From positions 3,410,001 through 3,474,000 of the forward strand of contig JANJGN010000053.1 in the NCBI GenBank assembly GCA_026770705.1: a DNA stretch of 64,000 nt, written 5' to 3'. The translations under genes and the position numbers were made by a program. Below the pieces are notes generated by a model. That model did no database searches and was not told the origin of the DNA. It saw only the letters and a program-made list of their open reading frames with translations. This stretch comes from Isurus oxyrinchus (lineage: Eukaryota). This document shows, piece by piece, positions 1 through 64,000 of the stretch. Every line of letters starts with the position of its first letter. Position 1 is the first letter of the stretch.

Positions 1-406
1 ATGTATACAGTTCCATCCCATAGTGGACGCCTGGTCCCTAGCACAAGTGGCGTGCGGTGTACAAGTTGGTACTGATGACCTGCCTCAGTGGAGCAGCTTT
101 CAATTACTGCCTCAGTCTCTAGCTTGTGGTCGCAATGACATGCACTGTATATGTATGATAAGTTTGGGATCAGATGATAATACCTGGCATAAACTTTCCA
201 AACAGGGATCTGTGAGAACATTAAGTGGAAATGTCTCTGTAGAGTTTGAGAATATAATATTCTAGCTTCTGACTCTGCCAGAGTCCACACTCTTTTTCTA
301 CACTCCCTCCCTTTTAATGTTAAACTCAAGGTTTTATAGCCATGCCTTAGCCACGGAGAATGTTAGGTAAATAATTACTAGCCTTTTTCCTTTCTCTCTT
401 TTACTG

Positions 407-1272
407 TAAATTAGTGCTGTTTCTGATCCTCACTCAACATGCACCACTCGCTACCTGGAAGCAATGGCAGCGGTGGATGTACTACTCCTTATCACTGAAG
501 GCATACTATATCAGATCAAACGATATTGTTTTCCAGTATCTTTTCATGACGTCACACCTGTGTGTTCCAGAACATATGGCCTGATGTGTGCTGCAGCAGA
601 TCTTTCCATCTGATTCACCGTGACTTTCACCTTTGATCGATTTTTGACCATTTGTTGCCAGAGGCTGAAAAATAAATACTGCACTGAGAAAAATGCAGTG
701 GTGGTGTTAGTAACGACAACCATCCTGTTCTGTTTCAAAAACATTCCTGTCTACTTTACGTTTGGACATGGGGAGTTTATCGAAGATTTATCATGGTTCT
801 GTCGTTTGAAGAAAAGCTATTACACTGAACCTGAATGAGCTTTGTCTGGATTGATACAATATTCAGCCCATTGTTGCCATTTGCTTTAATTCTGTTCCTC
901 AATGTTCTGACAGTCAGACACGTTATAGTGTCAAGTCGAGTCACTAAGGGGCTGAGGGTTCAGGGAAAAAATTGCAATTTCCCTGAGATGGAAAGCAGAA
1001 TCAAATCTGTGGTTTTAATCTTCAGCTTGGGCGGAAGCTTCATTCTTCTGCGGTTCACGTTATTAATAGAATTCCTGTATCATAGCATTTCAGGCATATT
1101 TTACAGCCATTACAGTGATTCTTCAGAAATATTTAAAACAGTTGGATGTATGCTGCGGAATATAAGTTGCTGCATAAACACAATTATTTCTGCAGTTACA
1201 CAGTCCAAATTCAGAGGACAGTTAAGAAAGGTGGTGAAATATTTAGTTACATCTCTCATGCAAATGAGTTGA
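407..1272 (+). pseudogene. GPR139-like (class A GPCR) pseudogene, main coding exon
   Basis: Reads TTRYLEAMAAVDVLLLITE...DVTPVC...AAADLSI*FTVTFTFDRFLTICCQRLKNKYCTEK...LLPFALILFLNVLTVRH...EMESRIKSVVL...CCINTIISAVTQSKFR, typical of the shark-expanded GPR139-like family. In-frame TGA at 611-613, a stop plus frameshift at about 836, loss of the SRGKCG segment, and a polypyrimidine tract ending ACTG rather than ACAG at 403-406. Confidence 0.9.
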
Positions 1273-1799
1273 AAGCAAGGACCTGAGAGCAGTCAGATTT
1301 GTGTCTGCTGTTTATAATCCATTAATGTAACATTTGCACTCGTAATTTCATCAACTGTTTTACAGCAGAATACAGTGCAGGCCTCAAAGCAGCAGAACCC
1401 CTAGCCTAATAACCACGCCCCCCCACCCGCAACGTACCCGCCTTGTCCTCCCACCCCCCAGATCAATCACCCACGCTCACAGCCAACACAGCCACTTTCA
1501 GTTTCTTCGCGAATTGGAATCATTCTCTCTAAATTCATTCATCAGTGGCTGTTGACTCCAAACTTCTTTCAGGCAACTGCCTGAGGCTGAAACATTCGTT
1601 TCACATTTTCGCATCTGAAGCCTACCTGGACCTGTCAAGGCCTGATGCCTCCATTAGTGTACAGCTAACACAAAGCAAGAGAAGTGATAACAAGTTTAGT
1701 GGAGGGTGTCGGGAGCATCCTAGTTCTGACAATTGGCCGCAATTAACATTGGCAGTGGGTTTGGATTTAATAATAAAACTTTAAAAAAAAGAGAACTGG

Positions 1800-2068
1800 A
1801 AATTTCATAATTTTCAAATGATAGGCAATTTGGAAGTTTGGGAAAGAGTTGGTATATTACTAATCGATTACAGCAGGGCAGCAATTGTTTTGCAGAATTG
1901 GAAGATGATTGGCAGTCCGAATTTAATATATATACATTTGAGGCTTTGCATTTTATAAGAAAGTATAGGAAAATGAATTACATACTTAATGCATAACTCT
2001 ACGGAAGGCACAATAACTTAAGGGCCTACGTGTTAATGTGTATTGATCTGCAAATGCGGTAGTTAATT
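1800..2068 (+). mobile_element. CR1 LINE ORF2 RT fragment (5' part, split by LTR element)
   Basis: Decayed WQ.EFN...E.LHF.R...LGV motif; the reading continues at 7952-8110 after the LTR element. Confidence 0.6.
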
Positions 2069-2069
2069 A

Positions 2070-2955
2070 TTAAACACCATTTACTTTTATTCCTGTTTGA
2101 TTATGGATTAACATTACAATGGCTGCACTTCGAAATTCATGGCTACTGGAACAGTGTGAGGGCTGTTATGCAAATTTGCTGTCCTGTAGCACTTTGCCAT
2201 GAAAGACAGCGTAGTTCGAGGAGGAGTCTGTCCTAACGGAGATTGCTTGGCCACACCTGAACGTGTGAACAGCGCTTTTTCTCTTCTGTGAGAGCAGTAC
2301 AGTATTAAAATATAAACACCTGGCATGAAAAGGAAAATACCTAAAACCTATTTTTATGCTGTGCGTGTAAGATTCCACTGATTATTCAGTAATACCTAAT
2401 TGCTTTCCCCCCTCATATCTCCATAACTTGCTCTCTCTTCGAAAAACACCTGTCAAGCGCGAAAGGGGGAAATCACCGTTAGAGGCATTGAAAAACTGGT
2501 GATCAGCGAATGACATAAAGATTTAAATTGTGGGAGAGGCCACATCGTGTCATAAGCATACAACTGAAAGGAATTTGGAAGTCATCAATGAAACTCAACA
2601 CTTCGAATCGTATACTAAGCAACTGGTGCTTTAGAACAATTTTATCCGACCCTTAATATTCGTGTTTTTGTTTGCCTTATGTGCCTTGTATGTGTGTGTG
2701 TATAGGGAATTAGAAAGGGTAGCGTTTACGTTATAGAATCAGAAATTAGCAGTTCATATTTCTTTTTTTGTCACTGGTTCAAGACAATTCGTTCACTAAT
2801 CTGTTAGTGAATTTATAAGTGTACAATCCTGGTAGTCCTATTTAGATAATCTTAGTTAACCAATTACGTTGCTTGATCAAATTATCCACATTTGTTGCGG
2901 TTCGGGAGAGGTGGTGCTTGATATTGCAGTACACCAACCCCACTGAGTCATGCTG
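2070..2955 (+). repeat. 5' LTR of element 1
   Basis: Colinear with 7081-7951 (e.g. attacaatggctgcactt vs attacaatggctgtactt); followed by the PBS. Confidence 0.75.
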
Positions 2956-2960
2956 AAGCT

Positions 2961-2979
2961 TGGGGGCTCTTCCTGGGAT
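2961..2979 (+). promoter_or_regulatory. tRNA-Pro primer binding site
   Basis: tgggggctcttcctgggat vs TGGGGGCTCGTCCGGGAT (complement of the tRNA-Pro 3' end), directly after the LTR. Confidence 0.75.
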
Positions 2980-3784
2980 AATTTGGAACAAAGGACAATA
3001 AGGTTTTGAATCTATAACATGGAAGTAATTGTAGCTCAAAGGAAAGGCCAGGCTTGTGCTGTCAAAAAAAGGTGGCACTGGAAAATGCTCAAGCTTTCCC
3101 GCAATTCGAAGAGGTGCTCCAAACGATTTCACAAGAGATCCCAAAAACCTGGTTAAACAAATTGACAAGCAAATTAAGAGTTGCATTGACTGAAAAAGGA
3201 AAGTGAGGCAGAGATAATCGAAAGGATATCACAGTATTTAAAATTGGGAGGAGTACCTGAGTCATCGAGCTCTCCAAGGGCTAATTCATTTGAATGGGCT
3301 CAAAATGCAATTGGATAAAGAAACAAACATTGGAACTGCACGTAGCACAAAAAAGAGGAGAATGGGATTTCAAAGGGAACAGCAGCGGGGAGAAGGAAAA
3401 TAAAAATGGGAATATGAAGATTTGGTCTCTGGCGGGAATTATAAATGGTGAGGATTGAAAAGGAAGAACAAGAGAAAAGCAAAAAACAACATCCAGTGGG
3501 AAGATGTTTAAATGTGTACCAGCTCTTCCAAGGTTTTGGGAAGGGATGTTGAATCATTTTTTTCTTTCATTTGAGAAAACTCCAGAACATTTGAAAAGCT
3601 GAAGAAAAATTGGACATTGCCCATGCAGAATTAATTGACAGGTAGAGTAAAGGAAATGCATGCCTCATGGTCAGATGAGGTTTCTAGGGATCATGGTTAA
3701 TTTTGAGTGCATATGAATTGGCCCCTGAAGCATGCAGACAACAGTTTCAAAATTTCAGGAAAGCTTTATTTGATTGAATGTGGG

Positions 3785-4116
3785 CGCCAAAAAACAGGCA
3801 GGCATTTATTGTCCACCCCTCGTTGCCCATTTTTAGAGCCAACCTCCTGGCTCTGACCTGCAGTCATATGCAGGTCAGACAAGGTAACGACAACAGATTT
3901 ATTACTCCTAAATTACATAGTTGAAACAGCTTATTTTATTTTGCCACAGTCCACAATAGTTCCATACACAGCACTGGACTTTTAGTTGCGGACTTTTGCT
4001 CAATTCAAATTCCATGATCTGTTGTGGCAGGATTCAGTCCTCAGCCTGGAGTTCATCTTCCACACTCTAGAGATTATTCGTCTAGCGACAATAACACTAT
4101 GCCATCGCCTCCCCTC
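3785..4116 (-). mobile_element. HE1-type tRNA-derived SINE inserted in gag of element 1
   Basis: Minus strand starts gaggcgatggcatagtgttattgtcgctagac...gaatcc...gaatttgaatt; homologous to copies at 22045, 25645, 32790 and 60595. Confidence 0.75.
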
Positions 4117-7080
4117 TTGAAATGTTATACAAAGTAGGTTTGGAAGATGAATGCAACCGTTTCAATTTTAAATTATCTATAAAATCCTCTGAGATGTCAG
4201 TCTCTTGGAAGAATTAAAAAAACCTCTACCTCGTGCATTAATACCCCATATAATAAGAAGACCACAGGGTTGCAACTGTAAGACAGAACGAATAATGGAT
4301 AACGATAATGAACTTATCCATGAAAACTAAACATTATTTTCTACCACCTCAATGAATCTGAGTAGGATAGAAAGTGAGGCAGTGAAGGGAAGACATGTAG
4401 CCAGCGTAGAGAAAGGATATATGGGGATAACTTGAGATCTCCTCCTCAGATCAGGAAATAAGGTACTGAGTGCGGAGGTGAAACTGGGTGTCCAAAGTGT
4501 TTTCAGCGTAATAAAATGGAACACATTAGTTCATAATGCTGGAAGTAGCTGGGGAAGCCAATGGGACTGGTTCAAGTTTGTAAGAGTGAGTCCGAAAAGG
4601 GAAATCAAAATAAAATTCCATTGATAAAATTGTAACCTTAACTGCAAATAAGGCACCGGAGTTAAACATTTCCGTGAATGCAGGTGAAGTGAATAATTTA
4701 GAAATGAGATATAAAGAGTTTTGTCCAAAGGAAAGGCAAGCCTTTTTTCATCAAACAATGCACCTAAACGCATAGCTATTTTAATGGAAACAGGAGCTAC
4801 TCAAACTCATTTGCAGAAGAATGACCTAGTTTTCCCAAGAGACAGATAAGATATTCATTATTGCTATAAGTGCAAAGTGCATCCCAGTTCCATTTTACAA
4901 AGGGCAAATTGATTTTGATTTGTTTTCTGCATCAGCTATGCTAGGCTTGGTGAAGAAATTATCTGTGAATGGAGTTGATTTTCTCCTGGAGAATCATGTG
5001 GAGCAAAGGTTATATCTTTGCCCGTAATTACAGAATGCCCAAGGGAGGTTAAAGCGATGGAGCAGTTATATATATAAAAAAAAATATCCTGCAGTGTTTC
5101 CATCCTGCGAGATGACCAGGACAATGGCGTAATAAAGCCTATCATCAGTTGTTAAAGTCATACCATGAAGAGATTATCGAGTGGTAGAGACTTTATGTGA
5201 AGGTTGAGCATAAATCAAAGGAAGTATTTTGAATGACTCTATTAATAGAGGTTCAGAAAACAGATCCAAAATTTAAGCAAGTTACCACAGTCACTCACAC
5301 TGAAGCTGAGGTGGATGTATTTCTGGAGTGCTGTTCCATTGAAAATTGAGATTTGATGAGGGATTTGAGGCACCGTCATAGGCTTTCAGATGAGGAATGT
5401 ACTGCTATTCATCAGATGGTGTTACTGCCCAAATTGCCTAGGGAGTTATTGTGAGTATGACATGAAATTCCTACGGCAGGCCATTTAGGAAGAGAGAAAA
5501 CCTAAGCATCGGCAAACAACTTTTACCTGGTCAAGACTTCATAAGGACATATAGCAATTTTGTAAATGGTGTCTAAATGTCAGTTAGAAGGTAAACACCA
5601 AATGTAATCACGTTTACCATTTAATACCCATACTAGTTTTTGAAGAAACTTTCAGTCGGTTATTAATAGATTGTGTAACACCATTATCCAAAAGGAAAGC
5701 AGAGCATCAGCATTTCCTTACAATTATTAAAATAACAACCAGATTTCCAGAAGTTATTCCTTTAAGAACAATTTCAGCTAAGGTGGAATTGGATAGCTTA
5801 ACTCAGTATTTCCCTCATTGTGGCCTACGAATTGAAATACAACCTGACCAAGGCTCTAACTTCATGTCTAAAATTTTTCATTGAGCTGTTTAGTTATCAG
5901 GCAACTAAACTCTACGGCCTAATATGAGTATGAAAAAACACAGGGTGGTTTAGATCGATATCATCTGGCTCTCAAAACCATGAATAAGACCGATTGCCAT
6001 TAATAACTAATGTTTCGGACAAAAGATTGGCTTTCTTACTATTGGCTGCAAATTATTATCGAAATGTGTCTATTGGATTTAGTCCACTCAAATGGCTCTA
6101 TAATCTTGATATAAGAATTTACTTAAAAAGAGATAAATGAAACGTTCCTGAAGTAGAAATACGAGTCCAACATTTTGGATTATGTTTCAAATTTCCTAGA
6201 ATGTCTGACAGGAACATGTTAAGCAGTTAGTGCAGCTGTTTAAGCAATTGCAGTTTTATGGCTCTCTAGTAAATCTGGCCAATAGTGAACTTGCAAAAGC
6301 ATGAGTAACTTACATACGTCACACTGTAGGAAGAGAACACGTCAATCAGTATAAGTGAACTCACTAGTAAGAAAACCCATTCTTGAAAATAATGCAAAAA
6401 TCATGAGAGTTTATTGAGTGTGTTGGTTTTATCGGAAGTTAATAAATTAACAAGTGTTGGCTACCCCTGACTTTAACAACACTTTCAAAATGGCAGTTCA
6501 TGCTAATGACTCGGTGGTATGAGCAGTCCTCCTGCATAATGATAAAGTGAGGATAGATAGGCTGGTCGGGTACTTTTAAAGAATCTAAATCATTATCAGA
6601 TAAAGTACATGACAGTGGATGAACAATTGTAGCATTGTTTGCATCTCTTCAACATTTGGAAGTTTATGCTTGACACGATGGCGAAAAACACTAAATTATA
6701 TTTACCATATCCTACTGGAGTTCATTGAAACGTTTGAAGCTTGAAATGTGAGACTTTTTTGGAGGAATTTATTATTTCCAACGTTAAATGGATCACATAT
6801 CCAGCAAAAACAAAATGTATGCACACGGTTTGTCCCGGCTTCAAATTAAACTCCTAAAATAAGTTAAAGAGGTAAGAGAAGCAGAAGAATTTATAAGATT
6901 GGATAATGTGATCTGGGGGCGGTGGGCGGGGGGGGTGGGGGTGGGTGTAGAACTAATGGGTCGGTTGTGGGGTTGGTGGCTAAATGGAATAAGTATCGTG
7001 TTTTCTTGTCCATGTGGCACATGCCCAGTGATCAAACGAATTTTTGAAATAGTGTTTAATTTTTCTTAAGTGCATAGGTA

Positions 7081-7951
7081 TGTAAAGGATATTCATTTTT
7101 TCCTGTTGGAATGTGTATTAAAATTACAATGGCTGTACTTTGAAAGACATGTCTACTGGAACAATTTGAGAGATATATACAATGTTGCTGCCCTGGAACA
7201 GGATGTACCTTGAAAAACAGAATGATGTCAAGGAAGAGTCTGGTCAAATGTGGAAATGCCTGGCACCAGCATTTTAATTGGCCGCTGACTAGGTGAAAAG
7301 AATTTATTTTTGTGTGTGGGAGTGTAGTGCAGCAGAGAAAAGCTCCTAGACAGAAAGGAGAAAATAAGTGAAAACTCCTGTTCTTTCAGCACTGGAATAA
7401 TACACGATTCCAGTTAGTCTCCAATAACAGCTATTTTTTGGGGGGAAAAATTCGTCAAGAGTAAAAGCAGAAACCACCATTAGGGACATTGAAAAGCAAG
7501 TGCACAACGAGTGAACTAAGAAATAAAAGTGCTGGGAAGACCAGCTCTGGCAATCGACAAAAGTAAAATGTAATTTGGAAACTACCGATGAAAAATCAAC
7601 TCATCGAGTCTTGCACTCTGCAATTGGTGTTTTTGATCTATTTATCTGACCCTTGAAATGCATGTTTTTGTGCGCATTATGCATCATGCATATGTAAGGG
7701 ACATAAGAAGGTTTTTTATAAGAATTTAATAAGATCTAGAATTTAGGTTATATAGTTAGAAATTAGCACTTCTTACATTGTTCTATTGCCAAAACACAGT
7801 TATTAACTAATTAACTTTAAAATACTGGTTTTCATATTTTGTTAACCTTAACTGAACAATTAAGTGGTTTGATAAATCTTTTCACTTTTGTCGTGGCTCA
7901 GGGAGCAGTGGGCTGAATATTGCAGCCCACAATCCCCAGTAAGTCGTGAAA
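7081..7951 (+). repeat. 3' LTR of element 1
   Basis: Starts TGT after a purine-rich remnant; colinear with 2070-2955. Confidence 0.8.
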
Positions 7952-8110
7952 ATTTTGGAACAATAGTTACCATCGCACATGCTACCTGGGGCTTCGCAAA
8001 TAGTGGTGCGAGTACATAACAGGGAAGTTAAAATGGAATCTCTGTAACCCTGATTAAGCATTGACTGCATTGTTGCCTCCACTTGCAATTGAACCAGTAG
8101 TCTGGACACT
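7952..8110 (+). mobile_element. CR1 LINE fragment (continuation of 1800-2068)
   Basis: Decayed A..ML.F....EY..REV.....TL motif that follows the pre-LTR CR1 segment in CR1 ORF2. Confidence 0.5.
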
Positions 8111-8544
8111 GTAGGCTACATTTGCCCCAAGAGTGGAAAAATGCCATCAGCATTTATACTGCTATGCTCCTCCTGATCATATACGTCTCAATGCATTTTG
8201 TTCTGAAAATCATTTGCCAACTGTTACTCTCAAATGAAATACTGTGGTGCAACATGGTCTATGAACAATTTCTTCAAGCCGAATTGGAATGTTAAGAACT
8301 TCTTCCTTGAGGGAATTAGATTGTGTCGATCATGCTATTTTAATAGATTTGGTTGCACCAAGCAAGATATTGATCACCTTAATCTTACAGCAGGTACACA
8401 TGCAGATACATTACTGACCTTACTGCTACTCAAATGGACCTTATAGATATTTGAGTTTTCTCAATGGATTGTAATTAATAGGCACTTTTATTACTGGATT
8501 CATTACTCATTTAAATATATCACTCTTTAACAATATGCTACAAA

Positions 8545-8670
8545 TGTAGATGCATCAATGGTATCGCTTATGCTTTAATCTCCCATCTAGATATTTCACG
8601 GACATCACTTATACTGCAAATACCGATCTAGATATGTAACACTGGTATCACGTGTACTGTAAATAAATAT
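8545..8670. repeat. Degenerate tandem repeat of about 40 bp (about 3 units)
   Basis: Recurring tctagatat..cac.g..atcac.tatactg.aaata. Confidence 0.4.
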
Positions 8671-8797
8671 CCAGCCATTGCATTGCCAGCTCATAACATA
8701 CATGCTTATGCAATTATCGCAATGTATGCATTGGTCCTACAGCCTCCAATCCGTATTTTACTGACATAAGTTGCACTGTAGCTGCCATTAAGATTAA

Positions 8798-11700
8798 TGT
8801 CATGAAACAATTAACGTAATTTTTCTGGAGCATATTTTTATTTTAAAATAAATGTTTACTTTGCGGGTGTGTCTTACATAGATTAAGGTTGGTAGCCTGG
8901 GTCCTTTGATGGACACTAGTGTTGTTATGGAAAATAGGTAGTGTGCATTTGGATTTTTAAGTGGAACATTCAAGATGTTCTGTGAAAGCTTGATGCCAAT
9001 CTAATAGATGCTAAGCCATATGTTTATATTAATAATAAAATTTTGTAGTAAATGGTTTCTTTCTTAAAAGGTGAAGTTGGAAAATGCTGGTCAGACAATG
9101 GAGATTTGGATTGAATCATTGGTGGTAGTTATAACTTTAGCAATTTTCGGGTGTACAGAGCAGTGGCAACGTGAGATCAAAAGGCAAGACTCCATCTCAC
9201 TTGAAAGGAACATCATTGTTAACCTTTAAATAGAAAATGCTTTGCCTGGTGTTCGGTTAAGTTTATGGGTGGCTTTTGCCTCAATGGAGGTTAGTTTGGG
9301 AATTTGTTAAATGTTTTGTTCATAGCCACGTGCATCTATTTAAAATGTATAAATTAATAAAATGTTTCAATTAATTTAATGTAACATCTCGATAACTGGT
9401 GGCCTGATTCCTAAATTTAGAGTTGCATCTCAAACATAACATGTACATGTATAGGTTATGACAACTGTTTAAAATTTCCCTCTGATTTTTTTTTAATTAC
9501 CCCGCTTTACTAACTGCATTGGGCAAAAAAAAATTGAGGATCGTCGGGCATACAATATAATTCTTATTCCTCGTTTGGTTACGATTTGGTGAATCTGAAG
9601 CTTACTAGCTCGAGAGGCACTTTGAATTCCAGAGTTAATGGGATAGCAGGTTATCTTCGGCAATTGCTAAAACATCTCTGGGACTAGAAGGGGGAACACT
9701 GATTGATTTGAAAAGAATAACCAGAATTAATTTAACAGAGTTGGCAGTTAAGTCATAATTGAGCTTACTTGTGGGGGCTAGGAAATCTGGTATAGTTAAA
9801 AGCATAGCACAACATCTACAGTTAGATGTTAAACAAGATGTGGGTCACAGCTGGAGGTGGTGAGGCTTCAGTTGCAAATGAAATAAAACACTTTAATTAG
9901 AAGCAAAGGATAGAGCAATGGCTTTTAAAAGGGAATTAAAAATGGTAAAGATGGGGATTGAGGAAATAGAAAGAGAGAGAAAAACAAAATTCCAAATGAA
10001 AACGGCAGTTAAAAAATTGATGTCAACAGGTGGGGAAGGATTTGTCTCCAGATTAGAACCCAGTAGGGATACGTTTAACTTTGTATAAGCTCTCCCAAAT
10101 CTTGAGGATAAAATGTTGAAGCATTCTTCATTTCGGCTGACAAGTTAGCTAAACAGATGAAATGGTCACAGGAAAACTGAACATTATTACAACAGTGTAA
10201 CTTCTAAGGTATTGGGCATCAGGTATATGATACGATTTAAGAAGAAATTTAGGTGAATTATGCGGTGATGAAAAAGTTGGTTTGATGACGCATGCGTTGG
10301 TTCATGAAGCACACAGATAGGAATTGACAGATATGAGATAACAACTTTCGGAATATTATATTTCGTTTGAAAGATTAAAAAAAAATAATTTTCAACATTG
10401 GATGAGTGCGTTAAAAATAGAGACAACCTATGCAGCACTTAGTGGAGTCATTCTTTTGGAAGAATTTAAATTTTCAATCTCTTCCTTATGAGAACTCCTG
10501 TGGAAGAACAGAGAATTGATTCTCTAAGACAATCAGCAGAGATAGTTGAGAATACAAATTAGTTTGTAGATCTAAACCTTTTCTCTGTCATCTTTTCAAT
10601 TTTTTTTAAAACGAGGAATGGTGAAAGGAAGGGAGGCAGTCCTTTAAGAGAGTGAGAAGCTGGAAGTTCCCAGGAAGTATTTTTAAGAACAAAATGATGA
10701 GAGCTGAAGTCAGAAGTGACATTCAGAAATTGAGGCGTTTTCAATGTAATAAAGTAGGACACAACAAGTCAGCGTGTTTCAAGAAAAATCTGCAATAATT
10801 CCTGGGGTGCAGAAAAGCTCTGAAACTAAAGGTACTGTGGGTTCTGAGGTTCAGGCACAGGAGAAACCAATGGTTTGTGTACATGTGTAACAGTGAGAGT
10901 CAGTGAAATATAAAGAATATGGATTGCGTTCACAGTTTACACAAGAAAATTCTGAGGAACAGGTTGCAGAAATGTTGAAAGATTTTTTGGGTGAAGAAAA
11001 AGTCTTTCCATATGTTAGATATTAAAATTTGAAAAGTCACAAAGACTAGTTAACTATTAATGTTTGTGGGATAGTGCTGTTTGTTGTTGACAGTGTGTTA
11101 CAGGAGAAGATAATAAATAGTGGGGTTCATGGAGACTCCAATTCTTTTCAGCGTGGAAGTAAATTTAAAGAGCAGATGGAAGGCGGGTGAAGTTATAGTT
11201 GGAGCGGTGGAAATATTGTCCATTACAGTGGTTCATTTTTGTCTGGACAATTATACAGCTGAAACGCAAATGCGTGTGCTTCCTATTGTAGTTTAGCAGC
11301 CTGCAGAAGTGTTTTCAACAGAAGTGCAGCAGAAGGAACATCCTTGATGATTTCGTGATTGTGTTATAACAGGATCCAAAGCCATTAGGGAAGAACAAAA
11401 GAATCAAGATAAGCAGACAGTTCAAACGCAATAAGAAGGTGTCGAAATCCTTTTAGCTGTAAGAGTATTGGATAATATTGTTCAAGAGGAAGGCATTCTG
11501 GAAAGTTCAGTTGAAATGTTTAAGTCAAGACGTTAGTGGAGTTACAGGAAAATTATTTGCAATTAAAAGAGTTTGATCAGAAAACTTATTCAGAAACCGA
11601 AGCTAAGGTTATTCCAGTATGTGATTATCTTCGAGAGAATATATTAATGAAAAAACGGAAGTGGAATCATGTCTCAGCAAATGAGAGTTGGAGGGATCTC

Positions 11701-14700
11701 CTTCAAATTGTTATCCCATTAGGTTATAGAAATGAGATTCTAAGGATTAATCATTAAATTCCAAAGGGGCGGGTGGTGTTGACGGGCGAGGGAAGGGTGG
11801 GGTGGGGGAATAGGCGCTGGTGCGAGTGGTGACATTTAGGAATCAGGAGAAAAACATGAAAATATAGAGAGGTTTTTTTTTCTTTTTTTGGCCAGGATTG
11901 CATAGAGACTTGGTTAAATTCTGTGGAAAGTGTCATATATGTGAAGTAACAGGAAAATAATAAATAGTGATTAAGCCTGCGACATTAAGCTGAATATTTG
12001 CATTTGGCGATTCTTTTACCAGCTTCATTATTGATTGTGTAGGGCAACTCACTAAAATTAAAAGTGGAAATCGTTTGGTTATTGACAATAATGGATCTGC
12101 CTGTTAGGTTTCCTGAAGTACATAATTTAAAAAATATTGCAACTAAGAAATTTGAGGAGGAGATAATTATTTGTTTTATCAGATACGGTACACTGAAGGG
12201 AAGACAATCAGATCAGGGGTAAAATTTCATGACACAACTTTTTACGGAAGTAATGAATAGTGTGGGGTAAAGTCAACAGCTTATCATCCAGATTCAAAAG
12301 GATCATTGGGAGGGTGGCATCAACTTTAGAAACTATGTTAAGAGCATACTGTCAGAATTATGCTCGGGATTTGTATGCGGGAATTCCATGTCAGTTACTG
12401 GTTATTAGCGATGCTTTGAATGGATCTGCTGGTTTGTGTCCATTTGAACACGTTTATGGTCATGAGGTAGGGGGACCAGTGAAATTGAATCATCAGAAAT
12501 TATTCAGTTAAAATTCAGAAACTATTCTCCTGGGTTACTTATCAAATCTAGGAAAATTTTGAGCATAACATGTGAGTTGTCCGGGGAACATTTAAAAGTA
12601 TGACAGCAAGAAATGAAAGTGGAAGCAAATAAGAAGGCTATGATTAGCAGTCTTGAACTGAGGAGAAAGTATTAGTTTTGCTTCCAGCACTAGGGGATTC
12701 CATAAATGCAAGATATATGGGTCCTTACAGAGTTGAAAATAACTTGAATGAAGTAAATCATTTACTAATTATTACAGATAGAAGAAAGACGCAGAGGGTA
12801 TTCATATAAATATGCTTGAGAAGTACTTCGAAAGGGAAGAGGAATAAAAAGAGCTGTTAATGATGGTGGATGATCAGATAGAGCTAGAGCTACATGACTC
12901 TGAAATCGATATCACTTTAATCAAATTGGATAAAGTGGGGATGCTTGAAAATTTATATGAAATATGAAGTTACCTTCCAAACAAATTTCAACGTGATTTG
13001 AAAAAGCTAATGCAGTCACACAAACATATTTGTGCAAATAGGTTGTGAAACGAACATTTAGCTACATTTGATGTCTCGGTGCACTTTCATCTTCAATAAG
13101 GCAACATCCTTACAGTTAAAATCCGACACAGTTATCACATGTACAATAATAAATTGATCTCCTGCTTTAAAATGATATCATTGAGAGTACTTGCAGTAAC
13201 TGTATTTCGCCCATTGTACTGGTGCCAAAACCAATTGGAAATCAAATTTTGTTTGTGGACTATTGACAGTGAGTTTGGTGCCTAAGGCAGACTCATATTC
13301 CCCACTACAGTTGGAAGTTTGCATTGAGAAAGTGGGACAATCGAAATTTAACACAAATATAGGCTTGCTCAAAGGATAGTGCCACGTGCCTTTGTGGCAT
13401 AGAGCAAAGGAGATATCAGTTTTTGTAACGCCAAGTGGACTAAGTTAGTTGAAAGTCATGCCATTTGGTATTTCAGAGACTGGCAAAGAAAGCCATAGCG
13501 GGTCTAAGCAATTGTGTTCATACTGATGATCTAATTGTTTTCAGACAGTTTTGGCAGGAACACTTACAGTATCTGGAAGAATTATTTACTCCACTACATG
13601 AAGCAAATTTGATTATCAACTTGGCTAAATGTGAATGTGAAAAAGCGCAAGTTACCCATCTAGGCCATGTCATTGGGAATGGTAGGGTGGCTCTGAGCGT
13701 TGCGAAAGTGAAGGTTGTCGTGAATTTCCCAGTGCCTACAACAGAACGAGAAATATTGAGATTTCTGGGCATGAATGGGTTTTACCGGACATTTGCACCC
13801 AATTATAGGCAAGTGGTTGCACGACAGATTGAACTATTTATAAAGAACAAGAAGTTTCAATGGACACTGGAGTATCAGAAGTCCTTCAATAGCTTGAAAA
13901 CTGTATTAATTACGGCAGTAATATTGGCAGCACACAGTCATGCCAAGCAATTCAAGTTGGCAGCTGATGCAACCGATATAACTATTGGGGTTTGCTCCTA
14001 CACAAAGATGGCACTGGAATTGAAAAACAGATAGGAAATTTAGATATTAACAGGTCGAGAACGATACTTTGAGTCTGGTGCTCGCATTGCGGTCTTTTCA
14101 AATTCATGTTGCAAACAATTCATCATAAACTATTGATTCAATGGAGCGTGCTGCGTTGAAGTTTTTGGACAAATGTCAATACAAAAGTTCAAAGCTTTTC
14201 AGATGGATCTATTATTACATCCGATTAATCTACACATTATACATATTGCTGGAAGGGAAAATATGTTCACAGATATCAAGAATTTAAAGCTTAAGATAAG
14301 TTGGGACATTAAAAATATCCTGGACACTGAACTAAGTGATTTTAGTTGATACCAAGTGCTTTTTAAAATACATTATTATGCTAATGCATGGATCGTGTAA
14401 TTTAATAGTATAATGAATAAAGGAGATAGTATGAAATGGGTCATTATGATATGGCTGTCTTTTTAGAATTATGGTGGCTCATCTTTCGCTTAAGAGGAGA
14501 ATGCCTTTAGATATTAATGTTTATAATATTTTGGAAAATATTTTTAATTTTGAATTTAAGTTTTAGTCTTCGGGTGTGTCTTAATTGGATTAAAGCCAGC
14601 TAGTCTGGGGTATGTGTGCTTTGATGGGAATTAGTTTTGATATTGAAGGGAGATAGCGTGCATTTCCATTTTTTGAATAGAACATTCAAAATATGGGGTG

Positions 14701-15190
14701 AGAACTTGACGGCTATCTAGCAGATGCCAAGCCATATGTTTACATTAATGATGAAATTGTTACTGTGAAAAGGTTTGATTGTTTGTCGGTGAAATTCAAA
14801 GAGGTTGGTCAGGCAATGATAATTTGTATTGAATAATTAGGGGTATGAAGAACGTCAGCTCTTTTCGGGTGAACAGAGCAGAGAGAATGTGAGATCAAAA
14901 GCAGCTGCAGGGCTCCAACTGGCTTCACAGTGAAAATAACCTCAATGTGAATTTGTATGGTGAACATGCTTTGCCTGGTGTTTGGTTAAGTTTTTGGGTT
15001 GCTTTTGCCACAATACGGTTAGTTTATAATTTGTTAAATGTTTTGTTAGTACTGAATTCTAACCATGAGTATATATCTTAATCTATGTTTATTAATAAAC
15101 TCTTTCAATTAATGTAATATTAAACCACAAGAACTGGTGGTCTGATTCCTGAATTTTGAGTTCCATCTCAAACGTAACACTTAAAATTAG
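8798..15190 (+). mobile_element. Gmr1-type Gypsy LTR retrotransposon 2 (near full length, decayed)
   Basis: LTR 8798 to about 9528 (TGTCATG...), degenerate Pro PBS at about 9534-9551, gag with FQCNKVGHNKSAC knuckle (about 10740), integrase 11700-12800 (IIDCVG, QSDQG, GPY), RT 13080-13850, RNase H to about 14280, PPT taagaggaga 14491-14500, 3' LTR from about 14502 to 15190 (3'-truncated). Confidence 0.9.
13465..14034 (+). pseudogene. Residual RT/RNase H reading frame of element 2
   Basis: HTDDLIVF (degenerate YxDD), INLAKCE, LGHVIG, RFLGMNGFYR, FKLAADA. Confidence 0.85.
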
Positions 15191-16649
15191 AAATTAAAAT
15201 ATTCTTCTGTTTTTTTTTAATAACTAGGCCTGAAAATCCGTATTTCTCAATAAATCCTCCCCGCTTTATTGTCCCCCCGGCAGACACGTAAATGAGGCTT
15301 CAGGAAACACTGGGTATGTGAATGACAATTCTTCTTCAAGTTGTTGCTCAATTAATGGTTTGAAGATGGAATATATCTTAAGTTTAGCATCACACAGCTG
15401 AGTAATTCCAACAGGATTAACTAAAAATTAAGAAAAAAGTGTTAAAAAGGAACAGCAGAGAATCTGAATTCTAACGTTGCCAATGGAGATGATTTTCGGT
15501 TAACAACATGCCAGTATCAGCTCCTGTTACTGAAATGGTTCCTACTTCTGTGCTGATCTCTCCACTTGTGTAGAACACAACTGTTTTCGAGTCAGTGCAG
15601 TGTCCGTGAAAGGAAGTGGTTAATTAATATGTCATACAGTATTTCAGTCTAATTTAAACCAAGATGGAAACTGCTCACCCCAAGGAACAATTTCCAACAC
15701 ACGTTCTTGCTCTTTGGGATAAGAGGTAGGTTGCTAAAGTGAACCTTTTGCTGAGAATTGTTAATGAGGAATTTCATTTTCTCCATTGATTACATGCTCA
15801 TATCTCAGACCAGCCACTGTCGAGGAGAAATGTGGCGAGGAGCAATGGATCCATTAGACTCTGGATTTATACTGATACATCCTGATATTGGGCAAACTTG
15901 AACATCAAATGTCAGAGAAAATATCGTGATAGAGTCTTGGGAAATGTACAACAGAACAGGATTCCATCTCATCAGTTTTGTCCCTGTTGGCAGCAATGTG
16001 AAAAAGTGCAGAGGTAAAATTGGCCAGCAAATAAAATACGATCCCTGTGGGTGGAAGATGAATAATTGGAATTAAGATTTCTTATATTTTCTTGCAACTA
16101 AATGTCAATTGTGAGCTCCAGAATGTGAGTGCGAGGTTTCTATGTCTAATTAGTATTAAATGTGTGGAAAACCTCCACTATAATTGTGTGGCACTTTTCT
16201 CTGAGATATAGCTTTCTTTTTCGTTTTCATACAAAGATCCCACAATTTAGTAATTCTTGATGTGGGAAGATGCCTACTTGCCATTATTAGATATATTTTG
16301 CTTTAATACCACTGAATGTCAAAACTCCCGTTCAGAGCGGTACTCTGAGAATGAATACTACAGCTTCACTTTGGCATATCACAGTAGAACCTATTTTCTT
16401 AAGGCAACGTTGGGGCCATCTCCTCTTTTGCACCATTATTTCAATGCCTGCCATGTGGGCATTGATGCTTCAAACAATGAGCCAGGGTATATCTTGAATA
16501 TCCCAGTCTAGGACAGCAGAATCGTAGGTACCAACACTTGGACCTCTGAATTGCACCCACATGTAAAACTTTTCTGAACATACTTTTGTATCGAATCATG
16601 TTGTCGCTATGACCACCAGTGATTATTCAACCTATTTTGGTATGCTACC

Positions 16650-17055
16650 ATGTAAGTTGTTGTCTCAGTGATCTGATCGTCCATGGATACTAAGAGAAGT
16701 AAGTGTGGAAATTGTAGAGGCAATGTCCATAATCAAAAATACCTCCTATGGTGCAGGGGCTGTGTGGGAGGCCTGGGGAACGGCAAATCTTACATCCTTC
16801 AAAAAAGTGTGCAAAGCTACAGGTCATTCATTTTAATCTTGATTGTTGGAAAGCCTCAGAAAGGATAATTTGGTTCACAGTTAACTGTCAATCGAACAAA
16901 AGTGAGTTCCATATTCTAACGCATTACAAATGTGTTATCAACAGATCGTGCTGAATGATTTTGCTTGAGTTGTTGATGACTGTGAATGATTGGCACATCA
17001 AACAAGCAAAACGTCAACATGGTTTTGGCCTCGGCTACCTTTTGATTTGAATATC
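16650..17055 (+). mobile_element. CR1 LINE RT N-terminal fragment
   Basis: ILREV..EIVEA..II...W..ANLT..FKK and QHGF motifs. Confidence 0.65.
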
Positions 17056-17059
17056 AGAC

Positions 17060-18520
17060 ATAACTCACAAATTCCCCGCCAAGAGATGGAGTGGGTGTGT
17101 CAGGGACGAGTGGTGTGCGGTAAAGGGGGAGCTTGAAAAGCCTGTTTGCATTCCAGGATGCCTTGCCCTGGGGCCCCTGCCTGCCATAAATTTATGCTCG
17201 GATGTCGACCACCTCCCCTCCCCAACTGAGGCCCATATGTGGACAATTATTGACAACTTAAGGGTTGATTTCCATGTTGTTTCAATTTTGAGGCTTATTT
17301 CAGGAGCCAGGAAATTTCCCTCTTCAGCCTTCATGTGTAAAGGGGGAGCGGGTACGCGCAGCCACCAGCTAGAAAGCCTCCATCGTTAAGTGGTTTCATG
17401 CAGGCTCATCTATCAACCGACATCGAATCCCAACACTGCTGCTCTCCCCAGGAATCACCTGACATCCCCACCGTGGAAATTCGAAAGCGTACGTTTTCCA
17501 TTTTTCTTAAATGTACATTTCCCCATTACGTGTTTGGAGTTTAGTGGCTAGGGAGAAATTCCATGGATGTGCATCATGCTGTGTTCCTGCAAGCCATAGG
17601 CTCACTGGAATTTTGCACAGGGATGGCAGGATTTTCAGCAGGCTGCCCAGAGATACCTTAATTAATGCCCATAAATGTCCACTATATGTACACTTAATGG
17701 CCACACACCAACCTGCTTCATTTTGTAAGGTATCAGGAGGAGTTCCCAGCTGTAGTTAGTTTCGAACATAATGGCGTTTACGCCTCGGGGGACAAGTGAG
17801 GGTTGTCTTTCATCAGAAGCCGCCTATTAACTTAGCTCCTCCCCCGTTCAGACCCGGAACTGCTGGCTTTCCCTTAATCCTCCTTCCGGTCTCTCCCCGT
17901 CAATTCAATGCCCTACTGTCCACTCAACCCTGGCCTCCAATAAACCCGCCTCCTTGCTACCCCTGTATATTACCTATTCCTGAACCCAGGTATTACCAGC
18001 CCTGGTCACTGCAGCTGCTGGCACTGCAGGGACTAGGGAGCTGTCAGGCAATCAGATCTGTTAGCAGCTCATTAATGCAGGACATCCTCCCAAGTGAGTT
18101 GAAGAAGCCAAGCATGCAGCTAATTATTGTTTGTTGGAGCAATAATTCGCTGGCAAGCAGACAGTAGTCGCACAGGTATGTTCCCCGCTGACTCATCGGA
18201 CGGGGGGGTGAGGGATGGGGGAGGGCGAGATAACCCATACCATCTTAAAAATGCTGGCATTAGCCGCTGGGAGCTGCTTGCAGACCCAATTCTGTACACT
18301 GCAGTTTTAGGCACTTCACGATCTAGAGATCTGCCGATCATTCAGATTTGCTGGCAGTCTCTAGGTCGGTCCTTCTCCTATCTGAGGGGCAGGTGTCCCA
18401 CCAGAAGCCAATTAAATTTTGTTGGAGCGTTAAATTGCTGAAGTGAAGGAAGTATTGCAGAGATACTGGCTCTTCCAATGGCTGAAGGAGAACCACGCCA
18501 ATAATTCCTGACATTAGGGT
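17060..18520. repeat. GC-richer interspersed repeat(s), probably non-autonomous DNA-transposon derivatives
   Basis: Shares the ggact..gagctg...ccaatcagat...cagctc..g.ggact motif with 56390-56455 and (reverse) 59925-60030; no coding signal. Confidence 0.35.
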
Positions 18521-18899
18521 CTTTTTAAAACATGGGTTGAAGAGGGTCGCATGGAGCCCAGCACCACATAATACACCTTCAACAGATTACTGAACAGGGA
18601 TATTTGTTGTGTCGGGTTATCTGCAACAGGAAGGTAGAAAGTTCCATTGCCATCTTTTACAAAACAAGCTTCAGGTGGATTGTTGAAGCGAGTAGCAGCG
18701 AAGCCTGAGAGTCAATTTCCAGCACAATAAATGTTATTCAAGTGGTGTTTGGCTGGCGAGTTTCATGTATTCATTTTCACTGTCAACCAGGACTGTAGTT
18801 TAATCTGAAACAGTATTAAATTGGTGTATTACGTTTACAGTTAAGCTCGTTAAACTTTATAATATTATTGCAGTGTATCACTGAGTGATATTTTTAAAT

Positions 18900-20470
18900 T
18901 GTTCATCCTAAGTAATTAAGCAGAATACAACGGAGATGCAATGCAAGTGATGGGTTATTGTTGTCACACGCGGGAGCTGGTAGACAGCAGTGTCATCCAC
19001 AGCAACTACATGTGCAGGAGATTCCAGCCGCTACAGAAAATATGGTTCAGGTTTCATGAGCTGGAATCCGAGTTTGTGAAACTTCGGTGTCTTAGGGAGT
19101 CACCTGTATGTATTGTTCTACGAGGAAAAAAAGTTGCTTAGGTAAGGTAGTTCACAATTGTCCTGTGGACAAGGGCAGGAGAGTGTGTGACTGAGAATGA
19201 GGGAGACCTGGGGGTCAGAAAGGTAGCATTGGATGCTCCTAAACCCTTAGAATTATCCTGTAGAATTGAGTTTCCTGCAATTTGTATGAACGAGAACTGA
19301 AATTACCTAACGGATGAGCCGTGATTCAAGAGAGAATCCAAGTGAGGGATGTTGAAAGGAAATTTTATTGATCTGGCCATTGTACAGGTGGGTGGATAGA
19401 TGCTACTTGTGCAACAGAGTCCATGAGTCCCAAAAGAAAAAAAAATGATCACAAACATAACGACCAGCGCATTACTGCCTCAGCCTCTAGAAACTTGGCG
19501 TCGGATAAGTAACATGAAAGAGAGAAATGTTCAAAGATTCGCATTGGAGAACTAGTTTTTGATTCGTGTTGTCCTAGAACCACAATTCGAAAATAAACGC
19601 GGCACTGTTAGGTCACGCTTTGCTTGAATCACGTTCAGTCCAGATGGACACAAATGAAAATAGAAGGCTATGACAGGGACGTCACTGCATAAACGTGGAG
19701 CCAAAGTTACCAAGCTGGAATTAATTTTTCATGGGCATTTGCCATTTCATAATGATAGGAGCAAAATAACGTAAAATGTGATAGCTAATAGATTATGAGA
19801 TCAATTATGGAGTAAGAAATAATCTTGGCTCAGAAATTGTAGCTCGGGCATGATTTTGGAATAACAAGTTTCGGGAAAAAGTATGTCAATGTTCAAATTT
19901 GTTTCTGACCCCTCTAACACTAGCTACACTAGAGGACAGACGTTAGATCAAAATTATGATAGTAATATTAACAACTACAAGTATTAATGATGATAATAAT
20001 AACACTATTCATCATCATTACCGTCACCATCACCATTATCGTAAGAACTTATAAAAATATATTCCAGTAGCTGTTTGAATATTCCAAAGCTGGGGGGAAT
20101 TGACATGTCAATAGTCAACTAGAGAGGGAGTTCCGAGAATGCATATGGAATAATTACTGAGAACGATGCCTTCTGGACAAAAGCACAGACGTCAGAGGTA
20201 ATAATAAGGAATGGATCTCACGATTATGTATCCTTCCGACAAGATTGACCATAAAATTATATAAATTCCCATTTGTTTTGAAGTGGAAAATAGAGGACCT
20301 ACAAAGTCTTGAACTTAAAAAAAATGTCACAACGGTATGAAGGGATAATTGTCAAGAGTGAAATTGGAATTTAAGTTAAGTTGGAAAGCGAGAATGACAA
20401 CGTAGCAGTTATCAAAGAAGGTATTTCACACGTGCCTAAAACTATAATATAACATTATAAAAACAAACCA
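18900..20470 (+). mobile_element. CR1 LINE 5' portion (ORF1 zinc finger/leucine zipper/esterase and ORF2 endonuclease remnants)
   Basis: MQVMGYCCHTRELVDSSVIHSNYMCRRFQPLQKIWFRFHELESE resembles the CR1 ORF1 N-terminus; decayed endonuclease motifs from about 19670. Confidence 0.7.
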
Positions 20471-21000
20471 CGGTGCATGGTGCCGACCTGAAATAAAAAA
20501 AAGAGGGGCTGCTGAAAAACCCAGCAGATCTGACAGAATTTGTAGCGACAGAAAAGTGCTATCGTGTGGAGATCTAACTGAGGCCTTTTCAGAAATGTGC
20601 AGTTGAACACTCATATATTTTATGCCGCAGAAAAATGGCGGAAGGTCACGTGCAGAAGAAAGGCAGGACAAGATTGGGTTTGTGAGGAGGAATTTAAAAA
20701 AAAAACACAAAGATGTCATGGGAAATCATGCAAACGGAGTGGTAGTGATAGTATTAAACTAAGAAAGTATCGGACGAGAGCAGGTGTCATAGTGGTATAT
20801 TGGCCAACACTCTCCGAAATCATAAACATGATAACCAGACACGACCGGGTCTTGGCAATAACATATGCCAGTTTTTGATAAGAAAGTATTGAACTCGAAG
20901 TTGCATCCAGAATGCTGTAAAATTTCTAAGCTGAAGAGGAGTTTAAGTTCCACCAACTTCTTTTGTGCTTCACTGGAACGTTAGAGCATGCGAGGTCAGA

Positions 21001-21960
21001 AATAAAAACAAAAAACTGCGGATGCTGGAAATCCAAAACAAGAAACAGAATACCTTGAAAAACTCTGCAGGTCTGGCAGCATCGGCTAAGAAAAAAAGAG
21101 TTGACGTTTCAAGTCCTCATGACCCTTCAGCAGAACTAAGTAAAAATAAAAGAGGGGTGAAATATAAGCTGGTTTAAGGTGGGGGAGTGGCGGGGAGAGA
21201 AGCGGGGGCGGGGGGTGATTGGAAGGACATGCAAGCAGTATTAGGAGCAGATAATCAAAAGACGTCGCAGACAAAAAAACAAAGAGAAGTGGTGATATTT
21301 TCCAGACGAATGTGCTAATAAAGAATGGATGGCGGGACACCCTGTACATCTCGAGGGGAGGTGGGGTGGAAAGTCTCACAGGGCATCAAAGGTATAGATT
21401 TAATAATATTGGAAATAGGTGGGAAAATAAAAATCTATATAAATTATTGGAAAAAAAAACTAAAGGAAGGGGGAAGAATCGTAATGTGACTGGGCATGAA
21501 GGAGGGATTTCAAGATCTAAAGTTGGTGAATTCAATATTCAGTCCAGACGTCTGTGAAGTGCCTAGTCAGAAGATGAAGTGCTGTTCCTCCAGTTTGTGT
21601 TGCGCTTCACTGCAACAATGCAGCAAGCGAAGGAAAGAGATGTGGGCAAGAGAGCAGAGTGGAGTGTTAAAATGGCAAGTGGCAGGGAGCTTTGGATCTT
21701 TCTTGCAGACAGACCACAGGTGTTCTGCAAAGCGGTTGCCCAGTTTACGTTTGGTCTCTCCAATGTACAGGAGACCTCATTGGGAGTGACGAATGCAGTA
21801 GACTAAGTTAGGGGAAATGCAAGTGAAATGCTGTTTCACTTGAAAGGAGTGTTTGGACCTTGGACTGTGAGGAGAGAGGAATTGAATGGGCAGGTGTTGC
21901 AGCTTTTGCGTGAGCATGGGGAGGTGCCCTAGGTTGGGGTTGAGTTGTAGGAGGAAAGAA
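21001..21960 (-). mobile_element. Young Penelope-like element 3' part with GIY-YIG endonuclease remnant
   Basis: Minus strand SFQVKQHFTCISPNLVYCIRHSQ*GLLYIGETKRKLGNRFAEHL (21715-21850); terminus shared with the insertions at 34044, 48700 and 58165. Confidence 0.85.
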
Positions 21961-22044
21961 ACTTGTGTATGAGAGCAAGGTCATTAATTGAAAGGGAAAG
22001 AGACCGAATGTTCGCATTCATGCATCTGGGCGTCTGGAATTTTC

Positions 22045-22235
22045 AGTTTCATCATTAATGGCATATGGGCATCACAAGCTAGCCATCATTTATTCACAAT
22101 ACCAATTTTGCCTTGAGAACTGAGTGGCTTGCTAATCTGTTTAAGAGAATAATCGAGAGCCAACCACATGGCTGTGGATCAGGAGTTTCATATAGGCCAG
22201 ACAACGTAAGGACATAAATTACCCCCAAAACAGAC
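22045..22235 (-). mobile_element. HE1-type SINE 3' fragment
   Basis: gagagccaaccacatggctgtggatcaggagt...ggccagac...taagga matches the other SINE copies. Confidence 0.65.
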
Positions 22236-23399
22236 AACCAGTCCGCCTTTGGTCTCACCTGTGTAGAAGCAACGGCATTATGAGCGGGGAGAAACGTATT
22301 GTTAAATGTTTAATTCTCTCAAATTAGTGCTTTGCAGCCTTGGGCAGTGAGTAAGGAGGAATTAAAGTGGCATTTATTGATCCTCCTACGATTTCATGGG
22401 GGGGAAGGTGAGATTTTGAGGTTGACAGAGAAGTTGATATGTGTATCCTGATTGAATGCTATATCTTCTTAATGCTGGCAGGAGGCAGGTAAAAAGATGT
22501 TTTGTGGTTGCATCATGCTAGAGTTGTTGGTAATGGAAGAGGATGATACTTTGAGTATGAAACGTGGTGGGATGCAATGCTAGGACAAGGGGGATTCTAA
22601 AATTGTTTCAAAAGCTAAGGGGAGATGTGAAGGAGGTCAGAGGAGCAGGAACAAGATTAGGCAGAGTTGACTTCCCTGCCCATCACAGTCAGGAATGCAT
22701 CCAGGGCTAAGAAAAAAGGAAGATTTTCAGATTTACCGTTATGGTAGGTGGCAACATCAGATCAGATGCGATGGAGATGGAGAAACTAGGGGAACGGAAT
22801 CGGGTCTTTAAAGCAGTCAAGGAGTGAGGAGGTGAAGTCGAATTAACTTTGGGGTCTGTTGGCTTTGTAATGATGTTGGGATTAAAGGGTTAATGTGATT
22901 AAGATGAGGTGTACTTTGAAATCTCTTTCTCTTGCTGTATATTGCCGTCAGAACTTCTTGGACAGCTCATCTTTCCTGGTTACCAATTTTTACTTGATGT
23001 TGTTGCACAAAGAGTGAGCTGATATTCTGAAGGCAGAACATGATGTAACTTGCCTTTTATCAACTTCAGCCAGTTGAGCGTTTTCTTTGTTGAACTTATT
23101 GTATCAAAAGCCTGATGTGACTGATCCTTTTTGAGTGATTTTTGTTCTGCTGAAGCTGTCCTTTGGAAGCGTGCAAATAATAATTTTCTACCTTTAACTT
23201 ATTCCAGAATTTCGGAAAAAAGTAGAAATGCTGATGCATTTGGTCTTGCTCTCATAGTGCACTTCATAGGAATACGAACATATCAGGGGAAACCAGCATT
23301 TTGTACTGTATGTGAAGACTTGGTATGCAAATGCGCTCAGCTTGATGCAGCCGTTGCCATGGAAATGCACCAGTGATGGTGAGTGATAGTTAACTGCCT

Positions 23400-24350
23400 A
23401 GCATTGTTTGAACTATAAAGTAGGGAGATTGAGCCTCATTCTTCAAAACTTTGCCTCGAGGAATGAGTCAGCAAATGTCTGTAACTCATTTTCTTTAGCT
23501 GAAACAGGCGCAATGTGTGCAAATGTTCCATCTATTTGTATAAAACAGTGCCCTATTTCTTGCATATGCAGCTTCCAGGACATTCAAATGAGCCACATTG
23601 TGGCACTGAGTAAAAGTTTTTAAATGGTTGTCAGTGTAATTCTTCACGCACTGAGGATTTAGCAATTGTTGTCCAATCACGGAATCACATGTAATATTGG
23701 GCACTCCATTGTGGGTTTTGGAAGCATGGGCTATTGGGGTAAGTTCTGTAGCTTGTCCATTGCAAACAATGGCTGTGATATTCTCTTTCACATGAGCCGC
23801 CTGCCTTTGAGGCATACACCCTACATACCCAGCATCACACTAGCATTGAAACCCATATGCCAGGTTATTTATTTGTGTGATAGGGAGAACTTCTTTTTGG
23901 CATCAAGGCAACATCCTTTTAGTAGCGACATCACTCGTGTTGCGGCTGCATAGTAGCATTTGTGGCTCAGAACTTTTCAATCCTTTTCATTTTAGGGTAA
24001 TCTAGGGTAGACTGGCCACATTTCAGGATAGAAAGTGACAGTTTTAGCGTCATCCCGAATTTATGTAACACATCGCAAAATTATCTGATCAGGGTAGCCA
24101 AAAGCAGGGAGATTTGCATATGCGACCTTGATCAGCAACAATCTTGCATGATGAGAAAATGGATCGGGTCAGATTTATGAGGTTGCTGAAAAGCCCCACG
24201 TCATAATCTGCGAAAATCTAAGAATCTCAATACATTTACTGACCCGTGAAGCTATTCCAGATTCTGAGTTCTTTTTTTGCTTATTGACAGCAGCAATCCA
24301 TCCCCGGAAATGGAAGTCAAAGCTGTACGACATTGATTGACAAGCGAAGC
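23400..24350 (-). mobile_element. Penelope-like element family B (RT C-terminus plus GIY-YIG), decayed
   Basis: Minus strand GYPDQII, PVY.RLP, LPITQ.NNLAYGFQC*CDAGYVG, CDSVIGQQLLNPQC; homologous to 57450-58770. Confidence 0.7.
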
Positions 24351-24439
24351 TGCGATAAGGGTTTAAATTGGAAGTAATGTTAAAGGAAGTAATAAAAAAA
24401 AAACATTTCTGCACAAGAACAGGCATTGGGGCAGGCACA

Positions 24440-24850
24440 TTCTTAGATGAACGAGAAAAGAAGCTAAAAGCTTTATGGGAGTTGAACAGGGTAGAATTGG
24501 AACAAAGAAGGTTTTATATTCCCCATTGAAAGTCAGGCATAACTAGGGGCCATGCAGTTACCCAAACCCATGCCTTTTACTTGGAAGAAGTGTGACACGT
24601 TTAATTAGAAACTTTCCAATGAGAGAACAAGTTCAGCCAGATGGAGGGGATTGCTGGTGGATGTAGACTGTTCTGGCCTCCGTTCAAGTAAGAAGTGGCA
24701 CGCCCTCAGACCGTTCTGGTTAACCTTCTTAACAGCATAAACCGTCAAATTTCCACCTCTGTACAGTTCTCAAAACGTTAACTTTGTTTCTCTGTCCGCA
24801 CATGTTTGTAGACATGTTATGCTTTTCCAGCTCGTCCTGTTTATGTTATA
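24440..24850 (-). mobile_element. Penelope-like family A RT core fragment plus terminal remnant
   Basis: LHLAELVLSLESF..SHFFQVKGMGLGNCMAPSYA (PLE RT motif G.AMG..MGPSYA). Confidence 0.65.
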
Positions 24851-25385
24851 TTCAGTTGAAAAAGTTCAACATAAAGGCTTTGGTTTAATACACTATTCCA
24901 CCATGAAGGAAGCCGAGGGTGTTTTATACTTCATTAACCACGCTCTCAAAGTGTCTTGCCGTAATCTATGATAAATATAGATACACAGGCTCAATACTCT
25001 GCTCGGGGACAGCTTTCAAATATGCACCATTTATCGTCTCACTGAGTTTTTTGCGAGTAAAATTAAACATTTTAATTTGCCTGTATTTAATTACATCTGC
25101 AAAGTGTTTAGGGATTGTGTGGAATCATTGTAGAGTTGCTTTAAATTCGTCCGTGGGTATTAATAACAAACGAGAATTACCCCTCGGCCACAATGATGGA
25201 TTTTTGCCCCACTTTACCGGTGCAACCGCCCCATTAATAATTCACTCACGCGGGGCTGCTGATGGCCGCCTCCCATATGCCCAGCATGACTACCTTGATA
25301 CTTTATTACTCCATGCACCATACTTAAATTGCTGTTGTCCGCACAGTTCTGAATGTTTGCAGCTCAGGACGGCTTCACTGAAGAC

Positions 25386-27420
25386 ATGGCGACAAAAGCA
25401 AAGCAGAGTGCAACTGTGGATTCAATGACGCATCCCTGAGACGCTTTTAGGACATCACCAGGCAAGCATGATGTCCTCTACGCTGTTCTGCCCATAGACT
25501 GCGCATCAGTTTCACCACCCCGGTTTGGGAGCACGTGGCAGCGGCAGTCGTCTCCAGCAGTGCACACAACAGGTCGGACATCCAGTGCAGAAAAATAATA
25601 AATTATCTCACCCCTGCCACAATGGTAATTCAACCATCTCATCATGATATCATGGTGATATTTTCACTGGACTGTTATTCTAAACACCCAGTGGATTACT
25701 CTGGGACTCTGGGTTGGAATCTCAAAAATGCAAATGCTGAAATTGGAATTCAATAAAAAATCTGGACCAAAACAGTTTGATGATGAGCATGAAAGCATTC
25801 TCGTTTGTCTTAAAAACTCATGTGATTCACTAATTGCCTTTCGGGAAGGATAATTGCTTTCCTTATCTGGTTTGGCGTGCATTTTACTTCAGAGCCACAG
25901 CAATATGATTCACTCTTAAAAGCTCCGTGATCAAGGGTTAGGTCTTGCGCATGATTCCCACTTCTCAAGAACGAATAATTTAAAAATGTCCTAAAAAAAT
26001 CCATCAGTCCTACTCTCAGCCAGCTCAAGGGACATCATCGCTCACCCACACACGCCCACAGATCACCATCTGTCTTCATCTCCTCCAGATATTTCCACAC
26101 CCAACCCCCCCACCCCCCAAACCCATGTCGCCCATGGCTTCACTTAGCACACACACATGCCTGGCATCATTCCCATTTGGCATTGGCAAGTGGCTTGCTT
26201 GCAATCTCCCCATCGTTGTTTATTCAGAGCAAGATCACGGATAATCTACGGGCGGAGTACTAGACTTCTGGTGGATTCCCAGTCATCGAGCTATTCACTC
26301 TGTTCGAGATTTGCATGGTGGAGGTAGCCAGAATGGAAGGGAAGTGTCCCTGCAGCGAAATTCACATCACAGGCAAGAATCCACAGAAGGATATCGCACC
26401 AGATCATCCGGCTGTCAACGGTACACTGAGTCCACTGTTTCTCACGTAATGCGAGTGCCGGAACTAATTATCTTCAGTTACTGTCCTAGACGCATGCTCT
26501 AACGTCGCTGTCAAGCAAACTTAACGCCGCCCCAAGCACAGAAAGTACCTATGATGAGGACTCTGAGGGCAGCACCTTTGAAGATTCGTCACAGCGCCCT
26601 ACCACTACTTCTAAAAGCGCAGTGACACACACCTCTCTGGGACCTAGATGTCGAGCTCTAAATCTGGTGAGCACAGAACACAATCTATTCCACTAAAGGC
26701 AGAGACAGGGACATCCGATATCGCTGGCACTCAATGATCTAGTGGAGGGAAGGACATTGTTGAATATAAATCAGTTGATGAGACTTTTGACTCAGTCATC
26801 AATGAGTTGTTGGAGCTTCAAAGTCAATCACAGGAACATCATGAAGTGATTCCTGATGCAAAATGTGATATAAGACATTGTCTGGCTTCAGCCTGAGGTG
26901 AAAGCACCGGCATGCAAACGCATCGGGGTAAACACTAGCAGAGTGACGGTCGCCTAAACATTGTTCCTACTTTGCTGACCGGGCTGAACTCCATCGCTGA
27001 TACACAGTTGGCTTTAACCTTTCTTAATGCAAGAGGGGTGGGGGGCAAATCAATTTCACTCCAGATTCTCCTTCTCCTCAATAGTCCGCCAGAGGCTGAT
27101 GGACACCCTTAAGGAAGATGACCAACAGCTGGATATCCTAGGCCACTCAACAGGTTTCTGGCAATGCCCATCCCATCGAAAGCCCCTCTTCTGGTGTCAC
27201 CAACATCTACAGCTCAAAAGACTGAAAAGGGTTAATTTTTTCACATCAGAGTGCACAAAGCAGCTCGTGAAATCCCTCCTGGTCTAGGTCCTCCAGAAGA
27301 TGCCTGCCAAAGGCATCACAGGCAATTTGATGTAACAGTCAGCAGACTGCCCACACCTCCAATGTGCACATCGGGGGAGCACCAAGACATAGCAACAGGG
27401 TTATGAATGTAAAGAATATG
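25386..27420 (+). pseudogene. Harbinger Myb/SANT-like accessory gene (multi-exon, decayed)
   Basis: MATKAK...FNDASL...DVLY...PVWEHVAAAV...RSDIQCRKIINYL, then a GT donor at about 25625; acceptor tttattcag at about 26228 followed by a K..N...TSGG-like exon. Confidence 0.65.
25645..25985 (+). mobile_element. HE1-type SINE in Harbinger intron
   Basis: tcactggactgttattc...gggttggaatc...gaattcaataaaaaatctgga...gggaagga...agagccacagcaat. Confidence 0.75.
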
Positions 27421-28249
27421 TTGTAGCACCATGTGGGCATCGGTGTACATAATGTTTGATATTGTAAATTAAGTCTCAAGAATGTCTAATTCTCTTGCTG
27501 CACGTTGGGATGAACAGTGTTTTGGCATTCAGATGTGCAAACCTGGTTCCTGAAGATGAAGGGAAGTGTCTTACTCCTCAGCCTCTTCCCTGCGCAGTCT
27601 CTTCAGATCAACTAATCATCCGGCTTCACACTCAATTGACACATTCGTGACAGCTGCACATCGATCATATATGTTATTGTAGTCAGAATGTCATCGGCAG
27701 GAATCACAGACTTTCATCATTATCCCTGTGTGCTGTCAGAGCCTTTGAGGTGGGTTTGGCCTCCAATCTCTTCAGCATCAGCGTCCGGTGACGGAGCAGT
27801 TCTGACAAAAAAGTGTGATATTGGCTGCCAAAGGATCAGGTGCTGTTAAAGTAGCACCGCTGAACACACATGATATGAGACTGATCACAGAATGTAAGCA
27901 ATCTGCCTTCGGCCAGACAGGAGTCAGACGTCTACTGAAGAAATGTGAAAAGAAGTGGAGTCTCCTCATGGCATGTTTTCATGATCCTCCTGAAACCTAT
28001 CTAATAATTGTGGCCTCCACTGGCACTCCAAGGCAAGTCCCTGAACACTGATTGAATGTGCGTTGCCATCAGCCTGGTGCCAAACTTGCACCGATGCAAG
28101 GATTTGTTTTTCCATCGCCTATCAGAAATTGCCATTGCCGGCTATGTTTCAAGCCAGATACCAGCACTGACCTCCCTGCATCTCGTCATCATTCTTCACG
28201 AAACAGGTGGCCATTGAAGCCTCATCAAATTGTCTGCCTTGCCTGGCCA

Positions 28250-29350
28250 GTGCTATAGCCTCAGTGCTGCCAACCTCGGCTTCGGGAACTCATCACTCTC
28301 ATCCTTTTCGACGCCCTCCTCGTGAAGGAGACGTGCAGCTCGTTCATCTCCTCCACATGCAGGTCTTCTGCCCAGTGCAGCACCAGGTTGTGCAGCGCCA
28401 ATCAGCTGTGATGATGCGACACCCTCTGGGAGCTGTATTACATGCCACACGGCTTGCAGAGATACCAGACCCTCAATGTCCTTATGTCTATTGTTTGTTC
28501 CACCAACGTCTGATTTATGGCAAAACCTCATTATACTATGTCGCTGTTGCAGCTTGAGGCTGGCACACGAGCTTGGTCAGCCACGTGAGTCGCCCTTGTC
28601 CCCGAGGAGCCAGCACTGCAGCTTCTCTAGACACTTGAGGATGTTGGGATCTGCGGCCGGCAAATTATTTTTTGTTTATGAACATGCTGTGGGAATCATT
28701 TGGGGAGCTGGAGGATACACTTGTTGAGGTTGCAAAGCAGCTGTGTGTACACTAACTGGGGGCCCTTGTGGTTGATGTCGTTGGATGTTTGTTGCCACAG
28801 AGAGCTAGGCACCGCATGAGTGCGTGCGATGGCACCATGCAACTGTAGAAAATCAGAGGTTGCCAGAAGACCTAGCGCTCTAAATGAAAACTTCCTGCCT
28901 TGCCTGACCCCGGTCAAAATGTAATAAGTTCTGGGCCTTCAGAAGAAGAGGTCCACGATCGCATGAAAGGCCCTGTGAGAGAAGGCTTGTGAGATCTCGC
29001 ACAGGTCACCTGGGGAACTAATTTTGTGTTACATCACGTTCCTGGTCACTGACAGTACATGTCCTCCATGTCCCCATGGCTCTATATCGTGCAGTAGATG
29101 AGTTATGTGACCGACAATTCCCTAGAAATCTGCACTCTCTGGCGACACTGGTTCTTAGCCATATGCAGAAATGGCAGGAGCCATCTATGGGCCTTGGGTC
29201 TAGTGAGGCACCTAAGAGCGACGGCCCACTGTGGATCTTTAGCTGCATGTGCAGGATGCCCTGCCACACTTTCATTGTGAGGTTAGTTTTCAACTCATTT
29301 GCGAGCCAGGCACTCTTTCCTTTGTTCTCTGCTCCCTGTAAGCAATGAAA
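28250..29350 (-). pseudogene. Harbinger (HARBI1-like) DDE transposase remnant
   Basis: FLHM...QCRQR...; GDLCEISQ; FLQLHGAIARTHA...INHKG...QLLCN (from GAIDCTH/NRKG); ALHNL. Confidence 0.8.
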
Positions 29351-30799
29351 CACAGTAGTAGCTCAACCGGCTGCACGATCCTGATGTCTGCTCCTGCAGG
29401 ATCAGAAAGAGAGACGCTTGGGTTAGCATATTTGTCCAAAGTACATCTCTTGGTGAAGACAAAAGGCCACTTGGCGCTTGCCAGGAAGTGCCAGGCACCA
29501 CCTCAAAAGCCAGTGCACTTCATGATTGTTCAAAACAACACCTATTTCATTCCCAACTCTCTTGACCTATTGTCAGCAGTTTGTCTTCTGGAATTCATGC
29601 TGCACTCTCAGCCCAAGGCGGGCATCCACCTAACACACACAGCAAGGCTATTTTGCTCAATTAAACCATGAAGGGAACTGCTCCAAATCTGAATAACCAC
29701 ATATCAAGGACTGTAAGTGAGGTGGCCGCATTTCACAAGGGGCGTGAACAATTTGCCCAGTCGTCCAATTGCAGCATCCTAAAACGCTGATTAATTGGCA
29801 ATGCGTGCTCGACAGATGAGAGGCTCTAGACAATTTGGTGGCACATTCATGCTTTTCCGTTGTTTGAGTGAGCAGACATGTTTCAGAACCTTACTCCAAA
29901 CATATCAATGACGTTGCAGCTGAACCATCCCACCTTTGCAGCAAAGCTCAATTTTGACAAGATTTTTGACACCTGGCCTGTGGCTGCGAGCATCCATCCG
30001 TCTTTGCTATTTTGCTCCCCACCTATCAGCCCACCTACACCGGATCCCGTGCCCCAGCACTGCACTAAAAGCCAGCTGGGTATCAGTGACTTGCAGGTTC
30101 CCTCCCCACCACCCATGCCCTCCCCGGGACTCCAACAGAGTGTGCATTGCCTCTTCCTAAATGCCCTACGGGCGAGGCTTCTGAGAACTGCACAAGGTTG
30201 TTGCACTTACCTTCGAGGACTCTAAAACTTCAAGTCGCCAGATGCACGCCTGTAAAGATAATCGCATATCATGACATTCTGAAGTCACATTGATGTGGGA
30301 GGTAGAATTAACGTGGACAGATGATTCCAGCCCCCGGCACAGTATTAAAATACCAAAATTTATGGCCCCTTCATGGCTGGGAAGGTGGTGCAAATGCGGG
30401 GAGCCATTCCAGACTTCAGTGGCTACGGCTGACCGTAGCATCCTGCTGGAATCAAATTCCACATTTTGTTTCTTACATTCGATTGCGGGAAGTGAAGCCC
30501 GTCATTACCTGTTGCAGAGGCTATTCAAAAACTGTTTTTTCACGAAAGTGCAACTCCTACGTTTGGCCTTGCCACTATATTGCCCATTCACGCCTGCCAT
30601 GACGCCCGCCAAACAAAGAGACAAGGAAATTCCGCCCATTGACACTTAGAATATTCCTACATGAAAGACAAGAAAAATAAAATTTAAAAAAAATAGGAAA
30701 TCAAGGGGAAGAAGGAAGGGTGTGACTTGTAGAAATATTTAAAACTAGAAGACAAAATACGTAGAAACATAACAGTAAAACTGGCAACCAATGTTTTTA

Positions 30800-31650
30800 A
30801 TCTGATGCTTTGCAACCCAGTGCTTTCAGAATAGTGGCTACAGAAATAAATGGTTGGTTGCTGCAAATATTCTGTAATTCCAAAATCTGGAAATGTCACA
30901 CTGGGTTGTAACATGCTGAATGTAACACTTCTCTTGCATAGGGTAGTGGACGAAAGCAACAAATTCTAGAGCAGTGAGCCAAACCTCTCTCACTGGGAAA
31001 ACACTGGAATCCATGATTAATGATGGAGCAGCAGTTAATTTCGGAAATTATAGTACGAAAAGAGTGAACATGATTTTTTGAAGGAAAAATAGTCTTAGAC
31101 AAATTTATTCTTATATTCTCAGTTGTATGCAGCAGGGTGGATACACGGGGCAGCAGTAGATCTACTTTATTTGGTTTACAGAAAGGAAACGATCTGATGC
31201 TGTGTAATACACAATCTTACCGCAAATCATTCATGGAGTCGGGGAGAACGCATTATTATATATGGGGGAGTGGTAAACAAAACTAAAGTGAGTCAGGATA
31301 AATGCTTCATTTTCAGCTTGACACTCGGTAACTAGTGGAGTGGCATAGGGCTCAATTGTGCAGCCTGACCTATTTCCAAACTCTCCAAATTTGTTCTATG
31401 AAACGGCGAGTAAGCTGTACACAAAATTTCTAACCATGCCAAGAGAGCTGGGAAATAAATTTGCTAGGAATATACAAACAAGCCTGGAAAGTAGTTTAGA
31501 GATGTTAGCTGAAGACTTTTGACACGCACTGTACAATTTTGGCATGTACTGTACAAAGTGGGAAAATGTCTGGATTTCCATTTTGTTCACAAGGATATCA
31601 AAGCAGGGTATTACTTAAATAAAAAGAGATTTTGGAAAGCTGTTATGTAG
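30800..31650 (+). mobile_element. CR1 LINE RT fragment
   Basis: NVT.L, HDFLKGK.., D..YL...K, VTSGV..GS motifs, heavily decayed. Confidence 0.6.
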
Positions 31651-32789
31651 GAGGACCTCTTTGCCAAAAAGGGTCAGGAGCACGTTATAAGGCGTTAGGT
31701 ATATGGGGCAGCTATTGCATCCCCTACTCTTGCATATGGAGAGGCTTGGGAGAAAGCAAATGAGATGTTTTATGTGGAAGAAATAACGAACAAACACGGA
31801 ACATGTGGCAGGGGTGGGGGAAGATCTTATTAGTGATCTAAGTGGACATGGTGGAAATTGTGGACGATAAAGTGCAGAAAGTGGAGATGATTGGGATAGA
31901 AGATGAGAATAAGGGGAAACGTATCTTTCTGTTGGAAAGGAGGGGAAGACAGTCAGGGGAGAAATTTGGGAAAAGGAGCAGCCTTTACCGAGGCATCAGA
32001 CAATTAAAATATGGGTTAAGTAATGCTGATTTTAAAGGAAGGCACAACTGAAGATTTGTTATGGGCAGTGACATCTGAACATTTGCAAAGGTGAAGGGAG
32101 AATTGTGCCTTGTTTACTGGAAATGGGGTCAAACGAACAGTTCTCAATTTAACATTCTGATTTCGTAGTTCATAGAAAATATTAACGCTGAGAATAATCC
32201 CTGAAATTCAGATGGAAAGGTAATCAAAATAAAGGTAGGTTCACAGGTGGCCCGTTTGCAGGCGTGGGGTGGTCAGAAAATAGATGCAAAATTGTTTACT
32301 CTGTCAAGATCATCCTTAAAGAAGGAACTGTTACAAAAAGAATCATCAACAACCTATCGAATGAAGTGTTGAACTAGGAAAGCTATACAACTCACATTCC
32401 GTGAGAGATGGACAAATATTTCAAATCCTGTCCTTTGCCTGCAGTTCTAGGTCCCACAATTTAATTTTGAGAAACTTGAAGAGAGTGCAGTCGAGGTTAA
32501 AGGGGATTATTTTCCCCCATTAGCTGTCCGACTTTGGTAGCGATTCAAGCGGAAGCAAACAGAATAACTGACGGAAGATACATTACGCCAAATAAAGATG
32601 AGGAAACAAGGGAGTGAGTTTTGCTGAACTGCTCTTGCTGGCAACTGGCATTGGCAAGACAGGTGAAATGGCCGACTGCCTTTTTAAAAACATTTCACCT
32701 ATCTATTTATTAATTTATTTTTTGCATCTATGAATTGTTCTACTGAATTCCCACAGGTAGGTAGAGCGGCCAATTACACGTGTACAGGG

Positions 32790-32960
32790 GAAAAGCATTG
32801 GGTGTGGGCGTCGCTGGCTAGGCCAGCATTTATTGTGCACCCCTACTTAAAGGGTCAACACATTTCTGGAGGTCTGGGTTCACATGCAGCCAGATTTCCC
32901 TCCCTAAAGGACATTCGTGAAACAGATGAAAATAAAAATCCACAATGCTTTTGTGGACAT
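32790..32960 (-). mobile_element. HE1-type SINE fragment
   Basis: gtgggcgtcgctggctaggccagcatttattg...cagatttccctccctaaaggacattcgtgaa. Confidence 0.7.
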
Positions 32961-34043
32961 TTAATGCAGTGCTGCACCTGTCAAATACGACCATGTTTTT
33001 CCTGTGGGACCTGTCATTGTATGAACGTATTCAATGCGGGGCATCATATTACACTTGCTGTAAGTAGAGCTGATGACGATGATTCTGGGTGCTGAATAAT
33101 CTCCATCGCTGTACACAGTCCCAAGAGCCACTGGGAAATTAGAATAATGTTTTAATGAATAATATTTCCATTATGATTATAATTAGCTAATACCCAATTG
33201 CAGGTTTTACAGCACAGTAACGAGGCTCTCAGCCAATCTTCCTGCTGGAGACAAACCCTACCCTTCTGCAGGTCATCGGAGACTATCAGTATAATCTTCG
33301 ATTCCTGTTTCCCTCATACTCAATTAACTTCATCGTAAATATCATCTCATCCACTCCACGTGGTCGCAATTCCATATTCTCAACGACATTAAAGTATATC
33401 ATTCTCTTTTCAGTATTTTCATGGATTTATTGCCGACTGCCCTGCATTGAGGTGAATGAGAATTGGACACACACACATGTGTCACAACTATCCTATCCTC
33501 ATTAGCCTCTGTTAATTTAATGGCCTCCATTCAATAGCCCATAAGCATTCTCTTATCCACAGGATTAAGGCATAACAATTTCCACAATGCTAATCTGTTT
33601 GTTTCCGTATTACCTTTGGACAGAATGTCGGCAGCTGATACATGGAGTTGTGATTCTGTTATGATCGGCCAGAACCTAACATATGTGTGAAATTCGCTAT
33701 TACCTCCATTCTATAAACAAACATATGTTTTAGTTCTTTTAGTGATCTTCCAGTTGAATTGAATGCCTGCTTTCTGATCGCATGTGCACCAACTCCATAA
33801 ATACCCTTCTATACATAATAATGTGATACATCTTTAGCTCCGGTACCCAAATTACGTGGAGTGGTCTGAGACAAATGTGAGTCTCCTGTATGAGGGCATT
33901 GCTCACACCTGAATGATGAGTTTCCTGCAGAAGGCTGTGATCCCAAACTGGGATGACTCTTTACACTGAGAGTTGTCGGAGATCACATAACGATGTCCAG
34001 TATACCCATTTTGGTTACTCGTGAACAACATTTAAGATGTCAA

Positions 34044-34300
34044 AACAAAACTGCGGATGCTGGAAATCCAAAACAAAAACAGAATTACTTGAAAAACTCA
34101 GCAGGTCTGGCAGCATCGGCGGAGAAGAAAAGAGTTGACGTTTCGAGTCTTCATGACCCTTCGACAGAACTTGATTAATGACTATCCTTTCAATTTGGCT
34201 CCTTTGCAATGCTTATTATTTCTGTAGGCTTACAGGCTTTCATCTTACATGTCTCAAATCAAGTTCTGTCGAAGGGTCATGAAGACTCGAAACGTCAACT
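34044..34300. mobile_element. Fold-back PLE-terminus insertion with 79-bp captured filler
   Basis: 15-bp TSD catttaagatgtcaa (34029-34043, 34301-34315); inverted arms 34132-34176 / 34257-34301; filler 34177-34255 identical to 35333-35411. Confidence 0.92.
34262..34300 (+). ncRNA. Minimal type I hammerhead-ribozyme-like motif of the PLE terminus (non-canonical core)
   Basis: AGTT-CTGTCGA-A-GGGTC(atgaa)GACTC-GAAAC-GTC-AACT: stem I, stem II, GAAA box and GUC site. Also at 34133-34171 (-), 21098-21137 (-), and 49655-49694 (+, GUC mutated). Confidence 0.6.
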
Positions 34301-34502
34301 CATTTAAGATGTCAACCTGGCTCCTGGAAGTAATCTGCTGCTTGGCTCAGAAACATATTTGTTACACCTGGTTTGGATGCTGGCTGAAGTCACGGTCGAG
34401 TTAAGCCTAACCACTGCCTTGCTACCAAATTCGTGCTGCTAAAATCCAATCTACCTGGACTCGGAAACGGAAAGAGTTCATCAGTAACCGCCCATCTCCG
34501 TC

Positions 34503-35006
34503 AATTGTGATCTTGTCCTATGGAAAGTGCCGGCTCTCCACCAGCGATACTTGCTACGCTGTGGTAATGGCACAAACAGAAGCCCTCATCATTATTTCAG
34601 TGGTTATGCTAAACCGAATCAATGATTATAGTGTCCCGCTCAATTTCCTGAAAATTACGCGTGTGCAGTGTTCGCTACACCTTGTTTCTTGCAACCACAG
34701 ACTGTACTGCTTGGTTAACTGTCACTTTCAATTTTGATCGATTCGATGTCATATGTTGCCAGAAGTTGAAATCTCAATATTGGACCAGATAAACTGCGGC
34801 TGTCGGTCTAGAAGCAGATAGCATTCCGTCCTGCTTAAAATAACCTTTCCAACCTAGGTTAGGTTTAACTATTATTGTTATCGGCAGCTCAGTTTGCCGT
34901 TGTTCTAAAAATCCAAGCTACTTTAATGATGCATGATCAGTTGCTTTTATGATCTTCGAAAAAAAAAACCGTATTGCTTCCAATCGGGTTAATTCCATTG
35001 TTCAAC
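34503..35006 (+). pseudogene. GPR139-like pseudogene 2, 5' part
   Basis: IVILSYGKCRLST...LNFLKIT...ATTDCTAWLTVTFNFDRFDVICCQKLKSQYW...LPIGLIPLFN with stops and frameshifts; cut by the LTR at 35007. Confidence 0.85.
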
Positions 35007-35759
35007 TGTTATAACACAGCATTTGGTTAATACCTTTATTTGAAACCCCAGAGGTAAAATGTATACAACTACCATAGCCTATACATTCAATTGGTATGTT
35101 GAATATGCATCTTTGATTTTGGAAATGAACCCACGAAGCCCCAAGAGGTGTGGATATCAAACTAAATTATATATTTATTTATTTACAACAGGTTATGAAA
35201 TACATACATATGTCTACAAATTACAACTATCACAATTTCTAAACAAATTCCCAAATTAATCTCCACTAAGGCACCTGTAATCAATAGACTTAACCAGACA
35301 CCAGGTAAAGCATTTTCACCTTATTGTATCAAAATGACTATCCTTTCAATTTGGCTCCTTTGCAATGCTTATTATTTCTGTAGGCTTACAGGCTTTCATC
35401 TTACATGTCTCTGCAAAGCACACAGATACCGTTCTCTAATAACGATCCTTTCCTTTTGAATGTAAATTTCCATTGATTCACCAGGTCCTTTGATCCCCTA
35501 TCATTGTATTAGCTTTATTAATAACATAAGCATTGCTTGGCATCTCCTAGCTGCGTGCAAGAATACACACCCATTCCTGAATGCTCCATTCAACAAAATC
35601 TAAATGAACACTCTACCTCTACTTACGGCTCAAAAATTACTATACATATAAGTACCTAGACGAGTTGTCTTTAATCCAGTTAAAATTCGCATTGGCCAAA
35701 CATCTACTAACAAAGAAAATTTCCAATATTATTATCTGCATGAATATCACTTCCTGACA
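35007..35759 (-). repeat. 3' LTR of element 3
   Basis: Homologous to 45164-45890, 56577-57396 and (reverse) 8798-9528 / 14502-15190; adjacent PPT. Confidence 0.85.
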
Positions 35760-38700
35760 TCCCCATTCCTATCGAAAAATGAACAGTCAGCATCCTAAAG
35801 GAAGTTTCCATTTTTTTAATAAACCATCTCACACTATGTCCCATACTTATTAGCCTATAATATTACCAGACGCATGCATTAAAATAAGGCACCGTTCCAT
35901 TGCAATGACCATGTTTTTGAAAATCCACAATTTTCCTTTAAGATTAAAACGCAGGTCCTCCACATGTATAATCCGTAGAATAAATGGTTGTAATAATAAT
36001 CTCTTCGTACAAGGTCTTGCACTTTTATCACAAAATTTCTCCAAATCTTCATGGGATTGTGGTCTAGATAAATAATTGTTTCCAATGAATTGCTTGCAAC
36101 ATAAATTTCAAAATGCTGCGTTGCCAGCATTATTGAACTCTATTTCTATCGTTGACTATCGGCTATGTTGCACGTCCAGCTCCTGTGAAAAAAATATCCT
36201 ACCGATTTTACAATTCCAATGTTATAAAGTTGTAAACGTACAGCCATAGTGCCTATATCGCTTGCATCAATGGCGAACATAAAGTGGCATAATTGGGTAC
36301 TTCCAAACTTGATGTCATAGTTAACACGTAGCTTTCGAACTACTCAATGACTTCTGACACACCAATGTCCATTGAAATTTCCTGTTCATTTATGATAATG
36401 CAGCCAGTGGAGCAACCACTCGGCTAAAATTTGACATAAATTTACCGTAAAACCCACTCATGCCCAGAAATATCATAAATTCTTGTTTTGTCGGAGGTAC
36501 TGGGAAATCCACGATATCCTTGACGTTCACATTACCTGAGAGCAACCTTACGATTTCCAATGATATGTCCTGGATGCTTAACCTGCACTTTTGCAAAATC
36601 ACTTTTAGCCGAGTTCAACGCCAAGTGAGCTTCTTATATTCGAGTAAATATGTTTTCCAGAGGGGGTGAATGTTCTAAATACAAACGTTTAGATCATCAA
36701 TAAAAACAACACAATTGCTTAGACCCGCAATTAATTTGTTTGTCATTCTTTAAAATGTCACGTGTGTATACTTCATAACAAATGGCATGACCTTAAACTG
36801 GTGTAGTTCACTTGATGTTACAAAGGCTCATATCCCTATTGCTCTCTCTGACAAAGGTTGCTGCCACTTTCCTTTAGCAAGCCAAGCTGTGTGATAAATT
36901 TCGATTGCCCTACTTTCTTAATACAATCTTCCAACCGTCGTGTAGGATATGAATCCGTTTTTGTCACCACATTCATCTCTCCATAGTCCAGAGAGAGTCA
37001 TAGTTCTCCAACTGGGTTCTGTACTAATGGATTAGGTGCACTCCATTTAGTGCAACTAGACTCACATATATAGCTTTGAAGCACAAAAGTAAGATATTTT
37101 TTGTATTTGAGATAACTTTGCCGGATTTAATCTATAAGGATGTTGCCTGATTGAAGAAAGAACTTGCACTGAGGCATTAAATATAGCAAAATGCATGTTT
37201 CCCAAATTCTTTCCACAAATACACATCTGTTACTGCAAAATAATTTCCAAACCACTTTGACACTTGTTTGGAACGTAACTAAATAGTTCATTAAAACTTT
37301 CAAGCACCCCCTCATTTTCTAATTCGATTAGAGGAAATTTAATTGCAGAGACCTGCAGTTCTAATTGTTCTTCTTCAGTCACCATCAAAAATAGCTCTTT
37401 TTGTTCCTCTTCCCTGTGAAAGCACGTTTGAAGCATATTTTCGTGTCCGACCCTCTGCTTTTTGGTTATATCTGGAGTATGTATTAAATAATTTCCTTCA
37501 ATCAATTTCTTTCCGATCCTGTAAGGCCCAGTAAATCGTCCATTTAATGAATCAGTTCGCAATTGTAACTGAACTAGCACTTTCTCTCCAGAAGAAAAAC
37601 TGTGTGGTTTAGCCTGCTTATTGGCCTTCACTTTCGTCAATTGCTGTGATATGTTCAAATGTTTCCTCGCCAACTCACATGCTCTGTTCAATCTTTCCCT
37701 GAAATCTTATGTAATCCAGAAAAATATCTTTTGTATTTGACCCATCAATTTTTCATGAATCAGCTTCAGTTGCCCCTTACCTTAGAGGCATACATTAGTT
37801 AAAAAGGGCTGAAACCAGTCGATGCATTTGGAGCGTCTCTAATAGCAAGTAAAAGGAATGGAATTCCTGCATTCCAATCCTGTGGATAATTCTCACAATA
37901 TGCCGTTCTCATTGTCTTTAGAGTTTGAAGCCATCTCTCAAAAGTTCCCCGTGATCCCGGAACTAAACTGTTGACTTAAACTGTTGAATCCCCAAATTGT
38001 TCATTTTTTTTTCACGAAAGAGCTGCGAAATTAAATTTGAAGACTTATCTGATCGCTTTTTTTACCTACACCCTACACCATAACATGCAAAAATAAAAAG
38101 TCCTCCACAATCCTCTGAGTTGAAATATTTCACAATCGTTTCAGGAAATCTCGTAGATACATTGATTATTGTCAGAAAATACTGATTTCCACTTTTGAAC
38201 TTAGAAAAGGGTCCTACAAAATCAATTGTAGCCCATGTAAAAGGTTATTCAAACGGTGGTATAGGGATTAAACGCACGGCTTTAATCACTGCTTGACATT
38301 TATAACAGGTTCTACAGAATTTTAATACATCCCTATGCAAACTGGGCAAAAATGTAAAGGCAATGGTTCGTTCCCTGTGTTTTCCTAGTTCCTAAATTTC
38401 CACACATTGGAATTTGGTGACATTCCTCAGAATCTCGTTTTCTTTTACCCAACTGGGATGATAACCTGATGAACTTCAACGCAGTCTTCATTTGCTAAGA
38501 AATAATCCGACTTCTGCTTTTACATTTAGATATCTCCCTAAAGATAATAACATATTGGAGTACAGTTTGCGTCTCTTTCTGCATAGACTTTCTGATATAA
38601 CTCCTTTATTTGTAAATCCTTTATTCTGTAACTTCACTAACTTCGTTGAGTTAAACACTTCTGTTTAACGGTCCTGCCTTCTTTCCTCCAGAAAAATGAT

Positions 38701-39642
38701 ATCAAATACAGTGTCAACTAATTCGATTTGGACATCTTTTAGCTTTTGAACTGCTTGCCCTTCGTGTGCGACTCGCTCTTCCCAGTAAGATTTTGACCTC
38801 GTTACAACACAATCAGGAAAGAATCCAGGATGTTCCTACTGTAACAGCTCTGTTGGAAATAATTATATAGGTTGCTCAAATTCTATAGGCATCAACCACA
38901 TTTGCGATCCAGCTCTATAGTTGCACATGTTGGCCACTGGCTGCAGCTCAACTGCCAGACACAGGCAAAAGCAAATTTTGAACTGAAGTATCTTGAGTCC
39001 AGTTGCTGGCCTGAGTAACTTTTCAAATCTGACTCCAATCACTGGGTCCGAACTGGTTAGAACCACTTTCAAAGAAGCTGAGTTTCATCAAGACAATGGA
39101 AATGTGATGCGTCCATATTTAGAAACAGAGAAACGAGATAATCCTTCAAGTCTTGGAACAGCCAATAGAGAAGATGCCAAAGATCAGAAAAGCAGACCAA
39201 AACCAACGGGAAGAGAGACAGAACAGCTTGAAGATATACAATTCAGTGTAACACCGAGAGGACTTCGGGCATCGGGCAGCGAGACTCTGGAGACCAACCA
39301 TGGCAGAAGTGAGGGAAACTACATCCGCAACGTTGAGATGCACGGGAGAGAGAAGGGAATGCCTGGCCAGCATCAGCTCTCCTTTTCGGATACTAGCTTT
39401 TATATTCTGTGACCACTCAGGGAGTGTCAGAGAAACCTAGTGTATGAGTGTTTAGATCCTAGTTCTGAGTATAAAACTGTATAACCTGCTGTAAACTGTA
39501 TGTCTATATTTAAACAGATGTATGAATTGTGTGTAGATGATCTAAAGACGTGAATAAGCACGTTCAAAGTTAAGAGAGAATTCGCTCTACTCCGCTGTGT
39601 ACTAAGCCATTAACCATTACCGGTGACCTCCTGCAACATGTT

Positions 39643-39660
39643 TGGTGTCCCTGTGTGAGC
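39643..39660 (+). promoter_or_regulatory. tRNA-Asn primer binding site
   Basis: tggtgtccctgtgtgagc vs TGGCGTCCCTGGGTGGGC (15/18, match extends by TC), 4 nt after the LTR CA end. Confidence 0.75.
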
Positions 39661-42600
39661 TCAAGGATAAGTCTCTGAGTTCAGTTACCGGGAGACTCAG
39701 GCGAACCAATTTGGCGAAGTATAGGCATAACAGGAGTTTGGGTTAATTCATAGCTGTTAACATAAGATGACGAATCAAAGGGAATATCTGTTTTGACTGG
39801 AAGGGAATTCTTCATAAATACGTAATAGGGGAGTGGCCGCATTACACGGAAAATGTAGGTCACATTGGTCACAAGGGAAATCCCGCTATAGAGGCCCTTT
39901 GGAGAATTGCGCAAACAAAGATGTCAGATAAGAAATTTAAAACAGGTACCGAAGTCCGTAGCGATCGGATGTTTATTTCAGGAATGGATAGAATGCTAAA
40001 AGCAAGCTAGGAGAGAGCGAGACAAACTAGAGGAAGAAAATAAGAAATTCCATGAGGAGTTTAGTGAGAATTGCATAGTGAGAAGGTTACTGATTTAAAA
40101 CAGCAGAGAAGTGTGGATTTGTTGCACATGAACCGATATCAGTTACAGTTCGAAAAATTGGCTGATAAAAAAGAGTAAGAGAGAGGGAGAAGCCCAAACA
40201 GCTAAAGCTGAGGAGGAGGGTTGGAAACAACAACGTAGTGATTTTAAAAGTGTTATGAATGTGATTCACAGAGCAGCTCAGGAAAAGAGGAGCACTGCTG
40301 GTGATCACACAAAGTGTCAGAAACTAATAGTGAGGCTGCAAGATCAGCCACCTGCACAGAGGGGCATACAGTGTGCTTTTACACCCGGAAGAAGTGAAGA
40401 AAAATGTCAAGGGGATATAGATTGGGATGATTTAGCAGGCGGGGTGAATAGATACAACGGAGGTGACGAGAAAACTCCACCAGAGAATCCACCACTGGCA
40501 TCTAAACCAGATCCGGAAAAACTGTCTGCCCAAATGGCCCCCCTTGTAACCACTAGAGCAAATGTAGGGCTGATGGCCAGGGTCAAGCCGGCCCTAATAT
40601 GACATATTCCAGCCCACTTGGGATACAAGCACTGAGGGATATTGCAAAATATATAGGGACGTGTGCACCCAGGGATGATCCGAGTGAGTGGTTCCTCGCA
40701 GTCAGGCAACAGGGAGGGGTACACGGCTTAGACGATGATGAGGAAAAATTAATTCTAATGTGCCTACACCCACATATATACTCTGCCCTACCGGAGGAGC
40801 AAAAACTTGGTAGAGGCACAAATGAGGCCTCAAAGAACCAGGTTTTACCTGTCATGGACGATAACAGAGGGGTCCCACTGTAGGCGCTGATGAAATGCTA
40901 TCAAAGAAAAGGTCAATACACCACCACAGTTTGGCTCGCATTTGGGTGGTATTTTAATTGGTCAATGCCACTGGCCTAGATAAGGATAATTTACAGCTGG
41001 AGGTTAGGAACTGTTGGCAGAGTATGCTCGTGTTGCAAGGCACTGAGGAGTCGAGGAAAGCATTGGATCAGTTTGATTCCACATATGACGCACATAGAGA
41101 GCACTGGATAATTAAAAAGATAGTTGGAGTATGGGAAAGGGAAACACCAAAACTACCCAAGACATCTTGGGACACAGCAATGCTTGTTAAGAATCAGCTG
41201 ACAACCTGGAGAAATGAAGGGAGGGGACCTCCTCAGAGGGACCATGCTCCAGCCTATCAGACATTGGGTAGAGACAGAGGAAAAGGAAACTTCTCGGGGA
41301 CGGGGTGAAATCAGGGCTAGGTGTCCAGATGGTATAACTGTGGCCGAGAGGGAAACTTCTCAAGCGACTGCCCAAACTGGAGACGAGAAAATTCAGGTCA
41401 GGGAGGAAACCGGAGCCTACCAGTGGAAGGACCGAATAGAGCAAGTCCGCAGTGTGATATGATAGAAATACCAGCGAGTTCTTAGTTGTACCCTGAACTG
41501 CAATGACGGTCTCAGGCCTCTCCATAATGGGTGTGTGATATGCAGTGGGATGACACGGGAAGACTCTTAGTGAATGATAGGGTTGGACGCCGGCCTATTA
41601 AATTACTTTGGGACACAGGGGGATCCCACACCGCCTTCAGCACCAGTCAGATCAATGACATCGATTGGAAAATTAAAAACAACATTTTTCTAAGCCGATT
41701 CACAGGACATTCACAAGTAGGATATGAGAGTGTACCGTTGGAAGTCGGTGTGGGAGACATATTGATAGAACATTCAGTGGCTCTTATCAAATTACTCAGA
41801 GAACTAGAACATCTTTCAGGGAGCGACTGTATGGTCAGAGCAGGATTCTGCTTTGACCTAGTTAATTGTATGATTTGACAAATGCCTTTGGACAAAGGCA
41901 GTATAAATCACACACTCACTGGGTAGGAAAATATCAGGATAGGATATGCACGATCGGGGAAACGTGGATAGAACCAGGAGAAATGAGTGATGATCTTCAT
42001 GTAAAACAAATTATTGCACAAAACTCAATATTAATCGTCCGACTAAAGCATGATTGTGGGAAAATGACCAGACGTGTGTGCATACAAGGTCCAGACTCCA
42101 AACCACAAAAGCAGTACGGTTTACCAAAAGAAGCAGAATAAGGGATAGGAAAGGTGATACAGAGTCTGCTGCAACAAGGGATATTAAGACCAATAGCTTC
42201 TACTAACAATGCACATATATGGCCGGTGAAAAAAACCAACAGCAGCTGACAACTACAGATAGACTACAGAGAATTAAGGGAAGTGACCCCTTTAACACCC
42301 CTACTGTAGCAACTAGCCCAGAGACAGTAGTTCGACAAAATAAGAATGGCAATGGTTCACAGTTTTGGACATAAGTAACGGTTTTTGGTCTAGTGCACAG
42401 GAGAAAGTATGTCAATATAAATTCGTTTTTACTTTCCATGGAAAGCAATATAGATGGACCACCCTGCCATAGGGATTTCAGAATTCCCTGTCCATATTTC
42501 ACCAACGTGTAAGGGAAGGGTTAAAAGGATTCTCGAGGCCTGAATTTCTAGTGCAGTATGTAGACGACGTACCCCTACAAATTGAAACCAAAAAGCAACA

Positions 42601-44417
42601 TAATCAACGACTAAGTGAATTACTGCAGTTAAGTGACTTGGGATTAAAGATCAACCCTAAACAAGCGCAGATCATGAAACAATAAGTTACTTACTTGGCA
42701 ATGATTGTGACACCGGGGAAGAGGGACATTGACAAGCGTAGGATGAACACAGTTGGCAGACTCAATGTTACAAGACGTAAAAGGGTTAACGTCCTTCTTA
42801 GATTTGGTCTGATATTGTAGGGACCACATAGGTGGATTCACCAAAAAAGCAGCACCGCTAATGGAATTATTTAAAAAGAATTTGACCTGTGAGTGGAAAA
42901 CATTACAAACCCAGGCCATGAACGCTCTAAAGCAAGCATTAGCTGCTGTGTCAGCTCTGAAAACCCCAAATCCAACTGAGCCATTTTCATTTGGGGTGGC
43001 TATCACAGACACCACCCTTTCAGCAGTTCTATTACAGGAGACACATGGGAACTTACGACCCGTAGCGTATGCCTCACATATGCTCTCACCAGTACAGTAG
43101 GGGTATACGATATGCACAAAACACTTGCTAACTGTCTTTTGGGCAGTGCAGCATTTTACCTTTATAGTGGGAATAAACACAATTACAACATTAACAGAAC
43201 ACATCCCTGTACAGCTACTGAATTACGGAACGATTAAGGATGGTACAGTTAGACAAATAGAATCCCTAGATGGATAATGTTGCACGGGAGAAATATAACC
43301 ATAAAGGGGGATAAAACACTATCATGTTAAGAGATAACTTACTTTATCAGGGAGAAAAACAAGAATGTCAAATTATGAATGCAAATGACTCCAAGGGCCC
43401 ATTTGTATCAGAAGAAAAGGGAGGGCGTAGGACTGGGCCTGAAAGTAGAAAAACAAAGCAATCAGGAAAGGAAAACCCTATTTTAAATCCTGGTGAATGG
43501 CTCTTCATCAGTACAGCATGGGGAAAGGAGAACTGTCTGTGGGATATCCATGGAGTATGAAAACGGACAGGAAAGATTTAGAGCGGCTTTGAAATATCCA
43601 TAAAACCATGAGTGTGCAGGGAGCAGAACTAGCAGCCATTGCATATGTGGTTTGACACCCGGAATATTTCCGCCTAGATCAGTCATATATTTTGATGGCA
43701 TGTCTGTCTGTAATAGCCTCACAGAACATTTGCCCCTATTGGATGCAAAAGATTTTGTCTCTGCAGATGGAAGGCCTCTTCCTTCCTCCCCGCTATTGCA
43801 ATACATCTTTCAAGAAGCACAAGGGAAAGAATTTGTGGTCAAAAAAGTGAAAGCTCATTCAAAATTATCTCCCGATGGGAACAGGAATTCTGATGAACTA
43901 GCCAAACGAGGTGCTGTAAGTGGACAGGAATGGTAGCCACTGATTTTGGAAATCGGGGGCCAGAAAGAGAAGCAGGTTAAAGTAATGGATTTAATGGATG
44001 AGCAAAAGAAAGATGGAGAATTGAAAAAAATTAATAGAAGGAGCACAGTCAGACATACTTTAAAAGCACGAGGGCGTCTATATTCAAAATTGAGTGGTTT
44101 TACGTGAGCGGAAATTTGGGCCACCAGAGGAGGGGCGAAAGCAAATTATCCACCAGTACCATGACTTATGGGGACATAAAGGAATGGAGAGTACCCTGTA
44201 TTCGATAAAGGAGGTATGCTGGTGGCCAGGAATGAAAGGTGGTGTGCACCACTATGTCAAGATTTGTTGATCTGTGCACAACACAACCCCGATAGAAATT
44301 TTAGGAAAGGGGCCTCCAACATAATAGACCAGTAGAAGGGCCTTGGACTAAGTTACAGATAGACTATGTAGGATCCCTTCCCCCACAACAGAGGACTACA
44401 AGGATATTCTAGTATTA

Positions 44418-44873
44418 TTGGATACCTTCACTAAACAGGTGGAAGCTTTTCCGAACAGAACAAACACAGCCAAAATTACTGCAATTTTTTTTTTAGGGAA
44501 GGTGTTTACATGCTGGGGTTTACCTGGAGACAGAGAATTGCATCAGGGAACATGTTTTACAGCCCAAGTAATGCACGATGTTATGAATCTTTTTGGGATC
44601 AGGCAGAGATTCCACATACCCTATAGACCACAGTCTAGTGGAATTGTGGAAATTCTGAATCGGACATTGAAGAACATGCTAGCCAAAATGGTGCAGCAGC
44701 ACAAGACAAACCGGCAGGTTGTTCTGCCCTATGTGCTGATAATAATCAGGAATACCATGGCTTCAACAGGATACACTCCTTATAGGCTTATGACAGGTAG
44801 GGACATGAGGGGATTGGAGGGGTTGGTAGATCTGGATTTGGACTCAAGAATGAGGTTGGTTGATGCAAACTAA
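44418..44873 (+). pseudogene. Provirus integrase catalytic core remnant
   Basis: DTFTKQVEAFP...WGLP....HQGTCFT...YRPQSSGIVEILNRTLK...TGYTPY.LMTGR. Confidence 0.85.
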
Positions 44874-45163
44874 TCATTACTCGTTGTCCGGGGCTCAACT
44901 CTGTCAGGCTAGCTTTTGCATCGAAATAAGCCTTGCTTTGCTGTTTCTTCTTTCCCTGTCGGTGAGCAATTACATAATTTGCTTCTTGTACAGTTTCTAC
45001 TAGTTGTTGTACCCATTTTACTAAAATAATGTGTAAACACTTTCTCTAAAATAAATTTCGCAATAATTTTGGATGTGTTTGATCTGGTCGGAAAAGCTTC
45101 CACCCACTTAGGTTGACCACATTATATCAGACAAAATTGCTGTATACCCCAACAGTTCAAAAT

Positions 45164-45890
45164 TGTTATGCCATAGCAGTTTTAAAAGACTGTTATTTAA
45201 AATCCGAGGGGACAACTTCCAACAACCGTCATAACCGATGTTTTCAATTGGAATATTTGATATGGAACTCTGAATTCATAAATGAACCAGCCAAACCCCC
45301 AGACGTCTCTATATCAAACTAAATTAAACTTGTATTGTTTTGCAAAAAGGTATTAAACACATACACATGTCTACACATTTCTATTTTAAATTTTAAACAA
45401 ATTCCCAAGGAAACAATAACCAATAGACTTAAGCAGAGACTAGGCGGAGCATTTTCACCAGACGAATTCGAAATGTAGTTCCTTACAGTTTGGTTCCAAT
45501 ACTAACAGTTTTAATCTTACAAATTTTCAACTTACACGTCTCTGTGATGCACATGGGTACACCCTTCTGCTAAACCTAGCCTTTCTTTCTGAATGCAAAT
45601 TTTCATTGTATGACCAGGCCCTTTGAAATCCGTTCATAGCTCCATTGTCACCAGTAATAAAAGGATTGCTTGGTGTCTTCCTAACTAGATGCAAGATTTT
45701 ACCGCACTCTTGAATGTTCTATTTAGCAAAATGCAAATGTATCCGACAGCCCTGTTTACATCTGAAAACTACGGTACACCAAAGCACCCAGCCTCGCTGG
45801 CTTTCATCCAATTAGCACACACAGACTAATACTCGATTAAAAATGTTAGAAAAACTCCAATTATATTATCATTACTTCCTCTTCCTGACA
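45164..45890 (-). repeat. 5' LTR of element 3
   Basis: tgttatgcc...cttcctgaca, colinear with 35007-35759. Confidence 0.85.
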
Positions 45891-46200
45891 TCAAATCTCT
45901 GACAGCGAGAGACATTTTATTGGCCAGCCGAGTTCACCAGAGACTGAGGGGACAGACTGTGGGAGAGACTCACACTTTCGATCTTTGGTGTATATTTTAG
46001 ATATCTTGATGTCCTAAATGCTTGAGATGATGAATTTTCTTGCACCTATGATAATGTTGCGTAAATGCTGTGGACCTTAAGTTGCTGCACAAAAAAAATA
46101 TTTATATGTTGACTCAGGCTTAGTTCAGAGTGCAGTTGAAGAACGCGGTGAATCATCCACTACATCGATTAAGAAATTAATTGCTGAACAAAAGAACTGA
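45891..46200 (+). pseudogene. GPR139-like pseudogene 2, 3' part
   Basis: SLTARDILLASRVHQRLRGQTVGE corresponds to VLTVRHVIVSSRVTKGLRVQG in pseudogene 1 and resumes directly after the LTR/TSD. Confidence 0.8.
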
Positions 46201-47289
46201 GAGCAGCTGAAATATCTAGAATCATGGGGCATGAGGTAACCGCAGCAGTATCGGAAGTAATGCATCCAAAGGAGAGATGTTAACGAAAATTAAGATGGAT
46301 CAGTGAGCGGGAAAAACTGAAAAAAAATGTGCCACAGTTATCTGATACAGCGAAAAGCAGTGGGTCAAGATCATTGGGATACTTCCGGGGACTGGAGTCA
46401 ATGAGCACATTTAAGCAGACATTGAAAATACATGTATAAACTATGCAGGCGGAGACTCTAACGCCAAAGGCTGCGTTTCAATGTCGAGATATAACATGCA
46501 GAGTCTGGGGAATAAATTAACAGATGGAGGCGGGCAGTCAAGGGAGCAGAGGACAAAGGACAAACTTGGTCTTCGGTGAACCGGTTGTGAAGTTGACAGG
46601 AAGGCAGTAAAAACGTTCCCTGATGAATATAAAATAGCACAGCAGACCCATTCTTTCCTCAAAGTAGACTTGCTCGATTTTGAACTCCTTGCTTCTTGTC
46701 AGAAAGAACGGAAAACAAGTTTGTTTAACAGCAAGAGGCTGCATATAGATGAAATCTCCTTTGGTCAATATGCTTTTATTCATTTGTTTATCCCCCATCC
46801 ATCCCTCTTTCTGTCTGTCCGACCATCTGATCGTCCATTCTTCCATGGATTTTTTATGTCCCTCATCCCGTTATTCTATCCGTTCGGCCATCTATCACCC
46901 TTCCCGCACCCATTTAGTTTGCATCCATACATCTATCGATCAATCTATTGATTTTGTTATTCATTTATTGAAACGAATTATTTATTGCCCTAGCCACCTT
47001 CCAGCCTTATCGCTGTCCTCTATTTATATCTCTTCCCCCCAACCTTTAAAAGACGCTGTTCATGGCTGAGCGACTGTGTGATCACACATGGAGCCAGGGT
47101 CGCCTTGCTCCCAAAACTTTTCATCTACTAACTCTTCCATATCTCTGCAAACCTACTAAGCACTACAACAGAGTTTATCACTGTGAGGCCTACCAGGCAA
47201 TAGTGCACCTCTTCCCGCCCCCGACCTCTATAAGTTCCTCTAGCGGCTCCAACACTCTCCATCTTTCACCCCCTCAAGCACCTACACGC

Positions 47290-47600
47290 TAACTCGATTT
47301 GTGTTCCCTTGCAGTCTCTTTAACCTTTAAGGATATCTAGAAACCTCCATTACTGGTACTTGTCCTTTTCCATTTTCATTTTTCCAGCATTGGAGGCCGT
47401 GCCTTCAGCTGCATGTTTGTAAGGAATGTAAAATTGCATTCCTCAATCTCTCAGCCCCTTGTTTTGTGGAATTCAGGGCGCACCTCAAAATCTTTCTCTA
47501 AATCCTAATTTCTCTTTGACTAGATGTAAAGCCTTTGCTTTCTAACGCACCTTTGAAGATGCTTGTAAGCTTGGACTATAAGAATGGAATAAGGAGTATA
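47290..47600 (+). mobile_element. L2-type LINE/SINE 3' tail
   Basis: cattggaggccgtgccttcagctg...ctc motif typical of L2 3' ends. Confidence 0.5.
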
Positions 47601-47642
47601 TCATCTATGTTTAACGTATCCCGTCTTTGACACTCTGTCGAG

Positions 47643-47643
<1 letters not shown>

Positions 47644-47672
<29 letters not shown>
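47644..47672. repeat. (CT)n microsatellite at the start of a pyrimidine-rich tract (to about 48520)
   Basis: Direct reading. Confidence 0.85.
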
Positions 47673-47676
<4 letters not shown>

Positions 47677-48699
47677 GCCGCATTCTGTACCGTCTTGCCT
47701 CTCCCTACTTTTCATTCTCGAAATTTCTAATTCTTCCCCTCTTTCTCCCATTCCAATCGCACCCTTTGTCTCTTAATGTCTGTCATATTATTATTTTTTT
47801 TTCCTTTCTGTGATTCTCCCACTTTTGCCCGCGCTTTAGTTTTACTTTTCACAGTCTCTTAATTGAATTTTCCTTATTTCTCTTGCTTAATATGTATCTA
47901 TATTTCTGGGTGTTCATGTCTCTCCGTCAGGTTCTCGCTCCCTCCCTTACTTTTCTCTCCCCTCCCTGCCTCCACCCCTCCCCACGAACCCCCCTCCCCC
48001 CGCACACGCACACATACACATTTTCTTCGCCTCTCTATTTCTCACTTTCTCGTTCTATTTCTGCTTATCTTCGCCAATCTCTATCTATCCCGATAACCCA
48101 TTAATTTTCCACTTCTCTCAGTCCCTCTTCCTCGTTCTTCAAAACGTCGAGCACTTACCCATCTCTGATTCTCACCGCTGTTCCACCTCTGCCACCTTCC
48201 CCTTCCTTCGATTTTCCTCAGCCCTCTCCCTCTGTCCCTGGAGGGCTCTTTTCACCAACTGCCGCACACCTCCCAACTGTCTTAAACTTTATCCATTTCC
48301 ATCTCCGAATCTTTCTTCTTCCCTAATTTCTCTGTTCCTGAATCCATTTGCCACCAGTCTAAATCGCTCGCCACTACCTTTCTCTCCTGCATCTGTCAAC
48401 CTCCCTTTGTGATTATTCCCCTTAATCCCGTCCTCCGTCGTTTTCTTTCCCCAATACCTACCCTGCTTCTTGCTTACACACTTTTCATTTTCCCTCTCTG
48501 CCTCTCTCTGCCCTTTTATCCAAAAAATACCCTTCACTTGTTTGAACAAGATCAGCTTTACACTATTATCAATGGTTTTTGGAACCCCCGATCAGAACAT
48601 AAATACCTCATGGTCTCTCCCACCTCTCCAAATCGAACACATCAAAAGGGAAGCAACATTTATGGCCATCCATCACTTGCCAAACCATTTCAATATCTG

Positions 48700-49794
48700 A
48701 AACAAAAACAGAATTACCTGGAACAACTCAGCAGGTCTGGCAGCATCGGCGGAGAAGAAAAGAGTTGAAGTTTTGAGTCCTCATGACCCTTCGGAGAACT
48801 TGATTTCGATCCAAGAAAGAGTTGAAATATAAGCTGGTTTAAGGTGTGTGTGGGGGGGGGCGGAGAGATAGAGAGAGAGAGGTGGTTGTGTGGACAAACA
48901 AGCAGTGATAGAAGCAGATCATCAAAAGATGTCAGCGACAATGGTACAATAGAACACATAGGTGTTAAAGTTAAAGTTGGTGATATTATCTAAACGAATG
49001 TGCTAATTAAGAATGGATGGTAGGGCACTCAAGGTACAGCTCTAGTGGGGGTGGAGGGAGCATAAAAGATTTTAAAATATTTAAAAATAATGGAAATAGG
49101 TGGGAAAAGAAAAATCTATATAATTTATTGGGGGGAAAAAAGGGGGAAACAGAATGGGGGTGGGGATGGGGGAGGGAGCTCACGACCTAAAGTTGTTGAA
49201 TTCAATATTCAGACCGGAAGGCTGTAAGGTGCCTAGTCCGGTCTGAATATTGAATTCAACAACTTTAGGTCGTGAGCTCCCTCCCCCATCCCCACCCCCT
49301 TTCTGTTTCCCCCCTTTTTTTCCCTATAAATTATATAGATTTTTCTTTTCCCACCTATTTCCATTATTTTTAAATATTTTAAACTCTTTTATGCTCCCTC
49401 CACCCCCACTAGAGCTGTACCTTGAGTGCCCTACCATCCATTCTTAATTAGCACATTCGTTTAGATAATATCACCAACTTTAACTTTAACACCTATGTGT
49501 TCTATTGTACCATTGTCGCTGACACCTTTTGATGATCTGCTTCTATCACTGCTTGTTTGTCCACACAACCACCTCTCTCTCTCTCTATCTCTCCGCCCCC
49601 CACACACACACCTTAAACCAGCTTATATTTCAACTCTTTCTTGGACTCGAAATCAAGTTCTGTCGAAGGGTCATGAGGACTCGAAACTTCAACTCTTTTC
49701 TTCTCCGCCGATGCTGCCAGACCTGCTGAGTTTTTCCAGGTAATTCTGTTTTTGTTTTGGATTTCCAGCATCCGCAGTTTTTTTTTTTTGTTTT
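48700..49794. mobile_element. 1.1-kb palindromic (fold-back) young PLE insertion
   Basis: Arms 48700-49218 and 49237 to about 49757 are near-perfect reverse complements, 18-bp spacer, 14-bp TSD catttcaatatctg (48686-48699, 49795-49808). Confidence 0.93.
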
Positions 49795-50274
49795 CATTTC
49801 AATATCTGTCTTGTTTTGGGCATTGATGCTCTATCACATAACAATGGGGTAGATATGAATTTACCAGGAAGTCAGGGCAACATCGTAGGCCTCAATTATA
49901 TTTTTTCCTCCCATTTGCACCCGCATATATTTCGTGTCAAGATCTAATTAATTACAAGCGAGGGCCTGTATCGGATCCAATGATATTTTTGCCTATTAAT
50001 GTATGATGCAATGCTTGGTTTTTTCCCTGGTGATGAGATCATCCCACAAATCTTTGGTAAATAAGGGTGGAAACTCTGAATGCCGTTGCCTAAATCTTCC
50101 AATGTTTCTACAGGCTGGGCTAGAGGACAGGAGAAATGCAACACCTGTTTGTTTACTCAAAATAATAAAAAAAGTTGTTGCACGTAATGATAGTCCCAGG
50201 ATGTTTGGCCAATCAGCTCAACCTCAATAGGGGGAACACTTTAGGAAGAATAATTCTGTCCAAATGCAATATTT

Positions 50275-51072
50275 CTGTCCAAATGCAGATGCAATATCAC
50301 ATGGATAATTGTGAATTTATCCACTTCGGTTGAAAAAATGAAACAGAATGGTAGAATATTATTCAAATTATGATAGAATGGGAAAATTTTGATGTCAAAA
50401 AGGGTTTGGGTGTCCTTATACACGAATTGCTGAATGTGAGGTTGCAGGTTCAGCAAAGCTTAAGAAGGCAAATGGTATATTGGCCTTGATTACTGAGAGA
50501 ACATAAGTACAGGAACAAAGGTGTCTTACTGCAGCTGAAGAGGGCCTTGATGAGACCACACCTGGAGCATTGCGTGCAGTGTTGGTCTCCTTACATAAGC
50601 AATTATATACTTGGCACACAGGGATTGCAGCAAAGGTATTACAGACTAATTTTTGGCGTTACACGTTTGTCGTATGAAGGGAGTTTGGGCTGATTGGGTC
50701 CGTATTTTCTGGATTTTGGAAGAATCAGAGGAGATGTCATTGAACCGTGTCGCACTTTGACAGGGCTGAACCGGCTTTGACTGGGAGATCACAGTTTCAT
50801 GATACGGGGTAAACCACTTGGGATGGAGATGAGGAGACAGTATTTCAGTTAGGGGGACGTAAACCTATGGAATTCCCGACTGTAGATGCTTGTGGAGGCC
50901 ACGTCACTGAATATACGTAAGCAGTAATTAGAAAAAATTCTAGGATCTAAAGGCACCATGGGATTTGGGGAGTGTGTTGGAGTATTGCGTTGACAACGAG
51001 TATCAGCCATGATCTGATTGAACATTTGAGCAGTTGGGAGGCCGCATGACTGCTCCTGCTCCTGTTTTTTAT
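50275..51072 (+). mobile_element. CR1 LINE 3' end
   Basis: MQY..DNCE.IHFG, KANGILALI, LMRPHLEHCVQCWSP, ending gactgctcctgctcctgttttt. Confidence 0.8.
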
Positions 51073-52574
51073 AATTCTGATTTTCTATCATTAGGGTTTC
51101 TTCCGCATCTCCCTGATATGGATTTCCTATTAATAAATTTGATGATAATAATTCCATGTCGACTGCCTTAATGAGCGCAAAACTCAGCAGTCAGGGTAGT
51201 TTTTGCCATTCGACTCATTTTGTGAGCTTTCCGAGTTGAAAGGCAACATTTGCCGCTTTCTCTCATAAGATGTAACAAGAAACGGGATGCAATCGAAAGC
51301 CCTTCGCAAAGGTTTGCATTAGGTGCACCAAAAACATCGATTATTTTGTATTCTTAGAATGACCTAAAGGTAGAATTTTCAGCTCACAGTTCTTCACCAT
51401 GATTTTAAATATTTTGTTCAGCGGCGTCAATGTCTTCAATCTGTTGATGTTTTATTACAGTGCTCAGTTGTGAGGCATAACAGCTTGTGTATGGTCTTTT
51501 TGGCATGCTTAGCCAGTTCAATTAGCCAATTGGCGTTTGGTGGTGTTCTGTCTCAGCTTTGGTAGCATCTGCATATTTTTGTGAGCACCCGGCACGTTTG
51601 ACTTTGAGAGGGCCAACAATTTCTAAGTATGATAGTTGACGTAAGGTAACATCAAACTGATACTGGCTTCTTTCTAACCCACATATGTAAAGGCCTCAGA
51701 AGCCTGCCTCCCATCCTGATGTTATTTTTTATTGCTATCAACATCAGTGCTTTGGTTCTCCCATATTACCATCCCACCAAAAGTTGACAGAATGCATCAC
51801 CATGAAGGCGAGAGTTTTCTGCATTGGTAACACAAAAAAGAGAGAAAGGAATTCACGATCTTTCTTCAGTTGGAGACTAACTGACTTGAACAAAAGTGGT
51901 CTAATTGAAATTTACTATACTCTGCAAGTATCAGTGAAATTATACGCACATTCATTGACTTCCCAAGTCTTATTTGCACACAGATCTCTTCATTACGTGG
52001 TTACAGGAACTCATTTACCTGAAGGTGATCCCTTTGCTGACATGCTGTGTTTATGACTATTAACCCCGTGTTGGCCTTATAAGCTCCCTAAGATCGGAAC
52101 ATTTCTCTACAGAACAATTTATGAAATAATGTTGGGTGGCCCTCACCTGGGACCCTTCAATACACGCAAAATTCATGCCAACTCTCTACGTATATCTCTT
52201 TAGCGTCATGTATGGTTTTACCCATATGTAATAGTAGCCACAAAAATATCTTAGTCACCCGATGGTTCTGTATGATATCTAATCCACTGTGATGCCTTTT
52301 CATGCTTCGACACCTGCTCGTTTGTCGTGGACTTTCCATGCCAGTACTAATTAAATCCCTTCATAACGTATGTGAGGCCCTTTCCCCCATGCCTGCATGT
52401 TCCTTCAAATGGGATTCATCAGCCGATCCATTATGGAAATTCAGAAACTCTTCCTTATTTCCAATTCTGGTAATGTATACTCCCACTCCATGGCTTTCAC
52501 TGCCTGTCCATCAAACCGGACATTCAATCACTTTTTTTTATAATGTCCAGTATATTTCCCTACAGTTTCAGATA

Positions 52575-52935
52575 CGTTGGAATGAATTGGCTGTCTTATG
52601 AGGAAAGGTTAGATAGGCTACGCTTTGTTCCACTGGATTTCAAAACTTTGACAGTTTCTAGATTGAGGTACGTATGATCCTGAATTTCCTTGATGCCATG
52701 GATGTGGAAATTATTCCCCCTCTTTGAGGGTGAGACCAAAGATAGGGGGCATTGTTTTACAATGAAGAGTCGCCTTAGAGGACAGAGAGGAGGAAGTTTT
52801 TTTTTCTCTCTCAAAAGTTTGTGTGACTTTGGAATCACTGCCTCAAAAGGCGACGGAAATGGAGCAATGAATAATTTTAAGGCAGAGGGAGATATATTAT
52901 TATTAGGCAATGGAATCAAAGGTTATTGCAAAATA
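52575..52935 (+). mobile_element. CR1 LINE 3' fragment
   Basis: LSYEERLDRL, LFPL.GETK.RGH, FK.E.D motifs. Confidence 0.7.
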
Positions 52936-52944
52936 CTGTGGATG

Positions 52945-55165
52945 CAGGAAATCTGAAATAAAAACAGAAAATGCTGGAAATACACAACAGTTTTGGCAGT
53001 ATCTGTGGAAAGGAGAAGAAAGTTAACATTTTGATTACAGCTGACTCTCCTTAAGAGCGAAAGGTAAATAGAAATGTGATCGAGTTGCTACAATGAAATA
53101 GGGGATGGGGCAGGTGGAGCAAGGTAGAGGTTCAGGGACAGGTGACTGCTGAGAAGAGATTGATGCCAGAGAAAGACAAAGTGATTTGATTGAATGGACG
53201 TGAGACAAAGGGAGTGTTAATGAAAATGTGAAAGAGTAAAGACTGTGCCGGGTTTGGCATAAAGGTACAAAAGGTGAAGCTGTTAAGAGCAGAACAGGGT
53301 TCAGTGCTCTGTGAAAGAATTACATAGAAACAAGAGAAGGCTCTTTGGGGCAGGGAGGCTGCAAAAAAGAATTAAAACTGAACAAAAATAACATGAAAAA
53401 AATAAAAATTATGCTGCCATGAATACAAAAATTAATTCAATAGGTAAATAAAAGTTCTATTTTTGAAAGTTGGTCAAGGTGGAGGAGGTCAAAATCATTG
53501 TTACGTCCACGAGGCTGTAACGTGCCTAATTGGAAGATGTGATGTTGTTCCTCCAGTTTCTATTGGGTAATAATGGAAGTCGGAGCAGGATCTGGAAAAA
53601 GATGGATTTTGCTTTCAATTTACATCCCTGTTTCATCTTCACGTCGCCCATCTGTGACATTTTCCTTCCCATCTTTGACCTCTCTGTTTCAATTCCTGGT
53701 GATAAGATGTCCACCAACATTCATTTCAAGTCCAATGACTTCCACAGGTACCTCAACTATAGCCGCTGACATGCTACTTCCTGCAGGGGCTACATTCCGT
53801 TCTCTCAGTTCTACCAATTCCACTGCATCTGTTCCAATGATTCTGCCTTCAATAATGGCGCTTGCCTCATGCCTTCCTTCTTCCTTAACCAATGTTTACA
53901 TCACGATGGTTGAAAGTGTCATCAACAATTTCCGACTCATCTCCCCCAACTCTGCCTTCACTATTACCCCTCCTTGCCGGAAGCATATAAGAGCCCTCGT
54001 TGTCCTCACTTGTCACCCCATCAGGTTTGATATTTTATTTGATAGCGTTTCGGCCTCCTCTATCACAATACCAGCACTAAGCATATCTTTCCCTCACCAT
54101 CCCACCCCATCCCCCCGCCCTCTCGCCAACATTGGCACGGTGACAACCTGGTCCAGTCCTCCATCACTCCTGAAACATTATCCCCTTCCCAGAGCATCTT
54201 CCCATGCAATCACAGAAAATGCAAATCCAGCCCATTTAGCTCATCTCTCTTCTTAATACACAACCTCAAGGATTCCTTTCAGGTGAAGGAGCACTTCACC
54301 AGCTCTTCCTTCAATTTGGGCAGCTGTATTCGCTGCTAGAAAAGTGGTCTTCTCTACTTTGGAGAGATTAAACGCAGAATTGGTGACCGATTTGCATAAT
54401 GCCTTGGCTCATTTCATGTGCATGACACATAACTTTCTGCCGTCTGTCTTTCAACACACGACCTTGCTCTCATCACAGTTCTACATTCTCGGCCTGCTTC
54501 AAAGTTCTGGCGAAGCACAATGGAACCTGAACAGACAAAACCACACTTTCCGATCAGCAGCTTTTCAGTCTTCCAGAATTAAATTTGAGGTCAATAACTT
54601 TAGACCATACCTTTGTCATCCATCTTTACGTCTTTTTTATACATTTCTTTCTTTTTTCCAACATTTTAACTTTTATTTGTTTTGTTTAAAAATGTATTAA
54701 TCTATTTTTTAGCCATTTTACGCATCCCACCACATCCAGTGACCCTCACCCCCAAGCCCATTGTGCCACCTATCACTTGTCTTCATGTTGTGATTTCACA
54801 GAGCTCTGACCCTTGCTTTGCCATTAACACGTTCTGGCCTTACTTAAATGCGACAACCAACACCTTATTTAGTGTTTTCCACTACTTTTAACACTCACTA
54901 TGTCTTGTGTCTGTATCATTTCTGTCAATTTTTCCTTAGCTGTCACCAAACCCTGACTTTCATTCTTGTTCCACCTGCTCCACCAGCTCTTCAACAACTT
55001 AAAATCCAACACATTTCCCCTCCTCTTATGTACAAAGAAGGGTCATACGGACTCGAAAGTTTAATTATGTTTCTCCCTCCAGAGATGCTGCCAGATCTGC
55101 AGTCTTTTCCCAGCATTTTCTCTTATCATTTCCGATTTCCATCATCAGCGCATTTTGCTTTCTTT
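52945..55165 (+). mobile_element. Older family A PLE: inverted 5' terminal copy (52945 to about 53560) plus RT C-terminus, GIY-YIG and 3' terminus
   Basis: FAFNLHP..FT...LPIFDLSVSI...TNIHFKSND.HRYLNY; SFQVKEHFT...CIRC..SGLLYFGEIKRRIGDRF (about 54275-54395); terminal motif in opposite orientations at both ends. Confidence 0.8.
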
Positions 55166-55169
55166 ATCT

Positions 55170-55760
55170 ATCAAAACATTGAGTACAAATGCAAGGAATT
55201 TATTCAGAACGAGTATGTTGCTTTGTTCGCCCACAACAGCATTACTGTTCCGTGGTAGGTTCATTAATCCTCAGAAAAGGATAACTGCCTCTTTGGAAGG
55301 AAGCACACGTTATTTACCAGAATGGTTTCAGAAATATTACATTTTCCTTCTAAGTTTTCCTTGCGGCAGCTAGTGTTGCTCTGCCTGAAGCAAAATAGAT
55401 TGATGGGGGATCTGATGACAGTGCGCAAGATCGTGATTGGCTTAGATGCATTAGAGAAATAAGTTTCCAATCCATCAGACGACTTTGCAAACGAGGGGCC
55501 CAGATTTAAGCTGTTAGGACCAAGAACTGGAGAGAAAGGGGTATTAACATTATCATGCAGTTAGCACTAAGGGGTTGGAACGTCCTGCCTATGAGCTTGG
55601 TGGGAAATGGAGTAACCAATTATTTCAGTGAGAAGCTAGAAAACGCTTATGCAAAATATACCAGCGGGACTCTGATAATAGATTCGGGAATGGGAACGAT
55701 TGGTTCGCTGCTGGGCGTGCCAACAAAATCTGGATGGACTGAATAACCTCTTCTACGGTT
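55170..55760 (+). mobile_element. CR1 LINE 3' fragment
   Basis: IEYK.KE, RL.GDL..V.KI, RG..FK motifs; tail tggactgaataacctc. Confidence 0.6.
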
Positions 55761-56576
55761 TTGATGACTTAAGGACTATTAATCAGGATACAAAATATCA
55801 TTATAGAGTCACCAACTGTTCTTTTTAACTTCACGTCAGTATGAGCAACAAAGGCACTAAAAACGTTTACAAGTCATGGGGTAGAACTTTGTGTCCCCCT
55901 GCCGGCGTGTTTGTGGTGAGTGTAAAATCTGCCAGATGACCATCTGGACGTGTTCACGCAAGCCCAGACCTCGACACAATTGTACGACGCGGCGGGGGAG
56001 TTCTACCCACCCTTATGCAATTGAAGCCATTAACTGGCCAATTTTTGAAAACTTAATGTTTGTCTCCGCCCAGCCATAATGCTGTTTAGATGATGATTTC
56101 AAGTTGGGGTGTTTGGGGGGGGGGGGGGGGGGGGTGGGGGGGTGGGGGGTGGTGGTGTTGGGGGGAGGACTTACGGGAGTGCTGGTGTTCCATCAGCAGC
56201 CATTGTCTAATACCGATAGACTGCTCAAAAACCCTCACGCTTGCGGGGTTCCTCCGCTCCCCCGCCTCTCAACAGACACCCCAAATATGTTTTTTTTCGC
56301 CTCCTCCAACCTCACCTCCCCTACGTATCCTGAGAAATCCAAAAACTATTGTTTCTCTAGGGCTAAGGCCTTGGGGACTTCTTCCGGAACTGGGACTAGC
56401 GAAGAGTTGGCCAGTCAGTTTCACTCTCAGATCTCTGAGGCGGGACTTACTCCCGATTTTTCGTCGTAGGTCCCACCTGAATCTAATAAATGCACGTTGA
56501 AACACTGAATGGCTGCCGGACAGGCAGTATCAGGGATATATTGCCATCCAAGAAGACCTGTTCACATGTGGGTAAG

Positions 56577-57396
56577 TCTTATGGCACTGCAGTTAGTAAA
56601 GATTGCATTGTTTAAATCCCGGAGGGAAACTTGAACAGCTATCATAACCTATATTTTGAATAGGTATTTTTCAGATGCAGTACTGAATTCATGAATAAGA
56701 CCATCAAGCTGCAAGAGTATTTTTAATGTAAAACTAAATTAAAAGTTTGTTAAATTAACAACGAATTAAACAAATAAACATGTCTACAAATTACTAGCGT
56801 AATAATGAAGTTAAAAGAATCCCTACAACAATAACTACCACGTAAATCTTCACAGAGGCAATAAGAACAGATAGATTTTAAATAGACACCATGCAAAACA
56901 CATTTGACCTTAAAAAATCTAAATTAGGTTCATTTCAATTTGTTTCCTTTTCAGACAGAGTTGTGCACTTACAGACTGATTAGATCTGAAATGTCACTGA
57001 CAGATGCAAACAAACACCTTTTTGTCTAGACCGAGCTTAATCTTTGAATGTAAATTTTCTATTGTAATGTTTAAAAAAGAAACCGCTCTTAGAAATATTC
57101 TTTTCATTCCATAAATTTAATTTGTGATATAAACACATTGCGTGGCGTTTCCCGGCTTGGTGCAAGATTTTACATATTCTTTTGAATTGTTTCTTCAACT
57201 GATGCAAAGTTATGCTTTACTTTCTACACCTCCCGTTTACCATAATGACACCCCAACCTACTATGCATCTAAGCAACCAGGCTAGCAGGCTTTAATCCAA
57301 TTAAGACCCACAGAGCCAAACAGAGGCAGGCTAAAAAAAAATCCAATTTAAAATAATTTCCAATTCCAGTATAGAAAATAATATTTCTTCATGACA
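56577..57396 (-). repeat. Solo LTR of the element 2/3 family
   Basis: tcttatggcac...ttcatgaca, homologous to 35007-35759; TSD gtaag/gtagg (56572-56576, 57397-57401). Confidence 0.8.
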
Positions 57397-57449
57397 GTAG
57401 GATATTTGACTGAAAATTGGCTTGAGCCTTCAGTTGCTCATCTGTCGTT

Positions 57450-58770
57450 ATTCCTTGCATAAGCCTCAGATATACGAGAAAATCAAGTTTCCCACAATAA
57501 TCTAAGGCAATCAGAGAATGCCTGTCAGCAACTTCACCACCCGAGAAAGAATTGTGTGAGAGACTGGAAAGATAAAAGGAACTGTTTAGAATTCGAGCAA
57601 AGAAGGAGAGTGTTATAGGAAGAAATTGAGGGTGGAAGACTTTAGTAGCTCCTATAGCCTTACGAACTACAAAATTGGACAAATCACAACTTCGTTAAAA
57701 TGTACTCAGTCACCTTTTCCATCATGCAGCCTTGATTCTGAAATCGGACGCACTAAAGCTACCCTGCACGACAATCGGAACTTTGCTCATTGTGTGCTAC
57801 TCAACATCATGAATTGTACAAAGGTAAGCACTTTTATTCCTGACAAGTTCTCCGTCTACGTCAAATTCCCCTTGGAGTGCAAGGTGTCTCAAATATTTGA
57901 GCAGCGGGCAAAGCAAAAAGTATTTTTTCACTGTGGTAGTGCAATAGTGGCACAGTGTTGCCAACAAGCGAAAATATGATCTTCTTACCACACAAATTAG
58001 TAACGTGCTGGATGAGTTCCATAGTTTCTATGATTATTGCTTTCTAGGCGATATGTCCCAATGACTGGTGCATCGTTTCAACAACAGTTCAATTCTATTG
58101 CTTCTACTGACCCGACTCAAGCACCCCGTTTTTGTAAAACACAGGAGAAACAATCAAACTTTAAAATAAAAATTAAAAAACTGCGGATGCTGGAAATCCA
58201 AAACAAAAACAGAATTACCTGGAAAAACTCAGCAGATCTGGCAGCAGACCTGATGAGTTTTTCCAGGTAACTATGTTTTTGTAATCAAACTTTAAGTGTG
58301 ATTCAGCAATTGGGGAGACTTACATAACAATCTCCAGTGTATTGAGATTTACACTCGCACTCAATATAAGATTAACAAACGGCTTGCAGTCAGGCTCACT
58401 CACATTTGCTAGTACCCTTTTATGCAGCATTCAGACGCAAGGCATTGTCCCATGTAAATACAATAACATGCCCAGTCACTGCGCCTTATTTAAGTAAAAG
58501 GATTGGGGTTCAAAATTTCCTTGGAACATTCTTAATGCCAAAACATCGAAAATATTAACCGATTTGCCTGCATTGAATTTAAAGAAACGATTGAGCATAT
58601 TTGTTGCTTGTGCATTGCTCATGAAAACACCTCAAGAAATCAATGTCCGCTTGCCAACCAATCAACATTATTTTTCAAGCATATAAATTATTGTTACATT
58701 TTAAATTTGGAATTCTAATGGATACTGTCCTGATGACTGAAAACTAAAAGCTTCCACAACATGTTTATCT
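57450..58770 (+). mobile_element. Penelope-like element family B, decayed
   Basis: SYSLTNYKIG...SCSLDSEIGRTKATLHDN..., VYVKFP, TTQISNV; homologous to 23400-24350; hammerhead-like remnant ctgatga...aaaagctt at about 58728-58755. Confidence 0.7.
58165..58282. mobile_element. 118-bp fold-back young PLE-terminus insertion
   Basis: 13-bp TSD aatcaaactttaa (58152-58164, 58283-58295); the sequence reverses on itself at about 58241. Confidence 0.9.
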
Positions 58771-58789
58771 TTGGAGCCAGATTCAAATC

Positions 58790-60590
58790 CACTACTTATG
58801 AACATTTGGAAACAGTTGTACAAGATAACAAGTAACAGGCTGATTAACGAAATTGAGACTTATCCAACAGGAGAGTCAGTGGCCAACGGGCCAAAAGTAA
58901 ATAAATACATGGAGTAGAAAACAGCGAGTGGTAATTATGATTTTTTTTTCAGTTTGCTGATTTTCGGCAGCAGTATTCCAAATTGATGACCGATGGCACC
59001 ATTACGTTCTGTTGCAAGATGTACACAGATAGGATCTTGGGTAACCGAGTGAAATTACAAACTTTGCTCGTAATGCCAAACCAAGAGGAATGGAAAACAG
59101 TGACGATGGTACAAATCAGCTGAAAAATATACAAAGTCCAGAAGACTGGGCAGACAAATGACATATGACATTTACCAAAGGGAACAGTGATGCTGTGATT
59201 ATTTTATTAAAATAAGTTATATGAATAAGTAATGTGGGCATAATGGCAGAGCTACAACTAAAGTAAAGGAAGAGAGGGATGTGTTGCTGCAGGTGGTTAT
59301 AAAGGCATATTGGACCTTTGGTCTTATAAAGAGTAGTGATGAGATCAAAAAAAAGAAATTATATTCTTAACATTTCTAAACAACTGGTGATGACCCAAAT
59401 GTATTAATGTTTCTCATTCGTCCAGGACTCTTCAGGAATGATGCGAGAGACTTTGTGGGCTGGCACAGAGATTTAGAAGATGAGTTTCCATAATGGGAAA
59501 TTTTTGTCGTAAAATTAGTTAGGAAAAGCTGGGATTGTTCTTCTTTATGTAAAATAGGGGTGGAGATAGTTGATAGATTACTAAAAGGTTATAACATAAC
59601 TCAGTAAGGGAGTCAACGAAAACATGTTCCTCTAGCCTGATGGTTCTAGCACTATGGGTCATACATTCAATGTCAAGAGCTAAAGATACATCGGGAATAT
59701 AACTCGGATCGAGTCCTTCAGAACGCAGAGGTTGTTAGTGGCAATTAGAACGCAGCCCAAGATGTGACTGGAAGGGGAATCAATCAATTCCAGGGCACTT
59801 TGCACGGCAGAACGTCTCTTTCCTTCATTCATGGAGTCGGCTGAATTACATTCCCGCCTGCCAAGGCTACCAGCGCACACTCTAACGAATGTTAAGTGGT
59901 TGAAGTTAGGGCTTCTGCCCTACCCGCTGGAGGAAGTCCGCCTCAGAAAACTGATGGCCATTCTGATCGAGTGCTAACCGTTTTGCCTTGTGTGTAGGAG
60001 TTGCATTAGCCAGGACTAGCACGGCCAGCTCTTCGCAGAACATAAGTCCCGGGATTCCAGGGCCAAGTTAACCATGGGACGGCCATGTCTCAAGTCTGGC
60101 CAGGTTAGTTGAAGGCTGGCATGGAAGTGGTGGAGAGAGAATGTCGGTGGAGAAGCCGGGTGTGGGCATTATACCCCGCAGGGCTCAGCCATTCCTACCA
60201 GAGGCCTGAATATGGTTAACTTGCTGGCTGCCCCACTGTCCCACAACTCCTCCGGCCAGCCTGAAAATTGGTTCTGGGTGAGATATGGCACTTGAATGAG
60301 CGATCATGGACTATTTAAGAGCCTCAAATGAGGTAGGGGCTGGTGGGTTGTTCTCAGCTTCGCCCATCCCGGCATAATATTCCGTAGGAGGGAACCCGTG
60401 GGAAGGCCTTCCAGAAATTTGATCGCTACCCTGTGCATTCAGAGGAAGTTGAATTCTCCTCTAAAGATTTCAAACGGTACTTGAATGTGCACTTGAAGTA
60501 ATTAAGCTGGAACTGCTATGGGATACAAATGATGGTTCAAGCATGTCTATATAGCTCTCAGAGAACCCAGCATACACACCGTTGACTATA
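58790..60590 (+). mobile_element. CR1 LINE RT/3' end interrupted by a GC-rich insert (about 59790-60460)
   Basis: QRVVI, WADK..M.F, YK.LV.., L.KLGLFF motifs; the 3' tail resumes at about 60470. Confidence 0.55.
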
Positions 60591-60594
60591 TTCA

Positions 60595-60927
60595 GGAAGG
60601 TGGTAGCAATGCGATACTGTCATTCTACTAGCATTGTGGCCTGTGTTCGAAATCCACGAAGGCAAATTTTGAAATTCGAATTCAAGAAAAATCTGGAATT
60701 AAAAGTCTGATCACTAAGATATCATTTTTACTTGTTGAGCAAACGCTTCTGGTTTAGTGACGTGCTCTTGGGAAGGAAATCAGCCTGCATTTCCTGTTCT
60801 TCTCTGCATGTAACTACAGACACACAGCAATATAGTTCACACTGAAACTGTCCTCTGAACAAGGGCTATTGCGAAGGGGCAATAAATGACCGATGCCCAA
60901 ATCCCATTAGCAAATTGAAAAAAAAAC
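60595..60927 (+). mobile_element. HE1-type SINE
   Basis: gttcgaaatcc...gaattcaagaaaaatctggaattaaaag...gggaaggaaatc...gggcaataaatg...A tail. Confidence 0.75.
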
Positions 60928-63289
60928 ACACCTTCTTATGCGTCCTAAATTACTCAGTTGCTGTAGATTCCATCATTGCATTGGAATGCACCAAACATCG
61001 AAACTAATGTATCTTTTGGCAGTTCAGAATGCTTTACTGTTTTGAAGGCAGACAGAAGCTATTATATCTGTCTAAGCGTTAAAACGGCAAAACAGATTAG
61101 AGAGCTGATTTGCACAGCATTGTTGAAAACAAGTGGTTGAGTTTAAGTAACTAGCTCCAGGCCTGACACTGACCTAGCTTTGCAATAATGTACAATGCAA
61201 GAAAATATTTTATGCGGTGGAAAATTAATTCTAATTCATTTGATACTATAGCAAATTTTATATCTCTTCCTTCACTCGAGTGTATGATCACTTTCAGAAG
61301 TAGGTAAATGGAAACAATTAACTTTAATGTTAAATTCAGTTTATAATCACAGAGCAGTCACTGGCAAATTTGGTAAGCACATTTAAACTCAGGGCATTAA
61401 AATTCTTGATTAACCATAAGAAAGGGAAAACAGATTTGCTTGCCTTGCCTTACCCACTTCCATTCATTTGTTCGCTCAACTACAAGTTTCATTTTGGAGG
61501 GATTTAAGAACCCGGCCGCCTGCACTAAATTTCGGCAGGTTCAGAAATTAACACTCGTATTAAGTTGCCTCTAACTCCAAGGTGCAGTATGTGGACTTTA
61601 CGATTCATCCCATTCTTCGTGCTAGTGAAACAATTCAGAGACCGATACATTTTCACGTCCCAGTCACCATATAGTTCAGGAACCGGACTCGGCTGGTCCC
61701 ATATCAGTGCTGCCAAATTCTGGTCAAGTGTTATTTGTCCCTGTGCTCTCTTTAGAAGTGTTCTGTTCCCATGCTATTGTGTCCGCCAACACATCTCTCA
61801 AACGTAATTTCCTCACCCGCCCCGGCATTAAATCCCATCTAACATTTTTGTGCTCATTCTGCTCGCCTATGGAGCTATCTATTTTGTTGGAATTGCAACA
61901 CTCTCCGTTGCACCACGCATAGCACCATTGGCAAACTTTGAAAGTGTCTTTCACGTTCCACAGTGGCTATTTCACTGCACATTGTAGAGCACCACTCTCA
62001 AGATCTTCCAGTCTAAAACACAACCATTTGCAAGGAATCAGACTCTACTGTCCTGAAGTATTTTCATCAATGCTGAAAAACTTCCTACTTTTCCATCTAT
62101 CCAATCAGACGCCTGCTGTTCTTTTCCTCAGGCGCTTCACCCAGGAAGTAATGGATATTCATGGACTTACATCCATCTAATAGTCCCTTTTGAGGAGCAA
62201 CCAGTCCACAGGTCAGAAGGAGCAGGAGTGATTATCCAGGGGTTAATGTCATTCTCTTCATCGGGGTGCAGCCAGGGAGGTAGCGGGATCTCATCTATCA
62301 CTAATCTGTTTGTTAAAATGCCTTCTAAACATGCCAGGAAAACGCCCAGGATATCCCACGAAAAGAAAAATACTTGTATGTCCTTTTTCACACTCCAGAA
62401 TCCCTCACACCTCGTTTAATTTGCTTAGCTCCCACTTGAAAAATTTTCCGACATGGCATCATTTTGTTAGTTATATCATGTGCTCTTCCTCCTCCTATGT
62501 CCAAGCACCTCTAGCTTTGGTTCCATTCTCTATAGCCGTTAATATATACAGTCCAGTCTGTACCTGAATCGTTTCCGACTTAATGTGGCTCAAAGAGTTT
62601 TGTGCGAGCTATTGGGTTAAATTCATGCATCACTGGCACCATAACTTGTGAAAGAGGGAATGTTACCTTTGGGCTGACTCCCTTTAAATGGAACTATGAT
62701 CCATGACTCGGTAAATCCTACAAGTGTGAATATGTGAGAGAGTAAAAGGGTGCAGCGGAGTTTATCTAAAAGCAGACTTAGAAACCTCATTTGAAAAAGA
62801 AAAGTTGAGAGTCAAACTGAAAAACAGTTGGAATGAAGTGAAGCATCACACATCAGGTTATGAGGAGAGAGATTAACGATCTTAGTGGCTTGCAAATAAG
62901 GTCCACCTAACGAATAGCAGTGAAAACTTAAATATTAGGGCGCTTTATATGAGTCAGTCAGGACTAATGTTTTCACCATAAGGTAGATGAATAAGAGGAA
63001 CACGACTGTTAAATTGCCACAAAGATAATCCAATAATTATGGAGTTTATTATCAATGTACCATTTGTTTAATCACATTGGCAAATGTCGCCTGCAAGATA
63101 AGTCTATATTTCATGGTATTTGCCCGGAACGTGACAATTCAAAACATTTGAGGGATAAGGCTAATTATCATTCAGTTCTGTACTGTAAAATAAGTTCCAT
63201 CAGTAATTACATTTGGAAACTCTGCTGGTAAGCAATGGTTATGATAAATTCATTTTGTAGTTAGGTTTGAACGACACATTCAAATTGCG

Positions 63290-63467
63290 AACTAAAAGGA
63301 AAATATTGTGAATGCTGCAAATCTGAAACAAAAACAAAAAAGCTGGAAAATTCCAAAGCTCTGAGGAAGGATCTTACAGTCTCGAAAGATTGACTCCCTG
63401 CTTTTTTTTTTCTCTCCACAGATGCTTCTAGGTCTGCTGAGATTTCCAACATTTTCTGTTTTTGCAC
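63290..63467. mobile_element. Old inverted (fold-back) PLE terminus
   Basis: gaatgctgcaaatctgaaacaaaaac...gctggaaa joined to ctctgaggaagga...cgaaa...ctccacagatgc...ttccaacattttctgtttt. Confidence 0.6.
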
Positions 63468-64000
63468 TTGACACTTCTAGTTCAACAAAGCAGGTCAGCC
63501 AATAGACTAAAACATGCACTGGTAAAAGAGCAGACCGAAACATATATAGAAACAATCCAAAATAATATAATATCCGAATGAGCAGAATCCCAGAGGACCT
63601 GCCTAGAATTCATGTTAAGTCATCCATGTCGCCAATGTAGGCAAACAAGAAATTGTTTTGGGTTTTTCGGTTTTTTTTGTGCACTATAGTGTGAATTTGT
63701 GAAGCATCTTTGTGGCGTTGGCGACGTCAGCCAGGTTCGCAGGCATTGATTGCGTTCATCAGTTCCATGATGTTGCACGCTTCTGTGGTGTCACACAGAT
63801 CTAATTGTTCGGCGATGTCAAACCACAGGTTTGGTGAACAGGAACAATAATGCCAAATGTCAATTTAACACGAGAATTGTTTGATGGGATTTGCTATTCA
63901 GATGACAGGAATGGTTGTCAAATTGCACATAAGTGGAACATCACTGAGAAAGTAAAAAAAATAAATTTGATTAAAATGAGAGTTTTAAAATGTGGCAAAA

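Follow-up and report, generated by a model that had tools for sequence, protein, structure and literature searches.

In the present study, an insertion of a Penelope-like element (PLE) has been characterized at positions 34029-34315 of the window (the whole stretch of DNA analyzed, 64,000 nucleotides), and its two inverted arms are separated by a 79-nt filler identical to part of an old LTR nearby. We consider it rather probable that this is a young, 5'-truncated PLE insertion in which both target strands primed cDNA synthesis and a repair patch bridged the resulting flaps. The structure itself is, with high probability, real as assembled. The insertion and the donor of the filler comprise the following features.

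34029-34043, no strand assigned: left TSD of 15 bp, CATTTAAGATGTCAA, with a second copy at 34301-34315
34044-34176, minus strand: long arm, the PLE 3' end of 133 nt (part of the pLTR plus the tail), 90% identical to the copy at 21.0k
34177-34255, plus strand: filler of 79 nt, a direct copy of 35333-35411 by sequence identity
34256-34300, plus strand: short inverted arm of 45 nt, ending before a T-rich tract
34301-34315, no strand assigned: right TSD, the first base of which is common to the element (1-nt overlap)
35010-35759, minus strand: 3' LTR of a decayed LTR retrotransposon, 750 bp, with TG...CA ends and an adjoining purine tract
35333-35411, plus strand: donor of the filler, inside the old LTR and colinear with four LTR paralogues

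The 15-bp TSDs, the PLE 3' terminus on the minus strand, the 79-bp filler and the inverted PLE arm were all found where the original prediction had placed them. First, the filler (34177-34255) and 35333-35411 are identical at 79/79 positions and form the longest exact direct repeat within the 64-kb window; elsewhere in the window, no exact word of the 79-mer, which is AT-rich (63%), recurs beyond a length of 12 nt. Second, the inverted arms (34133-34176 and 34257-34300) are alike at 44/44 positions, and the short arm starts one element base further upstream than the end of the long arm. This extra A at 34256 is the next base of the element, as reads leaving 34176 go on with T (agreement 0.95). 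The other end of the short arm falls about 90 nt short of the 3' end of the long arm. Third, no exact microhomology was observed at the filler joints on either side, the right joint having only an offset 3-nt match. The variant shared by both arms is private within the window, as had been claimed: both arms have A, and G is found at 49.7k, 48.8k and 21.1k, the three close arms or copies covering the site. The distance of about 1.15 kb previously given to the donor holds as the start-to-start distance in the filled allele (1156 nt); before the insertion, 1018 nt separated the target site from the start of the donor.

Copies at 21.0k, 48.7-49.8k and 58.2k share 90-96% identity with the PLE end of the insertion. 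The 21k copy, which is 90% identical to the long arm, runs into a frame with an LYIGETKR-type, GIY-YIG-like motif.

21570-21776, minus strand: putative remnant of a GIY-YIG endonuclease, seen in the translation of a longer copy from the same PLE family, with a Pfam PF01541 match (E 0.073) that falls short of the curated cut-off

No ORF is present in the studied insertion, and no intact RT was found in the PLE copies of the window. An inverted, 5'-truncated pLTR with a one-sided tail of 30-40 bp is the canonical layout of EN+ Penelope-like insertions (PMC3846280; PMC8557442). The one-sided tail offset is 37, 37 and 29 nt in three further fold-backs of the window (B, E and F, described below), and the 34k insertion (A) is likewise inverted, with an offset of 90 nt. 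The targets are AT-rich and the TSD length is variable (15, 14 and 13 bp in A, B and E). The family is very abundant, with a raw read depth of about 59,000 compared with about 1 on the flanks. The assignment of the insertion to the Penelope-like elements, as originally proposed, is well supported.

A degenerate motif resembling a minimal hammerhead was discerned by eye in the long arm (about 34168-34133), with core-like words, helix II and a palindromic helix III. The fold z of this motif is 0.13, and an Rfam search gave 0 hits, including for the motif. The core-like word is CUGUCGA in both the 34k and the 49.7k copies (34161-34167, minus strand) and departs at one base from CUGANGA, which we take to be the hammerhead core. 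The ribozyme of this PLE subfamily may be weak or dead. Minimal hammerheads have been described in pLTRs (PMC4209133). Formation of the short-arm end by hammerhead cleavage was ruled out, as the arm extends 4-5 nt beyond the predicted site.

Sister fold-backs of the same family

Together with the 34k insertion, four compact fold-backs were compared, the other three being as follows.

48686-49808, no strand assigned: fold-back B, same PLE family by sequence comparison, with a 14-bp TSD and arms of about 520-560 nt
58152-58295, no strand assigned: fold-back E, with a 13-bp TSD and arms of 82 and 36 nt, the tail-less arm nested in the tailed arm
63296-63470, no strand assigned: older fold-back F, with a tailed arm of about 52 nt and a tail-less arm of about 109 nt, no TSD being seen by eye

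In three of these four fold-backs, element sequence was observed on the tail-less arm only, amounting to 1 nt in A, 18-21 nt at the center of B, and 77 nt in F; in all three, each arm carries element sequence that is absent from the other. The tail-less arms end at -20 (B), -22 (E) and -23 (F) from a landmark, three of the four lying within 3 nt, and the tailed arms end at +6 to +17. The short arm of A ends at -83, where it stops before a T-rich tract at which the target end matches 4/5 bases. The TSDs of fold-back B and of the 34k insertion start with the same five bases. The pair at 52930-55165 is not among the four compact fold-backs, as it spans 2.2 kb, both ends are tailed, and no TSD was found; it is an old, diverged PLE whose two ends point outward, and decayed sequence of the endonuclease region lies at about 54.2-54.6k.

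Joints were also surveyed in reads from four of the 24 listed sequencing runs, mapped to the reference 33300-35332, which stops just before the donor, with about 4 in 100 of each raw run being read; this reference reveals only joints near the 34k spot. Among the 15 joints shown (of 833), 12 depart from perfect mirror symmetry by 6 nt or less, and some occur in 16-25 contigs. The 12 fillers shown, out of 360, are 1-3 nt long. The fold-back form is therefore routine for this PLE family, and the long, mappable filler is the unusual part of the 34k structure.

Routes to the fold-back and its filler

Herein, we propose a sequence of steps to describe the formation of the 34k insertion. First, the GIY-YIG endonuclease would cut both target strands 15 nt apart. 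The top-strand 3' end would prime reverse transcription at the tailed 3' end of the element, giving the 133-nt cDNA (34044-34176), and the bottom-strand 3' end would prime internally at a U-rich tract (primer end AAATG, template-equivalent AAAAG), giving 45 nt. The endpoints of the two cDNAs would differ by no more than 1 nt, and the simplest reason would be that both reached the 5' end of a single truncated RNA. Because two same-sense flaps cannot pair, such flaps would usually be joined at short palindromes, which would yield the routine fold-back of the family, and only rarely through a patch. At 34k, one flap would have picked up a 79-nt direct copy of local DNA before it was joined and filled in. 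Such an orientation fits a top-strand flap that primed on the bottom strand laid bare by resection at the right-hand end, the side on which the donor lies.

Priming of cDNA from both target strands is favored by the sequence confined to the tail-less arms of A, B and F and by the clustering of the tail-less ends in B, E and F. An anole PLE protein, for which a dimeric form is predicted, was found in vitro to cut both strands of the target and to extend each of them, with synthesis beginning at two sites on either side of the 30-40 nt tail (PMC11167929); the asymmetry of the tail-less arms and their clustered ends fit this chemistry. In direct-repeat templated insertions, one broken end copies the other, resected end (PMC7165422). 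Several points weaken the proposal. At 34k, the evidence against a single folded cDNA is one base, which could be untemplated, and the short arm of A ends at -83, away from the tail-less site. Later deletions at palindrome centers could mimic the asymmetry of B and F, and the near-perfect symmetry of many joints is a prediction of self-priming (PMC3846280). In a more general form, which we put forward tentatively, a dimeric PLE enzyme would prime two overlapping cDNAs from one RNA, on both strands and with staggered starts, and host end-joining would close every fold-back, sometimes copying DNA about 1 kb away.

The original prediction held that synthesis passed from the element to local DNA and then back to the new cDNA. 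In this alternative, which we regard as unlikely, one cDNA would switch to local DNA, copy 79 nt, fold back, copy 45 nt of itself and join the second target end. The identity of the arms, their common variant and their meeting within 1 nt agree with such an event, fold-back E fits it through its nested tail-less arm, R2 joints include a class formed by snapping back onto the cDNA or onto target DNA nearby (PMC11371274), and self-priming has been proposed for PLE palindromes (PMC3846280). The shared A variant fits two cDNAs made from one RNA or source equally well. A folded cDNA is expected to give an inverted arm lying wholly inside the first cDNA; this holds in E and fails in the other three, by 1 nt in A (a weak departure), 18-21 nt in B and 77 nt in F. 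The long arm offers no template for the extra element base of the short arm, and re-entry would have had to hit the precise end of the old cDNA with no complementary bases to guide it. B and F could not arise in this way unless deletion followed, and the tail-less ends of B, E and F lie within 3 nt of each other. A return to the new cDNA is thus not favored, given the extra base, the lack of exact microhomology, and the asymmetry of B and F.

Somewhat less likely again is a route in which two cDNAs were made and the RT of the element itself produced the filler, through an end-to-end jump onto a local RNA (an LTR transcript, minus strand) or onto a released single-stranded fragment. This route is retained as an alternative because Pol theta does not typically copy tracts of this length or from this distance and exact microhomology is missing at both joints; moreover, the polarity agrees with the top-strand cDNA having used a sense transcript of the LTR as template, a nearby pre-mRNA was once co-inserted with L1 (PMC10191854), and R2 proteins jump between templates (PMC11371274). 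However, the LTR is old, with 65-71% identity to its paralogues in the window, and a free fragment would have to stem from this very locus.

The structure was also compared with known systems. The tail-out inverted arms, the TSD, the tail on one arm and the palindromic joints are shared with canonical EN+ PLE insertions (PMC3846280; PMC8557442), and host DNA captured between pLTRs has been described in rotifer PLEs (PMC3846280). In contrast to the canonical form, the captured DNA lies here in the fold joint, is 79 nt long and has a donor mapped 1 kb away, whereas the excerpts of the PLE papers map none; in addition, the short arm at 34k stops about 90 nt in and not at the tail boundary. With regard to L1, non-element local templates of <250 bp have been reported in 22 cases of a cohort, typically at ≤15 bp from the site (bioRxiv 10.1101/2024.08.27.596794), local fold-backs were reported together with the one co-inserted pre-mRNA (PMC10191854), and templated genomic inserts are also known (PMC11702581). 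Twin priming of L1 resembles the proposed priming from both target strands in that both target ends prime cDNA, and an SDSA-like route has been proposed; however, the L1 arms overlap briefly (median duplication 22 bp), whereas the short arm here repeats the long arm fully (bioRxiv 10.1101/2024.08.27.596794; PMC10191854; PMC11702581). For R2, the cDNA end likewise primes more synthesis on itself or on nearby target DNA before joining, but there is a single priming site and no recurring second start site (PMC11371274). The Pol theta direct-repeat class shares the direct orientation, the AT-richness, the scarcity of primary microhomology and a donor across the break, whereas its tracts are rarely >10 nt and mostly come from within 30 bp, compared with 79 nt at 1018 nt here (PMC7165422). 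The 34k filler accordingly differs from the short tract with a donor within about 30 bp that marks Pol theta products; it is identical to pre-existing DNA near the site, as in locally templated insertions at retrotransposon joints.

Among the reports listed in searches of the open-access literature, none traces a filler in a PLE fold joint to a local donor and none applies twin priming to PLE inversions, and the excerpts of PMC9977147 hold no mention of fillers. Publications already exist on the inverted arms of PLEs as well as on retroelement joints with locally templated patches, and the surprise of the 34k structure was overstated in the earlier reading. The single event at 34k changes little, because similar patches have been described for L1 and R2. 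The steps that finish PLE integration and form the inverted arms were left unvalidated by the in vitro study (PMC11167929). The 34k locus and its neighbors offer a cheap genomic test of how PLEs finish integration, based on arm-unique sequence, tail-less ends and filler sources, and such an abundant family should supply many joints for it. If priming by a dimer on both strands is correct, the 34k locus would preserve, as a fossil, resection of at least 1.1 kb in the course of PLE integration, and small local duplications would arise steadily from the family.

The donor LTR

The element carrying the donor is a decayed LTR retrotransposon that, from profile hits, we take to be Gypsy-like. A weak Integrase_p58_C hit was observed at 37233-37706, and the profiles RVT_1 and RT_RNaseH_2 gave hits in a related element at 9-15 kb. 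The two decayed retrotransposons (8817-15179 and 35010-38923) are about 69% identical and lie in opposite orientation, and more LTR copies occur at about 45.2-45.9k and 56.6-57.3k. A 73-bp inverted match of 86% between 44438-44510 and 45032-45104 seems to represent the integrase regions of two opposed LTR elements meeting, and not a fold-back.

The 79-mer is alike at 52/79 and 51/79 positions to the LTR paralogues at 45472-45542 and 56922-56997, and at 37/79 and 42/79 to those at about 9.2k and 14.9k. These four diverged, colinear paralogues in the window agree with the claim that the donor is an old decayed LTR, and the colinearity rules out copying from the filler to the donor. The further argument that such divergence points to a local template stands within the window (37-52/79) but is incomplete: the raw-read depth is about 35 in the filler bin (organism A) and 470-490 in the adjoining LTR bin, compared with 0-2.6 on the flanks, and the filler-bin depth implies that closer partial relatives of the 79-mer (≥90%) exist elsewhere. 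The short LTR segment 35272-35332 stands at about 470-490-fold raw depth, far above the neighboring LTR bins, and is thus conserved across many family copies.

The template of the filler was very probably the local LTR, to the right of the insertion and 1.02 kb from the cut. It is highly improbable that a near-identical LTR copy elsewhere served as template, or that the 79-mer traveled with the flank of the source element. The raw depths just given speak for a template elsewhere; against it, the identity to the copy 1 kb away is 79/79, and in organism B, a relative, a 485-nt contig carries the 79-mer unbroken with 2 differences at single-copy depth (19.2 compared with 17.5). Only one of the 8 longest pieces listed for organism B (shortest 71 nt) covers the 79-mer, and we infer that this contig is the orthologue of the donor. 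Reads leaving the element at 34176 go on into element sequence, which argues against carry-over of a flank.

Other animals, age and assembly support

An empty-site allele, which was to be sought in relatives, was found exactly in organism B, where contig 9 spans 33300-34028 and then 34301-35265 at consecutive record positions, with no letters between. The flanks of organism B diverge from the window by 4.3%, and none of the 138 duplicated positions differs (95% upper bound 2.1%). This empty site, together with the 0/138 differences (<2.1%) against a flank divergence of 4.3%, bears out the view that the insertion is young.

That an assembly or polishing error placed nearby sequence in the hairpin loop is very doubtful: among the pieces listed from the four runs (about 4 in 100 read) no read or contig spans either filler joint, and assemblers have trouble with hairpins (PMC8557442), but the TSD is exact, the relative has an exact empty site, the arm geometry resembles hundreds of read-supported joints, and there is no obvious way for an assembler to set a 79-nt copy between two arms without overlap.

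The contigs of organism A differ from the window by 1.4%. One of them breaks at 34043; in the one that follows, 15 letters ahead of 34301 are unplaced, consistent with a 30-nt overlap of an empty path. The break may mark the branch to the filled allele. A contig of organism A passes 34301 unbroken, and the filled right joint was not seen there. At 33776-34971, single reads from one sample of organism A show two haplotypes that differ at several sites, one of them window-like, and the window haplotype might perhaps segregate in this organism.

Follow-up and report, generated by a model that had tools for sequence, protein, structure and literature searches.

The 64,000-nucleotide stretch of Isurus oxyrinchus DNA analysed here (the window) carries a retroviral provirus with the layout of Retroviridae proper, LTR-PBS-gag-PR-RT-tether-RNase H-IN, lodged in a Gypsy element (Table 1). 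The order PR-RT(YVDD)-tether-RNase H-IN on the forward strand, read from the letters by an initial annotation, was confirmed by domain matches for the protease, RT, RNase H and IN. The extent given there for the provirus, 38925..45110, changed at both ends: the inverted terminal motifs of the LTR set the start at 38928, and the provirus proper ends near 44840, the remainder being an inverted piece of integrase. Env had rightly been called missing in this copy, as the DNA past IN consists of that inverted piece and a Gypsy LTR, and a tblastn search of the window whose queries included the env of SnRV showed only RT/IN matches among the 40 rows listed. The 64-kb window holds no second match to the 711-bp LTR, so the 3′ LTR is absent. 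Searches of the window with Rfam and ARAGORN gave no matches. Stops and frameshifts leave this copy, a fossil from a multi-copy family, with no means of making either Gag or Pol.

Table 1. Features of the provirus and of the Gypsy element around it, in positions of the window.
Feature	Position	Strand	Remarks
Host Gypsy element	36035..38927	-	Integrase before RT; 67% like a + strand copy at 11248-14041, alignment to 38923
5′ LTR	38928..39638	+	711 bp; inverted ends TGTTG...CAACA
TATAAAA in 5′ LTR	39470
AATAAG, poly(A)-signal-like, in 5′ LTR	39553
PBS	39643..39660	+	Begins 4 nt past the LTR; tRNA ambiguous (Asn or loki-type)
gag	39767..41506	+	Start uncertain; stops and frameshifts; coiled-coil, capsid-like region, one degenerate zinc knuckle
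Single CCHC-type knuckle	41330..41371	+	Two of four zinc ligands missing in this copy
Aspartic protease	41507..41900	+	DTG at 41612-41620; in the frame in which gag ends
Reverse transcriptase	42106..42893	+	YVDD at 42557-42568; several frames, stops
Tether	42894..43265	+	Ty3/Gypsy-type RNase H, degenerate; catalytic residues absent
Second (true) RNase H	43487..43930	+	Broken; Pfam E = 1.3e-5
Integrase zinc finger and core	44124..44840	+	Ends after the core
Inverted integrase piece	44841..45110	-	Stretch 84-86% like 44431-44510, plus post-core IN sequence
LTR-like repeat of host Gypsy element	45161..45892	-	67% like 35004-35761

The gag gene ends in a TGA that is in frame with pol. Its product aligns with the Gag part of a coelacanth protein, P0010 (E = 4e-6), and its capsid region resembles retroelement capsid and retrotransposon Gag families; a search for relatives with the Gag capsid found 0 among 82 candidates, a result of little weight. 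The CCHC Gag described in the initial annotation is present as one knuckle but in degenerate form, with half of its ligands gone, a Pfam zf-CCHC match below the cut-off (E = 0.039) and a best local match, to SnRV Gag, that is not significant (E = 0.11). The protease likewise matches Pfam gag-asp_proteas below the cut-off (E = 0.021), and its distance to the RT is 167 codons, against 161-173 in all seven near relatives. Clearer matches follow for the RT (Pfam RVT_1, E = 2.5e-17), for the first RNase H-like domain, which carries LLQE..RPVAYAS (RT_RNaseH_2, E = 9e-21), and for the integrase zinc finger (E = 1.5e-13) and core (E = 5.5e-6). The first of the two RNase H domains had been taken for a Gypsy-like one; it does match a Gypsy-type Pfam family but is an ordinary tether, with catalytic residues absent from this copy and equally from intact relatives, SnRV and lokiretroviruses. 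The second RNase H, also predicted, was verified by its domain match, and its best counterpart is P0013 (42% identity, E = 1e-24).

The Gypsy element that the provirus interrupts has its integrase ahead of its RT, an order we take to be Gmr1-like. The junction at the 5′ LTR is bridged by contigs of two organisms (A and B), and the junction near 44840 by a contig of organism B. Between the insertion point and the downstream Gypsy LTR-like repeat, about 1.7 kb of expected Gypsy sequence is missing. The two LTR-like repeats, which are 67% alike, presumably belong to one element. The env gene and 3′ LTR are likely absent because insertion into the older Gypsy element was followed by one local deletion, which would have taken the 3′ part of the provirus, from the end of IN onwards (env and the 3′ LTR included), along with the roughly 1.7 kb of surrounding Gypsy sequence.

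The affinities of the provirus were sought mainly in its RT, with maximum-likelihood trees under LG+G4 (57 rows) and under the mixture model LG+C20 (38 rows) and a quick tree of 93 rows (92 proteins and the window, with short, near-duplicate and surplus Gypsy rows left out). The RT trees were built without Odin, fish and shark foamy-like ERVs, ERV-L/ERV-S and alpha-, beta- and lentiretrovirus rows. Row labels come from comparing RT starts with published rows for SnRV (L001), BFV, FFV, MuLV, FLV, REV, WDSV and four lokiretrovirus stand-ins; P0019 and P0094 were called lokiretroviral by motif and tree position, and the remaining viral labels (other foamy rows, delta) by tree position and recall. 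The LG+C20 tree omits P0155, which all but duplicates the ostrich protein P0016, and two deltaretrovirus rows that were cut off-register. Both maximum-likelihood trees place the window inside Retroviridae proper (100/99) and the lokiretrovirus rows in a separate clade (100/99), and the quick tree agrees in setting the window within retroviruses (99 SH-aLRT). The RT trees thereby bear out the view that this is a true retroviral provirus, neither Gypsy nor mammalian foamy virus, from a deep-branching part of the family. The window forms a supported quartet with P0262, P0002 and P0013 (96/94 in both maximum-likelihood trees). Under LG+G4 a 16-row cluster (94/96) joins it with frog, coelacanth, turtle and Xenopus proteins and with P0063; this cluster dissolves under the mixture model. 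SnRV has no resolved position under LG+G4 and joins the foamy, gamma and epsilon rows under LG+C20 (94/87), on a branch that leaves out the group of the window. A clade of the 16-row cluster with SnRV was not rejected by the AU test (p = 0.38) but was not recovered in the trees, and neither was a pairing of the window with the CmiERV-I-like pair rejected (p = 0.24).

Over the kept columns, RT identity to the window is highest for P0262 (60%) and P0002 (56%), followed by the frog, coelacanth and turtle proteins (47-49%), SnRV (42%) and P0063 (39%), and falls to 28-33% for the foamy rows and all six lokiretrovirus rows and to 22-30% for all eight Gypsy rows. The window has the motif LPxG, as do 37 other retroviral rows but none of the six lokiretrovirus or eight Gypsy rows, whereas S[RG]W[PL], present in every lokiretrovirus row, is absent from the window. 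The lokiretroviral motifs (S[RG]W[PL], and PFG where others have LPQG) are our own reading of the published alignment; by this reading the RT motifs of the window are those of SnRV, not of lokiretroviruses.

The primer-binding site is real, but its assignment to tRNA-Asn in the initial annotation holds only as one of two options. It agrees at 15 of 18 letters, with no gap, with what we take to be the end of vertebrate tRNA-Asn, and at 15 of 17 letters, with one gap, with the PBS printed for three lokiretrovirus consensus elements, which is presumably of the tRNA-Met type. It is nearer to the lokiretroviral PBS than to those of SnRV or CmiERV-I. The 3′ half of pol resembles the lokiretroviral one as well, with identities to the lokiretrovirus rows of 34-39% in the tether (25% to SnRV) and 38-40% in IN (31% to SnRV), and the window and these rows have in common a tether stretch that is absent from Gypsy.

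The initial annotation had tentatively called the provirus lokiretrovirus-like, and it noted that no shark examples were known; that point stands, with 0 of 6 chondrichthyan genomes positive in the published survey (PMC7947760 Fig. S1). Such an identity, which would make this the first lokiretrovirus of a cartilaginous fish, or else a recombinant with a lokiretroviral 3′ half, is in our judgement highly improbable. It draws on the two RNase H domains, the PBS with its 4-nt spacer, the tether and IN, and a union of window and lokiretroviruses that the AU test rejects under LG+G4 (p = 0.021) and leaves standing under the mixture model (p = 0.066). However, dual RNase H, although present as claimed, is common to all retroviruses and therefore no marker of lokiretroviruses. 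The tether, RNase H and IN are each closer to the frog/coelacanth group than to lokiretroviruses, which argues against a recombinant. Of the RT and IN phylogenies proposed as a check, the RT trees do not uphold the assignment: the RT lies outside the lokiretrovirus clade in all three and lacks its motifs. In the IN tree, which had no CGIN1 row, the window and the lokiretroviruses sit in one polytomy. Odin retrotransposons have cnidarian hosts. They cluster with lokiretroviruses (PMC12440569), from which the window stands apart. Compared with lokiretroviruses as described by Wang and Han (2021, PMC7947760), the provirus is alike in having a tether plus RNase H, in PBS and spacer and in the identities of its tether and IN, and differs in its RT; no knuckle is visible in the displayed parts of three lokiretroviral Gag entries. 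Typical lokiretroviruses have an env resembling the F proteins of paramyxo- and pneumoviruses (PF00523), a part that this copy has lost. The case shows that neither two RNase H domains nor a Gypsy-like tether is enough to call a provirus lokiretroviral.

The alternative that the window, P0262, P0002 and P0013 make up a lineage, not described before, that split off first within Retroviridae proper and kept an ancestral, loki-like tether, integrase and PBS while the SnRV-like elements form a grade rather than a clade, seems to us unlikely. A first-branch position is compatible with the AU test (p = 0.365), the quartet is well supported, the SnRV, foamy, gamma and epsilon branch of the LG+C20 tree leaves the window's group outside, and the shared tether stretch, IN and PBS point the same way. 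Yet the free maximum-likelihood trees do not put the window first, the loki-like tether and IN extend to the frog, coelacanth and Xenopus relatives and so are not peculiar to the window's lineage, and the assemblage has already been called possibly ancestral (PMC4977317). The AU test leaves room for the 'novel basal lineage' of the initial annotation. Were this alternative true, the group would be the closest known bridge from lokiretroviruses to the rest of Retroviridae, and 'SnRV-like' ERVs would be a basal grade keeping the ancestral C-terminal half of Pol. Repeated replacements of RNase H and integrase have been proposed in retroviral history (PMC7947760), and the group would bear on them if better sampling moved it to the root of Retroviridae. 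Kinship with foamy-like ERVs such as the shark CmiFLERV, primed by tRNA-Asn like newt and galago foamy-like elements, is very unlikely. FLERVs do exist in sharks, Asn PBSs are reported for NviFLERV (PMC5512871), and in the PDB the RT piece scores highest against foamy RTs, at 62 bits, barely above the 60 of MLV-type enzymes; but a union with mammalian foamy viruses is narrowly rejected (p = 0.042), RT identity to foamy rows is low, the ray-finned-fish FLERV rows differ in their motifs by eye, and foamy viruses, unlike the window, have a Gag without a Cys-His box and pol in a separate frame (PMC8278194). That the provirus is a Ty3/Gypsy retrotransposon with an added RNase H has practically no probability left, despite a tether that matches Gypsy-type Pfam RNase H families, a capsid piece resembling retrotransposon Gag families and the missing env: two successive branches (100/99-100) split off all Gypsy rows (8 of 8 under LG+G4, 6 of 6 under LG+C20), and the tether lacks catalytic residues that the Gypsy rows keep. 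The RT trees refute a Ty3/Gypsy identity.

We therefore consider it probable that the provirus is a decayed, 3′-truncated ERV of Retroviridae proper, likely SnRV-like ('clade Huo', class III-related), which came to lie in an older Gypsy element and whose 3′ part, from the end of IN through env to the 3′ LTR, was likely taken out by a later local deletion. It is an ordinary old retroviral fossil, not a missing link. With it, a group of retroviruses of aquatic vertebrates that is already known, but from few samples, gains a further decayed family. Going by what is known of this family, transcription of its ancestor would have run from the LTR, and a host tRNA bound at the PBS would have primed reverse transcription. 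Read-through of the in-frame TGA, known also from SnRV and XtERV-S, would have yielded Gag-Pol; the single knuckle would have served to package the RNA, the tether would have acted as a linker for the second RNase H, and integration would have proceeded with TG...CA ends. A metagenome scan for full-length relatives yielded one unrelated locus among 37 candidates and no full-length relative, and we found no published description of this ERV family in a search that lay outside subscription journals and repeat libraries.

Among SnRV-like ERVs, or clade Huo (Hayward et al. 2015 as cited in PMC4977317; Xu et al. 2018, PMC6001957), the coelacanth, frog and turtle members, annotated 'NYNRIN-like' (P0004, P0005, P0009 and P0010), resemble the window in RT identity and motifs, tether, RNase H, IN and protease-RT spacing, and share its LG+G4 cluster; they differ in PBS, the window has its own supported sub-branch, and the cluster is unresolved under the mixture model. 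By the initial annotation's own standard, an RT inside Ty3/Gypsy or an already described shark ERV clade, its proposal is largely refuted. The RT is not in Gypsy but likely falls among SnRV-like ERVs, which have been described from a chimaera, the elephant shark (CmiERV lineage I; Han 2015, PMC4422223), although it is no close relative of that lineage. By eye, CmiERV-I has the same single CCHC, Gln-TGA-C gag end, D-W..L..Y before the capsid and Gypsy-like tether motif, and its stand-in P0063, itself matched by eye, lies in the window's LG+G4 cluster; the low RT identity to P0063 and another PBS set it apart, as does its completeness, with env (whose TM looks gamma-type by eye) and both LTRs. 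Since retroviruses of this group often exchange env, the type of env may not by itself settle membership. XtERV-S and ERV-L of class III (PMC8278194), families outside our trees, likewise have an in-frame TGA between gag and pol and TGT...ACA LTR ends but differ in YIDD, a dUTPase and the lack of a Cys-His box, and XtERV-S in its Ser PBS. SnRV has the highest RT identity among the exogenous viruses tested and shares the RT motifs, the single CCHC and the in-frame gag stop, yet it is not a supported sister of the window in either maximum-likelihood tree, its tether, IN and PBS differ, and its genome is complex, with env (no match to PF00523 at E up to 1) and accessory ORFs. Across the whole SnRV-like ERV group, the tether and integrase are nearer to those of lokiretroviruses than to those of SnRV.

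The provirus is real, old and 3′-deleted, and it likely adds a member to the already known class III-related endogenous retroviruses (ERVs) that resemble snakehead retrovirus (SnRV). Pfam profiles confirm a reverse transcriptase (RT; E = 2.5e-17), an RNase H-like domain ahead of a second RNase H (9e-21 and 1.3e-5, respectively) and an integrase (IN) with zinc finger (1.5e-13) and core (5.5e-6), the protease and Gag zinc knuckle scoring under their respective cut-offs. Since these domains accompany an LTR, a primer binding site (PBS) and broken gag and pol, the anatomy proposed in the initial annotation is right, small boundary corrections aside. Dual RNase H is a trait of all retroviruses according to PMC7947760.

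Coordinates of the provirus, its surroundings and other repeats in the window
Feature	Position	Strand	Remarks
5′ LTR	starts 38928, 711 bp	+	TGTTG...CAACA ends, TATA box, poly(A)-like signal
PBS	4 nt 3′ of LTR	+	followed by broken gag, broken pol
Broken reading frame	40132-44840		16 stops across eleven frame segments
Stop in frame with protease	41504-41506		likely natural end of gag, counted among the 16 stops
Inverted IN piece	44841-45110		270 bp
Decayed Gypsy elements	8817-15179; 5368-5997	+	integrase before RT
Decayed Gypsy elements	35004-38927 and 45161-45892	-	integrase before RT
Second Gypsy copy	11248-14041		aligns to interrupted element as far as 38923
Palindrome	48700-49757		1.06 kb, near-perfect, 96% self-complementary, MITE-like
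Pieces related to palindrome	21000-21568; 34042-34305; 58164-58282		
Direct duplication	34177-34255 / 35333-35411		perfect, 79 bp, 1156 bp apart, edging the palindromic repeat family

Homologues found by search (frog, coelacanth, turtle, ostrich and further proteins, as well as lokiretrovirus, epsilon-like and Gypsy proteins) were combined with viral contigs as references (SnRV, foamy, gamma, epsilon and delta genomes). Reference labels were checked against published RT rows; the SnRV contig (L001) spans 10,688 nt and its RT start agrees with the published row. Two careful Gypsy-rooted RT trees (LG+G4, 57 rows; LG+C20 mixture model, 38 rows), neither of which sampled Odin, CmiFLERV, ERV-L/S or alpha/beta/lenti retroviruses, both resolve lokiretroviruses as a clade of their own (100/99), whose sister clade, likewise at 100/99, takes in every other retroviral row, the provirus among them. 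Its nearest group comprises the homologous proteins P0262 and P0002 (100/95-97), then P0013 (96/94). Under LG+G4, a 16-row cluster (94/96) unites this group with frog, Xenopus, coelacanth and turtle proteins and with P0063, a protein close, when compared by eye, to elephant-shark CmiERV lineage I; the mixture model leaves this cluster unresolved.

The initial annotation had suggested a lokiretrovirus-like or novel basal lineage. In favour of the former, the provirus shares one tether stretch with lokiretroviruses that Gypsy elements lack, and it is closer to them than to SnRV in the tether (34-39% versus 25% identity) and in IN (38-40% versus 31%). The IN tree (48 rows) joins the provirus, its relatives and lokiretroviruses in a single polytomy. 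Its PBS matches theirs at 15/17 letters with one gap, and neither the SnRV nor the CmiERV-I PBS matches. All these results count against an SnRV-like reading. The annotated PBS is present; its assignment to tRNA-Asn (15/18 letters, ungapped) is tentative and competes with the lokiretrovirus type. The RT points elsewhere: identity is 42% to SnRV versus 28-33% to 6/6 lokiretrovirus rows, the motif LPxG occurs in the provirus and in 0/6 of those rows, and S[RG]W[PL], found in 6/6, is missing from the provirus. Uniting the provirus with lokiretroviruses gave AU p=0.021 (LG+G4) and p=0.066 (mixture model). Because frog and coelacanth relatives also carry the loki-like traits and match the provirus better than lokiretroviruses do in every Pol domain, we read these traits as probable retained ancestral states rather than marks of membership, and consider a lokiretrovirus very improbable. 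The annotation knew of no shark lokiretroviruses; PMC7947760 gives them in 0/6 chondrichthyan genomes.

An undescribed lineage on the earliest branch is unlikely, if less remote. A first-branch position within Retroviridae gave AU p=0.365. The literature searched contains no published description of this family. Neither careful RT tree recovers SnRV as a supported sister, and in the mixture-model tree SnRV joins foamy, gamma and epsilon (94/87), which counts against an SnRV-like reading. Joining the 16-row cluster with SnRV gave p=0.38 and the provirus with the CmiERV-I-like pair p=0.236; for the provirus with foamy the value was p=0.042. The elephant shark is reported to carry SnRV-like ERVs (PMC4422223), and the SnRV-like clade Huo spans every major vertebrate group and is possibly an ancestral branch (PMC6001957, PMC4977317); the comparison also drew on PMC5512871, PMC12440569, PMC12193657 and PMC10435555.

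The Gypsy element split by the provirus lies on the minus strand and has its integrase preceding RT, a Gmr1-like order; LTR-like pairs of the decayed Gypsy elements are only 67-72% alike. Provirus IN ends past its core, where the inverted IN piece begins, and within about 50 bp of that piece comes a repeat with 67% similarity to the Gypsy element's far end and a likeness to the second copy's LTR as well. As this second copy retains about 1.7 kb between its LTR and the point matching the insertion, host DNA is gone along with the provirus 3′ end, and we infer a local deletion that removed both. The absence of env here is uninformative about the ancestral virus.

Contigs from organisms A (record 3) and B (record 10) bridge the 5′ junction, and one from B (record 16) bridges the inversion junction; the junctions are therefore not assembly errors and predate the A/B split. 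In each of two organism B runs, one contig passes straight from 44840 to 45110 and skips the inverted segment (sides short, 22-26 letters), which speaks against a fully fixed structure there; possibly two deletion-junction forms occur in B. Single gag and LTR positions are covered by many differing contigs, so the family is multi-copy, contig depth not being equivalent to copy number.

Drawing on knowledge of the family, the ancestral virus would have been transcribed from its LTR and reverse transcribed from a tRNA primer at the PBS. Translation reading through the TGA, which is in frame, would yield Gag-Pol, a mechanism reported for XtERV-S (PMC8278194); SnRV, like the provirus, has an in-frame stop at the gag end. 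The single Gag knuckle would package RNA, the second domain would supply RNase H activity while the tether, catalytically dead, served as a linker, and integration would leave TG...CA ends.

Five retroviral Pol proteins of this assemblage (P0004, P0005, P0009, P0010 and P0016) are annotated 'protein NYNRIN-like', which, with the loki-like IN, hints that the NYNRIN/CGIN1 integrase source may be this assemblage, beyond lokiretroviruses alone. In P0005, a Pyxicephalus model, residues 1200-1291 run from integrase through a signal-peptide-like stretch into a domain of Ig type (E 0.012 against Pfam Ig_3, under the cut-off). This stretch may represent env or an accessory gene, spliced, from an SnRV-like ERV of the frog, or else a host exon joined to the model in error.
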